Shown: positions 1 to 64,000 of the stretch, in pieces
Layout of the letters: each line of letters starts with the position of its first letter
Numbering within the stretch: position 1 is the first letter of the stretch
From: Psammoneis japonica
Taxonomy: Eukaryota
Direction: 5' to 3'
Length of the DNA stretch: 64,000 bases
Assembly: GCA_008632985.1 (NCBI GenBank)
Contig: QPGO01000093.1
Coordinates: 62,001-126,000, forward strand
The notes under the pieces: model-generated
The model's input: only the letters and a program-made list of their open reading frames with translations
What the model was told of the DNA's origin: nothing
Databases searched by the model: none
Made by a program: the position numbers and the translations under genes

Positions 1-375
1 CGACATGCTTCTGGACCATACCCACGATCCGCCCAGAATGATGAGCAACGCCAATGCTACCCAACCCTTGCCATTCTCAAACCGTGATCGCAGCTTTCCA
101 TCAGTAAACCTATCTTCCAATCGACGAGGCGAGTAAAAGGGTGACGAGAAGAATCGAAGCTGAAATCTCCGCAAGGCAGTTCCAATCTTTTCAGCCGGAG
201 TATAGAATTCCTGACCACCATAGTGATGGGGCAACAACACGTCTGCTTCTGCTGTGGCTTTTGGGACTTCCACACTTGACCTGGAAGACTTAGGAGAAGG
301 TGTCTCAAATCCAAACACACCGTCTTCGGCGGCGTATGGCGTTGAGGCGGCCAACGCTGGGACCTCGTTCATCAT
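1..375 (-). CDS. 5' part of a probable type II membrane protein, running off the window start
   Basis: Open frame from ATG 375 to base 1 (MMNEVPALAAST...GKGWVALALLIILGGSWVWSRSMS) with one hydrophobic segment; divergent from RPE. Confidence 0.6.
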   Translation of the reverse strand, partial: MMNEVPALAASTPYAAEDGVFGFETPSPKSSRSSVEVPKATAEADVLLPHHYGGQEFYTPAEKIGTALRRFQLRFFSSPFYSPRRLEDRFTDGKLRSRFENGKGWVALALLIILGGSWVWSRSMS

Positions 376-742
376 GGTTGATTTCGTGTGGATGCGTTCC
401 ACGATTTCTGTTGGGGTGCGCCGCCGCTTTGTGTGTGATTTGAATTTAGGTCAGCCTAACGGATGATCATTAAAATAGCTATGTCTCTGAAGCTTTTTAA
501 CATAGAAGTTATCATAACTTTTATTAGATTACTGATATCAAAAATAAAGATAGCCCTTGTCTGTGCGTAGACTAAGTAGAAAACTACGAACCCATAAGTG
601 AAGTTTTCACAGACAAACGGCAAAGCAGATGGCACGTCATTGCCACGTCATCAACAGAATTCTGCTGATTGATGTCATCACCTCCCCTCATTTTTTTTCT
701 TCTTCGAAAATTGTCGAAAAAGAACAAAAAGATCCAGGAACA

Positions 743-1621
743 ATGACACGAAAGATCGGAAGCGCTTCGCTGCTTTTCCTCCTCACCAAAGGTGCCAATA
801 CCTTGATTTTGGGTCCACCCAATCGGGTGATTGTATCACCATCGGTCGCCAAGGCAGATTTTCTTAACCTCGGTTCCGATTTGGAGGCGGCCGTGGCGGG
901 CGGGGCCGAGTGGCTTCACTTCTCGGTACAGGACGGTCGTATGGTCCCCAAGATTTCCTTTGGTGCCCCGGTGGTGGCATCGTGTCGAAATGCCTTCCCC
1001 AACACGGTCTTTGATGTCAAGTTGGGATGCGTCGAACCAGAACATCGGGTCGACGATTTCGTCAAGGCAGGTGCCGACATTCTCAGTGTTCATCCAGAAA
1101 GTACTGTTCAACTCGGGGCGGTGATTAACAAAATTGATAGCGCAGGAATAGCACCCGGTGTCGTGTTGAACCCAGGAACGAGTATTGCGTCTGTGGAACA
1201 TGTTCTCGATCAATGTAAAGTAGCAGTGGTCATGTTGGTGAGTACCGGTATGACTCATGTACACCGTATTTCCATATTTCTGGTCCTCTTATGATGATTA
1301 CAACAATTCACGCCTCTCGATATACCAATGCAGGTCAATCCCGGATATGGTGGACCAAAATATATGAAGCAAGCCGTAAACAAGATTCGGGAGCTTCGTC
1401 AACTCAAGCCAGACTTGCACATTTCGGTAGATGGTGGTGTCAACGAGAAGAATGCTCCTGAACTCATTGCTGCTGGAGCCAATGTCTTGGTTGCTGGAGG
1501 CGGCGTATTCAAGGCGCCCGATAAGACTGTGGCCATTAACACTCTCAAGGCTTGTGGTGCGTCAGACAAGGTATTCCATACAGGTGGGGCCTTTCGGCAA
1601 GCACCTGGTCCCATGCCGTAG
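743..1621 (+). CDS. RPE: Ribulose-phosphate 3-epimerase, 2 exons (743-1237, 1334-1621), probably plastid-targeted
   Basis: Motifs SPSVAKADF, LHFSVQDGRMVPKISFG, VLNPGT, M-L|V-N-P-G-Y-G-G and VDGGVN. GTGAGT donor at 1238 and CAG acceptor at 1333 join the two ORFs in frame. N-terminal hydrophobic leader. Confidence 0.93.
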
Positions 1622-3629
1622 TGTTATTAATGATGGCTTGAGTGGTCGAACCATATTACGACGTAGAGTAGAAATAATTGAGATACGAATGTAAACATGC
1701 CTTATAGACTGGCGGCTCTAATAATATACCGGCACCTAGATGCAGCACCATGCAATGTAAAATGACTGAAGATTCTACCAGCTGCTAGTGTGGCACCGTC
1801 AAGTAACGACACAAAGCATGATGAATCTAATCTGATTGGCGTTCTTCACAAGCCAGGGAACCCGAAAGTCTTCTCTAGTAGCCACTGCTAGAGCTGCAGC
1901 TGGCTAGCTAGATCTCAGAGGAAGCTTACGCTTTCACGTGGAAAGCAAATCTTGCTCGCGGCCCAAATGTCCTCAATCATTGTTCTTGAGCATCAGTGAC
2001 AACCTGGGTCTGTCTTGGTCATGAGGATCGTCAATGTTGGACATTCCGCAACAGTTGATGCCCGACTTTGCTCAGACAGCTGACACCATTCTCATTTCTG
2101 GACATTGGATGGATGACAACATGACACAATCTGCTGGAGCTTTGCAATTTGTGCATGGCATCAGAAGCCGCAACACAGTGGTTTCCACTTTCCTTTGTAA
2201 ATTTTTTAATGTGCATTGTCAAAATTGTTAACAAGCAACATTTGAAAACTGCCGGCAACAGTGCTCAACAAATTGCAGTTGTTTTTTGTGTTTCATCTTA
2301 TGTCTCGTTAACTTTTCTTGCACAAGCTTCAATCAAATGCGTGCAATGTTTAGTTCAATTGGAGTTGACATTTGTGTTTTGTGATGCACAGTTTGGTTTC
2401 CTTTTGATGGTCATCAATTTGAACTTGGTTTCCTCTTTGGCCCTCCTGCTCAACTCACGTGCGTGTGTTTGCACGTGTGCAGTCTACTTCATGCACACAC
2501 TTGACCCACCCTCCATTTCAAATTCCTCTTCATGCTTCCCAGATTTTTGCAGCCCACTGGTCTACGGGGTTTTCAGTGTTTTTTCACATGAGGCACACCC
2601 TCTCCCCAAAAGTCAAAAAGCAAGACCGTGCACTGTTGTGATTCACATGGATTCTATGTTTGGTCACAAATCTGCAAATTGACAGCCGGCCATGGCGGTG
2701 AAAGACTTCACCCCATTGGCCAATGACAGCAACTCAACGCATGGTGAAACCTGCTGTCCTTCTGGTTGGTCAAGACAGGTTTTGATTCTGGCACAGCTTG
2801 ACTTTCGTGACCGCAAGTGTGCTGTCACGAATCTGCCGCATCCAGAATGCTGAGCTGCTGGCGTGTTGTTGTTGTGTGCGTGCACATCACAAACTTGCTT
2901 TTCTGCAGCATTGGCACAATCGTGTGTCAGAGTTTTGCACCCAGAAGTCCAGAATCATTGTGAGTCACCACAAATGACACTCTTCAAACAAGGCATGTGC
3001 AAAAACAGGTTCACAGGTTTTTGATGCATTTGCCAAAACAATGCATCCGTCTTCTCCAATTTCTGTGTCCAGATCCAGAAAGACTGCAGGCAGTGCTTGT
3101 TCCTGCAGCTCTCAGAATCACACGCATGAAAAGTTCTTTGCCACGCATTGCACTCTTCAAAAAAGGCATGCACAAAAAGAGCTTCATTTGGTTTTTGATG
3201 TGTTCACTTGTGTTGCATCCGTCTTCTCCAATTTTTGTCCAGATCCAGAAAGACTGCAGAGGTGGAGAGTGGGGAGGCAACCCATTGGAGGTTGCCTGAG
3301 TTTTTTGGCTCATTTTGAAAGGCTTCCCAAGTCTCTTTGCCATTTCTGGTCCATGCTCTAAACATGCCATTGATGAATCATCTGCAGCATGGGAGGTGCG
3401 GGGCAAACTTGGTCATTGCCATCATGTGACTTTGTCGTTCGCACAGCACCTTGTGCAGTGTGGCGCACATGCAGGTGGTGCTTGTTCCCTTGGCCTTTCC
3501 AGTGAGTGCATTCTGTGACACTTGAGATGTTTTCTGCTTGATCACATGTTTTCTTTCTGTGTTTTCTTTGAGCTGCAGGGGTGGAGCTGGGTGCTTGACG
3601 TCTTGCACCACATGCCGGTGTCCATGTTG

Positions 3630-4080
3630 CTCCAGAATCAGCGGTGCCGGATGCACCAGCAAGTGTGTGTTGCCGCTCATGTTGGTTCATCCATGTTGCA
3701 CTGTCACAATGTGCTCTGTGCTTTTTGGCAATGAATGAGGTGGATCAGAGCAAGAGCACTTCTGCTGCAAACTCACCTGCTCCAGAATCAGTGGCATCAG
3801 ATGCACTGGCAAGTCCATGTTGCTGTTCCCATGGGTCATGTTGGTTCATCTGTGTCACACTCTCACAATGTGTTCCACTCTTTTTGGCAATGAATGAGGT
3901 GGAATGGAGCAGCAGCACTTCAAATGATGGAGCAGCAGCTCCTGCCACAAACTCACCTGTTCCAGAGTCAGTGGTGCCGGATGCACCGGCAAGTCCATGT
4001 TGTCGTTCCTGTTGGCAGCGTTGGTTCACCTGCACTGCATGCACTCTCACAATGCATTCTACACTTTTTTTGCAATGAAC
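3630..4080 (+). repeat. Three diverged tandem copies (~150-180 bp) of an exon+intron-like unit
   Basis: Unit tccaga(a/g)tcag(c/t)gg..gatgcac..gcaagt...ttggttca...cacaatg...ttttt(g)gcaatgaa starts at ~3631, ~3781 and ~3962. Confidence 0.8.
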
Positions 4081-5919
4081 AAGGTGGCTGCCAGCAGCGG
4101 CACTTCAAAAAAGCAAGCTGCCACTGCTGCTGCAAACTTTGGGTGTTGTCACAATCAGCGTCATTTGGTTTCAATGCAAACAACAAAGTGGAGTGTTTGT
4201 GGCACAATGCAAATGATTCTAATTTGCAGGTTTTGTGGGGACAGAGGGTGGGCACTCTCACAGGGAAAATGTGCCCCTGTTTCACAGTGAAACATGTTTT
4301 CCTCATGGGGAGGGGGCTCTGATCTCTGATCCCACAGCACATTTTCATCTGTCACAGCTGACATGTCATTGCCAGCTGCACAACTGTCAAGGTTTGAAAC
4401 AATGGAATTTTGCACTGTGACAGACAAAAAAATGACTGTGAGAAAGGTGGTCTGGATCATCACTGCAATGTGTGCTCTGATGGAGAACAAAGTCATTCAA
4501 TTGATGTCTCCAGCTGATGCATGGGCCCTTTCAAACTGCCAACATCTTTTTTGTGGGATGCCCATCTTGAGCCATCTGTCGCCAACCAGCTTCAAGTTGT
4601 TGGAGTCTGGATCAACCCCTGGGCATTTTGGAAAGTGCACAGTGCTGAGCTGATGATGCTCAGATTGAACACAAGACACACATGGCTCTCCATTGGGAGC
4701 ACTTTTCATGGGGCCTTTGGGCGCTGCATTTGTGTTGCTCCAGCTGCTCGGCTCAAAATGTTGCAAAAAAAGAGCAAAAAACATGGAGGTCAAAGATGTG
4801 CTGTGCCACGCACATGGTTCTTTTTGAGTGGCAGTGCTTCTGCTCCAGGCACCTGACAAGAAGAAAAAGATCTCCCATCTCAACAGACATTTGCAGGCTT
4901 GACAGGCATGTGCCCAGAGGACGGTCTTCAATCTGGGCACGTTTTGTCTCAAAATTGTCACATCGCTGTTGACACGCACCAACTGGTGCTGCCAGCAAAA
5001 TGACAAAAAGACAGGGTTGTCAACCATGAGCACTTGGCTGAGTTGCTGAGGTTGTCCAGCCATCACAGAGCAGGGTTGTGAAAACAACAAGTCCAAAATT
5101 TTGTGTCCAAGAGAAGCCACCCCCAAAATTCTTGAAGAGCCGAATGCGCTGAACATTGTCGCGCCAGTCTGCTGTCATCTTGGCAGACCCTGAGCAAGAT
5201 TGCAGGTTTGCAGATTTGGTGTCTGTGACAACTTGCGCCAAGAACTCTGCCCTGTGTTGTTTTTTTGCTTTTTGCTTGCTTGTTTCTGCAGGGCAAGTTT
5301 TTTGTGACACTTGGTTTTTCATCAACTTAAACCAATTTCAAAGAAGGTTCTGGCATCTGGCCAAACAAGTTGTTGCAAGCGGCAACATGTGTGCACAGCA
5401 ACAGACAGGGTCTTTCCTCTTTGCACACTGAAAAGCCATTGCCTCTTTGCACACCAAAGAGCCATTGTTTTGATGTGTGCAGCCACCAGCACCCAATGCA
5501 CAAAAACTGCAGAGAGTCATGCACTGTGGGCTCTTCTTCCACCACGGAGGCCTGTGACTGACATGCCTGAAATGATGGGCCAATCAAAAAGCATTCACAG
5601 AAACAAAGAGGCCAAGAGAGCAGGATCAAGTTGCAAGTGGTGCGCATGCAACAGACAAGATCTTTCATCTCCCCCCTCTTTGCCGTGCAAGAAATTTTAA
5701 TGAGGGCATGTGTTGTGCCATGCGGCATGCATCCAGCATGCTGCAGGGCCCTGCACACTGTGCAGTGCCACGCAGGCTCTTTGGAAAGGCCGCTCGACAG
5801 GCCTGAATTGAGCCTCAAAATGCGTTCACACAAAAAAGGCCAAGAGCGGAAAGATCCATTCATTGTTTGCCATTTTGGATTTGCGCATCGCTTTTGATTG
5901 TTGGACTTGGCTTGTGACA

Positions 5920-6946
5920 ATGCCAAGCAAAGGAAAGAAAGGAGGCAAGAAGGGTGGCAAGAAGGCGGCAAGAAGGGAGGTTCCAGTGCCGAGACTGCCG
6001 GTGCCAATGCTGTTGCTGTGAAAACCTTTGACCATGAGGGCGATGTTCCTCTGATTTCCGTCACAATCCCATCAGGTTTCTTGGGCAGTGGCAAGACTGC
6101 CCTTCTCAAGACAATTTTGGAGCCCAACGAGCACAGGCTTAGAATTGCCATCATTGTCAATGACATGGCCGAGTTGGACATTGATGCTTCCCTTGCAGTG
6201 CAGCAACAACTTGTCCAGACGGAACGCCAAGCAATCAGTTTGCAAATGGGTGCATTTGCTGTGCTTTGCGGGGTGATTTGATTGTGAAGTGGCTCACATC
6301 CGTCATGACTCTGCCAGTGCTTTTGATTGCCGGCACATCGTGATTGAGTCAACTGGTGTTGCTGAGCTGCAACAAGTCACACAAGCCTTTTGTTTTTGTC
6401 CAAATGCGGCGCAGCTGGCAGAATCCCCAGAACAAATGCTCTGGACCTAAGCCCGATTAGATGTGTGTGTCACTGTGATTGATGCCCATTCCTTTCTGGC
6501 CCACATGGCTGCTCTCTGACAATTTGGAGATGCGCACACGGATGGACTGGATGCAACCACTCCAGAAGGTGCGCAGGAAGGGGAGAAACCAATTGCTTCC
6601 CTGCTCATGGATCAAGTGGAATTTGCCAATGTGACTCCATTGAACAAGATTGATCTCGTTGATTCACCGGAGGAGCTGGAAGAAACGAAGCAAGTGATGT
6701 CAGCTCTCAATCCCGCCACCAAGATTGTCACTGTGGAACGCTGCAAGCTGGATTCATTGAACGAAGTGTTGGGTGCAACCATGTTTGACACTGTGGACAA
6801 AGACAATCAATCACCTGGATGGTTGCTGGGATTGTGAAAGACTGAAGATGAAGACCAACATGCCAGTGAAGTGGATGAGTGTGGTGCATCCTCTTGTGTC
6901 TGTCGGGCCCGTGCACCCTTTCATCCCAATCAAATTGCCAAATGGG
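5920..6946 (+). pseudogene. COG0523/CobW-family (Zng1-like) GTPase metallochaperone pseudogene, copy 1; interrupted at ~6946 and resuming at ~14281-14430
   Basis: GFLGSGKT, IVNDMAELDID, IESTG, DQVEFAN..LNKIDL and RAR.PFHP motifs with frameshifts and stops. Segment 14281-14430 aligns to copy 2 at 16265-16420. Confidence 0.9.
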
Positions 6947-7389
6947 GCCTGTTCCAGCTCCAGGTGCTCCGCGTGGGTTCGATTCCCATCATTGGCCAAT
7001 TTTTAGGTTTAGCGCAAATAACTTTTTCAAAATCCGTTTTTTGCCAAATCGAAGGGTGAGTGTACACTTTACATGTGTTTCCGGGTGTACACTTACCTTT
7101 CGATTTTCGAAATGATCAAAAATGAAGGACTCAATTGTGCTAAATGTGATTTTCGGCTGGTGTCCCATTCTACGTGAAAAATGCTCGTGATCACTCCACT
7201 TTTTCATTTTTCGGAGCTCGTGTGTTTGGTCTTCTTCAACTCAACTGACGTCCGAACACACCTCATTTCTACAGACACAACACAGTTAATTTGATTGAGC
7301 GCGCCAAAAAAATGTGTCCTCTCGACTTGCCATCCGTCTCATCCACCAGCCCTCTCGATGCACACTTTCAATCAAATTTCCAGTGCCCC

Positions 7390-10300
7390 ATGGTCAACAA
7401 GAGGAAGAAGCAAAATGGAGTTGGCCATCGACACAAGTCAGGGACTGGCAACAGCAAAAACAAGAAGCCTCGTCGTGAACTTGAAACACACTCCACGGTC
7501 TCTGACCATGTCGTTGCTGCAGCTGAAGCAGCTGCAGCCACTCCCTTCAATCCGAGCAACCCGAGCTCTGCTGCCTCCGTCACTCCCTCCGTTGCTCCCA
7601 CCGACCTGGCTGCTTTCAACCCGAACCCCTCCACAGAACACCTCGCTCATTGTCCAGTGTCTTCCTTGCCAAGACCTCCAGGCCCCTCCCAAATGCACAC
7701 TGCAGGAGCGGCCGCCACTCCCTCCAACCCTGACTCTGACAATGCTGCCGTCACTCCCTCCGTTGCTCCCACCAACCTGGCTGCTTTCAACCCAAACACC
7801 TCCAAGGAACACCCCACTCATTGTGCAGGTCGTCCTTGCCAAGACCACCAGGCCCCTCCCAAATGCACACTGCAGGAGCGGCCGCCACTCCCTCCAACCC
7901 TGACTCTGACAATGCCGCAGTCACTCCCTCCATTGCTCCCACCGACCTGGCTGCTTTCAACCCAAACACCTCCAAGGAACACCCCACTCATTGTCCAGGG
8001 TTGTCCTTGCCAAGACAGCCAGGCCCCTCCCAAATGCACGCTGCAGGGAGCGGCCGCCACTCCCTCCAACCCCAACTCTGACAATGCCGCCGTCACTCCC
8101 TCTGTCGCTTCAGCCAACCGAACTGCTGTCAACCTCACCGCCTCCCAAGGTTGCCCCACTTTTGATCCTCATGCATTCGAAGCAACCCACAAAGATCCCC
8201 AACAGGCACTTTGTTGTGCAGCGGTCAAAGTGAGAGAAGGAGTGTTGTCTTGCACCGCCACTCAAGAACAACAAATCTGTGCGTTTGTGCATGCTTTGCA
8301 TTTTCCCGAAATGGCCCCATTTCTTGGATTTGAACATGCACGTGATGCCAATGGCAAGACCCTCATTGGTGACACGATGTTTTGATTTTTGATTCCCAAG
8401 CAGTGTCGAAAAATGAACGCAAGTCAATGCAGCATGTGTCAATGCAGCGATTGCACCAACGCCAATTTTCTACAAGATGCATTGAACAGGTTTTGAAGGA
8501 AGCTTTTAAAAGAGATGGAGGTGGAGCAAAATTGGTTGAAGCTTGTGAGTGAGAATCCTGAGAACTTGGAGAACCATGACAGTGCCCTTGGCAAATTGGA
8601 GGAAACAATGTGTGTCTGTCAAGAGGAAGCGTTTGGCCCCAACGGCCATCACCTTCATCCAAAGCCCAAGATGCAGTTGCAACCATCATTTGTGGCAATG
8701 TCAATGGTCAGGATCATCCTCATTGGAAATGCATTTTGGGTGAATGCGAGCATTGCCCATCCCATCCAACTCCATTGTTGGAACAGAGTGAAAGTCCCAG
8801 TGCGCCCCAAGTTTTGTTTCAACGTTGCTTGACTGTAAAAAGTTGTTCCAAGCATGGTGTGTGCATGGAAGCATGTCCTGTTTGTGAGGCAGATCCAGAT
8901 GGGAACAAGGACACAAAGGTGAAACGTAGGACCTTGTTGACAAGGTTCCGAAAACCAGTCGGTGTCTTTACAAAAGAGCACTGCATTCCAAGTTTAGAGA
9001 AGCTCCACTGCCACCTTCCCCACGCAGTCATTCTTGGGAAAAATCATTGCATGGAAATGTGTTGCAAAGCATTTGAGTCAACACCCAACAGCCTGTTCAT
9101 GTCTCATGACTGCTCCGAGCATCAGAAGGCAGAGTTCAACCACCAAGTTCAGGGTGACCATTGTGGCAACAACCAAACATTGTCAATCGAAGGAAGAGTT
9201 TGCGATGCAATGGTTGACAACGAGCTTCAGAAAACACATCATGCGCATCTCTCTGACTCTTCCAAGCAAGATGCCACCACCACCAACGCTCACTTGGAAA
9301 AGTTTGTCACCTGGTTAAAAAACCGACCTGCGCAAGGCGTGGCTTGTGATTTGGGATCACACTGATGGTTGTGCCAAACAATGCCGATGTGCTTTGGCAC
9401 TGCACTTGTTGTCTGTCTTTGTGCACAAATGCAACATTGTGTTTGACCGCCATTGGAGCACCTGGACATGGCAAAGGAGAGGTTGATGGCATTGGAGCCT
9501 ACATTGAATCACTCATGCGTCGAGAAATGCAGTCCACAACTGTTGCAGGAGTCAATGACAAGGATGGGAAAATTAGACCTGAAGCTTTGGTCATGGATGA
9601 CAACAGTGTTGCAGCCGCACACAGTTGTGCAAAGGAATGTTGCAAAATGGTCACAAAGAACAAGAATGCTTTCGGCGCAGTTGGCGACAGAAAACATGCC
9701 AAGAGGGAATCCCTTTGAAAGTCAACACAAAGGGTGTGTCATCTGCAGGAAGCTGACGAAGTTCTTGGCTCTTCAATCAAAGTCAAGTTGATTGGATTGG
9801 TGCAAGTGCACACATGCCATTGTGGCATTGGAGCCTTGCACCATTTCCGATTTGAACCTCTTTTCCCCATTGGTTGGGTTGCAATGCAAAGAATTCCTTG
9901 TGCTTGTGAAGCCTGCCTGGATCAGCTGAAACGGCCTTGGGTTAAAAATGTTGAGCCAACAGAGCAGCCATGACATGCAGGTGGCAACCCGAGCTTGCAA
10001 ACTGTGGCCCATCTTTGAGCGACTGAACGATTGGCAAGTGTGTCAGGTGATTCAAACAGACAAGAGTGATGCCGACGAGGTGCAGTTGGTTCACAAATCT
10101 GTGCTGGACTCCCCAACTGAGGAAATGGCCAAGGAAATTGTTCCAAACAGCCATGCCGCATTGTCTTGTGAACTGAGGAGGGATTCTGTCTGCTGCAATG
10201 GGATGAACTCCCCCACAAAGCACAGGAGGACGAGGTTTGGAAAGAGTTTGACCCACCCACAACTGTTGAGGCCGGTGAATGGGTTTGCAAGGGAACGTGT

Positions 10301-10680
10301 CTCAACCCTGTTCCACGGGCCAGAGGATGGCACACTCCCGGTGATGCTGAGGAATGCAAGACAAGAGTGTTGCTCAAGCAAATTACAGTTGCCAACATTG
10401 AGCTCAATGAACCATCAGCCAATCTGGAACTGCCAAGTGCGTGCAACAGGAATGAGGCTTCACTTCTTCATCCACGTCATTTGAGTGATGACGAGCATGA
10501 AGGAATTCTGGATGCCATCCGACAGCGGGAGGCAATGGATCATTTTGAGGACTGTTCAGACGAGGTGGAGGAACAAGACATGAAACTGGTGAGTGGGAGG
10601 GAGAGAATGACGACATGGAAGACACTGTGGAGGATGATGAGAGCATGGCAGGGGACAGTGACAGTGACAATTCGGACAAA
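7390..10680 (+). pseudogene. DDD/E-type transposase relic (unclassified, Sola-like motif set)
   Basis: Broken frames give D(C/Y)SE..AEFNHQVQGDH, HLSDSSKQD, WDHTDGCAKQ(C/Y)RCA (9352-9393), GAPGHGKGEVDGIG and a C-terminal RIPCACEAC, followed by an acidic tail. Superfamily assignment is tentative. Confidence 0.7.
7537..8110 (+). repeat. ~171-bp tandem repeat, about 3.3 copies, in the Pro/Ala/Thr-rich N-terminus of the transposase relic
   Basis: gccactccct(t/c)caa...gtcactccctc...ctggctgctttcaaccc...ggcccctcccaaatgcac recurs at ~7537, 7714, 7884 and 8056. Confidence 0.9.
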
Positions 10681-10699
10681 TGAAATGGCAATGTTGTGC

Positions 10700-13600
10700 A
10701 ACTAGATCAACCATCCAACACAAAAGCTTTCCTTTTTGCGTGCAACTTCTGCTGCACGCCCTGGGAAGTTCGAACTGGTGCACCATGAACACTTGTTGCA
10801 GACGCTTTTTTGCCACGCATTTCACCTCATGTTCCTCATTCCCAAGACACCAATTGAAACACTTGATGTCCTTTGCTGGCAATGCAAAAGGGTGGTTGGA
10901 ATCAAAGATCCATCCACGGTGCAAGGCAATGGAGTGGTTGTTCACAAGACGGCACAAAGTCATGAAGTCATCATTGCAGGTTGCCATGTCAAATTCACCA
11001 CCTGCTGCAAGGGAAATTGTTCGATCCACACTGTTGCAAAACTTCATGTTTGAGTTCTTGGGCGGGAATTTTCCCTTCAAACGACCGTTCAACATGTTCT
11101 TTGCAAACAACATGCGCTTGTTGTTAGTGCCAGCACAGTTGGCAGATGTTTGAATGTGAGAAGCAATGCAGTCTCTCATTTCCACATGCCAGCACAATCA
11201 AGAACACTGGCCAGGGAGGAAAAAACGCAAGTGTCGTTTTGTCCTTGCAGGAATTTTGCAGGTGGACCACTTGTCGGCAAGTTGCTGTTCGATGGCATCA
11301 ACACGGTTCCTTCCAGCAAGGAGTGACAACCATCTGATGGCTTCAATTCTTTCAAATCTTTCCACACATCTGGAAACCAAAACTGAAATTGCACTCAGCC
11401 CAATCCAGGGTCACACACATGGGACGGTTCCCCTCCAAGCTGCAGCCAATGAAATCAGCTCCCCGCCCAACAGGTGGAAGTTTTTGAATCTCCGCTTCAG
11501 TCAATCTCTTCAGTTTGGCAATCTGTGGCGGGTTGCAAATCGATTCCACCTTGCTCTTAATCTCGTCCCTGCATTTTCGATTGAGTTGCTGGGGAACGTT
11601 TGGTTTGTGTTTGGCACGTAAAATGAGGCCCGCACACGTGTTCATGGGATGGCCGTTCATTTCATTGTGTCGCGTGTCAAACCATGGTTCCCACAACATG
11701 ACGCCCTTGTTTTTCCCTTCAAAGCAACCAAACAAGTGAGGAACGTCTCCTTTGGAATTGCCAGGATGCTGATGCCTGCTGTTCCATTTACTTGGATCAA
11801 TCCAAATGAGTTTTTTAACCTGCAACATCACTTGAGCATCTTCGTGCTCACGCTTGAGTCGATCCCTTTCTTGTTGGTGTTGCTGCACTTTGGTCAACCA
11901 ACACCATGAAGTGTCTCCTTTTGCCCTTGGTTTCGGGACAGAGCTACGAAGGCCAATGAGATCCTCATCCTTGTGCAATCCAGTTGTTAATTTCAAGGTC
12001 TCATGCGAACGTTGCATCCAGCGTCTCCCACTGTCTCCCGCTTCTCTTCTGCAGCCGGGGCTTTCTTCCTCTTGTCTCTTGCAGCCTTGGCTTTCTCCCT
12101 CTTCTCTTGAGCTGCCTTGGCTTTCTCCCTCTTCTCTTCAGCAGTCTCAGATTTCTCCCTCTTCTCTTCTGCAGCAGCAGAAACTTCTTCCTTGTGTTCA
12201 TCGTCCTCCTCGTCCTCAGTTGCCTCTGGATCTTGCTCCTCCTGGATTTCGTCTTGCACACCATCATCTTCCTCCTCTTCCTCAGCCGATTGATCCATGG
12301 CCCCATCTTCCTCCTCTTCCTCAGCCGATTGATCCATGGCCCCATCTTCCTCCTCCTGGTTTTTGTCTCGCAGTTGCAACCTTGCAGTGCCAGCCTCGGC
12401 CTTTTGTGGTCATCCGTCTCTTCAGTGCCCTCCTTCCCCTCTTCCTCTTCCTCCTCCTCCTCCTCCACCTCTTCCTTCAACCCTGCATCACGGGCACTGG
12501 CGTGATGCATGCAACGATGGCAACGAATCCTTCTGCAAAACTTGCACCATGCAAGTCCAGGAGCTGCCTTGCACCAATCAGCAAGGTGAGCGAGCGGCTC
12601 TTTGAAATGATCCTTCCTGCTTGGTCGGCAGGGAAGTGAACTTCAACCATTTGTTTGTCTTCAGTGATGGCCTTCACTAACTCGGAGTGTCGTTGCGGCT
12701 TGAAAGGCTTGCACCACTGGTCCGGTGGACAAGTGGTGCCTCTGCATTCACCATCAGAGGCAACCTGCAATGCATGGTTGTACCACCAACCCACAATGAT
12801 GTCAAACAAGGCCTTGGATGGCAGTCTGTCATCGGGGTCGAATGGCCCAAATGAGAAAATCCTCCAGCAGCCACTCATGCAACTCATGAGCACATTGCAT
12901 GGTGCGTTGGTGGGAAGTTTGGGAACGCAGGGATCTTCCTGCATGTCATCATCCAACTGTTCAAGCTTCTCCCTTTTGTGATGCTCGTCATGAAAAACAT
13001 GATCGTCACTGTGATCCACAATGGGCTTCTTCAACTTCTTATAGCTGATGCGTGGTTTTCGACGCAGCTTTTTGTCCACCTGCTTCCTCTGAGCGATTTC
13101 GTTTGGAACAGAGCGATGGTTGCAGATTGAACCCCAGTGCTGTTTTGCAGATGGAAAGGGATGTCTTGTTTCACATTTGAACTTGACGTCCAACCCCTTC
13201 AAAGCCATGCATTTCAAAACTGTTCTTCACCCCCTTTGGAGACTTAATTCGCCGCCAACTTTGAAACACGACCTCGCCAAAAGGCAGCCACGCATGCATC
13301 TTTAAATCTTTGGTCGACTTTTCGTCATCGTGCGTTTCTAGGTTTTGAATGTTGACCAAAGATGCCAAGTGGAATCGGCGCTTGGCAATGCATGAATGAT
13401 CAGCAATGCATCCTCCTTCAACAAGCGGTTCGTCCCAACAGTCTTCATCCTTGCGGATCTCTGTTGCAACGTTCTGATGCTTGGCACTGGAATGAGGCAA
13501 TGCCAAAACAATTGCAGAGCTCATTGGAGTAATCCTCTCCTTTGCACACAGGGCAACAGTGTTGCCTTGATCATTCATCATGAGATCACCCCAGTCCCAG

Positions 13601-14205
13601 TGCTTGCGGACGTCCGCCAGATCAGAACGATCACTCATGGTGTCCGTGGTGTCCTCAAAACCCATCACTCCCATGCAATGAGACTTCAAAGTCTTCTGAC
13701 AATGAAGACATGCATCCATCTTCTTGACAACACCATGGCAAATGGCTTGGGCAAGTCCAGTCAAAAAAGGACATGCACCTCGACTCAACGGCACGATCGA
13801 TTGACTCTCATCGCCCGTCCCAACTGACACAACCGGAGACTCCGTCACACGGACACAATCAACAAGCAGGCCAATGTTTGTCTTGACACGGTGCATCAAA
13901 ACAGCAGCAACATTTTGCTTGTCCTTCACGGCGTCCCTCATCAACATTCCTGATGGCACCACAACCAACATCAAGAGGTGCTGGTTCTTGTCCTTGATGT
14001 GTTGGTTTAGTTGCGGTCGATTCTCGGAGTTAAATTTTTCACAAAACCAATCGACAACAGTGCTGCGGAATGTGTTCCGTGTTTTGGCACTGTTGACCCA
14101 TCCAAACCATTCTTGTGATGAAGAACATGAAAGAGAGGGCTCATCTTCTTTGTTCCACGATCTTCTGTGGTCAAGATGCTCAAATCTACAAGACCTTGAG
14201 GGCAC
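10700..14205 (-). pseudogene. Transposon cargo gene relic: GNAT-like region, Glu/Lys-rich repeats, C-terminal papain-like peptidase region
   Basis: 13600-13950: VAAVLM..LLVD(C/Y)VRV..RG..L..LAQ..LHCQKTLKS..MGF. 12000-12480: acidic 30- and 42-bp repeats. 10800-11260: QGQNDTCVFSSLAS..NHSIAL.RGWIFDSN. Motif recognition only. Confidence 0.5.
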
Positions 14206-14439
14206 TCAAGGGGATCAACTGCATCTTGGAGAGGCACAGTGCACCAAGTTTTGGCTTCACCCTGCGGCGGGTGATGTTCCGCAGCACGCCAATCCCAGTC
14301 AAGTGGATCCAAAGCGCAAGCACATGATCGAAAACCATTTCAACATTTTGCACTCCAAAGGGTTCTGTTGCAAGCAAACGTTCTTGCATGTGTTGTTTGT
14401 GCACAAGCTGATGGATGCTTTTTCTCACATTTTTTCAAA

Positions 14440-15200
14440 ATGTTGTGTGTCCAGCCACCAAGAGATGCCATTCCCAACAAACTTGAGGAGTCAAACATGC
14501 AAACATTGTGCCAGTTTGCTGTCTTCACAGGCCCTGAGCAAGATTGTGAGTTTGCAGATTTGGCATCCCCAACAACTTGCCAAACACCTTGATCCATGTG
14601 TCATCTTTTTGCTTTGCTTGTTTTTCTGCGGGGCAAGCTGTTTGTGACACTTGATTTTTCATCAACTTTGACCAACTTCAAAGTTCCTGGCATCCAGTCC
14701 AGCAAGCTGCAAGTGACATGCATGTGCAGCAGCAGAAGGGATTTTCTTTTCCTGCACACTGAAGCCCAATGTGCGCACATTGTAGAGTGCACACGGGCTC
14801 TTCTTCTGCAGAGGCCAGGCCTGTGACATGCCCAAATTGGGCCTGATCAAAAGACATTCACAGAAATGAAAAGGCCAAGAGAGCAGAACAAAGTTGCAAG
14901 TGGTGTGCATGAAACAGACTGGATCATTCATCTTCCCTCTTCACTGAACGGGAATTTTTCTTTTGATGACATGATGTGAGTGCAGCATGCAGCCAGCATG
15001 CTCTGCGGGTGCTGCACTGGCGTGATGCACAGGCTCTTTTTCACAAGGGCCTCAACAGGCCTGAATTGGGCCTCAAAAGACATTCCCAGAAAGGCCAAGA
15101 ACATGTGAAGATTGAAGATCTGTTCTGATCTGGACTCACACTCTAGTTCATTGTTTGTTTGCCATTTTGGATTTGCACATCACTTTGTTTTGATTGGAAT
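14440..15200 (+). repeat. Diverged duplicate of 5100-5900 (segment upstream of each CobW copy)
   Basis: Shared ccctgagcaagattg..tttgcagatttgg, ggcctgtgac, ggccaagagagcag and ttgccattttggatttgc in the same order. Confidence 0.85.
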
Positions 15201-15207
15201 TTTAGCA

Positions 15208-16830
15208 GTGCCAAGCAAAGGAAAGAAAGGAAGCAAGAAGGGCAGCAAGAAGGGAGGTTCCAGTGCCAAGACTTCCAATGCTGTGGCTGTCAAAACCAAA
15301 GCCCATGAGGGTGGTGACATGCCTCCGATCCTGTCACAATCTCATCAGGTTTCTTGGGCAGTGGCAAGACTGCACTTCTCAAGAACACTTTGGGGTCCAA
15401 CGAGCACAAGCTCAGAATTGCCGTCATTGTCAATGACATGGCCGAGTTGAACATTGATGCTTCCCTTGTGGTGCAGCAACAACTTGTCCAGATGGAAGCA
15501 ATGCCAAGTTGTCAGTTTGCAGATGGGTGCATTTGCTGCACTTTGCAGGGCAATTTGATTCACGAAGTGGCTCGCATCTGTTGTGACTCTGCCAGCACTT
15601 CTGACAGCATCATGATTGAATCAACCAGCATTGCCAAACTGCAACAAGTTGCACAAGCCTTTTGTTTTAATCCAAGTGCTGCACAACTTGCGCAATCCCC
15701 AGAACAAATGCTCTGGACCCAAGCCCAATTGGACACCTGTGTCACTGTGATTGATGCCCATTCATTTCCGGTCCACATGGCCACTCTCCAAAAATTTGGC
15801 AATGCGCACATGCATGGATTGGATGCAACCACTCCAGAAGGTGCACAGGACGGGAAGAACCAGTTGCTTTTCTGCCAAATGGATCAAGTGGAATTGCCAA
15901 TGTTGCTCCATTGAACAAGATCAATCTCTCATTGATTTGCTGGAGGAGCTGGAAGAAATGAAACAAGTGATCTCAAGCCTCAATCCCACAGCCAAGATTG
16001 CAGCCGCGGAATGCTGCAAGCTGGACATTCATGGAATGAAGTGTTGGGTGCAACCATGTTTGACATGGACAAAGACAATCAATCACCTGGATGGTTGCTG
16101 GAATTGGAAGAGAATGAAGAAGAAGGCCACCACACTGGTGAAGTGGATGAATGTGGTGCATCCTCCTGTGTCTGTTGAGCCCATGCACCCTTTCATCCCA
16201 ATCAAATTGCCAAATGGGCAGCCTCCTGCTTGTGCTTTGAAGCAAATGGAGGGGTTTGTCCAAGGAGCAGCGCGCCAATCCCAGTCAAGCGGATCCAAAG
16301 CAAAAGCACATGATGGAAAAGTGTGGCAACATTTTGTGTGCCAAAGGATTCTGTTGTGAGCAAAACGTTCATGTGCAATGTTTGTGCACGAGCTGATGAA
16401 TGCTTTTTCTCACATTTTTTCACATTTTCAGGGCTGCATGTTGGATCATGGTTCCTTCATGATTGGTTTGGCTCAATCAGGCTAGACAGGATCTTTGTTG
16501 CCACTCATGCCATGGCATGTCATTGTGTCAGAAATGCACTGGGGTGTTCCATCTGATTTGGAAGATCATGCAATCATCAAATCCAAGTTTGCCAAACCCC
16601 GTGGAGATTGTTGACAAGAATTGGTGTTTGCAGGCACCAACCTCAAAACACAAAATGTCAAGGCTGATTTGGACAAGTGCCTCTTCACCAAACAAGAGTT
16701 GGAAAATTGCGCATTTTGCTGTGATTGGGCTTCTCTTGAAAAGCAGAGTCATGCACCGCATTGTGGAGGATGCCAAGTGGAGCAGCAGTTCAATGCCACA
16801 GGGCAACAAATGTGTGACAATCACCTTTTC
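15208..16830 (+). pseudogene. COG0523/CobW-family pseudogene, copy 2, with intron relic 16356-16431
   Basis: GSGKTALL, IVNDMAELNID, DGCICCTLQG, IESTS, KGFC|WL across the intron, and GD..QELVF.G..DLDKCL; multiple frameshifts. Confidence 0.9.
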
Positions 16831-19800
16831 GCATTGTTGTTTCTTTGAATGGATGCATTTTCAAAATCTCTTAATTTTCTTCTGCTTGTGGATTCCACGT
16901 TGTCAGCAAAAACCACTCTTTGAGGCTGCTGGATGGTGTGCTGCAGCTGAGGAGAAAAAATTGTTTGCCCAATCAACAAGTTGCACTTGCAAACTGTGTG
17001 CATCTGGCTGCATGTTGTGTGGTGCCACTGCTTGTCACACATGCCTGCACCATCCATGCTGGGGTTGAAATGGCTTGTGTGGGCTCAACCTCTCTGCATC
17101 TTGTGGCACTCAGTTCATTGCCAGCATCCTGGGTGTGGCTCAACAACAGCCACACAACAGAAGGGAAGTCAAAGACACAAACAACCACTGTTTCAAATGT
17201 CAGTCATCAGCTGCAGTTGCTGCTGGAATCAAGCACCAATGAGGCTTGGTGCTTTTTCCTTGAAAAAACATTGTCAACAATTGTGGCAAAAAGCTGGCCA
17301 CTGCCCTGCCATTCAAGGTCAGCATGTTTGGTGCTCATCATTGCAAGAGCTTGATTGTTTCCTGAAGTGTGGCTGATTGATCACTCATCAAAACTGTGCA
17401 AAAAGGGAAGCACAACCATGATTGTCAAGCCACACTGCATCTGGACACACTGCACAGTGAAGAGCAGCTGAGATCATCCTTCACCTTGCTGTTCTCTGTT
17501 GGCTCTGCTGTCACAACCACAATTTTGCATTCTTGCTCACTCTCTAGATGTGGGGCCAGCATGCACCAATGAAAACATGCATCTGGTGGGGAGCTGCTGC
17601 ACCAGTGTTGTTCACAACAGGGCAACAATGCCAAAATGAGCTCCTCCTCAGATGGCAGAGAATTTGTCTCATCACTGGACTTGGCGCCAGGCTTGGCAAA
17701 GGCAGGGTCAGCAGCAGTCTGAGATGGAGGCCTGGGTGGCATGCCAGAGCAAGGATCAGCTGCAGTGACAAGATGTTCACATCTGGTTGTTCCATTTTTG
17801 AGTGGTTTGTTAATGTGATCTGCACTTGTCCTTGTGACAAGGGCAAAAACCCTTGGTGATGGTGTGCTTGCACACAGTCTTTGGCAAAAACAAACAGCCT
17901 GCCAAACTCAATCACCATGGCTGGCTTGCTGAGATCTGTTTGTTGGTTGCATCCACAAGGATCATCAGCCAGAAACTCCTTCAGCTTTGGTTGTTTGTTG
18001 TCCTCAGGTGAGAGTTCTTTGGAGCAACGGTGCAGGAACAGCAGCCACAGCCTTTGGGTTGTGGCTGCTTTTGTGTCAGACTTTTTTCTTCTCAGCTTGA
18101 CATTTTGCACACTTTGGGCTTTGGATCATTTGCCCAGCAGCTGTCAGCACTGCAAGAGCAGAGTGCACCCTTTCCCACAGTCTTGGAAGCACTGTCACTC
18201 TGTGGGAGCTTGGCACCAGAAAGACCTGGCCAGCTCTTGTTGTTGGCAACAAGATTCTAGCACTTCTGTTGGGTGCTGTGAGAGCATGGCATGTGCAATC
18301 AGACCCAGATCACCACAGTCACCACCCCCAGGGCAAGCAAAACAGGACAAGCAAAATGGTGTTTGCACCCCCCTGCTGTGACGGCATCCAATGTGGAAAA
18401 GATGAAACAGCTTGGCACCTGGCTGGGCATCTTGGTGACAGTCCAATGGGGGGGTTGGGCATCATTGAGACTGGAAGTGCTCACGCTGTTTGAGGTGTCA
18501 TGCTTGATGAGACAAAGTGCTTTGGCCACAAACTTGGCAATGTCCTGACTGGCACAGGAGTCAAGACCTGAAGCTTGGAAATCTTCAAGAGCTTGGCTGA
18601 CACTGCAGATGGTGGGCATGCTGCATGTCTTGATCACCACAATGAAAAGTGTTCAGCCTGGACATTCTTGTTGATGGTGGAGCTTTTGCTTGTGCCCACA
18701 TTTGGTTGCTGTCTCTTGTGGAGCTGACAAGCAAGAAAGACAAGATTTGACAATGAGGCCGTCAGCTGGGTGACATCAGGCTTGCAATCCTTGTGTGCCA
18801 AGAGCTTGGCAGCAGCACTCCTGCACAATGTTTGCAACCTCCTGGACAGCAAAGCTGCGAAGGTGAGCAGAGAGGAGTTGAACAACAAAGGAGCTGATGT
18901 GGAAACCCCTTGCAAGTTGGCCCTTGTCCAGCTCCTCCTCACTGGTCTGGCCTTGCTCTTTGGCAGCCCCCCCCAGCTCCAATCTGCTGCCAAACTTGAC
19001 AATGTCAGTGCCATTGTGAGCATCTTGGAGATTCCACTCAATGTGTGGCAGCACCTTCTTGTCATGAGATTGACTGGCAGAATGGCAGGACTGTGTCATT
19101 TTTGGCTTGCAGCCATCATTGAGTGGTGACCCCCCAACCCCACATGGTGATCACACTTGGGACAGGAGAGCCCACCATGCTTGAAGTGACAGCAAAGCAA
19201 GCCACACAAACAAGTGAAGAAGATGCTTGTTGGTGGTGGACAGAAGGACTCAGAAACTCCTCAACAGCATGCTTCCAGCAGTGGAAAAAACAGCGCACTG
19301 TGCAAAATTGGGGCTTGCACAGCAAAGACATGGTGGCACAGCTTCATGAAGCAAGGGTGGCTGCTCAAGGTTGCAAGCCAGTGCTGATGTTGATGCAAAA
19401 GCAGCTTTTGTCAAAGCAGTTTTGGCTGCAATCTGAGCTGGATTTCTGTGCCAAAATGGTGCAGTGGCCATTTGCTCAACACAGACTTTGTCAAAATTGT
19501 GTTCACGAAGCAACGTCATCTGTCACAGAGATCATGCAGGGGCTGGTGCCAAAAAGTGATGACACACACATTGTCTGTGACTCACCTTGTTTGTGAAAGA
19601 CTCTTCATTGCACTTGTCTCCCAATCTTGGTTGGCATTTTTCTTGCTTTGGGACTTTCAGACAAAGCAGTGGATCAGCATGAAGAGCAGAGCCACCAAGA
19701 AACTCAAAGAAGTGACCAACAAAGGAAAATGCTTTGTGCAACAGTCATTTGCGTCTTGGAGTTGCACAAGAAATCATTGTTCTGTCTCTGCCATTGTTCA

Positions 19801-20124
19801 CTCCTCCTTTCATGAAACAAACTAAGCTCATGAATTTGGTTGCACACACCAAAGTCACTTCCTTCACAATGTCCCATGAGGCAAACATTGCATTCACACA
19901 TTGGGAGCCACAGTTTTGCCAGGAACTTCACAGACCTTGGCACTCTCTTCACTGTCCAGCTCCACACACAAATCAACCAGCAATGCCAGAGCAAGAATGA
20001 CATTGTGTGGCATCCCCTTTGCACATGCTGTCTCATTGGCGAAGCAGACAAAAGTGAGTGCTCGTCCATTTCTGAAGATGAGCAGCCTCTGCAAGACTGA
20101 ACAAATCAACCCAAACCTCCTGCC

Positions 20125-20460
20125 TCAAACAGCAACAAACCTTCCTTGTTGTGCACAGGTGCAGACTTTGGTGCTGCCCAAGAATTGACAAAATTGACAT
20201 GGGGTCCACAAATTTGCCACTCAACAGAAGCTGCAATGCCTGCACACATTTTCATCAAAAGCAAGCACCACTCGTTGTGGCCCACTTCCAGAGATGATCA
20301 CTTTGGCAATCTCTCATGTGGTGGCAACCCTCCCTTGTTGCATGTGGTTGCAAACTTTGGCGCTGCTCAAGAATTGACAAAATTGACATGGGGCCCACAA
20401 ACTTGCCGCTCAAGAGAAGCTGCAGCAGTGCACTGCACATGTTTGCATCAAAAGTGAGCA
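20125..20460 (+). repeat. ~195-bp diverged tandem duplication
   Basis: actttgg(t/c)gctgc(c/t)caagaattgacaaaattgacatgggg(t/c)ccacaaa at ~20165 and ~20354. Confidence 0.85.
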
Positions 20461-20689
20461 CAGCTCATTGCCCTCCACTTCCAGCACAATTTCTCATCCT
20501 TCCAATGATTTAAAAGGATTGCAGCCCCGCAAGTTGTGCACCATTTTGCAACAAATGGTTTCCAAATCTAAAACCTCACAATCCATTGCAATGATGGACA
20601 TCATGTCTGTGACCACTGATGCACCCTCATTTGACTCCAATTCATGGTCTGAAAACCAACCCCCTCACACCATGTTGGCCTGACAATTG

Positions 20690-21070
20690 GCTTCATCAAC
20701 AAGCATGAATGGCACATCAATGCCGACATCTCCCTGCAAGGAGCTTGCAGTGATTTGGAGTGGGCGGGAGATTTCCTTGTTGTCAGCCATGTCAATCACA
20801 CAGAGAACAGCTCTTTAGAGTTGGCTTGGCATTTGCAAATGTGTCTTTTTTTTAATTGACTGCCTTGGAGATGCTGGCAGCAAACATGACATTGTGGCCA
20901 AATGCAGAGGCAAAATGCCGTCATTGTTTTGGACAGACATGCTGCTTGAAAAACAATCTCCAAGAAGCTTGGCAATTGCTTGTTCCCCCAATGCAGCTGC
21001 AATGTGCAGTGAAAAGTTCGCACCTTGGTCAAATTGTGGACAATTGGTGGACACTTCCAAGCTGAGGAGC
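20690..21070 (-). pseudogene. Ankyrin-repeat gene relic
   Basis: DQGANFSLHIAAALGEQAIAKLL and QNNDGILPLHLA match ankyrin consensus G.TPLH.AA..G...V..LL. Confidence 0.65.
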
Positions 21071-22079
21071 TGTTCATGAGATCAGGAGTCAGGAGATGCC
21101 AGAGCACACACTGAGAGCTCAAGCAGTTGCTGCACTCCTGTCCTGACACAAGCCTGTGAAGAGCACACACACACACTGGTGGAGCCAAGCAACATGGTTT
21201 CTTGGTTGAGGCACGCAACTTTTCACAAGCATCTCAAGCTTGAGTTTCCTTGTTGCCATTTGGCACCTCCTCACCAGACACAAGTTTTCTGTGTGCATTT
21301 TCTTTTGTGGTGTCAAGGCCTTTTTCAACAACCAGCCTCCTGCAGGCAACAGCACAATCTTCTTTTTCAGATGCAAGCTTTGTTCCAGAGACCAGCATTC
21401 CACAGGCATTGTTTTCTTGGCCAGCCATGCCTTTCCCATCAACAAGTTGTCTGTCCATGTGCCGGCTGCCATTCTCTGAGCAAGTTGAAAAAATCATCAT
21501 TGTCCCCATCACTTTGTGCCCTCACAACAATGTTCGTTCAGCTGCTGAGCTGCTGGAAGCAAGTTTCTGTGTGCTGCAAAAGAGCACAATCTCTTTCTGG
21601 AGTTGCAAAAGCTTTGCTGGGCACCAACTTGCCACCACATGCCTTCTCTTCTGGCTTGGTTGTGGGCATCCCAGTTGTGATTTTTCAATGTGCAGTCACA
21701 GTGTTTTGCTCATCATTCTTCATCAGCATGAGCTTTCTAAATGCAACCTCCTCTTTGTTGGTCAATGGCTTGCTGAAAACCATCTTGTGGTGTGCTGAAG
21801 CAGCTCTGACATCTCTCTGCCAAGAGACATTTTTTTTCTGAAAGCAATGGATTCAAGGAGTTGTTGGAAGCTTTTTGGCACTGTCATTGAGAAGATTGAC
21901 TGCAGTTGTTGTTTGAGAAAAGACTGGGAATTGTGGAGTGGGAGAGTCAGGGAGAACAAAATCAGAGTGGGGCATGTGCAGCAGAGAGCAGCAGAGGGGT
22001 GAAAGACAGAGAAGAAAGAGGGGCCCCGGAAGTGCGGAGAGATGGAGGGGCAGAAGTCATGGGGGGCTGAGCTGGGAAG

Positions 22080-22440
22080 GATTGAAAGGTGGTGAGATGG
22101 TTGGACCGGGCTGAGGGCTGGAGGTGCAGCGAGAGGAGCCAAATCAGAAGTCAGGGGAGAGATGCTGCCGTGCAACATTGGCTTGGGAGAGAAGGTTGAT
22201 CGGGGAGAGATGGGGAATTTGGCAGGCAGAAAAAGCAGCTTCAGAGTTTGAAAAGTCAGTGGGGTTGTTCTGCCACCGACCTGCCCAAGGGGGCTTGGGG
22301 GGAGGAGGTGGGATGGAAGAGGAAGTGTCCTTGGAGGAGCAGCAGAAAAAGGCGCGGAAGTGGTGTCCAATGCCGCCAAGGTGGTCAAGGGGAAAAGGTA
22401 GAAGGAAGAGGCCTGATTCATTAATGGAAGAAATGACGGA
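22080..22440 (-). mobile_element. Possible 3' fragment of a non-LTR retrotransposon ORF
   Basis: Reverse frame reads LFLLPFPLDHLGGIGHHFRAF..PPPPKPPW..FGSS..TSSP, reminiscent of RLE-type element C-termini; weak. Confidence 0.3.
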
Positions 22441-22696
22441 AGAGCCGGCACTCTACTACGGCAGTGGCTAGCTGCTCTCTGCTAGAGTAGAGAGTAGAGA
22501 TGGTAGAGAGCACTTTCAGAGAGAAGACAAGGAGCCGCGTCCGAGAAGCTTGTGCGTGTCGTGTTCAGTGTCGGTCGGCTCGCGGGAAATCGCGCACCCT
22601 GGACTCGACCCACACCTCACAATGACGACGAGCCGCTCGACAGATACGCATTTTCCACATATGCCAGCTGTATTCACAGAATAAGAGCTACGAACC

Positions 22697-23860
22697 ATGA
22701 CGGCGGTTACAAGGATAACGGGCCTTATTCGCTCAGTATCAGAATGCCCTTGTTTGGTGTCGAGACAGTGGAGTGAAGCAAGCAGGAAACGAATGCGAAT
22801 GCCTAGTAGCATAGTCATCACCACAAGATGTTTCGGTCATGTTCCAAGTAGAAGCAATGACGAAAACGACGATCGCGATTCCTATCCAAATAATGTGATT
22901 GATGTTACAGAAATGTCTCTGAAAATGAGAAAGTCTGTTCGAGATTATACGCAACGTAACAAAAATATCAAACTCGTCGGTATTCTGGCTCAACCTTGTT
23001 TGCACGCAGACGCTGAATTGTATTCTCAGCACATTGCTGAGTCATGTCGACAGGATTCGATTGAGTATGAACCTTATCTTGTCAAAGGAACCGAGCCAAG
23101 AGACGTTCAAGAGGCGATTCAAAAAGCCAATAGCCGTCCAGATGTGCATGGAATTCTCGTCTATTACCCGTTGTTTAAACAATACCAGACACGAGGACCC
23201 TACAAGAATCCATTGACGGGGGTTTATTACAAAACCTTTGACGATTATCTGCGCGATGAGGTTTGTCCTACCAAGGATGTAGAGGGCTTGTGTCATGACT
23301 ATAATGCTCGATGGCTATTTCGAGCACGGGGTACAGCAAGTAGCGCTTGGAACAATGTAGTTTATCCCTGTACAGCACTCTCGGTCTTGAAGATACTGAA
23401 TGAATATCATCAAAAAGACGGCAGTAGCTGGAAGGGTATTATCGTAACGATTGTCAATCGATCAGAAATATTTGGACGGCCCTTGGCAACCATGTTGGCA
23501 AATGCAGGCGCAACCGTGTACTCGATTGACATCGACTCGGTTTTGCTGTTTCGGCCTCGTGGGCGGATGCGACGATGCACAGATCCCAAAGTAACGTTGG
23601 ATTGGTGTCTACAACAATCACACGTTGTAGTGACTGGAGTGCCATCGCCCGACTTTTTGCTTCCAATCGAAAGCATTCAACCCGGAACGACGCTAGTTAA
23701 TGTGTCTGAGTATGCCAATGTCAATGAGGAGCGGGTGTTGGACAGTGTTCCCGAAATTCAGTATGTCCCTTATGTTGGGAAAGTAACTATTGCTGTGCTG
23801 GAGCAGAACTTGATCCAGTTGCATCGTCAATATCATTCCGAGAAGGGCCACGGCTACTAG
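22697..23860 (+). CDS. Methylenetetrahydrofolate dehydrogenase (FolD family, NAD-dependent MTD1-like) with N-terminal targeting extension
   Basis: VHGILVYYP, KDVEGL, PCTALSV, IVNRSEIFGRPLA.MLAN.GATVYSID, VGKVTIAVL. Confidence 0.88.
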   Translation: MTAVTRITGLIRSVSECPCLVSRQWSEASRKRMRMPSSIVITTRCFGHVPSRSNDENDDRDSYPNNVIDVTEMSLKMRKSVRDYTQRNKNIKLVGILAQPCLHADAELYSQHIAESCRQDSIEYEPYLVKGTEPRDVQEAIQKANSRPDVHGILVYYPLFKQYQTRGPYKNPLTGVYYKTFDDYLRDEVCPTKDVEGLCHDYNARWLFRARGTASSAWNNVVYPCTALSVLKILNEYHQKDGSSWKGIIVTIVNRSEIFGRPLATMLANAGATVYSIDIDSVLLFRPRGRMRRCTDPKVTLDWCLQQSHVVVTGVPSPDFLLPIESIQPGTTLVNVSEYANVNEERVLDSVPEIQYVPYVGKVTIAVLEQNLIQLHRQYHSEKGHGY

Positions 23861-23972
23861 AGATGTAGCAATAGAAATGATAGAAACTTTAAGAGAACTC
23901 TCTATAGTATCTAGTTAATCACGTATCTCCTTTAGAAAAATCAAATCGCAGCGCCGATCTTAGCTTTAAGGC

Positions 23973-25072
23973 TTACAAACCGGCGGCTGCTTTCTTTGCC
24001 TTATTCATTGTCTCAACGATAGACGACTTCATCATTTTGCGGCCGATGCTACGCTTGGCACCTCCCCCAAATCCAGCGACAGCAGCCGTGTAGGTGCGGT
24101 TAATGTAAACTAGGAGCGACTTTCCACCATCCAAGGGAAGGACACCCAATACAATCTGTGAAGAGTCGTAGTCTGCACCACTGTAAAAGCGATTCGTAAT
24201 CTTGAGGTATCCCTCACCTTCCTTGTAGTACACAATCAGGTGGTTCAAAACCGGCGCCGCCTGGTTGTTGCCTTTTTGGATTGCCCACGTGAACGTGTGC
24301 ATCGACTCGTTGGTGCTCTTGGAGGGAACAGCCTCAATCTCATGTCGAACGACGGGGTTCTTTGAGATTTTCAAGAGTGCAGCGTTGGCATGCTTCAAGT
24401 CAGCGCCTGGGTCGCGGCTCTTTCCCTCGTACGGGACAATGCCATGGAGTCCCTTTTCCCAGTAAGCCTTGAGACGTTCCAACAGAATCTCCTTGTACGC
24501 ATCCACTCCCTTGCCTTTGATTTCCGAAAACAATAGTCATCAAATGCGAGAATCAGTCTTATTCTTTCTATCGTCATCTCATCATCATGTCGATCTTGAA
24601 CTTACCGTGTTTGGCTTCCTTACTAAGACGGCTGTGCTCTGCCTTGGACAAGAAAGGATCCTTGAGGAGCTCCTTGACAGTTGCTTCATCGAGATGCATG
24701 CCCTTCAGAGACGGTTTGAGCGGATCAATGAATTCGGAGGATAACGTCGCATCTTGAAGGTCCGAGATGTTATCGAGCTCGTCTGCAAACTCCTGTTTTT
24801 ATTTCGAAAAACAATCATATGGGAATCAACTATGAGCATCAATCATCTTCATTCTCAATGTTCACTCATCATTGCATCATCAATTATGAACATACCTTAA
24901 TCTTTTCAATGGGCGCATCAAGCACGTTGAGCACAATGAGGCTGAGATCTTTGTCGCTCGACGATTCGTTCTCTACCACAGTGACTTCACCCTTCTCAGC
25001 TTTACTCAAAGCGGAAGCGGGAAGGCCGAGGCGCTTCACGATTTCGGCGGGAGTGGGTACATCATGCGACAT
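23973..25072 (-). CDS. Hypothetical protein, 3 exons (25072-24896, 24792-24606, ~24514-23973)
   Basis: GT donors at 24895 and 24605; acceptors at 24793 (CAG) and ~24515 (AAG) give one continuous frame with normal composition. Confidence 0.75.
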
Positions 25073-25489
25073 GGCGGTTCCTTCTGCTCTGTATCTTCCC
25101 TTTCAGATTTGATTGTGGCAACGAACAACGCAGCTTGTATCTTCTCAGCTTGACTGTGATCGAGTGGTTGGTTGGGTTGCGTCTCCGGTGTGTCAGTGGA
25201 TCTTTAGTAGTGCCGTTCTCGCTGTTTTTTTGGATTCGCTATTTTTTTCGCTTGTGACGTGGAGAGTTCGTGCAGGCTCGTGACAATTGATTTTTCAAAA
25301 AATACGCTGGAAAACAGAAAAACCCTAAAAGACTACCAAACCAAAACAAAATATTCGTATTTGCCTCTGTTCTTCCCATTTTCAGATCCTCCTCGCTCGC
25401 TCACCGCTCACCGCTCACACGCTCACTCGTCACACCGTTGTTTGTTGTGTCGATTACCATCATCTCTTCATCTTCAATCTTTGACCGCA

Positions 25490-26059
25490 ATGATGTTACC
25501 TGCTGTACCCGCTAACCTCGTCGCAGAGGGGCTCTTACCAAAGGCTATTACGACCGTGCTGGTTTCTCCTGCCTTTTCTTCGTGTTCCTACATGGTTGTT
25601 GCCAATGTCGTGTATCTTGCACGACGAGCTCACTTGCGTCAGCAAACAATGGGGAGAATGCTGGGCTACCGCATTGAACGAGAGCCAGGCGTTTCAATAC
25701 CGAGGTATTTTTCTTTTCTTGTCGCTTGGCAAAGCTTCGTTGTTGTATTTCCGATACTTGAACCGTTGGTGAGATTGCTTCTTGGGTACTGCTGTTTTTA
25801 CTTCTCCTATCCGAATGCACAAGGCTTTGGGTTCATCGTGGAACCGCTGGATATACAACATTTGCCACTCTCCAAGAGATCGAAACAACAGATTCGATTA
25901 GACTGGCACAAGTTCACAATCAATGTTGGAAACGTTGGACGAGACGGCTACCGGCATCCACCCTCGAAAGAGATGAACCGGCCGCACATTGACGCACCAA
26001 GGTGGGGGATCAAACATTGGCCTTGGAGACGGCGACATGTATACGAAGAAGGTGGCTAG
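25490..26059 (+). CDS. Hypothetical membrane protein
   Basis: ORF from MMLPAVPANL with two hydrophobic segments; divergent from the previous gene. Confidence 0.65.
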   Translation: MMLPAVPANLVAEGLLPKAITTVLVSPAFSSCSYMVVANVVYLARRAHLRQQTMGRMLGYRIEREPGVSIPRYFSFLVAWQSFVVVFPILEPLVRLLLGYCCFYFSYPNAQGFGFIVEPLDIQHLPLSKRSKQQIRLDWHKFTINVGNVGRDGYRHPPSKEMNRPHIDAPRWGIKHWPWRRRHVYEEGG

Positions 26060-26111
26060 TGGGGACAATTGAACAAAGCGTTCGATGAGTTCTATGATTA
26101 TCATTTGCTCT

Positions 26112-28693
26112 CTAATTTGTGGCCGCTGTGGTGGACACTTTACGAGCCTGCACTCTTTTTATTCTCCTGCCTTGCGTCTCAACGACAAGCTCGATGAACT
26201 TTGCTTCCTCGGAGACACTACGAGGCTCTTGGTCCTCTTGTGATTTGGTTGATGAATCTGACTTTAGCGGCACGCCAATTGTGTTTTCTTGAGAAAAGAA
26301 CATGGTTTCCTTGCCTCCTGCATAGACAACCTTCACCTTGACAAGCGAGCCAACTCCACGTTTCGCAGCGGCTTTGGGATTCTGATAATCGCCTTTGACT
26401 TGTGCCTTGTGAAACATACCCGGCGATAATGGAGTTGGATCAATCGAAACCTTGCCTCTTCCGTTTTTGTTGAAATCAATTCGGACGCGTACCGGACTTG
26501 ACACCTGCACGTAATTGGTGGCACTATCAACCGAAAGTGATGGCGCTTGAATGTGCAACGTAGACTCCATGTCATAGTTTGAATTACCATAGCCCTGGTA
26601 ATCATTGTTCTTGCAGTAATCATAAAGATAATTGGGAGAAAAATCAAACACCGAACAGTAGGAGGGGAGCCGTTTGGTAAGCGCCAAATATGTGCAACAA
26701 CTGAGCCGTGCATTCACGGCACCGATTGGATAAATCAACTCGGTCATGAAAGTGCCCTCAGAAATAAAGTAGTTGTTCTCACTGCATCCTGGAACACAAG
26801 AAACAGGATTGTATCCTGGCAATGAACGTCCCATAAGATCGTTCCACTTTGAACACCTTCGAGAACTGTCACAGTTTGCACTTTCTGCATTTCCGTCCCC
26901 ATACCAATACGCATCAGCCAATTCAAACAGCGAATGACCAAGCTCATGTACTGCGACGAGTGGGCCCTCTGGGTGTGTACTCATCGTAGCAATGTTCTGA
27001 CGGCGATAACCCGCACCTCCGTACCTATTCACAGAGAATTAGAAAAGTGCAAATGAGTTCCTGCTTCTCGTCGTAGCGAGACAATTCTCCGCATTGCCCT
27101 TGTTTGTCCGTACCTTTCATCGTTGTGGATTACAATCGTCTGCAAATTGGCGACAACGTGAAAACACTTTTGCGATAGTCTTTCTACTATGTCGATATCA
27201 CAGCAGAGCAATCGATTCACGCTGTTACATCCATACTCACAAAAGGATTCGCTCAAAACTTCCGGGTCGACCACGAAGAAGTTAAGCTGATCGATTGAAT
27301 CTGAGAACATGTCGTACTGACGGAAGGCATCATATGTTCGATTGACCTGATCACGCCAAACCTCGTGAGTGGCGGTATCAAATGCGGACCCAACAAACAC
27401 AAAGTTTAGGGCGTTGACGTCAAAGCGTTCTCCATACTTGTGTTTGACAGGGTAGCACTCGGACGATGCCATGCAAACGCCACTTCGACAGGTCTTTGAA
27501 AGGCAGTCGGTGTTGTTTAAGCAAGGAACTCCAGTACCTCGATTCTTTCTGCCTGAGTCTTGCGTTGATAATGGTGGATTTTCCAGGATTATCAGCCTGG
27601 TTGGTGTGTTAGTCGCAGAAGATGGCTGCCCTGTTGGAGACGTTGTCTTTGCTGTTGTTGGGCTCATCGTTGGAGAGGAAGTCGGGGAGGACGTGGGCCT
27701 GGTAGTTGGTAAAGCTGTTGGAAAGTTTGTGGGTATGAAGGTGGGCGTAGATGTTGAAGAGAGTGTGGGAGATGATGTAGGCGTTGAAGTGGGTGAGCTT
27801 GTAGGAGAAACTGTTGGCTTCTGTGTGGGGGAGCTCGTTGGAAGTTTTGTCGGGGAGTTCGTTGGATTAAATGTTGGGGCAGTTGTTGGGTTCTTAGTCG
27901 GAGACACGGTAGGTTTGGATGTTGGAGCGTGCGTTGGGTACCTTGTTGGTTCACGGGTAGGAAACGTTGTTAGTCGCGATGTTGGACTTGTGGTCGGTGA
28001 CACTGTTGGCTCGACTGTTGGCGAGGGTGTAGGGTACCTAGTCGGTTCACGGGTGGGAGGCTTCGTCGGAGGAGGAGTTGTTAGCGCATAGGTGACATCG
28101 AGCAAAGGCTCTTTTCCAGAAGCCTCTTTTGAATAGTACTTTATCAACCAGTCCCCATTATTGGACCGATCTGTGGTAAGAGCAAAAGTGATCAGCGAAT
28201 CTTTTGCCTTTACCTTCGCCTTGACATATGAGGTGACATCAAACGAAACATAGTTTTCCTCATCGCGAAATATGGTTTGGCTGCCAATGATATGACCAAT
28301 GGAGGGTTCATTGTTCCACGTTATCTTCGATTCATCCCAAGAGTTATCGTTTACCGCGTGAATGTGATTCACAACCGGGATGTCTCTATCTCCATAAACC
28401 TTTAGCATTACCTTGGCTTCGGAAACTGAACCATTAATCTCTTCGAGACCAAATTGAAGGAAAGAATGGCGGGTGTCACCACCTTTTAGTTTCACTGAAA
28501 GTCTCTCTTTGTCGTTGTTATCCCTAAGCACTCCATGCCTATCGTTGGGCTTCTTCTCTCGCGTAAAAGCGTCTTGGAGCGGCTCTTCTACGAATTTCCT
28601 TAATGCGCAACTTACGGGTACAATCCAATCTGCCACAACCAAGAGATAGACAGCAAACTTCACCCAGCGGTTAGTGAACTCGAACAGCGTCAT
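26112..28693 (-). CDS. Secreted protein: DNRLRE/CBM96-like domain, long PT(S) repeat stalk, M64-like zinc peptidase; intron 27025-27113
   Basis: Signal peptide; WDESKITWNNEP..SFDVT.YV..SKE..P.L.V; P-T-x-x repeats; YGGAG..HELGHSLFELADAY; GT-AG intron restores the frame. Confidence 0.85.
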
Positions 28694-28949
28694 TTCGTCG
28701 AGTTACGCAGATATTTGACCCTACAGAAACACTGGTCGCAATATGGCAGCTCTCTAGAGGTCGGAAAACAGTGGAGGCGCGAAACCGTACAGTAGTACAA
28801 TTTCGTGGTGGAATGACCCTTTCATGACTTTGGATCCCGAAATTATGACGCAGTTTGTTATTATTTATAACAGTTACCTCCTTCTTCATAATTATATAAG
28901 CCCTTTCCATGCATCCCGCTCTCTTGTAAAAACCGTCAGTTTTCCGCGC

Positions 28950-30365
28950 CTCTGCATGTGGTGGTGTCGGTGGGCGGGATGGACCATGCTCAACTTGGAT
29001 GAGCGGTTGTTGACACAACATGGAAGTTCCCATGCTACCCCACAAAAGAACTCTGGAATGTTTAGTTTGTGTAGAAGCAGCACCCAGGGCCTGTGGAAAT
29101 GCCAAAAAGTGCGGAACGTCGTGATTTTTTGATGTCCCTGGTGCTGACTCTGCGCACTGGATTCTGCGCAGCTTCTGCGCGCTCCAGACTTTTTTTGCAT
29201 TTATCTTGGGAGCCCGGCACTGCTTCCACACAAGAAATTTGACATTCCAAAGTTTTTTTGAGCTGTGGCATGGACAGACCCAATGACAACTTAGCTTCAT
29301 TCATTCAAAAGACTTCCCCAAGAAGTTTTCAGCAAGGAAATTTTTGTGTGCATGACACTTGTCTTCTCTGTCATGCTCTTGCAATGGGGGGCACTGGCAC
29401 ACACAAGCCACCAGGCCAGAAACGATTCTCACCAAATGTGTGCACAAGTTTGCACACTCACAAAGCTGCCTCTTTCTTGTCTTTTGGCAGTCGCTGGCTC
29501 ATTTTTTGCCTCCTGACAATTTTCTTGCTGCAGAGCTCGCGTGCGAAATTCCATGAGCCCAATGTCACATGGAGACCAAGCTGAGCTGTGCATGCCAAGG
29601 GCTGGATTGTGCTGCAAACTGTCTTGCGCACATGCGGACAACAACAAACAACAACTTGTGTGCCTCTCCAGCCAGCATGAGATGAAGAGCCAACAACAAG
29701 AAGCTCTCCTTTGGGCCACTGGGGGGCAGGAGGAGCGCCCCCACTGTTTGTGCTCCCATGGCTCCCATCAGCCATCACCTTGGCAGCAGCAGAGCAAAAA
29801 GGGGTTGCACAAAAGCACAAGCCAGGGTGATCAAAAATGTGAGAGAGCTGAGTGCTCTCCAGCACCTTTGCATGCAAGCAGCAAGCAAGTGTGCGCACGT
29901 GACCAGGCTGGGCAAAAATGTTTTTTCGCAGCTGGCACGCACAAGCCAACATCATCACAGCAACAATTTGTGGGTGCAAGCAGCTTGATTTGCCAATGAC
30001 AACACACACTTGCCATGTTCTGCTTCTGGACACAAGCTCATGTGCAGCTGCCAAGATCCCCCAGGTGCAGAGCTGCTGCTGCTCTCGGCTTTTCTGTGCA
30101 CAGCTCCCTGGCACCGTTTGACAAAACCGCCCATGTTGAGTCCAATTTTTTCTGTCAACCATGTGGATCACACAAAGATGCGGTGCTCAGTGAAAACTTG
30201 ATTGACAGCACAATGATGATGACATGGATGCTGCTTGTGACCATTGAGCGTGACAATGGTGAGATGCCGGCGAATCAGTCATCGACTGAAGACGATCAAG
30301 ATGACCCCACGAGACCGTGAAGATGACTTTCAAACGACCCTGCAGATGACCCGATTGACATTCTC
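28950..30365. mobile_element. Hypermutated insertion relic (block 2) between the two peptidase paralogs
   Basis: No TA found between 29294 and 30365; no counterpart upstream of the second paralog; no intact ORF. Confidence 0.7.
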
Positions 30366-31049
30366 TACGAGCACACTGTAATTAATATACCGTACAGTAC
30401 ACAGAGAGAGGGATGATGACTCAACGATGACTAACATGAAAACATTCCAGCATGCGGCCAGAGACCAAACCGAGGACCAAAAAAAACGAGGACCAAAAAA
30501 TGAACCTTAGTCGTACTTTTAGTTATGAAACACGCGACACCGTCAAAGATACAGAGGTAGAGGACAAGAAAGCGCAGGAGTGAGTGACGCAGAAAAGCAC
30601 AGGATTGAACGATGATGAAGCACAGTAATCGGAGACACAAGCGTGGAAGAAAAATGGTGGATCCACATGAGAACGAGGTCGGAAAGAGAATTATCACGAC
30701 CACCGAGAACGGCATTGAAGCTAGGAACCTAAAAGAAAATGGGATTTCCAAAAAAGTGGAAGTGCACAATGTTGGAGGTGATAGTCAAGATCAATAAAAC
30801 TGCAGGCACAAGATGAGAGCAGTGAATGAGAAAATGTCATTCTATTAAAAATCTATCCGAAGAGACACCGAGGATACCCAGTTACTAGCTGGGGGGTCTA
30901 ACACTTTTCATCTGATATTTGTCACCTGTTGCTTCAACAAGAGAAGCATTAGCATGATATCAATGGAACATGATGGGGAAACAAACATTGACCTTCGAGA
31001 TGGCGACGAAGACTCTGATTCAATGAGTCGTTTTGGTTATGCATTTGCT

Positions 31050-33373
31050 CTACGTTGTGATCGCGGCTGTGGCCACTTTTTGAGCCTGTACTCTTTTTAT
31101 TTTCCGACTCTGTGTCTCAGCGATGAACTCGATAAACTTCGCTTCCTCATTGACACTACGAGGCTCTTGATCCTCTTGTGATCTGGTGAAATCTGATTTC
31201 ATCGGTACCTCAATTGTGTTTTCCTGAGAAAAGAACAGTGTATCCTTGCCTCCTACATAGACAACCTTTACCTTGACCACCGAGCCCACTCCACGTTTTC
31301 CTGCAATTTTTGGGTTCTCGAAGTCGCCTTTAACTTGTGCCTTGTGAAACATACCCGGTGACAATGGATTTGGATCGATCGTAACGACGCCTCTTCCGTT
31401 TTTCTTGAAGTCAATTCGGACGCGGACAGGACTTGACACATGTATGTAATTGGTGGCACTATCGACAGAAAGTGACGGAGCTTGAATGTGCATCATAGAT
31501 TCCATGCCATAGTTTGAACTTCCATAGCGCTGGTAGTCATTGTTCTTGCAGTAATGATGTAGGTAGTTGGGAGAAAAATCAAACACCGAACAGTAGGAGG
31601 GGAGCCGTTTGGTAAGCGCCAAATAAGTGCAACAACTAAATCTCTCATTTACTGTACCAGCTGGAAAGGTCAACTCGGTCATGAAACTTCCCTCAGAAAT
31701 GAAGAAGTTGTTGTCACCGCACCCCGGAACACAAGAAACAGGTTTGTATCCCGGCAACGAACGTCTCATAAGATCTTTCCACTTTGAACACCTTCGAGAA
31801 CTATCACAGTTTGCACTATCTGCATTTCCTCTTCCATACCAATAGGTATCCGCCAATTCAAACAGCGAATGGCCAAGCTCATGAATCGCAACGAGTGGGC
31901 CATCTGGGTGTGTGGTCATCGTAGCAATGTTCTGACGGCGATAACCCGCACCTCCGTAACTATTCACAGAGAATTAGAAAAGTGCAAATGAGTTCCTGCT
32001 TCTCGTCGTAGCGAGACAATTCTCCGCATCGCCCCTGTTTGTCCGTACCTTTCATCGTTGTGGATTACAATCGTCTGCAAATTGGCGCCAACGTGAAAAC
32101 ACTTTTGCGATAGTCTTTCTACTATGTCGATATCACAGCAGAGCAATCGATTCACGCCATTACACCCAAAGTCACAAAAGGATTCGCTCAAATCTTCCGG
32201 GTCGACAATAAAGATGTTAAGCTGATCTATTGAGTCCGAGAACATGTTGTACTGACGGAAGACATCGTATGTTCGATTGACCTGATCCCGCCAAGCCTCA
32301 TGAGTAGAATTATCAAATGCAGACCCAACAAACACAAAGTTTAGGGCGTTGACGTCAAAAGGTTCTCCGTACTTGTGCTTGACAGGGAAACACTCAGACG
32401 ATGCCATACAAACGCCACTTCTGCAAATATTTGAAATGCATTCGGTATTGCTAAAGCAAGGTACTCCAGTACCACGATTCTTCTTGCTTGAGTCCTGCGT
32501 TGACAAGGGTGGTGTTTCCACGATTATTAGCCTTGTTGGTGAGCTTGTTGGACTCGACGTTGGAGAGGAAGTCGGGGTTGATGTTAGCCTGTTAGTTGGC
32601 AAAGCTGTTGGGTACCTCGATGGTTCACGGGTAGGGATTGCTGTTGGTCGCGATGTTGGACTTATGGTTGGCGACACTGTTGGCTCGATTGTTGGCGAGA
32701 GTAGTGTTGGGTACCTCGTCGGTTCACGGGTGGGAGGGCTTGTCGGAGGAGGAGTAGCTAGCGCATAGGTGACATTGAGCAAAGGTTCTTTTCCGGAAGC
32801 CTCTTTTGAATAATACTTTATCAACCAGTCCCCATCATTGGACTGATCTGTGGTAAGAGCAAAAGTGACCAGCGACTCTCTTGCCTTTACCTTCGCCTTG
32901 ACGTACGAGGAGACATCAAACGAAACATAGGTATCTTCATTGCGAAATATGGTTTGACTTCCAATGACATGACCAATGGAGGGTTCAGTATTCCACGTTA
33001 TTGCCGATTCATCCCAAGAGTTATCGTTCACGGCATGAATGTGATTCAACACGGGGATATCTCGATCTCCATAGACCTTAAGCATCACCTTTGCTTCCGA
33101 AACCTCCCCATTTACCCCGTCAAGGTTAAATTGGATAAAAGCATGGCGTGTGTCATTTTGTTTCAGCTTCACCGAAAGTCGCTCATTGTGTCTAACCGAC
33201 GTAGTAAGTACGCCAAATCTCTCGTTGGGCTCCGCCTCTTTCGTAAAAGCGTCTTGGACAGCCTTGTCCACGACATGACTCAATGAACTAGTTACAGGCA
33301 CCATCCGATGTGCCGTAGCCATAAGAAACATAGTAATTGCCACCCATCGTTTAGTGAAATGAAGCAGCGTCAT
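31050..33373 (-). CDS. Tandem paralog of the secreted CBM96-like/M64-like peptidase, shorter PT stalk; intron 31960-32048
   Basis: Colinear with 26112-28693; HELGHSLFELADTY; same intron position and length (89 nt). Confidence 0.85.
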
Positions 33374-34226
33374 TGTATTGCGATGATGTTGCGACCGTCA
33401 ACTGAATGGAGACCACTGTACCCTACTACTTACTTCGTGAAACAGTGCGTGCCTATCATCCGCTGACAATTTCGTGGTGGAATGACCGGACTTCTATTCG
33501 ACTGAATTTTACATAAGCCCTTCACCATTCTTACTTCAAGGTTCCGAGTGTCTTGTGTGATTGAAATGTCATAGTTGGGAAGTTAACACTCATAATATTA
33601 TCATTGCACACAAGCTGCTCAAGGGGAAAAAACGTTCGAGAGGAAACGTTTAAACAATAAGCTGTGCCCCTGATGTGGTGTTTTGGCAGAGCTAGAATCA
33701 TGTTGACTAGCGAAAATGTCTCTACTAGCAAAAATGCACATACTGTACCGTGCATCGTCCACATCATGCATTTTGTGAAATAGCCTTATGTATCTTCATG
33801 CGCGCTTTGGCATCGTGCTGTAGAGAGGGTCCTATCTCTACTTCTAACAAGCCACAGTGCGAAAGAGTGCACATTGCTTGTTCGAAATCGAAGGCGTGCA
33901 AATTCATGAGTGACTTGATGACTAGCTCACACTGAAAAGAAGACTGAAATTTTTTGTTCATTGGTGTCTGCTTTCATTTTGTTATTTACAGTACGAAGAA
34001 AAAGATTAACAACGGAAAGAGAGACCAAGCAAACGCTGCTTTCTTCTATAAAGAGCAAAACTCAGCTACTACTATGCATTCAGGACGTCTCGCACAAACG
34101 ACAAGGTCAACCAAACCCAGAGAACGACATTCTCTGATCACTTCCATTAGCATCGATGTGCCCTCTTCTCACGTACGTATCTTTTGTCCTCCAACTCGAT
34201 TCACAACTCGAGTGCAGCTCTTTCCG

Positions 34227-37201
34227 TCAAACCGACAGACTGTGAGTGCGGTTGGGACTGTTCACCTCGACTTCGTCAGTCATCGCATTGTTTTCCATAC
34301 TCGCCTTTGCGGCAATGCGTTCAAGAGACGCGTCCAAGGTCGTCTCGTACAGTTCAAGGACGACCTCCTGCCGTTGAATAGACTCTAAGAGCTTTCTCTT
34401 AACATCTCTTAACTTTCTTCTTGACTGCGCGACTTTCTCACGAGCTTCGGTGACGTCCCCTTCATTGCACTGGTAGAGAGCAAACCGAATATTCTCTTTC
34501 CAGTTTGGACACGCTTCCTCGACGGCACTGAGCCGTTCCACATCTGCTTCAATCTTCTTTTCAATCGTCTCCGCCATACCACGCCTCTTTTGACTCAGCA
34601 CTTCACTGCTTACAGGCGAACAAGCCTCTGGTGATCCACGCGGGCGCTGCACAGCATGTTGCTCCGGCAAAGACGTCCCTTCTGAGCGGTGTGAGAAGTC
34701 AGGAGAGCTCTGAAATAGATTTAGAAGCTGATCAAAATCAGCGCTTTCACCTTGCGTTGAACCTTCAGAAAAGAGGTGATCCCACAGGCTAGTAAAAGAT
34801 GCTGAAGTAATCGGACTGTCGCCAGGACTCGAATATGAATGACGCTGTTCGGTAGGTGTAGACAACCCTCCTCCCTCTGTGGAAACTTCATCAAGTTTGC
34901 CTTCATAAGATACATCCTTTCGGGTTGAGAGTGCTCCCCATAATCCAGAAACCTTAATGGGAGAAGCTTCGTTGATTCGCTCCCCTTGTCGCCAAGAGAC
35001 TCGATGAATCTGGTCTTCATGGTGGGAATCTTCCGAACCGGACACTTCTGGAACGTCAACATACTCTTCATCGCTGTCCTCAACTGGAGAAAGGTGTGTC
35101 GCTGCTTGACCCAGTACTACAGAATTCTCCTCAACATTCTCTTCGTCCTGCTCATTGCCTGCCGGCTTTGAGCTTTGTCCAAGCAATTGGGTAAGAGTTG
35201 GCTGGTAATCTGTATCGACAAGAACACGAAAAACGCTAAGATACGATATGCATAACCAAAGGCCTGATGTTTCTCGCGACAAAATGTCAATGACTTACTC
35301 GGAACGGAAGCAAAGACTGTACTCTGGGCCTGGATAACATGTTGCTGTGCTAGAGGCGGAGCTTCAATTGCTTGAAGGTGCGCATCCCACTCATCGGCAT
35401 CAGGAAGAAATCTAGACCTATCTTTTCCAAATGTCCCTCCTTTGGAGTCAAGACCGAGCTGTTCTTCTTGCTTCTTGATCATTGCCCTACGATGCTTGTT
35501 GTACTCCTTTCGTACCGTATCCGCCTGGTTTTCGTACCAGTTCGCACTAGTCTCTAATTTCTTCAGTCTTCTTCTCAACGCACCCTCAATTTGTGCATCC
35601 GTTTTGGACATGTCTGATAAAGCAACCACCGCGCCGTCTGATACATTTACCGGGTTTGAACAAGTGCAAGTGGTGCATAGAGCACAAGAGCCTTTCTTTG
35701 TCGTATTTCGGGGACGCCTTGGAGCAGGCTTTTTGCTAGCGACACCTTTAGTCCCAGTCTCTGTATCCAGCTGGTTTCCACTGGTGTCGTTGACTGTCTT
35801 TTGTTTACGCGGTCTCCCTCGTTTCTTGCTTCCTCCACCTGCAGTCTTTGATGCCTGTTTTTTCTTGACTATTTCAATCTCGGGTTCGTTCCCGTCTTGC
35901 TCATCAATAACGACAGCAGTAGAGGAAGGTCCCGCGTCCTTTGCTTTTTCTGCGGTTTCGTTGTCGGCTTTTGTCTTCCTTGGACGGCCTCGTTTCTTGC
36001 CGGGAGCAGCCCTTGGTTGACTCTTTGAAGCATCATCGACTTTAGAATCTTCTTCCAATAAAGCTCCGTCGGAAGCGTCATTTCCTTTTTGATCAGCAAG
36101 CTTGTCCACCTTATTGTTGTCTGCCTTTGATTTCTCTGTCTCGTCTCTGTTGGATGATGTATCTTGAACTGCCTTCAACTCATCGGTGGCTAGCGCAGGC
36201 GTCTCGATGCCGTTGGCCAAAGGTTCGGGAGTTTTTCTTGTATCAGTGCCATGGTCCATTGGATCCATTGGCTCCACGACACCACGAACAAGGTTCTTTA
36301 AGCGATTGCGAACCAATGTCTTGTTTGAACGATCCAGTTCAACATTGAAGATCCCCTGCAACGCATCTACAACCTCACGAATCGTCACTGTGTTTTCGTC
36401 CTCGACATCAACAAACAAATGATCAACCGACGCAACCAACGTGTTGGGTGTGGGCTGTGGCTGTTGAGTATTCTTTTCTTGAACAAGAGGAGTTGCCGCG
36501 ACGGAGGTGGTCACCGGGTGATTGGTAGTGCCTACGTTTTCTGCATCATCTCGCCCTTCCTCTGCAAAAGTCGCATTCACGTGCAGTTCAGAGTCCCTAT
36601 TCTGCGATGATTCAATCTCGTTTCCTTCTTCATTTGTACAAAAGCTAGAATTGTTCTTCTTTGCAGAACGCGTTTGTTTCTTTTTCATACGTTGATCTCT
36701 CATTCTCGACGTAACGGTGTCGTTGGTGGATGTTTCTCGGAGGGCTTTATCTGTAGGAGTTTTTCGAGAAATTCGAGATTGTTTGGTAGGCTCTTCTCCT
36801 TTTTTGTTCTCTTGTTCATTTGTCTTATAATCAGTCTCTCCACCATGTGATAGATTCTCCTTTGGTTTCTTAGTGCTAAATGCTGGAGTAAACAGATCCT
36901 CGTCGTCTGAATCGTCGTCTTCTTGGATTGTAGCCAACAGATCTTCGGCACGTGAAATCGCAGTAGGTTTGCTTGATGGTGGCTTTTTGACTGGGGTTTC
37001 ATCATCTAACAAGGAGATATCCAGCTTCTGGGAAGGCTTGTAACATTCGAGTTCAATGGGTGAAAAGGAAGGAATCGGTATGCGTTCTTTTCGTCTTCGT
37101 TTTCTCGTGGATAATTGACTGCTTGACTTTCGCTTTGTTGTTTTGCTCTTGTACTTGCTTAACCTCAACAGAGGCGCCCCATGTGCACTTGAGTCGTTCA
37201 T
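34227..37201 (-). CDS. Large low-complexity nuclear protein with DEK-C-like segment, two AT-hooks and a Cys cluster; intron 35210-35298
   Basis: KKRGRPRK twice; VTIREVVDALQGIFNVELD..K.LVR; CALCTTCTC; GTAAGT..CAG intron joins ORFs 35117-37201 and 34227-35282. Confidence 0.8.
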
Positions 37202-37681
37202 TGTTGTGATTCAGAGTATGACTGAAGATGTAATACTATAGCGTTGTGTTCTCATGAATAATGTAGATTACCGGAGCCGTAAGGTTTTGCTTCGCCTGTT
37301 GTCCGACCGCCATGGCAGTCAAACGGCGAAAAATATTGAAGCCAAAACATACTACAACGACCGACCGACCAACGACCAACGACAATGGCGCGCGCGTACG
37401 GTGGATGGACGGACACGAACCGATGAGAGTCTGTCCGTCCATATGTCCTTTTGTCGGCGATCTCCATCGGTGCGGTGAAATTTCAAGTAGATCTACTGAC
37501 GTCATAGGGGTCATTGTCGTATGTTTCTACGACAACGGCGTTTTTGATTTTTTGACGCCGACCACAACATCGCCACGAAAACGCCGACACCTCACCGTGT
37601 TGTTGTTGTGCTTCTAGTAGAAGTACTCACAACATCAAGACAACAGGAACAACAAAAGCAAGTACTCAAAAAGAAACAGTA

Positions 37682-38836
37682 ATGGTTGTCCGAACTGCTT
37701 TAGACGAGGTCTCCGAAAACGGGGAGTTCAAGCGAGTGGATGCCGCCTGGAGAAACCACATTAGTCGCGGTGAGTGAGGAGAGAATGCGTGAGACGGGAA
37801 TGTACACCAATTCTTGATGAACATGTAGCAACTCATAGTCATCCCACGTCCCTTTGTTTTTTTTCTTTAGAACCTGGTGCTCAGTTCCCTCCTGAAAAGG
37901 ATCGTTACCACTTGTATGTCGCTTACGCCTGTCCCTGGGCCAACCGTACGCTCATGGTGCGTGCCTTGAAGGGCCTCGAGGACGTAATTTCCATCACTGT
38001 CGTTCATCCGGTTTGGCGCAAGACAAAGCCCAACGATGAACAAGATCAGCACACGGGTTGGGTCTTTGCTGATCCCAATGGCAAGCCGTTTCCCAACACC
38101 ATTGGGCTGGGCGGTCCTTTTCCCGCTTCGCTTCCCGGAAGTGAACCGGATCCAATTTATGGTTCCTACTGCATTCGCGACTTGTACGAACGTGCTGGAG
38201 ACACGAACAAAAAGTACACGGTGCCGATTTTGTGGGATAAGAAACTCAACACCATTGTCAGCAACGAATCGGCTGAAATCATTCGTATGCTCAATTCGGA
38301 ATTCAACGAGTTTGCCAAGAATCCCGACTTGGATCTGTACCCTCAAGACTTGCGTGAGGAGATTGACCAGGTGAATGAATGGGTGTATCCCACCATCAAT
38401 AACGGTGTATACCGTTGTGGCTTTGCGACTTCTCAAACAGCCTACGACACTGCCATTGATCAATTGACCAAGTCGTTTGATCGCATCGACAACATCCTCC
38501 AGAAGCAGCGCTTATTGCAGGAGACAGCTAACAGAAGCCGACGTGCGACTCTTTGTAACCTTGGTGCGATTCGACGAAGTCTATGTCGTTTACTTTAAGA
38601 CCAACACGCGCAGTGTGGCGGGTTCTCCTGCGATTTTGAATTATCTCCGCGAAATCTACCAGACGCCCGGCGTCGCTGACACGGTGAACATGGAGCAAAT
38701 CAAAATGCATTACTACGCATCTCATCCCAATTTGAACCGGTGGTCCATTATCCCCCGTGGTCCCGACTTTATGAAACTCTTGGACGAACCACACAATCGT
38801 GATGAAGTGACCAAGAGACAAAAGATTGAAGAGTAG
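37682..38836 (+). CDS. Glutathionyl-hydroquinone reductase (GST Xi/omega-like, ECM4/YqjG family); intron 37770-37870; apparent frameshift at ~38510
   Basis: RYHLYVAYACPWA.R, YTVPILWDKK, IVSNESAEI, INNGVYRCGFA, LTEADVRLF.TLVRFD.VY. Confidence 0.92.
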
Positions 38837-39308
38837 AAATGTGCTGATGTAATAACCATGTATTTCTTCCACTTCTTGTGGTGCAGTTCTCCATAGGCTA
38901 GTCTCTACTGTAGATTATCCACAGAATAAAGAATCAGAGGAAGGCGGATAGCAAAATTCACTCGGAACTTTCATCAGAAGGCCATCCATAGCTTGATGGA
39001 CAGTCACAGCCGTACTTGTACGGCAGAAATGACAGATGCTTCTTTTGAAGTTCACGAGGTCAGCACGAGCGATTTACCCGTCGCGGCTAAGACCATACCG
39101 GTACTAGCATAGCTTTCAGGCCGAACGGAACAAATGTGGAAGAGAAGACTAGCCTCAATGGTCCCGGCACCGCCCATTTCTCTATTGTACCGTACTGCCA
39201 AGAGCGATGAAGACGGTGACAACTTGGCAAGTCTACCAAATTTGTAAAGAGCTATGGATTGAATAAGACTGAAGTTATACAACTCGTCTACAACAGCGCT
39301 TTCTCACT

Positions 39309-40118
39309 CTAAGCTTCACGTCCAACCGGTGGACACTTGGAAACGTAGACATCGGCATTGGTAATCATTCCCAAGCAACTAATTCCCAAAAAGGAAATAA
39401 AGCTAAAAAAGAAAATAAAGAGAATTCCAGCAAAGATATTGGGCGTCATGTGTACATAGTACACGCCACTCAAGTCGTCATTGTTGTTACCACCGCCATC
39501 AGCGTAATCGGCGTTTTCCTCTTGTTCCAACCGGCGGCCGTGCTGCTGCTGCTTCTTCTTGTCTTGATTGCGAGACGCCTTGACTTCTTCGGCTCCACGA
39601 ATTCCCGTCAAGACAACATTGTCCATACCTTCATGTTGAATGGCACTCACAACAGCCTCGTCTAATTCTGCCGGGTCCGTATCGCAACTCACCTGCACAA
39701 AGTGCACTTGCGCTTCCGCCGCAGACTTGAGTTTGCTCTTGAATTCGTTGAGGGATGTCGATACAGCCACAATGGGTTGTTGGGCAGCACGAACGTCTCT
39801 CAGAACCGTGTTGAGAGTTTCCATACCCATGACGTGTTGATGAATGGCATGTGCCGGCGTCGATGCAACACGGGGCAATTGGGTCGCCATGGCCTCCACC
39901 GCGTCCTTGCCCTCGGCGTGCTTGTCCAGTACAAAAATCGTGGAACGCTCGGCCTTGTTGGAAACGACCGAGGACAGAAAATCTCGGGCCTTTGTTTCGT
40001 GAGAATGATACATGCAATCGTGGTGTGCCGCAGCAGAGGATTTCTTCCATACAATTGCGGGGGTTGCAGCGGCATGTTGTGCCAATAGAGTCGTTAGAAT
40101 CAGAACAATGACCTTCAT
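39309..40118 (-). CDS. Probable V-ATPase accessory subunit Ac45/VOA1-like protein
   Basis: Signal peptide, luminal region, and C-terminal MTPNIFAGILF..TM with a short tail. Confidence 0.65.
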   Translation of the reverse strand: MKVIVLILTTLLAQHAAATPAIVWKKSSAAAHHDCMYHSHETKARDFLSSVVSNKAERSTIFVLDKHAEGKDAVEAMATQLPRVASTPAHAIHQHVMGMETLNTVLRDVRAAQQPIVAVSTSLNEFKSKLKSAAEAQVHFVQVSCDTDPAELDEAVVSAIQHEGMDNVVLTGIRGAEEVKASRNQDKKKQQQHGRRLEQEENADYADGGGNNNDDLSGVYYVHMTPNIFAGILFIFFFSFISFLGISCLGMITNADVYVSKCPPVGREA

Positions 40119-40756
40119 GATTTTTATGTGTATAAAGAGGCGTTTCTCGTTGCTGTAACGACTGAATCAAGTATTAAGGAGATAACAGAGTATATATACA
40201 GTGTGTTTGTTGCGTTGTAATACACACAAGAGCAATGATAGCAACAACAACAACAACCTGCTGTTTGCCAAAGACGCAACGCGTTGGCCGCAAAGTGTTT
40301 CAGCGACGGCCGTCCCAACCGAAAAATTTTGGCCGTTAAAGGCGTTACATTGGAGTTCGCATTCATTGCTGCGTCCGTCATGCGTACGGTCGTCGGAGAC
40401 TGCATCAGTACCGTTTCTACGTGATTCTACACAAACAGATTTTCTCAAATTATCAACATTCCATATTCTTTCAACCACTATGACAAATCCTCATGATTGC
40501 AACTCCGACAAGGAATCGTATCTTTCAGTCTTGCAAAGATCGCGCATCCACTCAACATTTTGCATTTCCGTTCCTTCCGGCATGTTTCAGCGTGCGTGGT
40601 CGCGATCCAATGTTTGCTCTCGTTGCCACTGAAATCTGCCACGAATCACGAAAAAGATCGTGCAATTGCAAGAGAGAACGAATCCTCAATCACATTCTCA
40701 CTTGCATTCGTCTCATTAATTTTTCTTGTGTGTCTAGACAGTCAGCAATAAAAATC

Positions 40757-42006
40757 ATGGCCAAGCCCAAGCTCGTTCTCGCCTACTCTGGTGGTCTCGA
40801 CACCTCTGTCATTCTCAAGTGGCTCTGCGAAAAGGGCTTTGACGTCATTGCCTTTTGCGCCAATGTCGGTCAGTTCGAAGAAGACTTTGCCGCCGTCAAG
40901 ACCAAGGCTGTTCAGTGCGGTGCAATCAAGTGTGTCGTCACGGACCTTCGCAAGGACTTTGTCGAAAACTACGTCTTTGAAGCCATCAAGAGCAACGCGA
41001 TTTACGAATCTCGATACTTGTTGGGAACCTCCATTGCTCGTCCTTGCATTGTCAAGGAAATGATCCGCATTGCCAACGAAGAGGGTGCCACCTACATTGC
41101 TCACGGTGCTACTGGAAAGGGGAACGATCAAGTCCGGTTCGAAATGAACGCCCAAGCACTCTCTCCCACCATTCAGTGCGTGACTCCCTGGCGTGATGCT
41201 GAATTTATTGAGAGCTTCAAGGGCCGTTCCGACCTTTTGGCCTACTGCACCAAGCACGGTATTCCCGTCGATGCCAAGCCCAAGGCCAACTACAGTGTCG
41301 ACGAGAACCTTTACCACACGTCCTACGAGAGTGGCATGCTCGAAGACGCCGGCTGCTCTGCGGATGACAGCATGTTTAAAATGACAGTCAGCCCCAAGGC
41401 GGCCCCCGACACTCCCGAAGTTGTCAAGATTGACTTTACCAAGGGCGTGCCCACCAAGATTACCAATGTCACGGACGGTACCGTCAAGACGGATCCACTC
41501 GATTTGTTCCTCTACTGCAACCAGCTCGGTGGCAAGCACGGCATTGGCCGTATCGACATTGTCGAGAACCGCTTTGTCGGAATCAAGTCTCGTGGTGTCT
41601 ACGAAACGCCCGGTGGACCATTCTCCGTGCCGCCCATTTGGATTTGGAGGGAGTCACCATGGACCGGGAAGTCAAGCGCATCACGGAAACGCTCTCTGCC
41701 GAATTTGCCAGACTCTGCTACAATGGTTTCTGGTATGCACCCGAGATGGAGTTGATCCGCAACTCGATCGAGTATTCTCAGCGTGATGTCGATGGTACCG
41801 TGGAGCTTGAACTCTACAAGGGCAATGTCATTGTCATGGGACGTACTTCGCCCAAGTCACTCTACAATGCCGATTTGGCATCCATGGATATTGAACACGG
41901 TGGTGATGCCTTTGATTACAACCCTGCCGATGCACAGGGATTTATCCGCATCAATGCGGTCCGCCTCAAGTCGTATGCCGCGCTCCGAGCCAAGCATGCC
42001 AACTAA
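40757..42006 (+). CDS. ASS1: Argininosuccinate synthase; apparent 1-nt frameshift at ~41619
   Basis: [70 protein letters not shown]. Confidence 0.96.
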
Positions 42007-42450
42007 AAAAGAGCAAGCAATTGAAAAACATAAGAAAGCATGGGTTATTATTTGTTGCAATATTGTGTGCGTGGTTAGATAAAGAACTAGATAAGATGAT
42101 ATTTCCTAAACAGAAGTGTATGAGTAGCAATCGTTGCGTCTCTCTCTAGCTACACGAATTGAAATTTATTGTACCAAGACGGAAAATTGTAAGCATCATT
42201 GTGCAGACCAATAGAGAAAACGTGGAAAGGCTGCTACCGTAGCGACTTTCAAGAGCCGCAACAACGAGTGCAATTGGTCTTGTACTGTACAGTACATGAC
42301 CAGCTCGGATCGATTGTGGCAAGATCCATGATCTTTGTCACGAAAGTAAATCAAGTATTTGTTGAATGAGAACGCGAGATTCCAATAATCGTGTTGAAAA
42401 AATAGCTAATGTAAATGAGTTTGCATCGTAATCAACAGAAAGACAGTGCT

Positions 42451-43858
42451 TCACATTACAACCGCCGACAAGTTGTAGAAGAAATCGTTCATCACCTTTC
42501 GTACCCCTTGATCAGAGAGAAGATTGAACTTTGTATCAGCGCTTGACTCAAGAAAGAACTGCTTATACATTGGAGCATTGAAACTCATGCTTGCAACTTT
42601 TGTGTCTTCTCCGAAAACATTCTTACACATGAGCCGATTTCCATCGCTAAAACTCGTTCCTTTCCACACTTTCATTCCTTTATTCAAATTCTCGGGTCTT
42701 GGAAACCTATTCAATGAGCAATCGAATCCATACGAAAATTCCGGAGCGTCCTCTTGTACAATGTGAATCGGGCTTCTTGTTTTGTCATTACTGGACAATG
42801 CCTCATCCTCTGTCCGATTCAATAACACCTCAAAATAACCCTGCAAATCATATTTGGGCAAGGATGTCTCATTATTGCCATGACGCATGTTTTCCAGCAG
42901 CTCATTCTCGAGGGTTCGAACAGCTTGCACTGTTTCCTTGTCCAAAGAGAATATATCCCCAAAGCACCTGTTTCTCCTGTTTCCAAGGTGATAGCCATAG
43001 ACCCAAGGTACTGCCGCATTCACGGCTGCCTTGTCAAATACAACTGTATCTATATCAATCCACACTGGCTGAGGCTGTCCTTCGATCAAATGCTCTTCGA
43101 AGACGTCCAGCTTAGCTCTTGACAATGCAAACCACATGTTTTTGGCCTTGTATGGGTTGTCCCAATACGATTCCTTAATGCCATGAAAAACGATTCCGTT
43201 CATACGAGTCCCCATTGTTGTTAATCCTTGTGATTCCTCAAGAATGTACGTTTCTCGCGCTTTCTCTGGAGGCTGTGAATGCAAAAGCAACAATGGTGCT
43301 GGTAAGTGAGATGAAATCGCGCAAAATAAAAAATTGAAACAGAAAGCACTAACTTACCAGATTTGTGTGCACATGAAGCTGAACTGCACAGCCATGGGAT
43401 CTTACAAGTGACGAATATAAAATACGAAGAGCTCTGCCCACGTCTTGTGTAGACCATCGCGATGTCACTGTTGAAACAGCAAAAGTAACAAACAACACTT
43501 GATCGACATTGCACGGTGCTTCCAATCTCTGACGGTAGGACAAAGCCTCGTTCGCATTGATGCTCTTATGACCAAGTACCGCCTCGTAGTCAATACTATT
43601 GGTTGCAGCGCCAAGAACATATCCGCCTTCTTTCAACCGATCTGATATTTGCTTGGAGCTCTCTGTATGCTGCTTGGTATCGCTGCTTTTTGATTCCAAA
43701 TCAGACACTGACTGGATAAAGGGAGGCATCTGATTGCTGCAGAGCCAAAAAAGTTGACCCAAGCAAACGGTAGCACAGAGAAACTTGAGAAAGACGCTCG
43801 GGCCAATCTTTGTGCGCGTCGATATCGTCGAGCTTTCGCGAATATTCTTCGTCGTCAT
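42451..43858 (-). CDS. Type II membrane protein, probable GT-A glycosyltransferase-like; intron 43273-43357
   Basis: N-terminal TM anchor; DxD-type motif WIDIDTVV; GTAAGT donor and polypyrimidine-CAG acceptor in phase 0. Confidence 0.7.
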
Positions 43859-44143
43859 GTGGTGCTATGATGATTCGTAGTGAACTAACTCCTCGCAAAA
43901 AATGAGTTGTGTGGCAAGCTTCCGCCCTGGTAATGGTCTTGTTCTGCCGCCCTCTTCCTTTTGCAGTAGCCCTACGGTATACTCGTCGCAAAATCTCGTC
44001 CATACCGGTACGCACCATTGCGGCCGTTGGTGGGCGCACAATTTTTTAAAAAGTAGTAAAGGATCTTCGTGTGTGAATACATGCATTGGAACCGTTTGTC
44101 ACCACGGTCCGTCAGGCAGCCGGCGCGCAACGACACACACCTA

Positions 44144-44177
44144 GCTAGAGGGCCCTGCTCTAGCAGGGCCCTCTAGC
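44144..44177. repeat. Perfect 16-bp inverted repeat (2-nt loop) at the left edge of block 3
   Basis: gctagagggccctgct-ct-agcagggccctctagc. Confidence 0.9.
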
Positions 44178-44209
44178 CCTACCCCACACAACCACGTGCC
44201 GTACACAGT

Positions 44210-47200
44210 AACCTGGACGACTCCAAACTTGCTGTGCCTTCCCCTGGCCAACCTCCACACCCCATCTTTGTGACCCACTTTCGCCCCCGCTCTCTCTGTC
44301 TGTGTCTCCTGCACATCCCTCTCTCTCTCTCCTCTCCCCCCCTCGTCCCCCAGGAGCACCAACACGATGCGGGAACTCCTGCCTTCGTGTGTGCACACCA
44401 CCACACACCCCCAGCACCTTTGAGGTGACACGCAACTTGTGCACAACAAAGTTCTGCCCACCCTCTTCTCTCAAAAAATTGCAGCGAGATGAATCACTCT
44501 GTGGCACAACCCCCGCTGCAAAGCCAGCGCTGCTGCAACATGCTGCTGGGATCTCCACATTTGCAAGGAAAAGCCTCTTTCAGCTGAAGCTTGTGCTGGT
44601 GAGTGTGCTTTCTCTCATGCATTGAAGTTTGTGTGCTCTGCAAAAGCAACTGTGCTCTGAAGGGGAGCAAGAAAAGACTCTTGTGGTGGCGGACATGTCT
44701 GCCACCACATGGGATGTGTGGCACACAGCAGCAACACAAAGCACTGGACCCACCCAAACATTGTCTCTAAGAAAAAGAAAGAGGATGCTCTCCTCCTGTT
44801 TTCCAGAGGAAATGTGCACTTCTTGTTGTTGCCAAGGGGGCACAGAGCATCACTCATCATTTTTGTGGTCATTGTCTGAAAACAATGCAGCTGCTGAAGG
44901 TTGTGTCATCATCAAAGCCATTGAGGCACACCAATTTGATGTGTGCAGGGGTGCTTTTTTGATGTCAGCTGCACACAGTGGTGCACTCACCATTGCTGCA
45001 TGCCCTCAGCTTCTGTGCAGGTTTCTACGTGCCTTCTGGCACTGATGTTGCCCTTCTCAGACGGTGTTGATTTGGCTCCAACAAGCCCATTCTGTCCATG
45101 TTCACCAACGGTGCATCCTTGTTGCAGCATGATGAGCAAAGTTCATCAGTGGAAAACAACAAGTGTCGTGGCCAGTTGGTTTGCATGCCAGTTGTCATTT
45201 CTCATAATTTTCTGTTGTCTCAGAAAATTTTCTACACAGGTTCTAGTGCAAATTCTGCGCAGATCCGCAGATGCTGATGATGATCTGCACGTCACTTCCC
45301 CGGACTGCTTTTGTCCTTGCCAGTTGGTCTTTGACACCACTTCTCTTCCTTGCTGTGCAATCATGTCCTTCACTCTTTGTGGTGCAAGTGCCACTTCTGT
45401 TGCGGCCCTTTTCAGCAAGGGTGTCAGTTGTCCTTCGGAGTCATTTGATTGTTGTCCATTTGCCACTCCCATCAGCTTTTCTGCACAAGATCTGGAATTG
45501 TTTCTGTGTGTTGCCACTGAACATCTACGTGTCACTTCTCTGGACTACTTTTGTCCTTGCCAATTGGTCTTCAACCCCACTTCTCTTCTCTGCTGTGCAA
45601 TCAAGCACTTCACTCTTTGTGGTGAATGTGCTGCTTCTGTTGCGGCCCTTTTCAGCAAGAGTGCAAGTCACGCTGTGGTGCCATTTGATTGTCATCTGTT
45701 TGCTGCTGCCATCGGCTTTTCTGCACAAGACCCAGTGTTGTTTCTGCATGCCATGAATGTTTTCTCTGATGACCTGCTCGTCTTGCCTTCAAGGCTCCTT
45801 TTGTGGACCATTTTAAAAACCCATCTGAGTGCAATTGTCCATTGCAGCCAGTTGTGGTGTGCCTTCTGTGGCTGTCATCAACAAGCAAGCAACAAATCCC
45901 TCATGTGAATTGTTCCTTTTCAGTTGTCTTAGTGGGGTGTCACCTTCTGGTGATGCCCGTTCCGGCTGATCCCACTCAAGCTCCTGCTGCACTCAATTGT
46001 GTGCTGGGGGTGTGGGTCAACCGGTGCCGGCCCAGCTGGCAAGGGAGTGACAGCACCTGAAACACAGATCTGGTTTTTTGATGTGTGCAGGGGTCACAGT
46101 TTCGGAAGTGCTTGCCAGCAGTAGAGAATGTTGTCAGCCCACTGGCATGGGCACCACACAATGGCCAGTTCTCTCATCTCAAGAGCTGTGAACACAGCTG
46201 GAGATGAAAATGCAGGGGACACAGTGCCAATGCCCAGCAGATGTTGTCACTCTTGTGCCGAGCATCCCACAAACCTCTTTTGGAAGACACAAGATGAGAA
46301 AAAAACAACAGTTGGCCAAGCCTTGCTCCAAGCCTCGTCCTGCCCCAGCCAAATGGACCACCCCGCCCCCCAGCCACACCTCTCACAAAAACAACAAAAT
46401 GACAGTCAAGGTGCATCTGCTCCTGCAAAGTTTGTGTGCAAGACTGGCAAAGACAATTTTGTAAAGTGCTGGCTTTGCCTTTGTGCTCAAGAAATTCACA
46501 GTGGTTGATTCTCAAAGAGTGTCTGACTTGCAGCACTGGCATCATTCTTCAGTGCAAGCCTTGCTTTTCTGCTGAAAAGTTGGCACTTGCCTCTGGCACA
46601 AAAAAATTCTGTGCACAGTCACACACTCACTCTTCCAAACAACATCTTTTTTTGCTGGTGCTGCTGTGGAGTCTTGGCACTGACCACATGCAAGATGATG
46701 AGAAAAATTGCCGCCAACGACAAAGATTTGATGGTGCAACCATGTTTTGCCTCAACCAAAACAGACTGTTTTGTGCAAAGGAGGCACAACTTCATTTTCT
46801 GGTGTCAGCATCAAGTTTTGTGCAAGTGCCAATCCAAGAAAAGCTCTGATGTCTGCCGCATCATCCACATCCCACCATTGGAGACCTCATGGAGTGCACT
46901 GCTCAAGCTCCTCTTTTTAAATGTGTGATGCCCCACTCATGGTGCCCCCACTCTCAACCCACAAAGAGGAAGCTTTCTATCTTGTACAGGAGAGCTGCCA
47001 AAAATCATGACCAGGTGCCAGCTGAATTTTGCTGCACCTTTCAACAACATGCATCATACGTCCCATGCCATCACAAAGCAACAAGCAGAATTGAGAAGCT
47101 GGTCCTTCACACACTCTGCCACAACTCTGCCATTCCAGTGTCCCTCCCACATGACAACTCTCCTGTGCACTCCAAGCTGCTGTTTTTGCGCATGCCCCAC

Positions 47201-47590
47201 ACGACGACTGCTGTTGCTCTTGCTGACAAAACCCTCTGTCAGCATCCAGGTGCTTCCCTGACCATGATGCACTCAGTGCCCAGGCAAAACTTTCAACCCA
47301 TCCCCAACTCACCCTCTGTGTGTTTGTGTCCACCCTGCTGACCCTCATGTGCAGGCTGGCCAGCTCAAAAATGTGGCCACATCGTGCTCTCATGCTCCGC
47401 ACCTCTGCCCCGACCCCCAGCAGGGCTTGCTGCGGGGCCTTGGCCTCTCAATCACCAGTCACCAAGTCTCTTGCCGACCAGCTGTCCAGTCATTCATCCA
47501 AACTTCAAGCTCAGCTCTCTAGGGCCCTGCCCCTTCTCCAAGCGGCACATCCGTTTCCCTCTCTGCATGAGGGCCACAAGAAGCTGCCAC
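44210..47590. mobile_element. Hypermutated block 3 (unidentified element relics)
   Basis: Strong TA/CG depletion and broken Cys/His-rich frames; right end homologous to 62140-62230. Confidence 0.75.
45289..45750 (+). repeat. 240-bp tandem duplication
   Basis: gtcacttc at 45291 and 45531; shared cttttgtccttgcca, cttcactctttgtggtg, ctgttgcggcccttttcagcaag and gcttttctgcacaaga. Confidence 0.9.
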
Positions 47591-47847
47591 TCTGCTAGCC
47601 CTCTAAGTAGAGAGCACTGTAAGTTAGTTAGTTGTCTGTCTCTCTTCATTCTGCGCGTCCGTCCGTCTGCCATGCTGTGCCTGGCTGCCGCACCGAAGGA
47701 CGTGGGACGTGGTGTGAGGTGTGAGGTGTGAGACCTGACACACCACCATGGCCGTCGAACGGGTGGGGAGGCTTCCATCGTTCCTTTTTTTGGCGTATCG
47801 ACATCTTCGTTCTCCCACTATGCTCTACAATAGTCGCAACCAAGAAA

Positions 47848-48510
47848 ATGTTGTCTCGTCGATTTGTCACTAGGAGTTTTTCGAGGCTGGCATCAACGAA
47901 TGCCCGAAACTGCATCGCTCCTGCTGCTGCGACAACAACAACAACGCGATCTTTTGCCAAGCGTTCAAACCCGGGAGATCAAAAGAAACAAGCCTCTCGA
48001 AAACCTGACGAAAAGGAAGTTGAGGAGAAATTGGCATGGGTCGAGAACCGACTGCAACAAGCTGAACTCGATCAAAAATACGGCAAGAAACGAGGGGAAG
48101 AGCAAATTCGGAAACTGCTCAAAGAAGAATCGACCAAGAACAGAAGAATAAATCGCAACATGATTGTGACGGAGATCAAGACTCTTTTGTACATGCGTCA
48201 TGCACTACAACACGGGGCGTTGCGACTCAAAGATCTCGTGAAGGGTGGCAAGCTGGGGAAATCCTTTCTGGGAGAAGACAGCAAAGAGAATATTTCGCCG
48301 CAACATGCCAAGACGATTCTACTGGAAGAGTTTCGGTACGGGAAAAGTAGTCTGTTAGAAACTTACATACAAAAACACGAAAAACGAAATGAGCAAAAAC
48401 GATCTACTCAAAAACAGCAAAAAGCAGCGGCTTTGAAAAGACAAGGTGCGGCCGAACAAAAACAAACAATCGAAACCCAACGTGACGAAGAGAAGCACAT
48501 GGCAGATTGA
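47848..48510 (+). CDS. Hypothetical basic/coiled-coil protein with mitochondrial-type presequence
   Basis: MLSRRFVTRSFSRLAST leader; ~220-aa ORF of normal composition. Confidence 0.65.
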   Translation: MLSRRFVTRSFSRLASTNARNCIAPAAATTTTTRSFAKRSNPGDQKKQASRKPDEKEVEEKLAWVENRLQQAELDQKYGKKRGEEQIRKLLKEESTKNRRINRNMIVTEIKTLLYMRHALQHGALRLKDLVKGGKLGKSFLGEDSKENISPQHAKTILLEEFRYGKSSLLETYIQKHEKRNEQKRSTQKQQKAAALKRQGAAEQKQTIETQRDEEKHMAD

Positions 48511-48604
48511 TTTAAACAATTGGATGTATTTGTGGTGAGAAACGGTGATGTGCTTCTACGTTGAAGGTGTGAGTAACTTCCTGTAATGCTTCTCTCTAGC
48601 TTAA

Positions 48605-49453
48605 TCACAATGTTTCACTGTACGATTTCACATCCTCTTTGAGAAGCTCTTGCGCTTTCTTTCTCTTTTGTCTCAACACATTGGCAATTCCCAGACTATC
48701 ACTCCCCGCTTCGGTAAAAGACGCCAGGTCGGGAGTATATCCCACTCCCGAGCTCTTGCTAGTAGCAGTAGCCTTTTGCTTTTTCTTGGCCAGCACTTTG
48801 AGTCTGAGTTGTGCAAGTCTAGCTTCATATGATACCTGCTCTACTTCCGTCGTGTCGATTGATGCAGATGGTTCTTCTTCCTTATGTTGTGGCTGTTTGG
48901 AACCTGTGGCATTTTCACTAGTTTCTTTTACTTTTCGCGGCTGATTCTTTTCTTTTGCAGCTTGTAATTTCATTGGTTCTGCTGAAGCTGATCGTGCTAC
49001 TGTATCTACCGATTTGTCGACATTTATGAGATCCTCAAACTCCTTCCAAGCTTCTTCGCTCACTTTGCCAGGTTGTTTCGTAGACACATCTGTAGTTGTG
49101 CTTTCAGCAACTTTTGGTTTCGAGTCTCTCATTACCATTTCATTCCCGTTTGATGTAGCTACTCGACGTATTTCTTCTTTAGGCGCAGCTGCAGCCACCT
49201 TCACAGTCTTTGCCTTTTTTACAACATGCTTTTGTGGTGGTTCTTTTTCGCTGCTTTCATCACTACTACTGCCATAATTGGTTCCCAACAGGGATGATAC
49301 TTGTTGTTTTTGCGTCGGCGGCGGACTCCTCGGTCGCTTTGATTTTTTCAAAATACTCTTGGGTGCAGGCTTTGGAGGAGGCGGAGCTGCCTTTTGTTTT
49401 TCGCGTTGCAACTTCATGAGCCGTCGAAGCTCGGCTTGTTTGGATGACGACAT
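48605..49453 (-). CDS. Hypothetical nuclear protein, weakly ZNF830-like
   Basis: ELRRLMK N-terminus and EEAWKEFE motif; no zinc finger seen. Confidence 0.6.
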   Translation of the reverse strand: MSSSKQAELRRLMKLQREKQKAAPPPPKPAPKSILKKSKRPRSPPPTQKQQVSSLLGTNYGSSSDESSEKEPPQKHVVKKAKTVKVAAAAPKEEIRRVATSNGNEMVMRDSKPKVAESTTTDVSTKQPGKVSEEAWKEFEDLINVDKSVDTVARSASAEPMKLQAAKEKNQPRKVKETSENATGSKQPQHKEEEPSASIDTTEVEQVSYEARLAQLRLKVLAKKKQKATATSKSSGVGYTPDLASFTEAGSDSLGIANVLRQKRKKAQELLKEDVKSYSETL

Positions 49454-49885
49454 GATTTTCAAATAACAATCAACTAGAGTGCTCGTTTGTCGAGAGGTAG
49501 AATTTGTGGATATGTGTAAAGAAACTTCCCTAAAATCACAACAACAGCAACGGGCGACACATCCAGCGCAGCAACAAGATGTTGAATAATGAGCAAAAAA
49601 AAATGAAAAATGAGGCACCAACGCAACGGGCAACGCGGGAGAGAGACAGACAGTGGTTCTCGCGACCTCGCGCGGCAACATAGGCTTTCAGTACAAGATA
49701 ACGTAATTTCTACTTACGGTAACACCTACAGGATGAATACCGCGAAAAATGGCGCGAAATATCTCTCGCGGAACGGACTGCGACGCTGTTGGCTGTGCTG
49801 TTGCTTCCTCCGGCCCTCACTACACTCGACTCCAACATTTCTCTCTCTGTTGTCATCACAGACAATCAATCCATCCACAACACCG

Positions 49886-52605
49886 ATGTCGAAAAAGACA
49901 CAGTCTAATCTTGATGCCTTTTTAGGCGTCAAGAGTGATAAGCGCAAAATGAAGCAAACAAAAATCAGTTTTGGCGGCAGCAAAGCAAAAGCAAAGGACG
50001 ACAAAGCAAAGGACGACAAAGCGCATGACGAAGCACCACCCAAGCAGAATGCTCAAGAGGAAAAGGAGAATGTCGTGCTTCAAGACACAGACGACGAACA
50101 AGAACAAGAACGGCCCCTGAAGCGTCAAGCGAGTAGCAAAAAGGAGAAAACGACACAAGCTCTCAAAAAGTTGAAGCGTCAGAAACTCGAGGAGTCAAAA
50201 CAACTCGAGGATACTGACAGCGACGAGCCTGAAGCGGAAGCTCAAGAAGATGCTGTTATGGAGGAATCAGGCACAGAAAAGGACGATCAGCCTGTCGATA
50301 AGGACGATAAGGACAATGATGATAGTGACGAAGAGTTTCAGGTTGATGACGACGCTGAGGAGAATAACGATGAAGAGCAACTTCAGGACTCCGACGACGC
50401 TATGGAGGCAGAAGAAGAGGAGGAGGACACTGACAAGAAACCCAAGGCTGCCAAAAAGCCTGCTGCGCTGAAACTCAAACAGGCGCCAACAGCCAAGAAA
50501 AAGTCGCAACAGCAAGTGGTACCAAAGTCAAGCAACGAGGAGTTGGAAAAGAATGTAAAAGAAGGCCGCATTAGATATGGAACGCTGTGTGACGCTTTCG
50601 AAGCCATTGAAGCCATTACCAGTCGTCTGGAGATTTCGAAAATTGTGACAGATCTCTTTCGCACTACCCTTTTGCAAAGTCAAGAGGACATGTACCACTT
50701 GATTTACTTGGCGTCCAATTCAGTGGCGCCGGCGTATGAATGTATTGAATTGGGAATTGGAGATGCGATTCTAATCAAGGCTATCGGCCAAGCGTATGGA
50801 ACAAATCCAAGTGAGTACAGGAAGTAGTAGTTCTGATGTGCTTTCTTTTAGAAGTTTTTACTCAACTCCTCGCTTGTTTCGTTTTGGATTCTTATTCAGG
50901 CATTGTCAAACAAAAGTACAAAGCCGAGGGTGACTTGGGAACCGTCGCCAAGGTGTCCAAGGGCAAGCAACGCACGCTTGGTTTTGGTGCCAAGCCAAAG
51001 CCTCTCTTGGCGCACGAGGTGCTTGCTACCTTTCGACAAATTGCAAAAACGACCGGGTCGCAGTCGCAACAGTACAAGGTTGACAAAATCAAGGGACTCT
51101 TGGTGCGTGCGCAAGGGTCCGAGGCCAAATATATTATTCGGGGCTTGCAGGGAAAACTACGCATTGGATTGGCTCAGTCCACCGTGTTACTTTCCTTGGC
51201 ACACGCCATGACTTTGACACCACCCAAACAAGCTGTTGAAATTGATGACGAGTATCCCCAAGAAGCAAAGGTATTTGCGGACAAAAAGACGCCCATCGAC
51301 AAGCGATTGGAAGCCGCCACGGCCATTATCAAAAAGGCATACTCGGAGGTTCCGTCGTATGATTCCATCTTGGACGCTGCTCTAGCAGCGCCCTTGTCTG
51401 AAATGCACAAGCTCTGCAGCTTGAAACCGGGCACTCCCGTGGTTCCCATGTTGGCCAAGCCAACGAAATCCATTCAAGAAGTTTTGAAACGACTGTCGGG
51501 TCTTCGTTTTACCTGTGAATTCAAGTACGATGGCGAGCGTGCTCAGGTCCACATGCTGCCAGACGGAACCACCAGGGTGTTTTCTCGCAACCTGTTGGAC
51601 ACGACGGCAAAGTATCCAGAGGTACCGCAATACGTCAAGGAGGCGGCAGAAGCCACAAAGGGGGACAGCAAGGTGGAGAGTTTCGTGTTGGACACGGAAG
51701 TTGTCGCCTTCAACAAGGAGACGGGTCAGTTTGTTCCATTTCAAATCCTGTCTACTCGTAAAAAGAGCGAGGAATCTGCAGAAACCGCCAAGGTGCAAGT
51801 GATTGTCCAAGCCTTTGACTTGATGTACCTCAACGGAGTCTCGCTTCTCGATCGTACGCTTTCGGATCGACGCGACTTGCTCAAAAAGCACTTTACTCCC
51901 GTCGAGTCCAAATTCCAGTTTGCCAGTTCGCTTGACCACACCGAAGATGGCGACACGAACGTGTTGGAGGAATTCCTAGACACGGCAGTCAAGGGACAGT
52001 GCGAGGGGCTCATGGTCAAGACCTTGGATTCCAATGCGGTGTACGAACCGTCGCGCAGGTCACTCAATTGGCTCAAGCTCAAAAAAGACTATCTAGAAGG
52101 ACTGGGTGATTCGGTGGATTTGGTACCGCTTGGTGCCTACCACGGAAGGGGAAAGCGGACCGGTGTTTATGGAGCTTATCTCTTGGCTTGCTATGATGCG
52201 GAGACAGAAGAATATCAAAGTGTATGCAAGATTGGGACAGGCTTTTCGGAAGAAGATCTCAAGACGCTTGGCGAAAGCTTGTCGGGGCATATTGTGCCCG
52301 AAAAGAGTAGCCAGTACAATGTCTCTGACTCGTTGGAATGTGACGTGTGGTTCGATGCAGTCCAAGTTTGGGAAGTCAAGGCAGCTGATCTCTCCAAATC
52401 GTCCACCCATCGCGGTGCAGTCGGCCGAACTGGAGAAAGTGACCGTGGCATTGGTCTCCGGTTTCCTCGCTTCGAACGAGTACGACCAGATAAAAAACCT
52501 GAACAGGCAACGTCGAGTGAGCAGATTCTCGAAATGTACTATCAGCAAGATAGCGTTGTTGCTGAAGACGGTGGAGATAACATGATGGATGACGATGGAA
52601 TTTGA
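49886..52605 (+). CDS. LIG1: ATP-dependent DNA ligase I; intron 50811-50899
   Basis: PIP-like QSNLDAF N-terminus, PMLAKP, EFKYDGERAQ, FDLMYLNG, EGLMVK, WLKLKKDY, LRFPRF.R.R.DK. Confidence 0.96.
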
Positions 52606-53085
52606 GGGAAGCCGGCTGGACATAGCGAATGGGGGTTCTTTCTCTAGACTTATCTCTAATGCTTTTAGGCGCGAAACTCGGATGGAAGCGTCATTGCGCA
52701 TTGAATTGTGAAAATTGTTTTACAGTAAGTAGTCCCTACCGGTACTGTAGGGCCCCTCTCTACTGTACCGGTAGCTCTGTTAGAGTAGAGAGTGGGAACG
52801 GTAGGGCCTAGGACAAAAGAAGTCGGTGAGGAAACGAAAGGAGCGAAGAGGTGGTTGGAATAATAGGTACTCTAGCTCTCCACTCTCTACTAAGAGGCTA
52901 CCTTTTATTTTTTACAATAAAATATGAATACCAGTGCAGTAGGGCGAGTCGTCGTCAAGCGAGTCAGTCGTCGGCCGTTGAACGCACGCACGAAGCGGAG
53001 CATGCGTTCGAAGTTCGAAGTCCCCGCCGCGACGTCATTTATCGGCATTTTTCTCGTTACATTTTCATCGTCGCGTTCGTTCACC

Positions 53086-53937
53086 ATGGAGGTCAAGGTA
53101 CGGTGCGAATTGAAAACAAACAAAGTTCTGTCTGTCTCGGGCTTATTTAGCTATGATACATGACATCTCACATGGGTTTCTTTTTCAGCCTTCACCGCCG
53201 TCGCCTAATGTGTACCAGGCCTTGTTGATAATTCTGATGGTCTACTCGGTGAGTGCGGGCTATCTTGCTGCTATTCAGGGAGGGGGGTGGAGACGTTTCT
53301 CATGGCACCCACTTTTTATGACGGTCGGTCTTGTGGGGCTTATGGGTGGTGCAATTCTGACAAAGAAAAGAGGAGGGTACTTCAACACCAAGGTGCGTAC
53401 TCGACAGCCGAACGAGCTTTCTGAACATACCTCATGTCGTTTGAGTTTCAACTAAACATACTCATTATTGTGATCTCTTTCGCCCCCGTCAATTAGATGC
53501 ATGGAATTTTCTCGTGGGTTGGTCTTTTGACTGCGTTTGGTAAGTGCAAGTATTTATTGAGAAGCAAGATTTTGCATGGTACAGGTTCTCATAGCGAACT
53601 CGTTTGTTGATCTCTAGTCGGTCTTTACGTTGTGTACTCGGGCAAGAACTCGAAGGGTTATCAACATTTCCAGTCGACGCATGCCAAAGTCGGACTTGGT
53701 GTCATGGTTGCTTGTGTTGGGGCCGGAATGGCGGGTGGCATCTTCCTTCATCCTGACTTCGGTGTCGATAAGACCAACAAACAAATAAGATCAATTCACA
53801 AGCTCATGTCTCGGGCTGTCCTGGTGGCGGGGTGGATGACAGCAGTTCTCGGATTAACACAGAATACCAGTGATCTGCTTACTATCGCGATCTATGGAGT
53901 GCCATTGGTTGGGCTTGTGCCGTTTGTTCTTGTGTGA
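53086..53937 (+). CDS. Cytochrome b561-family protein, 4 exons (53086-53097, 53189-53392, 53497-53539, 53618-53937)
   Basis: FSWHPLFM, K|MHG, HFQSTHAKVGL and IHKLMSR heme-ligand His motifs; GT-AG introns in consistent phase. Confidence 0.85.
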
Positions 53938-54080
53938 GCGAGAAAATTGTTGCAACCTCAATAGTATGAGAGATCATGTTTCGTCCACTATTAATATTTT
54001 CAGTTTGTGTATTATGCAATAGAATGAGCTGTGAGCCATCTGCACGACAACTGCCCTATGTCAACTCAAACAATATCTCC

Positions 54081-57000
54081 CTAGAAGGAGAATGTGGAGC
54101 CAGCGGACCCGAGGCGGAGTTCTTGTTCGATGCCTGCTTCAGTAGCCACCTGGTGTTTTGATTTGGCCTCGCGATCACTCGGAGTCTCCACCACACGATC
54201 TATCTCGAGATCTTTCAAAAATAAACTGAGATCTGGATTCGTCTGCGGTTGCGTGCCTCCTGTCTTGCGTTTGGATTTGGACCTGCGGCGACCCAGACTC
54301 TTCTTCTTGCTTTTCTGCTTCGACGCGGCAGTACTTTCTTCTTTCCACGGCTTTATCCACCCATGCGATGGTGACGCCACTTCCTGCTCTCGAGTCGCTA
54401 CTGCAGTACGGTGTTGTCCGTTGTGGAGAAGAATACTGTTGTCTTCTCCGTAATCATTGAAGTAGTGCTCTGTGCGAGAGAAACCATCCCATGCCGAGTT
54501 CGACGCTTCTCTGTCAAAACCATTATTTCCTTTCGACTGCTTCTTCCTGGCGAGATTACTTCGTGATGCAATCTGCTGCTCGTGAGTGGTAGCGGTTAAG
54601 TCTCCTACGGTTGAGTCGTCACGGGGAATTATCAATGGTGGCACTTCCTTTTGGTAGAAGTAGTCGTCGTCCGTAACGTGTCCCACCGTGAGGGGGGTAA
54701 CCCTGCATGTCACAAAGTCCGCAAAGGATTGTGCAAAGTTAGTATTGCCTGCGTCGGGAAATTCGTCAGACAATGCGGTCACGCCGTGAGCCGGCGGGCT
54801 ATAGATGTCATTGACATCAGCGACTCCCTGAGGCGAGCTTGACGATTTTGTCTTCGTGATACCAGTGGAAAAATCATACTTTGAACGAGGTGGGGACTCG
54901 ATGCCCTTGTCGAGCTTGTAAATGGTTGGTTCGCTCACAGAGTCCGCACGATCCACACCAATTTCAACAAGAGTCTGTCCCTTCTTCGGAGATCCCTCTT
55001 GCCACAAAGGGACACCGTCCGTTGAAGAGTCCTGTTCGGATTCGTCGTCTTTCTGTGCTTGACGCTTGCGAAACTTCGGCGACCGGCTTGCTCGCTTGGA
55101 TTTCGTGGAACTTTTGACTTCATCCTTCCTCTGCGACTCACGCGGAGTAGTGACGGTTGGGTTAGGAACTTTCAAGAGCTCACTTGCTTCGTATTGTCCG
55201 AGGAGATCCTCAATTTCCAGGGATACTTCAGTAGCATCTTTCATTACTGAATCAACACTAGCAAGGTCATAGCCCGCGGTGACATCCCCAAGAGTTGATT
55301 CATCAAAGGCAGTTCCTCCGTCTTCAGCATAACGGATAGAGTTCGAGATGAAGGCTTCCAGATTCTGCTCATCGATTCTCCGGCGGCGAGAACGTGGTTC
55401 TCTGCTACGGAAAGAAGTTGTTGTAATGGTATCACTGTCCCTCGGTGGAATGATGTCTCGCGGCATTGGTATGCGTACCTTCCGACCGAACACTTTTGCG
55501 GACACCATTGTAAGTTCGTCCTGCCACCGGCTGCCTTGCGTTGTGTATGTTTCGCCGTCATCAAATTCGTCCCGAGGAGGCACAACGGCGCTGCAAACCG
55601 GAACCTTAAAATTGCGCCCAAAAGCTTCCACAGCGACGCGTGTGTTCCCTTTGTCGTCAACTTCAAAGTCGTCAGCCATAGGAGCACGGCAACTCGGCAG
55701 GCGAATCCTCTGACCAAATAATTTGAGGTAAAGCTCTCCATCCTCCTCTTCCATGTAGTCTCCAAGTCTGTCCTTGTCGTCAGGTGGAGGTTTGACATTT
55801 TCTTGGACTTCGCCACGAGTATCTCCCTCTGTCGGAGTATCTCCCTCTTTCGGGGTAAAAGAAAGAGTGTAGTCATCAGTTCTCATTGTAGCGTCATCGA
55901 ACGTGAGGTAAGTGTCATCTTCCGCCCACGTATCATCATCGTAAGCGAGCAGCGACTCGTTGAGTGAATCCACTTCTTGCGCATCTTGGCTCGGCGTCGT
56001 CTCATCCGTGTCTGACGGCTCCTTTTTCAGCACGCGCTCTTCGTTGGCAACATCATCCACAGCGACGCGACCAAGCTCATTGCTCATGGCCTGGATTTCG
56101 TATTCTAGATGTCCACCGTAAGCCGAGTATCGAGTACGAGGAGTTCTTCCTTCGTCTGAGGGAGCCGAAGTAAATGAATCGTTGGCCGACCCTGTTGACG
56201 GAACAGAGCGGCTATTTTTAAGTGCATCTGCATTACGCTGACGTCGAAGGACGCCAAAAACGCCTTCCTTTGATTTGTCATAAACCTCCAACTTCACACG
56301 AAGAACTGCGTCACCAGCTGCATCCACGGAATACGCCGATAGAAAAGCTTCTCGATCCAGAGTCGATGTTTTGCTTTTAAAGAGACGGTTCTTGAGAGAG
56401 GAAGGCTTCCTCTTTTTTGATAGGTCCGCCAAGTCGTCATGAGTAGTCTTTCTCTGAATCGAAATCAAGGGATACTTCGAAGGTGCATTTTCGCTTCCGG
56501 ATACCGGCTTAGAATGGTCTAAATTCCTAATGGGCAAGTCCATCGTTATGCAGTTTCCATCGGCACTCTCGTCTCCAGTAACTGTTAAGTTGGCTACACC
56601 CAATGGAATCGCAATTTTTGAGTCCGAATCCGAATCCTCCGTTAGAGCAACCGTCACGTCGAAGCTTTTCGGCGAAAAGGACGAGAACGACGAAATACTT
56701 CTGCCGGAACTGCTATGATTATCGGATCGGTGCAATTCATCCTCAAACACAACTTCGGCACCAACAGCCTTTTCGCCGGTCGCCCACATAGCGAGGTGAC
56801 GACAGGAATCAAGATTCTCATTTTTGGCACTCTTTTTGGGAGATGGAGAGAGGGCTTTTGACAGATGCGTCGTTCCACGCATTTCTCCTCGATGCGAAAA
56901 AGCCACGATTGCTCGCATTTTCGAGGGCGGTGGCGGCCAAGACTTGGACGTTGAACCAACTCCTTTTGTAGAGGGATCCCGACAGTTAGATTGGTTCACC

Positions 57001-57163
57001 ATCACACCCGCCAAACCCAAAACCGTCACATGAATCATGTGAGGGACATCGTCGCTTGTCGAAATTGATCCACTTTCAGAACAACGGTAGCTGCTCGGAG
57101 CCTTTGGTACGGCTGATTTGGTGTGATGTTTGGGTGGCACTGATGGCAGCGTCATGGTCGCCA
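54081..57163 (-). CDS. Large hypothetical protein (~1030 aa), possible N-terminal C2-like domain then disordered
   Basis: Uninterrupted 3.1-kb ORF; beta-rich N-terminal part (IHVTVLGL..FDVTVAL..PLGVANLTV..LRVKLEV). Confidence 0.8.
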
Positions 57164-57836
57164 TGAGGCACTCTTTTCTCCCTAATGTCCTCACACTTGT
57201 TTTGTCTCGTCAATACCTCTCCCTTGTGTCTTCACCGGAATCACAATTCGCAAACAAGACCCAAGTTGTGAGCAAAACATGTGCAACGCATGGCAGTTAT
57301 CGGTTGAAAAAATTGTATGGGAGTTGATGTGAGGAGCGATATTGTTTAGAAGAGAAAATTTTCATACTATCAACAGATTTGGAGTTTCCTATGTCATACT
57401 CCTGTTTAGGAACAGAAAATTATGTGTCTAAAACACAATTTAGATGATAGCGCTTTAATTGTTTCTAAAATATTCATTCATTCTAGTTATTATTTTACAT
57501 ATACTACATAAATTTGGATACAGGGCATTTTCTATTGAATATATATATTTTCATGGCTGTACGGAACATGTTGTCACGGCCTTTCTACAAAAAACGTACA
57601 AGCAGACAGACAGTGCCAATGAGTGAGGCCCAGATAATATAAATATATTCACGGATAATTTAATGATCAGTCGCCCCCTCCCGCAAAGTTCCGGAAGCGC
57701 TCAAAACTTCCCGCCAGCTCCCACCTGGTGTGGTCCTTCGTTCGTCACAACTTCTGCAAACAACCAAGGAGGCGTAAGACCACCCAACCATTTTCCCCTC
57801 ACAAAATTAAAATTGCCAATCGTTTACGTCGCCGTC

Positions 57837-58306
57837 ATGTCTGAAGAAAAAACCACCGTCGAGAAGGTGACCGGGCCGGTCAAGAACGCCGCTGGTGCCG
57901 TTGGAAATGTCATCCACAAGGCAGCCGATGCCACAATTGTAAGTGCGAGAAAAGGATTGGGATAAATCGATTCGCTTTCGACAACTTCTCTTTTTCTCAC
58001 CATGATTTGTTCTGTTCTCGCTTCTTCTTCTTCTTCACCACTTGCAGTTCGACAAGTCTCCTCACGGAACCAACATTGACGGATCTCCCGCGCTTGATGG
58101 TGCTTTGGCCAAGGATGCGATTGACCACACTGTTGTGAGTACCTTGCGAGTTTCGTCCGCGGCGTCGATTTTCAATGCCGGGTGTTTTTCAGTCCCGTTC
58201 TAATTTTGTACGTGTTTTGATCTGCTTCTCTTGTACACAGCTTGATATGTCCCCCCACGGTACCAATGTCGATGGCGGCTTGAACACCAAGCTTACCAAG
58301 CACTAA
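57837..58306 (+). CDS. 84-aa microprotein, 3 exons (57837-57938, 58048-58134, 58241-58306)
   Basis: Phase-0 GTAAGT/GTGAGT..CAG introns; product contains D.SPHGTN.DG twice. Confidence 0.85.
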
Positions 58307-58589
58307 TATGTACGGGAAACGCCAAGTAGTTTTGTGGGTCGTTGGCGTGTATACTCGACTGAGTGTCGTCCTCTCTATGTGATACGTATCAAGCGAGTGC
58401 CATGTCGAGCGCTTTCCTTTTTTGGTTTGAGTCAGGGTGGTTCTTTGAAAGTTTGAAGATAGGTCGTTGTAATTATTTTTTGGGATTCTATTCTTCTGAT
58501 GACTTGCGAAGCTTTTCTACTAGAGCAATAGTCGCTGCACCCCATTTGTCATTGCGTTCAGTTTACGTTACGTGGGTGAAGCTTCCTTT

Positions 58590-59806
58590 TCATGGTGGTG
58601 GATCTTCTTTTGTTGCCTCCCATTGCCGCAGTATTTCATACAGCACGACCGGCGCACACGCAGCAATGTTGAGGCTATTCTTCGCTCCAAACATGGGTAT
58701 CTCCACAACCTGATCCAATAGGGGAATGATCTCTGTATCAACTCCTGATACTTCATTGCCCAAGACCAGCGCAATCCCTGTTTCTGTAGTAGAAGACGAC
58801 GTGTTTGCTCTGGGATACTCCACATTCGTATAAAGAATGCTTTGCTCTGTGGTTTCCATTCCAATCAATTCCCAACCACGCCCCTTCAAATATTGAATTG
58901 CTTGTCTTGTTGTATCAAAATGTAAATGCGGTACCACTAGATCAGCGCCCAAGGCACACTTTCGTAGCTTGTCGGCACCACTTCCATTGGGATGAGGTGT
59001 GATTCCTGTTGTAACCACCTGCATGCAACCGCAAGCATCGGCGGTGCGAAAGAGTGATCCAACGTTAAAGGCACTTCTGACATTGTCCAAGACGAGAATG
59101 AGCGGGAAGGTTTGTCTCGATGTAGCTACACAAATGGATGAAATGTGAAACGGTTGTGGCTAGGTTGTAAGCAATGGAACATATCTGGCCAACAACCTCA
59201 AATCCACAGCAGTCATCCGTCGACTAAACTACACCACGCACCTGTATCCGTGTGACGCACCCATTCTGCTTCGCGACTCTTGTGGCGTTTAATAAGAAAG
59301 TCGACTTGTCTCGCACATCTACTTGCAGCTGCTTTGGCAGAAACATTGTTGGTTTCCTGATTTGTCTTTCTCGGATAGACAAAAGATCTGTAGCATTTGA
59401 TGGCAGACTTGCCATACCGAACATCATAGCCATTTGTGGGAGATTCAATAGACTGCAGGGCAGCATTATGTAGTTCCTCGTAGTTTATTCCTAGTGCTTC
59501 CAACTCGTTCTTCAAAAGCTCTTGTGGAGAAGAATGCAATCTTATGTCGTTCTCGGTTCCCGCTGTCATGCAACGTCTGCCAGATGAATGACGTCGAGAG
59601 AAATGTCGGCAAATCTCTCCTGTGTTTGACGAAACCACACTAGCATCTAGAATCTTCTGCCCCGCCCTTGTGCCAATTATCAACAATCTTCTTCTCGTAG
59701 CCGTAGATGCTATCCACGCAGCTCTTGTCGAGCAACACTGATGCAATGCTGTCCCCCATAGCATGATCCACCAAAAAGATCTTGTCAAAATCAGAGTCGC
59801 CCTCAT
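58590..59806 (-). CDS. SpoU/TrmH-family RNA 2'-O-methyltransferase; intron 59126-59241
   Basis: LILVLDNVRSAFNVGSLFRTADA, LVLGNEVSGV, IPMFGAKNSLNIA; N-terminal targeting leader. Confidence 0.9.
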
Positions 59807-60035
59807 ACATGAAAAGAAAAAAAATCTGTGTCTCTCTAGAGTGAATCCTCTATGTAGAGCTTATCAAGCGCTGGTTTTGCCTTAGCTACAGCAGTAGTCC
59901 ATCTCTTTTTCGATGGCCTTGCTCGGCTTTGTTACCTGAGCCGCTCTTCATCAATGTCGTCGATCTACTGCTGTGTCGAAACTCGAAACATGGAAACTGA
60001 GAAATGAGGCAGGCGGCGCAGGCGCAGGCGCATCA

Positions 60036-60848
60036 GGCTCGGTCTACAGGTGAACCGAGCCGGATCGGATCGCCGGATCGACTCCTTCATAACCCATTAA
60101 AATGTTAGTCCATCGAGTCAAAAAGTCGATCCGTGGCCTTCGTGGGACTGATCCGCCATCTCGGATCGGACGGTCTTCGGAGCAAAATATCCGGATCGGA
60201 TGTCGGATCGAATTTGGAAGATTCCGTGCCGTCATCACGACAATGGCGCAACATCACACGATTGTGACACAGGGCGGCATAAGATTCAGCCATAAGGGCA
60301 CATAACTTCCTTAGCATTACAGCCTAAGTCTTCCCATGCTTGAAATGGAGATGTAAAAGGTCGTATGGCAACAGAATAGCTTGTCAAACCGATAACACCG
60401 TAAAGATTTGTTGGAGAAACATTGAATAAGCAAAATAACAAGTATTTATTATGTAATTCGAAATTTCAATACGAAAACATAGCGTCAGTTTCTTAATTAC
60501 AAAAGTGATAGCTTTTTCTTCCTTAGCGTTGCTGCAAACACTGAGTGACAACGATGTTCAATGATATGGTCAAGTAAGAATGTAAAGCAGTAATAACAGC
60601 GTAGTTCTGTCGTCATATCGTCTCGTTATGACAAGATGTGAAGCATCATGGCCTCACTTCTTGTTGTTCGCTGTTGTCAGTTTGTTGTTCTTGGGAGTTT
60701 GGAATCTTAAAACTTATGTCGTTTTGCGACTCATCGAAATGTCGAATCCGATCCGCGATCCGATCCGGTTCAACCTGGCGACTAACAGAATTCTGACGCG
60801 ATCCGATCCGTCGATCCGATCCGGCGCGGTTCACCTGTAGACCGAGCC
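60036..60848. mobile_element. 813-bp MITE, PIF/Harbinger (Tourist)-like
   Basis: TIR ggctcggtctacaggtgaaccg.gccggatcggatcg mirrored at the right end; 3-bp TSD TCA (60033-35, 60849-51); subterminal ccgat/atcgg repeats; AT-rich non-coding core. Confidence 0.9.
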
Positions 60849-61029
60849 TCAGTCCGGGTGACCTGTGCACCTCCGGGCAGCTCTGCAGGCTCTGGGCGCG
60901 TCCAAAAACTCAAGTTTTCACTGATGATTCTCCAAAAGAAATTAGTCTATCTTGCGAGTGAGAGATAAAAGGCATACATGTCTCTACTGTATGTTTAAAG
61001 TTAGAAACTAGAATGAGTACCGAAAGATT

Positions 61030-61902
61030 CTACTTTTTCGTCTGCTTCTTGAAGAAGTTTCCAGCGTCAACGGTTTCTAGCGGAGCCTCCAATCTTTCAT
61101 AAACAGCATAGTGCTTTGTAGAACCAGCACGGTCCACCTTTTTACTTTCTTCCGTTTCAGTCATCATGGCGTGGACACACTGGTCGTCATCCAACTCGGT
61201 GATGCGCGTAAACATGGAATGGTTGTCCAGCTTGTCAACATGCCAATCGTGCAATTCCTTCACGTCCGTGATACAGTATAGCCTTCCTTGAGGTTTCAAC
61301 AAATAGGCGTATTCAGTCAAGAGTCGATCCGATATAATCCGTCGTGGATGGTTCTTTCTCTTGAAATGCGGATCGGGAAAACAGAAAAACATCTTGTCGA
61401 GACTTTTCGGTGCAAAGAAATTTGGCAAGTACTTCATCGAGTTCGTTCGTAACACAGAACAGTTTTCGTATTCTCCATTCGAACTCTCTTTTCGAGAAGC
61501 GGCAATACGTAACCGCACATACTCTGTCACCTTGGATCGTATTTCCATTCCCAAAATCACGTGATGAGGCAACAATTTTGCCAGTGCGACTGTCAATCCT
61601 CCAAAGCCACAACCAATATCAAGAACATTCGGCACCACTACTGCGTCTTTCTTTTTGAGATTGGGATAATGATCCATTGTCCAATCCATATCGTCCGGTG
61701 TTAGGGGATAATCAAATGCGTCGTTGTGCGCCAGGGGATTGCAGTGAGCGCGTGAACGATAAAATCTCTTTTGGGGCATGGCGCCTTCGGTCGTGATGGG
61801 TGTGTCGTCATCGTCGTGCTTTTCTTCCAGTGGACGCTTCTGAGGCAATTTCTTGTCGTCGTCTTTGGCAGAGGCCGTGGTTGTTTCCTCTTTGCTTGCC
61901 AT
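61030..61902 (-). CDS. TRM8: tRNA (guanine-N7)-methyltransferase catalytic subunit
   Basis: MPQKRFYRSRAHCNP, DIGCGFGGL, GMEIR.KV, FPDPHFK, ITDVKELH.W, TEE..KV.R. Confidence 0.95.
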   Translation of the reverse strand: MASKEETTTASAKDDDKKLPQKRPLEEKHDDDDTPITTEGAMPQKRFYRSRAHCNPLAHNDAFDYPLTPDDMDWTMDHYPNLKKKDAVVVPNVLDIGCGFGGLTVALAKLLPHHVILGMEIRSKVTEYVRLRIAASRKESSNGEYENCSVLRTNSMKYLPNFFAPKSLDKMFFCFPDPHFKRKNHPRRIISDRLLTEYAYLLKPQGRLYCITDVKELHDWHVDKLDNHSMFTRITELDDDQCVHAMMTETEESKKVDRAGSTKHYAVYERLEAPLETVDAGNFFKKQTKK

Positions 61903-62129
61903 TGTCGCTGTTTCGTTTCGACTTTTTGCTTGGTGGTGAGTGGTATGGTGAGCAGCGAGGTGAGGATGAAAACCGCCGGCTCCGGACTACCGGTAGACCT
62001 ACGGTACACGCCGAGCGGGAGTTCACGTGCAACGTCACTTATTGGCGCGGGGGGAGGGGCAGACGCGGAGCAAGGGTGGAACGTGGAACTGTTCTGAGTC
62101 ACACAGGCAGGAAAAAGGATGGATTTCGA

Positions 62130-62950
62130 ATTGGGGTTGGAGAGTTGGGATTGTAGCTTGGCAGAGTAGCGGGTCAGTTGGTCAGCAAGCGATTTAGTAA
62201 TTGCAAGGCTCAGGCTTTGAAGGCCCCACTGTGATGGAGTTGAAGCGTGGTGGGTCAGGCCAAAGTGCTCGGCTGTGTTGTGTTTTGCCAAGCGGCAGCA
62301 GCAGTGGGGAGAATGGCTGACGGTGACAATTGGGCACAGGCGCATGCGGCATGGGCAGCTGGGTGTTGGAAAGAGGATTCAGTGGTCCAGGGAGGGGCGG
62401 GTGGGGCAGGGATGGGGTGTGTTTTGCCACATTGCGGAGCAGAGCTTGACGAATCCAGTCATCCATCAGAGACCCGCAGAAAAGGCCATGAGTCACAGGT
62501 CATCGAACCCCACCATCTCATGGTGTGCACACGTGCGCAAACATTGGTCAACCCCTGCTCCAGATTGAAACTGACATCTCTCATTGGGGGTGCAACATTT
62601 TCACTCATTTTCACCATCCTGATCGGCGTGTTTCGCACTTGTTGCTCCCAGATGTGTTTTGTTCAATGTGCACTCATTGACTTGCATGCCAACATGCCAA
62701 GCAACATGGCAGCATTGCTCCTTTGTCTCTGAACAATTGCACTTCATTCCAACTGAAACATGTTCATTTTCACATTGTGCGTGCATTTGCACCGAAAGTG
62801 CAGCATTTCCGTCTTCATGACAAATGTCAATCATTCAGCAAAAATTTCACCTTTTTCTGTTTCCCTTTTGTGTAAAAAAAAACATCCCCACCGTCAACTC
62901 ACAATGTTCCTTTTGCAGCATTCATCCGGCCAATCGTGTGTGGGGCATTT
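62130..62950. mobile_element. Hypermutated block 4; left part is an element relic homologous (inverted) to 47440-47520
   Basis: ITKSLADQLTRYSAKLQSQLS (-) versus VTKSLADQLSSHSSKLQAQLS (+); TA not seen between ~62200 and 62872. Confidence 0.7.
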
Positions 62951-64000
62951 GTCCCCTCCACTTGCACTCTCCATCGTGAGTCTATGCGTCGACCGTTCTT
63001 CGCGCGCGCGCTCGCACGCACCCGAAGGTCTCCTCATAGACTCTCGCGGAAGTAAGACGGACGATGTACCAGGGTCGTATGTAGGCCGTTTGTTACGGTG
63101 CCGTATTGCGCATCGTCTCATTGCTCATTTGCTGTTATCGGCATGAACTACTCCCAAGGCTATCTAGCACTGTAGAATGAATCTTTTATAGTATTGGGAC
63201 GTTTCGAGTATACCATAACAAAGCCTATAGTTACATAACTGCTACATAGCTCCTCATTCCATCATTCACAATCGGATGTGTTGATCCTTTTCTCTCGGCT
63301 CGATCGCGATAGCCACACATCGAACCACGACCCATGAACTATCACGCCAGGTCATTGAGCTGGTAGTCGTCCACCAGTAGTTACCGTAGGAGGCCAAAAA
63401 GAGAAAGGAGGATACAAGAAGTGAGAACATCCGTGACACAGGATTCAAGAGAGGCAACAAAATTGGAAACATCAATGCAAAAAATAGAAACATTCTCACC
63501 GGCAATTAACGCCAAGGAAGAGACACGACAGTACCACTGAGCACCGAGAGGTACGCCAAAGAATGCTACTGAATCCCCACCAAGCCCATTAATCAGCCTG
63601 TGTTTTCGATCCACGCTACGTCTTAAAGTAGGAGATCTTGCTAGAGGCGAAAACAAAAACTGCAATTGTTGAGTTACAGAAGCAAATTATGAGCAAAATC
63701 ATAACACCAACTTACCCAATTAACCTTTGTACACATTCTTTTGTGTCTCCTGTGTGTATGTGCTTGTCGCTGTAACGGTATTTGTCTCATGCCATTGCTA
63801 GAGGCATTCATACTATCGCGAACTGATGAAATCTGCGCGAAGTACAAGCCCCATTGAGTGAGTTTGAATGCCAACAATTAACAATATTATCACATGATCT
63901 TACCTCCTTGACTCAGTGTCACTAAATGAGTATAGCCAATGCACTCAAATCTACCCAAGCGGTAAGAAATCGACACAACCGTCCAAAAATCTCCAAAATT

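Follow-up and report, generated by a model that had tools for sequence, protein, structure and literature searches.

TpA is erased by A:T to G:C transitions in repeat-rich DNA of the diatom Psammoneis japonica: the probable trace of a repeat-targeted mutator

Within the window analysed here, 64,000 nucleotides of Psammoneis japonica (contig QPGO01000093.1), lies a domain of 20.5 kb from which the dinucleotide TpA has been almost erased. This domain (1929..22398, no strand assigned) contains 73 TA by dinucleotide count, against about 810 expected; over 2001–22400 the figures are 74 and, at the window's normal density, about 812 (Poisson P ~1e-245). The missing TA have become TG or CA. The changes are specific to TpA, independent of the loss of CpG and present in sequencing reads. 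The probable cause, in our judgement, is a repeat-targeted mutator acting at the DNA level to convert A:T to G:C at TpA, followed by ordinary decay of methylated CpG. Such a process would be enzymatic and targeted, and may act in silenced chromatin and serve genome defence.

Normal DNA has 39.8 TA per kb, the domain 3.5. The initial annotation had put the density at about 3 per kb over 20 kb, which holds, and at 45 per kb in neighbouring DNA, which must be lowered to about 40. CG drops from 55.9 to 18.8 per kb, 0.34 of normal; CA/TG goes up from 143.4 to 216.6. The books balance: 73.4 TA and CG are lost per kb and 73.2 TG/CA gained, and the GC content stays close to that of normal DNA. Expressed as observed/expected ratios per kb, TA is 0.01–0.19 across 2001–22000 versus 0.40–0.83 outside the domains, CG is 0.02–0.69 in the main domain, and TG/CA, at 1.4–2.0, dominates as had been claimed. 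The other dinucleotides containing A remain at 0.86–1.05 times normal, which bears out the claimed specificity for TpA. When only TA and CG conversions were applied by simulation to the window's own normal DNA, CA/TG reached 217.1 per kb (observed 216.6) and GC 0.472 (observed 0.491).

The edges of the domain are sharp. Normally spaced TA end at 1927 and begin again at 22399. Two genes flank the domain unaffected: on the left, a plus-strand gene with a ribulose-phosphate 3-epimerase domain (602..1294; Pfam and composition); on the right, a plus-strand tetrahydrofolate dehydrogenase/cyclohydrolase gene (22685..23860) that starts 290 bp from the edge. The right margin (22027..22398) is free of TA but contains 10 CG, so that CG is already back.

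In which direction did the changes run? We read this from protein conservation in two families, CobW and a transposase-like family. Two plus-strand copies of a CobW/G3E GTPase lie in the domain, the first at 6048..6945 and the second, which includes the C-terminal domain, at 15330..16743; Pfam (cobW, 8.4e-31) and tblastn with 40 homologues still recognise them, and their nearest relatives are diatom proteins. We rejected the possibility that they are intact genes, because stops and shifts break their frames; they are pseudogenes. Copy 1 carries frameshifts, TGA and TAA stops and Tyr replaced by His or Cys; in copy 2 Tyr has become Cys, His or Ser, and Arg has become Cys, His, Gln or a stop. 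Measured against the 40 homologues, none of 10 conserved Tyr in the two pseudogenes is kept (7 Cys, 2 His, 1 Ser) and 8 of 20 Arg are kept (3 His, 3 Cys, 2 Gln, 4 stops). Other residues survive: Trp 9/9, Cys 10/10, Met 7/7 and Gly 30/31. The individual examples given earlier check out. The codon at 6334, said to have passed from Tyr to His, is CAC where 97% of the homologues have Tyr, and those at 6880 and 6901, said to have passed to Cys, are both TGT where all homologues have Tyr.

The pseudogenes yield 86 inferable single-step changes, a spectrum that falls short of a full 96-context count. A>G accounts for 25 steps, 16 of them after T, and T>C for 14, 9 of them before A; C>T accounts for 12, 8 of them before G, and G>A for 19, 16 of them after C; 16 are transversions of all kinds. 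These losses and steps, together with the loss of Tyr from the transposase-like family, uphold the direction proposed at the outset, TA to TG/CA.

The second family is represented by a relic at 8580..9800 (plus strand), belonging to a eukaryotic family that has no Pfam model and is marked by the motifs RDYAER, DGCxKQYR and GAPGHGKDxVDG. Its 261-residue open reading frame lacks Tyr altogether, Cys making up 7.7% and His 7.3% of the residues; after 9362 the frame is broken. The DGCAKQCR cited as an example begins at 9364, and the family consensus there is indeed DGCxKQYR. At nine conserved Tyr columns the relic has no Tyr (4 Cys, 1 His, 1 Leu), whereas intact relatives have Tyr in 100 of 135 cells. 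Relic and CobW pseudogenes together confirm that transposons and gene copies were both inactivated.

Could the composition be native, that of foreign or viral DNA selected, through nucleases or RNA decay, to avoid TA and CG? Viruses and mRNAs do avoid CpG and UpA. But the loss of conserved Tyr and Arg, the in-frame stops and the frameshifts are those of damaged sequences, intact relatives of the transposase have 2–5% Tyr and normal TA, and the diatom affinity of CobW also speaks against a foreign origin. We regard this explanation as highly improbable. Nor is low TA a property of the transposase family: none of the 32 metagenome loci encoding its relatives is TA-poor (lowest observed/expected 0.27). 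Four Tyr-less relatives with the same Tyr to Cys/His signature do occur in metagenomes, among the proteins predicted from separate assemblies of JGI and ENA, and two of them keep the conserved Arg at 4/5 and 5/5 positions.

Is the loss of TA simply a facet of CpG decay? The two are distributed differently. Counted in steps of 250 bp, TA has two modes, one at 0 and one at 9–12, separated by a trough at 3. In TA-free steps of that size CG spreads evenly from 0 to 12, compared with a normal mean of 13.7. TA loss is thus all-or-none and CpG loss graded, on the small sample of four domains, and this argues for two processes. The three additional TA-depleted domains lie near 29.3, 44.2–47.6 and 62.2 kb (no strand assigned). 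The small intergenic one at 29294..30365 has no TA in 1072 bp, with CG only about halved; that at 62200..62872 has none in 673 bp, with CG partly kept; the second large one, 44211..47595, has 16 TA in 3.4 kb and gave no Pfam match in open reading frames of at least 60 residues. Since the small domains have lost every TA and retain about half of their CG, TpA must mutate faster than 5mCpG. The separateness of TA loss from CpG decay, as first proposed, is therefore substantiated.

The CpG half has the look of ordinary 5mC deamination: it is graded, its steps are C>T before G and G>A after C, it takes Arg to Cys, His, Gln or TGA, and retention is lower with A/T flanks (TCGA 0.20, CCGC 0.65). Deamination of 5mC cannot, however, remove TpA, and TA is gone where CG is only half lost. 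We rejected it as the whole cause; TA supplies 36.3 of the 73.2 TG/CA gained per kb, and the A>G steps after T contradict it as well.

A slower process deserves consideration, in which a weak A:T to G:C bias at TpA erodes non-coding, methylated, late-replicating DNA with no machinery at all. The domains are old. A duplicated unit, copy A at 5107..6946 and copy B at 14458..16218 (both plus strand), is 79.6% identical, with 111 transversions in 1709 aligned bases; at this age the pair is uninformative on speed. In this DNA CpG has plainly decayed by degrees, and 37 of the 86 steps in the pseudogenes lie outside a TA or CG context. Against slow decay stand the bimodality of TA loss and its completeness where half the CG remains, 5mCpG being to our knowledge the fastest passive site class. 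The excess over background change per site is about 100-fold by our own rough estimate, and the borders are sharp to tens to hundreds of bases where they adjoin housekeeping genes. We consider slow untargeted decay unlikely. The probable mutator would convert TpA faster than CpG decays in the same segments, the two processes jointly removing Tyr and Arg codons, creating TGA stops and leaving GC steady.

How is the outcome at each site chosen? TG makes up 0.496 of outcomes, a runs test finds no strand tracts (z +1.0), and overdispersion of the TG/CA choice is about 1 (0.95–1.26 in blocks of 20–100 sites). TG or CA is picked site by site, as by the toss of a coin. The flanks of the surviving TA are nevertheless informative. 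Of RTAY, 3 sites survive (retention 0.011); RTAR and YTAY together keep 26 (0.051) and YTAR 43 (0.283), with retention reaching 0.48 for TTAA. A model in which the rates of the two strands add predicts 0.056 for the mixed class RTAR/YTAY, where 0.051 was observed, and assigns the TAY strand 78% of outcomes. From the gains (YTGY+RCAR +28.1 per kb, YCAY+RTGR +13.7 per kb) the bias to that strand comes to 81%, a figure that presupposes strand-symmetric outcomes from CG. The per-strand motif that fits the flanks is 5'-TAY-3' to TGY. Three of four visible Leu changes run against it, YTAY having become YCAY; at those codons the favoured outcome is silent and therefore invisible in a protein comparison.

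The mutator would accordingly be pictured as follows. It would act on double-stranded chromosomal DNA, only within segments rich in repeats and transposons, turning each TA into TG or CA independently and with equal odds. It would read a single strand at a time, preferring 5'-TAY-3' (in the complement, 5'-RTA-3' to RCA); a changed site would cease to be a substrate, and conversion would run to saturation, at about 97% or more of favoured sites.

Might the bases themselves be wrong? DNA that keeps its TA and CG could have been misread owing to a modified base in these dinucleotides, and dinoflagellates are known to carry a modified thymine at TA (PMC11572971). Contigs from the read set X1 speak to this. 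One of 10481 letters (word depth 59.7) spans 16189–26661, border of the domain included, and disagrees with the window at 23 letters; another of 4202 nt (27395–31596) spans the small domain and differs in 4. The sequence is thus present in accurate reads across the border, although the X1 platform is off record and X1 may be the source data of the window's assembly, which leaves this check short of fully independent. Were the modified base of each strand misread, reads would presumably divide into CA and TG versions at about 73 sites per kb and a 31-mer assembly would shatter inside the domain; it does not. The same Tyr to Cys/His signature, moreover, recurs in the separate JGI and ENA predictions. 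The chance of an artefact is very small. At least 19 of the 23 differences fall in the domain part of the contig (binomial P 0.016), and 12 of 19 domain differences are transitions between YpR dinucleotides, 9 involving CG and 3 TA.

Those three TA-versus-TG/CA sites, which distinguish the window from a contig of the same sample, speak against a further possibility: that elements were edited before integration, as RNA, cDNA or excised DNA, and that the domains are stacks of edited insertions. Sharp edges could then match element ends, and adenine deaminases favour a 5' pyrimidine (PMC10188366). Units A and B differ by 36 TG-versus-CA double differences, compared with 3 and 0 in two duplicate pairs from normal DNA. 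This indicates that the changes arose on chromosomal copies; two insertions edited independently would, however, yield the same discordance. Passage through RNA or cDNA would leave each element marked on a single strand, and the equal change of both strands without tracts speaks against it. The domain also holds host-type CobW pseudogenes, its right margin is TA-free with CG kept, and the transposase-like family looks more like a DNA transposon than a retroelement. Editing before integration is improbable, rather more so than slow decay. ADAR prefers a 5' U, and ADAR and APOBEC likewise produce clustered transitions that disable mobile elements; but their substrates are RNA and single-stranded cDNA, and each event marks one strand and produces tracts, whereas in the diatom both strands are equal site by site and non-retroelement DNA is included. 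Since strand-coordinated clusters are absent, single-strand editing of this type was rejected.

How does the proposed chromosomal mutator compare with RIP? RIP, in Neurospora and other fungi, depends on RID or DIM-2, works on duplicated sequence before meiosis and converts C:G to T:A, chiefly CpA to TpA, so that DNA becomes rich in AT and in TpA. The likenesses are hypermutation that seems limited to repeat and transposon DNA, dinucleotide-specific transitions near saturation, sharp limits with little spill into adjacent genes, inactivation of both transposons and duplicated genes, and accompanying decay of the cytosine-methylation type. There are also differences. The host is a diatom, A:T becomes G:C, TpA is erased with GC steady, and strand tracts are lacking. 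The indices are inverted, TpA/ApT being 3.5/54.1 = 0.065 and (CpA+TpG)/(ApC+GpT) 216.6/112.4 = 1.93. As Tyr to Cys/His also runs opposite to RIP, identity with RIP was rejected. A change that is neutral in GC would escape screens based on AT-richness or RIP indices, and the literature searched yielded no published account of repeat hypermutation that erases TpA. That diatoms possess a programmed chromosomal mutator mirroring RIP, with an enzyme reading 5'-TAY-3' on either strand of repeat DNA, we advance tentatively, at slightly less than even chances.

Two enzyme classes are equal candidates. We know of no natural adenine deaminase acting on chromosomal DNA; a TadA/ADAT-like enzyme that did so would change A to G with dependence on the 5' and 3' neighbours on one strand. 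The TadA-derived ABE7.10 favours 5'-YAY-3', within which 5'-TAY-3' lies (PMC10188366). Base editors are, however, laboratory constructs that Cas9 directs to single-stranded DNA, and since CA is spared and accumulates in the domain, the 5' base must here be T, which also departs from the TadA type. The alternative is a dioxygenase of the TET/JBP class, which makes 5-hydroxymethyluracil and, in kinetoplastids, base J; an oxidised thymine, mispairing or repaired with error, could yield T>C at TpA. In dinoflagellates 5-hydroxymethyluracil forms preferentially at TA and TC, is enriched in repeats and silences transposons; there it is an epigenetic mark, with no mutator role reported and no mention of diatoms in the paper (PMC11572971). 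The TC context is unaffected in the diatom domain. If the proposal is right, the enzyme would be either a DNA adenine deaminase, the first found in nature, or a thymine dioxygenase whose action is mutagenic.

Duplication is visible within the main domain. Besides units A and B, the segment 12001..14668 belongs to a repeat family: many diverged X1 contigs are placed there, with a summed word depth of about 550–2250, against about 60 for the border-spanning contig. The TA-free segment 16670–19337, on the other hand, has only about single-contig depth, so that repeat status fails to explain every part. Two patches inside the domain, 2198–2351 and 7004..7320, have normal TA. The latter (no strand assigned), with 11 TA in 284 bp and normal CG density, may have been inserted later; if it is not recent, it indicates that chromatin context alone is insufficient.

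How far does the deficit of TA extend, and where does it stop? In 1-kb windows the observed/expected ratio of TA is 0.01–0.19 over 2001–22000, against 0.40–0.83 in the remaining window; within the same interval the ratio for CG is 0.02–0.69 and that for TG/CA 1.4–2.0. Between 2001 and 22400 there are 74 TA where about 812 would be expected (P about 1e-245). The collapse of TA and the excess of TG/CA described in the initial annotation are thus borne out. TA spacing is normal up to 1927 and normal again from 22399. Three further TA-depleted domains lie at 29294–30365 (0 TA), 44211–47595 (16 TA) and 62200–62872 (0 TA); in all, depleted DNA makes up about 40% of the window. Within the main domain two short patches, 2198–2351 and 7004–7320, have normal TA density. 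The second is also normal in CG content, contains a short inverted repeat (gtgtacac...) and begins where the first of two CobW pseudogenes is cut short, and may be a small element inserted after mutation.

The window belongs to the nuclear genome of a pennate-type diatom. The main domain is flanked by housekeeping genes of ordinary composition, ribulose-phosphate 3-epimerase (602–1294) and tetrahydrofolate dehydrogenase/cyclohydrolase (22685–23860). Composition is likewise normal in the genes for argininosuccinate synthase (40484–41755), DNA ligase I (49607–52605, forward strand) and tRNA and rRNA methyltransferases. The argininosuccinate synthase shares up to 90% identity with unnamed proteins, and 84–86% with proteins from the diatoms Cyclophora, Cylindrotheca, Pseudo-nitzschia and Nitzschia. 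Only cobW passed the curated Pfam cut-off among 102 stop-free ORFs of at least 90 aa in the main domain, and no match at that cut-off was found in 63 ORFs of at least 60 aa from the other three domains. The ORF 13174–14205 (minus strand), in the 12–14 kb repeat, has no homologue at E ≤ 0.001 in the near-length range. A Pro/Ala/Ser-rich ORF of the main domain, 7249–8382, contains three tandem copies of about 175 bp at 7523–8150, 82–87% identical.

What becomes of the missing TA? With the strands symmetrised, normal DNA has 39.8 TA, 55.9 CG and 143.4 CA/TG per kb, and the domain 3.5, 18.8 and 216.6 respectively; the loss of TA plus CG (73.4 per kb) is matched by the gain of CA/TG (73.2 per kb). 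The remaining dinucleotides stay at 0.86–1.31 of normal, and A+T shifts by 3%. In a simulation that turned 91% of TA and 66% of CG in the window's own normal DNA into TG/CA, and altered nothing else, CA/TG reached 217.1 per kb, as against 216.6 observed. The fit was poorer for GC (58 vs 72.5), CC (98 vs 111) and GA (139 vs 122), a discrepancy that we presume to reflect differing underlying sequence.

Could the pattern be a base-calling artefact on modified DNA? If a modified base had been misread on each strand, reads with CA and reads with TG should conflict at about 73 sites per kb, and a 31-mer assembly should then break inside the domain. The sequencing run X1, which contains 0.93 of the sampled window words, behaves otherwise. 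One of its contigs (10481 letters, word depth 59.7) spans 16189–26661, across the domain border, and differs at 23 letters, with 8 gaps; another (4202 letters) spans 27395–31596, including the small domain, with 4 other letters. Since these contigs agree with the window across domain and border, we reject the artefact. X1 may be the source of the assembly and its platform is unrecorded, so this check is strong without being fully independent; independent support comes from the Tyr-less protein predictions in other (JGI, ENA) assemblies. Of the 23 differences that separate the window from the longer contig, at least 19 fall within the 6.2 kb of domain sequence in their 10.5-kb overlap (binomial P 0.016), and 12 of those 19 are YpR-to-YpR transitions, 9 with CG and 3 with TA.

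The direction of change can be read from the two CobW/G3E GTPase pseudogenes of the main domain, 6048–6945 and 15330–16743, both on the forward strand (Pfam cobW 3.3e-14 and 8.4e-31). Forty CobW homologues (best identity 62%) were aligned to them by tblastn, and positions with at least 15 aligned residues and at least 70% agreement were taken as conserved. None of the 10 conserved Tyr is kept; seven have become Cys, two His and one Ser. Arg is kept at 8 of 20 positions, the others now being three His, three Cys, two Gln and four stops. Trp (9/9), Cys (10/10) and Met (7/7) are intact, as is Gly at 30 of 31 positions, the exception being Ser. The 127 changed conserved positions comprise 86 with a unique single-step explanation, 25 multi-step and 16 ambiguous. 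Among the 86 are 25 A>G (16 after T), 14 T>C (9 before A), 12 C>T (8 before G), 19 G>A (16 after C) and 16 transversions.

A family unrelated to CobW agrees on this direction. The 261-aa ORF 8580–9362, in a transposase-like relic (8580–9800, forward strand), has 229 relatives at E ≤ 0.001; the family is marked by the motifs RDYAER, DGCxKQYR and GAPGHGKDxVDG. In the window's copy Tyr makes up 0%, Cys 7.7% and His 7.3% of residues, as against 2–5% Tyr in most relatives. At nine conserved Tyr columns it has four Cys, one His and one Leu, where intact rows have Tyr in 100 of 135 cells. The three examples of Tyr replaced by Cys or His that had been pointed out earlier, two in CobW and one in the transposase, all hold in the family comparison. 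No Pfam family was found in 12 long intact relatives of the ORF, and in the protein atlas its relatives fall only in uncharacterised eukaryotic clusters, one of them with DUF7869.

If the changes are real, did they arise on the chromosome? The unit 5107–6946 recurs at 14458–16218 with 79.6% identity, and at 36 aligned dinucleotides one copy has TG where its partner has CA; in the two duplicate pairs available in normal DNA such differences number 3 and 0. The 36 are as expected if ancestral TA or CG was resolved independently in each copy, and the TA and CG changes arose on chromosomal copies. By a rough estimate from the excess of concordant over discordant sites, the conversions mostly, not all, postdate duplication of the unit.

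Loss of TA and loss of CpG follow different courses. TA per 250 bp is bimodal, with 51 windows at 0, a trough at 3 and a second mode at 9–12. Seventy-nine windows have at most one TA; their CG counts are distributed evenly between 0 and 12, as against a normal mean of 13.7. The right margin of the main domain (22027–22398) and the small domains have no TA and retain one third to one half of their CG. We conclude that TA loss was faster than, and independent of, CpG decay. CG survives better between G/C neighbours (CCGC, retention 0.65) than between A/T neighbours (TCGA, 0.20), the pattern of methylated-cytosine deamination.

On which strand, and in which context, is TA changed? Along the domain, TG and CA follow one another in a sequence indistinguishable from coin tosses (TG fraction 0.496, runs-test z +1.0, overdispersion 0.95–1.26), and there are thus no long single-strand tracts; processive deamination of one strand is rejected on these values. 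Survival of TA depends strongly on the flanks. Relative to normal DNA, retention in the domains is 0.011 for RTAY (3 TA left), 0.051 for RTAR/YTAY (26 left) and 0.283 for YTAR (43 left). A per-strand model with a high rate at 5′-TAY-3′ and a low rate at 5′-TAR-3′, fitted from the two extreme classes, predicts a retention of 0.056 for the mixed class and resolution of 78% of mixed sites on the TAY strand. The tetranucleotide gains, +28.1 per kb for YTGY plus RCAR and +13.7 per kb for YCAY plus RTGR, place TAY-strand outcomes at 81% if CG-derived outcomes are assumed symmetric. All 16 CobW A>G changes after T have C or T next, a count biased by Tyr codons; three of the four visible Leu changes went the opposite way, at codons where the favoured outcome is silent. 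TTAA is the best-surviving context (retention 0.48), with 18 sites in the domains, for example at 5327, 9315, 13244, 20510 and 45813; these sites either resist the process or are re-created.

Neither 5mC decay alone, nor editing in strand tracts, nor native composition accounts for the TA-depleted domains. The best-supported reading is that a mutator acting at the DNA level, targeted to repeats or to a chromatin domain and preferring TAY on each strand, would make A:T to G:C changes at TpA, and that slower 5mCpG decay would follow. The initial annotation had proposed such hypermutation as a genome defence: its pattern and direction stand, and the enzyme, the chromatin state and the defensive role are putative. 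Two enzyme classes would be equally compatible with the data. One is an adenine deaminase of the TadA/ADAT fold, the other a TET/JBP thymine dioxygenase; oxidised thymine mispairs with G. Laboratory ABE7.10 prefers 5′-YAY-3′ (PMC10188366). In dinoflagellates 5hmU takes the place of thymine with a preference for TA and TC; it is enriched on repeats and acts to silence transposons (PMC11572971). The unmutated patch 7004–7320 and the single-copy-looking stretch 16670–19337 do not fit a simple rule of ‘all repeats’ or ‘whole domain’. In its logic the process resembles RIP, but it lacks the defining feature of RIP, and both RIP indices are inverted in the domain. Simple word-match searches of a library of openly accessible papers found no description of TpA to TpG/CpA hypermutation in diatoms or elsewhere. 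If real and enzymatic, it would be a second kind of hypermutation-based genome defence, outside fungi and with a different chemistry (A:T to G:C), and would imply a natural enzyme that acts on chromosomal DNA and is tightly specific for TA(Y), of relevance to DNA-repair, epigenetics and base-editing research. Any genome can be screened for this simple signature, a bimodal TA observed/expected ratio without a shift in GC.

Is the same erosion visible elsewhere? Tyr is below 0.5% in five of the 150 relatives of the transposase-like ORF that were listed. Four of the five were aligned, the metagenome-predicted P0262, P0280, P0313 and P0332; they derive from distinct JGI and ENA contigs, are 30–38% identical to the window's copy and have Cys or His at most conserved Tyr columns. 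In two of the four, Arg is kept at 4/5 and 5/5 conserved positions. TA-poor DNA was absent from 32 metagenome loci encoding relatives (lowest observed/expected 0.27), a set that does not include the contigs of the Tyr-less proteins; the family as such is therefore not low in TA. TA-free DNA has neither TAA nor TAG stops, so that gene callers will predict long false ORFs in it. These Tyr-less, Cys/His-rich ‘hypothetical proteins’, present in public protein sets, appear from their sequences to be such read-through ORFs of TA-erased transposon relics, and a source of false gene models. Repeat finders and divergence-based transposon dating in diatoms would, if this is true, also be misled.

The normal DNA has features of its own. 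DNA ligase I is represented by two overlapping ORFs, 49607–50827 and 50815–52605, an arrangement suggesting that an intron, or a change of frame, separates the N-terminal from the adenylation part. Two genes in tandem, 26081–28694 and 31019–33374, both have a CBM96 carbohydrate-binding module together with PT repeats and are 81–87% identical; the small TA-free domain 29294–30365 sits between the two. The long minus-strand ORFs 54081–57209 and 35117–37210 (1042 and 697 aa) have no Pfam match. Contigs of a second sequencing run, X2 (word depth 701), omit 91 and 103 bases at 24513–24605 and 24791–24895, with CT..AC ends. Spliced transcripts of a minus-strand gene would leave such gaps, and X2, listed as ‘DNA?’, may contain RNA.

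Follow-up and report, generated by a model that had tools for sequence, protein, structure and literature searches.

Residual TpA dinucleotides in a 20.5-kb diatom island as probable slow-reacting survivors of flank-dependent hypermutation

We asked why a small number of TpA dinucleotides persist in a stretch of diatom DNA from which nearly all others have been lost, and whether the bases that flank them record the preference of the process responsible. The window is the whole stretch of Psammoneis japonica DNA analysed, 64,000 nt in length. The first-pass annotation had described a TpA-depleted block with limits at 2190 and 21750; the block itself is evident, but it runs wider than those limits, over about 20.5 kb (Table 1). 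Its edges are sharp, with no TA in 1928-2197 or 21751-22398 and observed/expected ratios (O/E) for TA of 1.1 and 0.79 in the flanking DNA. Calculated per kb within the block, O/E was 0.01-0.19 for TA, 0.02-0.69 for CG and 1.3-2.2 for CA/TG, and the block as a whole has a TpA O/E of 0.05 and a CpA/TpG O/E of 1.75. The window holds four such blocks, of 0.7-20.5 kb, all sharply edged, TpA-poor and rich in CpA+TpG. The second of these is flanked on either side by a copy of an M64-like peptidase/CBM96 gene pair.

Table 1. Positions of the TpA-depleted blocks and of the parts of the main block in the window
Feature	Position	Strand	Basis
Main block, TpA- and CpG-depleted, CpA/TpG-enriched	1928..22398		dinucleotide O/E, edge counts
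Second TpA-depleted block	29293..30365		1074-nt TA-free gap; kb 29001-30000 TA O/E 0.08, CG O/E 0.33
Third TpA-depleted block	44210..48078		TA O/E 0.08-0.25
Fourth TpA-depleted block	62199..62872		675-nt TA-free gap; kb 62001-63000 TA O/E 0.14
Sole RTAY (GTAC) TpA left in main block outside spared insert	12781..12782		tetramer count
Multi-copy repeat part	7337..14673		summed Logan contig depth 420-2890
Second multi-copy part	2001-4668		summed Logan contig depth 1450-5220
Single-depth, most heavily mutated part	14674..22000		depth 55-89
Other single-depth stretch	4669-6669 (pooled for TpA counts as 4669-6945)		depth 55-90
Spared insert, normal TpA and CpG content	6946..7290		11 TpA in 345 nt
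CobW/HypB/UreG-family pseudogene copy 1, truncated, three reading frames	5988..6945	+	Pfam, tblastn
CobW-family pseudogene copy 2, three reading frames, in-frame stops	15330..16737	+	Pfam, tblastn

Losses were estimated against a baseline that transitions cannot alter, namely whether each base of a YR step and of its flanks is a purine or a pyrimidine. On this baseline the main block has lost 709 TA and 723 CG and gained 1432 CA+TG, a balance that sums to zero by construction within YR steps; a length-scaled estimate of TA loss and CA+TG gain gave a similar picture. TG and CA both increased in all 13 sub-windows (totals of 833 and 998, respectively). Between 2190 and 21750, leaving aside the spared insert, 62 TpAs remain where approximately 720-770 are expected. 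Survival in the main block is 0.08 for TpA versus 0.33 for CpG, so that TpA loss has been the faster and more complete of the two. When the product excess was regressed on the TA and CG losses of 18 sub-windows, the estimates (p = 0.58, 0.20-0.91; q = 0.81, 0.52-1.14) did not separate the two sources. GpC is in excess by 277 to 422, as fits TAC>TGC, but this gain is moderate evidence because baselines taken from the rest of the window mis-predict some dinucleotides that should not change under the model (GpA/TpC by -388, GpG/CpC by +147 to +426).

The 62 residual TpAs comprise 41 YTAR, 13 YTAY, 7 RTAR and a single RTAY, compared to 241, 385, 430 and 441, respectively, among the 1497 TpAs in the 37,389 nt outside the blocks. 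Grouped as YTAR, mixed and RTAY, the two distributions differ strongly (41/20/1 vs. 241/815/441; chi-square 107, p = 4e-23), and the binomial probability of at least 41 YTAR in 62, given an expected share of 0.161, is 1.5e-18. The first-pass annotation had reported precisely this predominance of YTAR and near absence of RTAY outside the spared insert, and its eight YTAR examples and the GTAC at 12780 are all present in the sequence. The non-uniformity persists on the transition-invariant baseline, where survival falls from 0.33 for YTAR to 0.066 for YTAY, 0.033 for RTAR and 0.004 for RTAY. CpG survival on the same baseline is nearly flat across flanks (0.27-0.40).

These counts fit a model in which the two strands act independently and the 3′ neighbour of each A determines how fast that A is lost. 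Fitted to the 16 tetramers of the main block, the rates for the +1 base were 3.49 for T, 2.08 for C, 0.79 for G and 0.28 for A, with a deviance of 10.1 on 12 degrees of freedom and a likelihood ratio statistic of 104.6 over a uniform rate (p = 1.6e-22). On either strand the rate of loss at TAY is about 4.5 times that at TAR, and the model predicts 1.7 surviving RTAY where one was observed. The three small blocks together retain 27 TpAs, of which 11 are YTAR (p = 0.002), 13 mixed and 3 RTAY, a weaker pattern in which A and G at +1 exchange places in the rate order.

An excess of YTAR could also have been present in the block from the outset, or could consist of TpAs created since, and would then reveal nothing about a mutator. 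The baselines that stand in for the ancestral sequence of the block mis-predict GpA and GpG as described above, non-ORF DNA outside the blocks has twice the YTAR density of ORFs, and at least one residual TpA, that at 15668, is demonstrably new, having been made by G>A according to the CobW outgroup described below. However, transitions leave the purine/pyrimidine class of the flanks intact, and survival on the invariant baseline still spans 80-fold. The excess also persists when measured against outside DNA that is not in long ORFs, with YTAR making up 22 of 42 residual TpAs in the multi-copy part (odds ratio 4.5) and 19 of 20 in the pooled single-depth stretches (odds ratio 77). New TpAs drawn from the TGN pool of the block (646 TGC, 521 TGT, 423 TGA and 476 TGG) would be mostly TAC or TAT, the opposite of what is observed, and the losses are directly visible against the CobW outgroup. 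We therefore regard an origin in composition as improbable. YTAR survival was 0.32-0.35 in all three subsets analysed, while the other classes and CpG differed several-fold between them; a single-rate exponential fails to account for this constancy.

The direction of change was read from the two CobW pseudogenes, for which 40 CobW homologues served as the outgroup and 63 single-step changes could be polarised. Fourteen were A>G, of which 12 lay at TpA, every one with C (7) or T (5) at +1, although these outgroup events map to no more than 7 homologous sites across the two paralogues, of which 5 are shared. Beside the 12 A>G, the changes polarised at TpA sites include 3 T>C. A further 16 were G>A, 12 of these at CpG, and 20 of the 63 were transversions; the CpG transitions and the transversions in the block belong to ordinary decay. 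At Thr, Ile and Met columns, codons now preceded by T begin with G in 10/10 cases, compared to none in 19 at Asn and Lys columns (contrast at +1 of 10/47 vs. 0/19, p = 0.052). Six conserved Tyr columns now hold Cys (4), His (1, with G before it) and Ser (1), and none retains Tyr. Comparison of paralogues agrees: concordant YTGY+RCAR outnumber YCAY+RTGR by 78:41 in the pair within the block and are level in an unmutated pair (60:61). Directly polarised CpG losses have no such bias (11:18), while the directly polarised TpA losses of mixed class all run in the predicted direction (3/3). Together these data bear out the earlier reading of A>G in TAY, equivalent to T>C at RTA when the opposite strand is read.

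Pol eta produces A>G in WA contexts, TA among them, and such changes would be expected if error-prone synthesis of this type accompanied repair of a silent region. However, AA/TT stands at 1.03 of its frequency outside the block, which argues against a WA pattern; AT stands at 0.90, and AG/CT is not depleted. Only 2 of the 14 polarised A>G changes fall outside TpA, one of them at ApA, and A/G differences after A between the paralogues in the block (0.104, vs. 0.079 in the control pair) are relatively no higher than after G. The first-pass annotation's preference for a TadA-type agent over Pol eta thus holds as far as Pol eta is concerned: the change is specific to TpA rather than WA, and a Pol-eta-type origin is highly improbable.

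A more serious alternative, though still an unlikely one, leaves the footprint as it is and changes the chemistry. The thymine of RTA might be modified or miscopied, either through oxidation to a form able to pair with G or through insertion of G opposite T by an error-prone polymerase repairing silent chromatin. In that case the process would start with T>C at A/G-T-A instead of adenine deamination. Such a route fits equally well, because in double-stranded DNA every A>G at TAY is also a T>C at RTA on the complementary strand, and our data do not separate them. To our knowledge TAT is not a natural context of the tRNA adenosine deaminases, which favors a thymine-directed event, but we also know of no thymine-directed process confined to TpA. 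In the only case observed directly, the authors favor adenine deamination, likewise without proof (bioRxiv 10.64898/2026.01.13.699255).

Contig depth, taken as the summed depth of Logan contigs with at least 90% likeness, indicates that the main block is a mixture of multi-copy repeats and single-depth pseudogenes (Table 1). CG survival in the single-depth part is 0.11-0.28. Summed depth is highest in the bin 6670-7336 (6664, vs. approximately 60 in the single-depth parts), and eight loose contig ends fall at 6946, where the spared insert interrupts CobW copy 1 and the tblastn match to CobW ends, at 6945. Copy 1 matches Pfam PF02492 at 5898-6278 (3.3e-14) and 6520-6834 (2.2e-05), with tblastn HSPs in frames 3, 2 and 1; copy 2 matches it at 15318-15911 (8.4e-31), with HSPs at 15330-16238 (frame 3), 16241-16354 (frame 2) and 16447-16737 (frame 1). 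The copy 2 region is 80% identical to 5107-6946. The two CobW copies carry frameshifts and differ by 6.5% transversions, a divergence beside which stands the TpA survival of 0.08. In a Pfam scan of 319 ORFs only the CobW pieces exceeded the cut-off, with no viral, transposable element or reverse transcriptase domain, and a homologue search with two long ORFs found none. The first-pass annotation had assumed a transposable element consensus to be available for polarising the changes; this assumption finds no footing in the ORFs, though part of the block is multi-copy.

The multi-copy content of part of the block also raises the prospect that transcripts of a retroelement were edited from A to I and the changes then fixed by reverse transcription, and editing enzymes that favor U before A do exist. 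This too is highly improbable, as the two strands are about equally affected in every sub-window, pseudogenes of a cellular gene at single depth, and the DNA that separates them, have been hit to an equal degree, the 319 ORFs contain no reverse transcriptase or other transposable element domain, and the block has sharp chromosomal edges. Least credible is a sequencing or assembly artefact such as base-calling errors at modified bases. The sequence is reproduced by Logan contigs of even depth (about 55-60), one of which, of 10,481 nt, spans 16189-22000 with 21 differing letters; these contigs were assembled independently from a public run, but that run, the best match, is possibly from the same sample as the window's assembly and so is not independent. 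The CobW copies also have frameshifts and transversions as noted above, and the flank-graded losses fit a two-strand kinetic model.

We put the probability at about three in four that the residual TpAs are slow-reacting survivors of a TpA-specific A:T>G:C hypermutation, acting on DNA, on both strands and in dependence on the +1 base, within a sharply bounded and putatively silent island. Each TpA would present two targets, the A on either strand, with the chance of A>G set by the 3′ base in the order T > C >> G >= A. RTAY, fast on both strands, would vanish; YTAY and RTAR would almost always become YTGY and RCAR; and YTAR, slow on both strands, would supply the bulk of the survivors. Such a rate on each strand thus predicts both the loss of RTAY and the predominance of YTAR in the remainder. 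Alongside, the CpGs of the island turn to TpG/CpA with little dependence on flanks, a decay that is to be expected because diatom repeats are CpG-methylated. The counts given above demonstrate the depletion, its dependence on context, its polarity and the involvement of both strands; the chemistry, by analogy with the proposal made for Bigelowiella natans, may be adenine deamination in DNA by a chromatin-targeted, sequence-selective enzyme. The footprint is that of a process reported only once before, in an unrelated alga (2026 preprint); what is new here is the preference of TpA hypermutation for a pyrimidine at +1 and the diatom host. It is conceivable, and we raise it tentatively, that diatoms and chlorarachniophytes share a chromatin-targeted, DNA adenine-deaminating defense that reads T-A-pyrimidine, a form of 'RIP on adenine' beside the decay of methylated CpG. 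If so, this defense would strip silenced repeats of TpA, along with integrated foreign DNA and whatever gene lies in such an island, and the TAY fingerprint would offer a handle for finding the enzyme, a natural eukaryotic DNA adenine deaminase.

The island resembles the products of fungal RIP in that transitions favoring one dinucleotide have saturated a whole region and inactivated repeats and their contents. However, the RIP signature, C>T at CpA with an excess of TpA, is the reverse of what the block displays (TpA O/E 0.05, CpA/TpG O/E 1.75): RIP converts CpA/TpG to TpA and mutates C:G pairs, whereas here TpA becomes CpA/TpG and the mutated pair is A:T. Single-depth DNA is also mutated here, unlike in RIP, and a 2.6-kb paralogue pair of 84% identity elsewhere in the window is unmutated, although copy numbers may have been different when the mutations arose. 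RID-related DNMT4 genes of unknown function are described in many diatoms (PMC9998398). The same paper reports CpG methylation of diatom transposable elements by DNMT5a, and as in the decay of methylated repeats, CpG>TpG/CpA change is confined to the TpA-poor blocks; such decay covers only the CpG half of the pattern.

The natural site of TadA is UACG. With TadA, ADAT2-ADAT3 and the DNA adenine base editors derived from TadA, the island's process has in common a target A preceded by T/U and acceptance of C at +1. It differs in its faster rate with T than with C at +1 (3.49 vs. 2.08, that is, TAT > TAC) and in lacking a preference for G at +2, found in 1 of 7 TAC>TGC events. On these two points the TadA-like part of the earlier proposal is not borne out, and a TadA-type agent remains an analogy. 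ADAT2 enzymes can act on DNA, and the one whose action is profiled in the source, the amphioxus enzyme, shows a preference for GAA and for hairpin loops in E. coli DNA (PMC10354150).

The closest likeness is to B. natans, followed in mutation-accumulation lines by Mettrop et al. (bioRxiv 10.64898/2026.01.13.699255). Two silent viral insertions there collected 231 mutations, 230 of them A>G or T>C. All of the GC-biased mutations lay on TpA, with a rate of about 6e-7 per site and generation, and the preprint also reports 124 TpA-poor, CpA+TpG-rich clusters. In both algae TpA gives way to TpG/CpA on both strands, with CpG decaying as well here, regions of kb scale bear the long-term mark of lost TpA and gained CpA+TpG, the target may be single-copy, and many affected ORFs are degraded beyond annotation. 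The main text of the preprint does not use the words CpG, flanking, trinucleotide or diatom, and neither co-depletion of CpG nor a +1 pyrimidine preference, both seen here, is described in it. The host there is a chlorarachniophyte (a rhizarian) and here a pennate diatom (a stramenopile); the target there is integrated viral DNA, whereas here no viral or transposable element domain is recognisable. Depletion is deeper in the diatom, with a TA O/E of 0.03-0.08 compared to a Rho of 0.45 in the NCLDV region of B. natans, where clusters were called at <=0.43. In B. natans events were caught de novo; here the process is read from its footprint in the sequence.

The gene-dense parts of the window encode ordinary eukaryotic enzymes. 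One ORF, for argininosuccinate synthase, shares 84-90% identity with proteins from Bacillariaceae, Cylindrotheca, Pseudo-nitzschia and Nitzschia; on these grounds, the window is pennate diatom nuclear DNA. It contains four blocks in which TpA is almost gone, CpG is lowered and CpA/TpG is about twice its usual level, with G+C unchanged. In the main block (2190-21750, counted without a spared insert), observed/expected ratios were 0.05 for TA, 0.31 for CG and 1.75 for CA/TG, compared to 0.57, 1.00 and 1.15, respectively, for DNA outside the blocks. Within the pyrimidine-purine steps of this block, a loss of about 709 TA and about 723 CG was regained as CA+TG. For annotation, it matters that the depleted blocks are poor in stop codons and rich in spurious long ORFs. 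A DNA ligase I homologue (49607-52605) is read in two overlapping frames, 49607-50827 and 50815-52605, probably because of a short intron. An inverted repeat (60035-60080 and 60804-60849; 46 nt, 96% identity, 770 nt apart) was noted in DNA of normal composition.

Features of the TpA-depleted blocks, with positions in the window
Feature	Position	Remarks
Main TpA-depleted stretch	1928-22398	sharp edges; a little wider than the 2190-21750 of the first-pass annotation
Second TpA-depleted block	29293-30365	1.1 kb; between the two duplicated gene-pair copies
Third TpA-depleted block	44210-48078	
Fourth TpA-depleted block	62199-62872	
CobW-family pseudogene copy 1	5988-6945	frameshifted; cut by insert 6946-7290
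CobW-family pseudogene copy 2	15330-16737	frameshifted
Spared insert	6946-7290	345 nt; TpA and CpG normal; truncates CobW copy 1

When 319 stop-to-stop ORFs of at least 55 aa in the blocks were compared with Pfam, CobW-family pieces alone exceeded the curated cut-offs. Summed contig depth in a public run, taken over 2001-22000, was 420-6660 in 2001-4668 and 6670-14673, which are therefore multi-copy families, and 55-90 in 4669-6669 and 14674-22000, so that repeats and single-depth DNA are both depleted. A 10.5-kb contig of this run, which may come from the source sample of the assembly itself, matches 16189-22000 with 21 differences, indicating that the block sequence is real. Over the 20 kb, summed contig depth is highest in the spared insert (6664 vs. 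~60), which either arrived after the hypermutation or escaped it. Searches for tRNAs and Rfam families in it were negative (ARAGORN, 0 tRNAs; Rfam with E<=1 over 6850-7400, two hits at chance level), and Rfam gave 0 matches on the whole window. Among the near-length candidates compared, ORFs 13174-14205 (minus strand) and 7249-8382 (plus strand) had no protein homologues at E<=0.01; a protein atlas search with the latter, which spans a tandem repeat at 7523-8150, gave no usable match. The depleted blocks contain tandem repeats of ~150-225 nt at 3628-4138, 7523-8150, 20136-20484 and 45283-45746. An RNY-periodicity scan for old reading frames was insensitive, its control ligase gene reaching just 0.27-0.32.

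The first-pass annotation had described the surviving TpA sites as mostly YTAR (Y, pyrimidine; R, purine), with RTAY nearly absent. All of the sites that it quoted are present, and the description holds: the 62 TpA left in the main block comprise 41 YTAR, 13 YTAY, 7 RTAR and 1 RTAY, compared to 241, 385, 430 and 441 of the 1497 outside the blocks when NTAN tetramers are counted inside and outside. Since transitions, and hence the process itself, cannot alter the purine/pyrimidine class of a flank, the R/Y pattern of each flanked YR step was chosen as the baseline for survival. Against this baseline, TpA survival in the main block was 0.33 for YTAR, 0.066 for YTAY, 0.033 for RTAR and 0.004 for RTAY (chi2 107, p 4e-23), and CpG survival was 0.27-0.40 across the four flank classes. 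The YTAR excess persisted against a baseline of outside DNA not in long ORFs. YTAR accounted for 22 of 42 residual TpA in the multi-copy part, for 19 of 20 in the single-depth part (here 4669-6945 and 14674-22000) and, more weakly, for 11 of 27 in the three small blocks (p 0.002). Despite a several-fold spread in mixed-class TpA and CpG survival, YTAR survival was 0.32-0.35 in all three subsets, an evenness that points to bursts or to a sub-context that resists loss, and not to a single constant rate. At position +2, counted 3' of the mutated A, A was over-represented among surviving half-sites (p 7e-10), not significantly so in YTAR alone (p 0.15), and we regard this preference as tentative.

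These counts are described well by a Poisson model in which the A of each strand is lost independently, at a rate that depends solely on its 3' neighbour. The model accounts for the 16 tetramer counts (deviance 10.1, 12 df) and is better than a uniform rate (LRT 104.6, p 1.6e-22). Fitted loss rates by +1 base in the main block were 3.49 for T, 2.08 for C, 0.79 for G and 0.28 for A; the order in the small blocks was T > C > A > G. At the R/Y level, 0.58 of TAR and 0.085 of TAY survive per strand, so that the rates differ 4.5-fold, and 1 RTAY survivor was observed where the model predicts 1.7.

TpA survival alone does not separate A>G at TAY from A>G at RTA. The former polarity, put forward in the first-pass annotation, is supported by an outgroup, a paralogue pair and a CpG control, which agree, and more weakly by a gain of GpC. 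An outgroup of 40 CobW homologues yielded 342 conserved columns and allowed 63 single-step changes to be polarised in the two CobW pseudogenes. Fourteen of these were A>G, 12 of them at TpA and all 12 followed by C (7) or T (5); 16 were G>A, 12 of them at CpG sites. Among 47 Thr/Ile/Met columns, the codons that now stand after T start with G in 10 of 10 cases, compared to 0 cases among 19 Asn/Lys columns (Fisher p 0.052). None of six conserved Tyr columns is still Tyr; four are now Cys, one is Ser and one is His (after G, an RTAY site). The polarised TpA events occupy 7 homologous sites, 5 of which are common to both CobW copies; the remaining 2, both in RTAY contexts, read TG or CA depending on the copy, which shows that the copies were mutated independently after duplication.

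The two CobW copies share 80% identity (237 transitions, 111 transversions). In the in-block paralogue pair, concordant YTGY+RCAR sites outnumber YCAY+RTGR by 78:41 (p 0.0009). The same count was 60:61 in an unmutated pair, namely genes for an M64-like peptidase and a CBM96/PT-repeat protein that are duplicated at 26081-28694 and 31019-33374 (84% identity). Both of these copies have normal TpA and CpG, and duplication as such is probably not a trigger here. CpG losses polarised directly with paralogues and tandem copies (11:18) were without YTGY/RCAR bias; therefore, the YTGY/RCAR excess in the block (523 vs. 216 for its opposite by hand count, with the same pattern in the R/Y-baseline data) stems mainly from TpA. 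Mixed-class TpA losses polarised directly went in the predicted direction in 3 of 3 cases. Regressing the product excess on the TA and CG losses over 18 sub-windows did not separate the two contributions. Under every baseline used, GpC was up by 277-422 and ApT down by 65-258 in the block, which fits TAC>TGC and TAT>TGT. This line is weakened by a mismatch that the model does not predict, a GpA/TpC deficit of ~390 and a GpG/CpC excess of 147-426, present in the main and other blocks with every outside baseline. A second flow, GA>GG, was considered, but the in-block pair has no extra A/G differences after G, so such a flow appears unlikely as the source of the mismatch.

Gains of TG and CA were positive in 13 of 13 sub-windows (totals 833 and 998). 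Both strands are thus affected, a pattern that tells against retroelement transcripts having been edited as RNA. The CA gain was 2-3 times the TG gain in 7291-9290, 13291-15290 and 19291-21750 and balanced with it in the other sub-windows, a local skew that may stem from unequal action on the two strands or from a local R/Y imbalance. An origin from Pol eta, which the first-pass annotation had ranked below a TadA-type enzyme, is indeed unlikely: its WA pattern is not supported, as AA/TT has 1.03 times and AT 0.90 times its outside frequency in the main block and just 1 polarised A>G lies at ApA, and the 3'-pyrimidine preference also speaks against it. Where other contigs differ from the window (224 rows), 25 of the 40 rows listed are CpG polymorphisms, which fits TpA having been exhausted first. 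CpG loss in the main block is mildly context-dependent, being highest at TCG/CGA (per-strand rate 0.87 vs. 0.34-0.50).

A sequence-context preference at TpA and its A>G-at-TAY polarity are therefore supported, and the enzyme class behind the footprint is what we infer. TpA-only hypermutation of silent DNA was first described in 2026 in one rhizarian alga, without enzyme or flank analysis. According to that preprint (bioRxiv 10.64898/2026.01.13.699255), two silent integrated viral regions in Bigelowiella natans mutation-accumulation lines mutate at ~6e-7 per site per generation. Of the 231 changes reported there, 230 are A>G or T>C, and every GC-biased one is at TpA; the genome holds 124 TpA-poor, CpA+TpG-rich clusters, and an ADAT2-like protein is the proposed agent. 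The diatom block is a near-saturated footprint of this type of process in a second lineage, which would make the process more than one lineage's peculiarity; the block also shows that >90% of TpA can be removed across 20 kb. Our literature search found no account of such hypermutation in diatoms. One preprint has already described this type of process; its main text has no flank analysis and does not mention CpG or diatoms, and the pyrimidine at +1 is the new detail. Together with the two-strand kinetics, this preference provides a concrete fingerprint, testable on published de novo mutations and able to tell candidate deaminases apart in vitro (TAT/TAC vs. TAG/TAA oligonucleotides).

Fungal RIP follows a similar logic, but its chemical direction is opposite. 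Many diatoms are reported to carry RID-like DNMT4 genes of unknown function, and diatom TEs to be CpG-methylated (PMC9998398); this methylation accounts for the CpG half of the block pattern. The TadA-type specificity proposed in the first-pass annotation stands in part: the likeness is limited to T at -1 and a tolerated C at +1. Unlike TadA, however, the block process favours TAT over TAC, and G at +2 is not enriched; amphioxus ADAT2 acting on DNA is reported to prefer GAA (PMC10354150).
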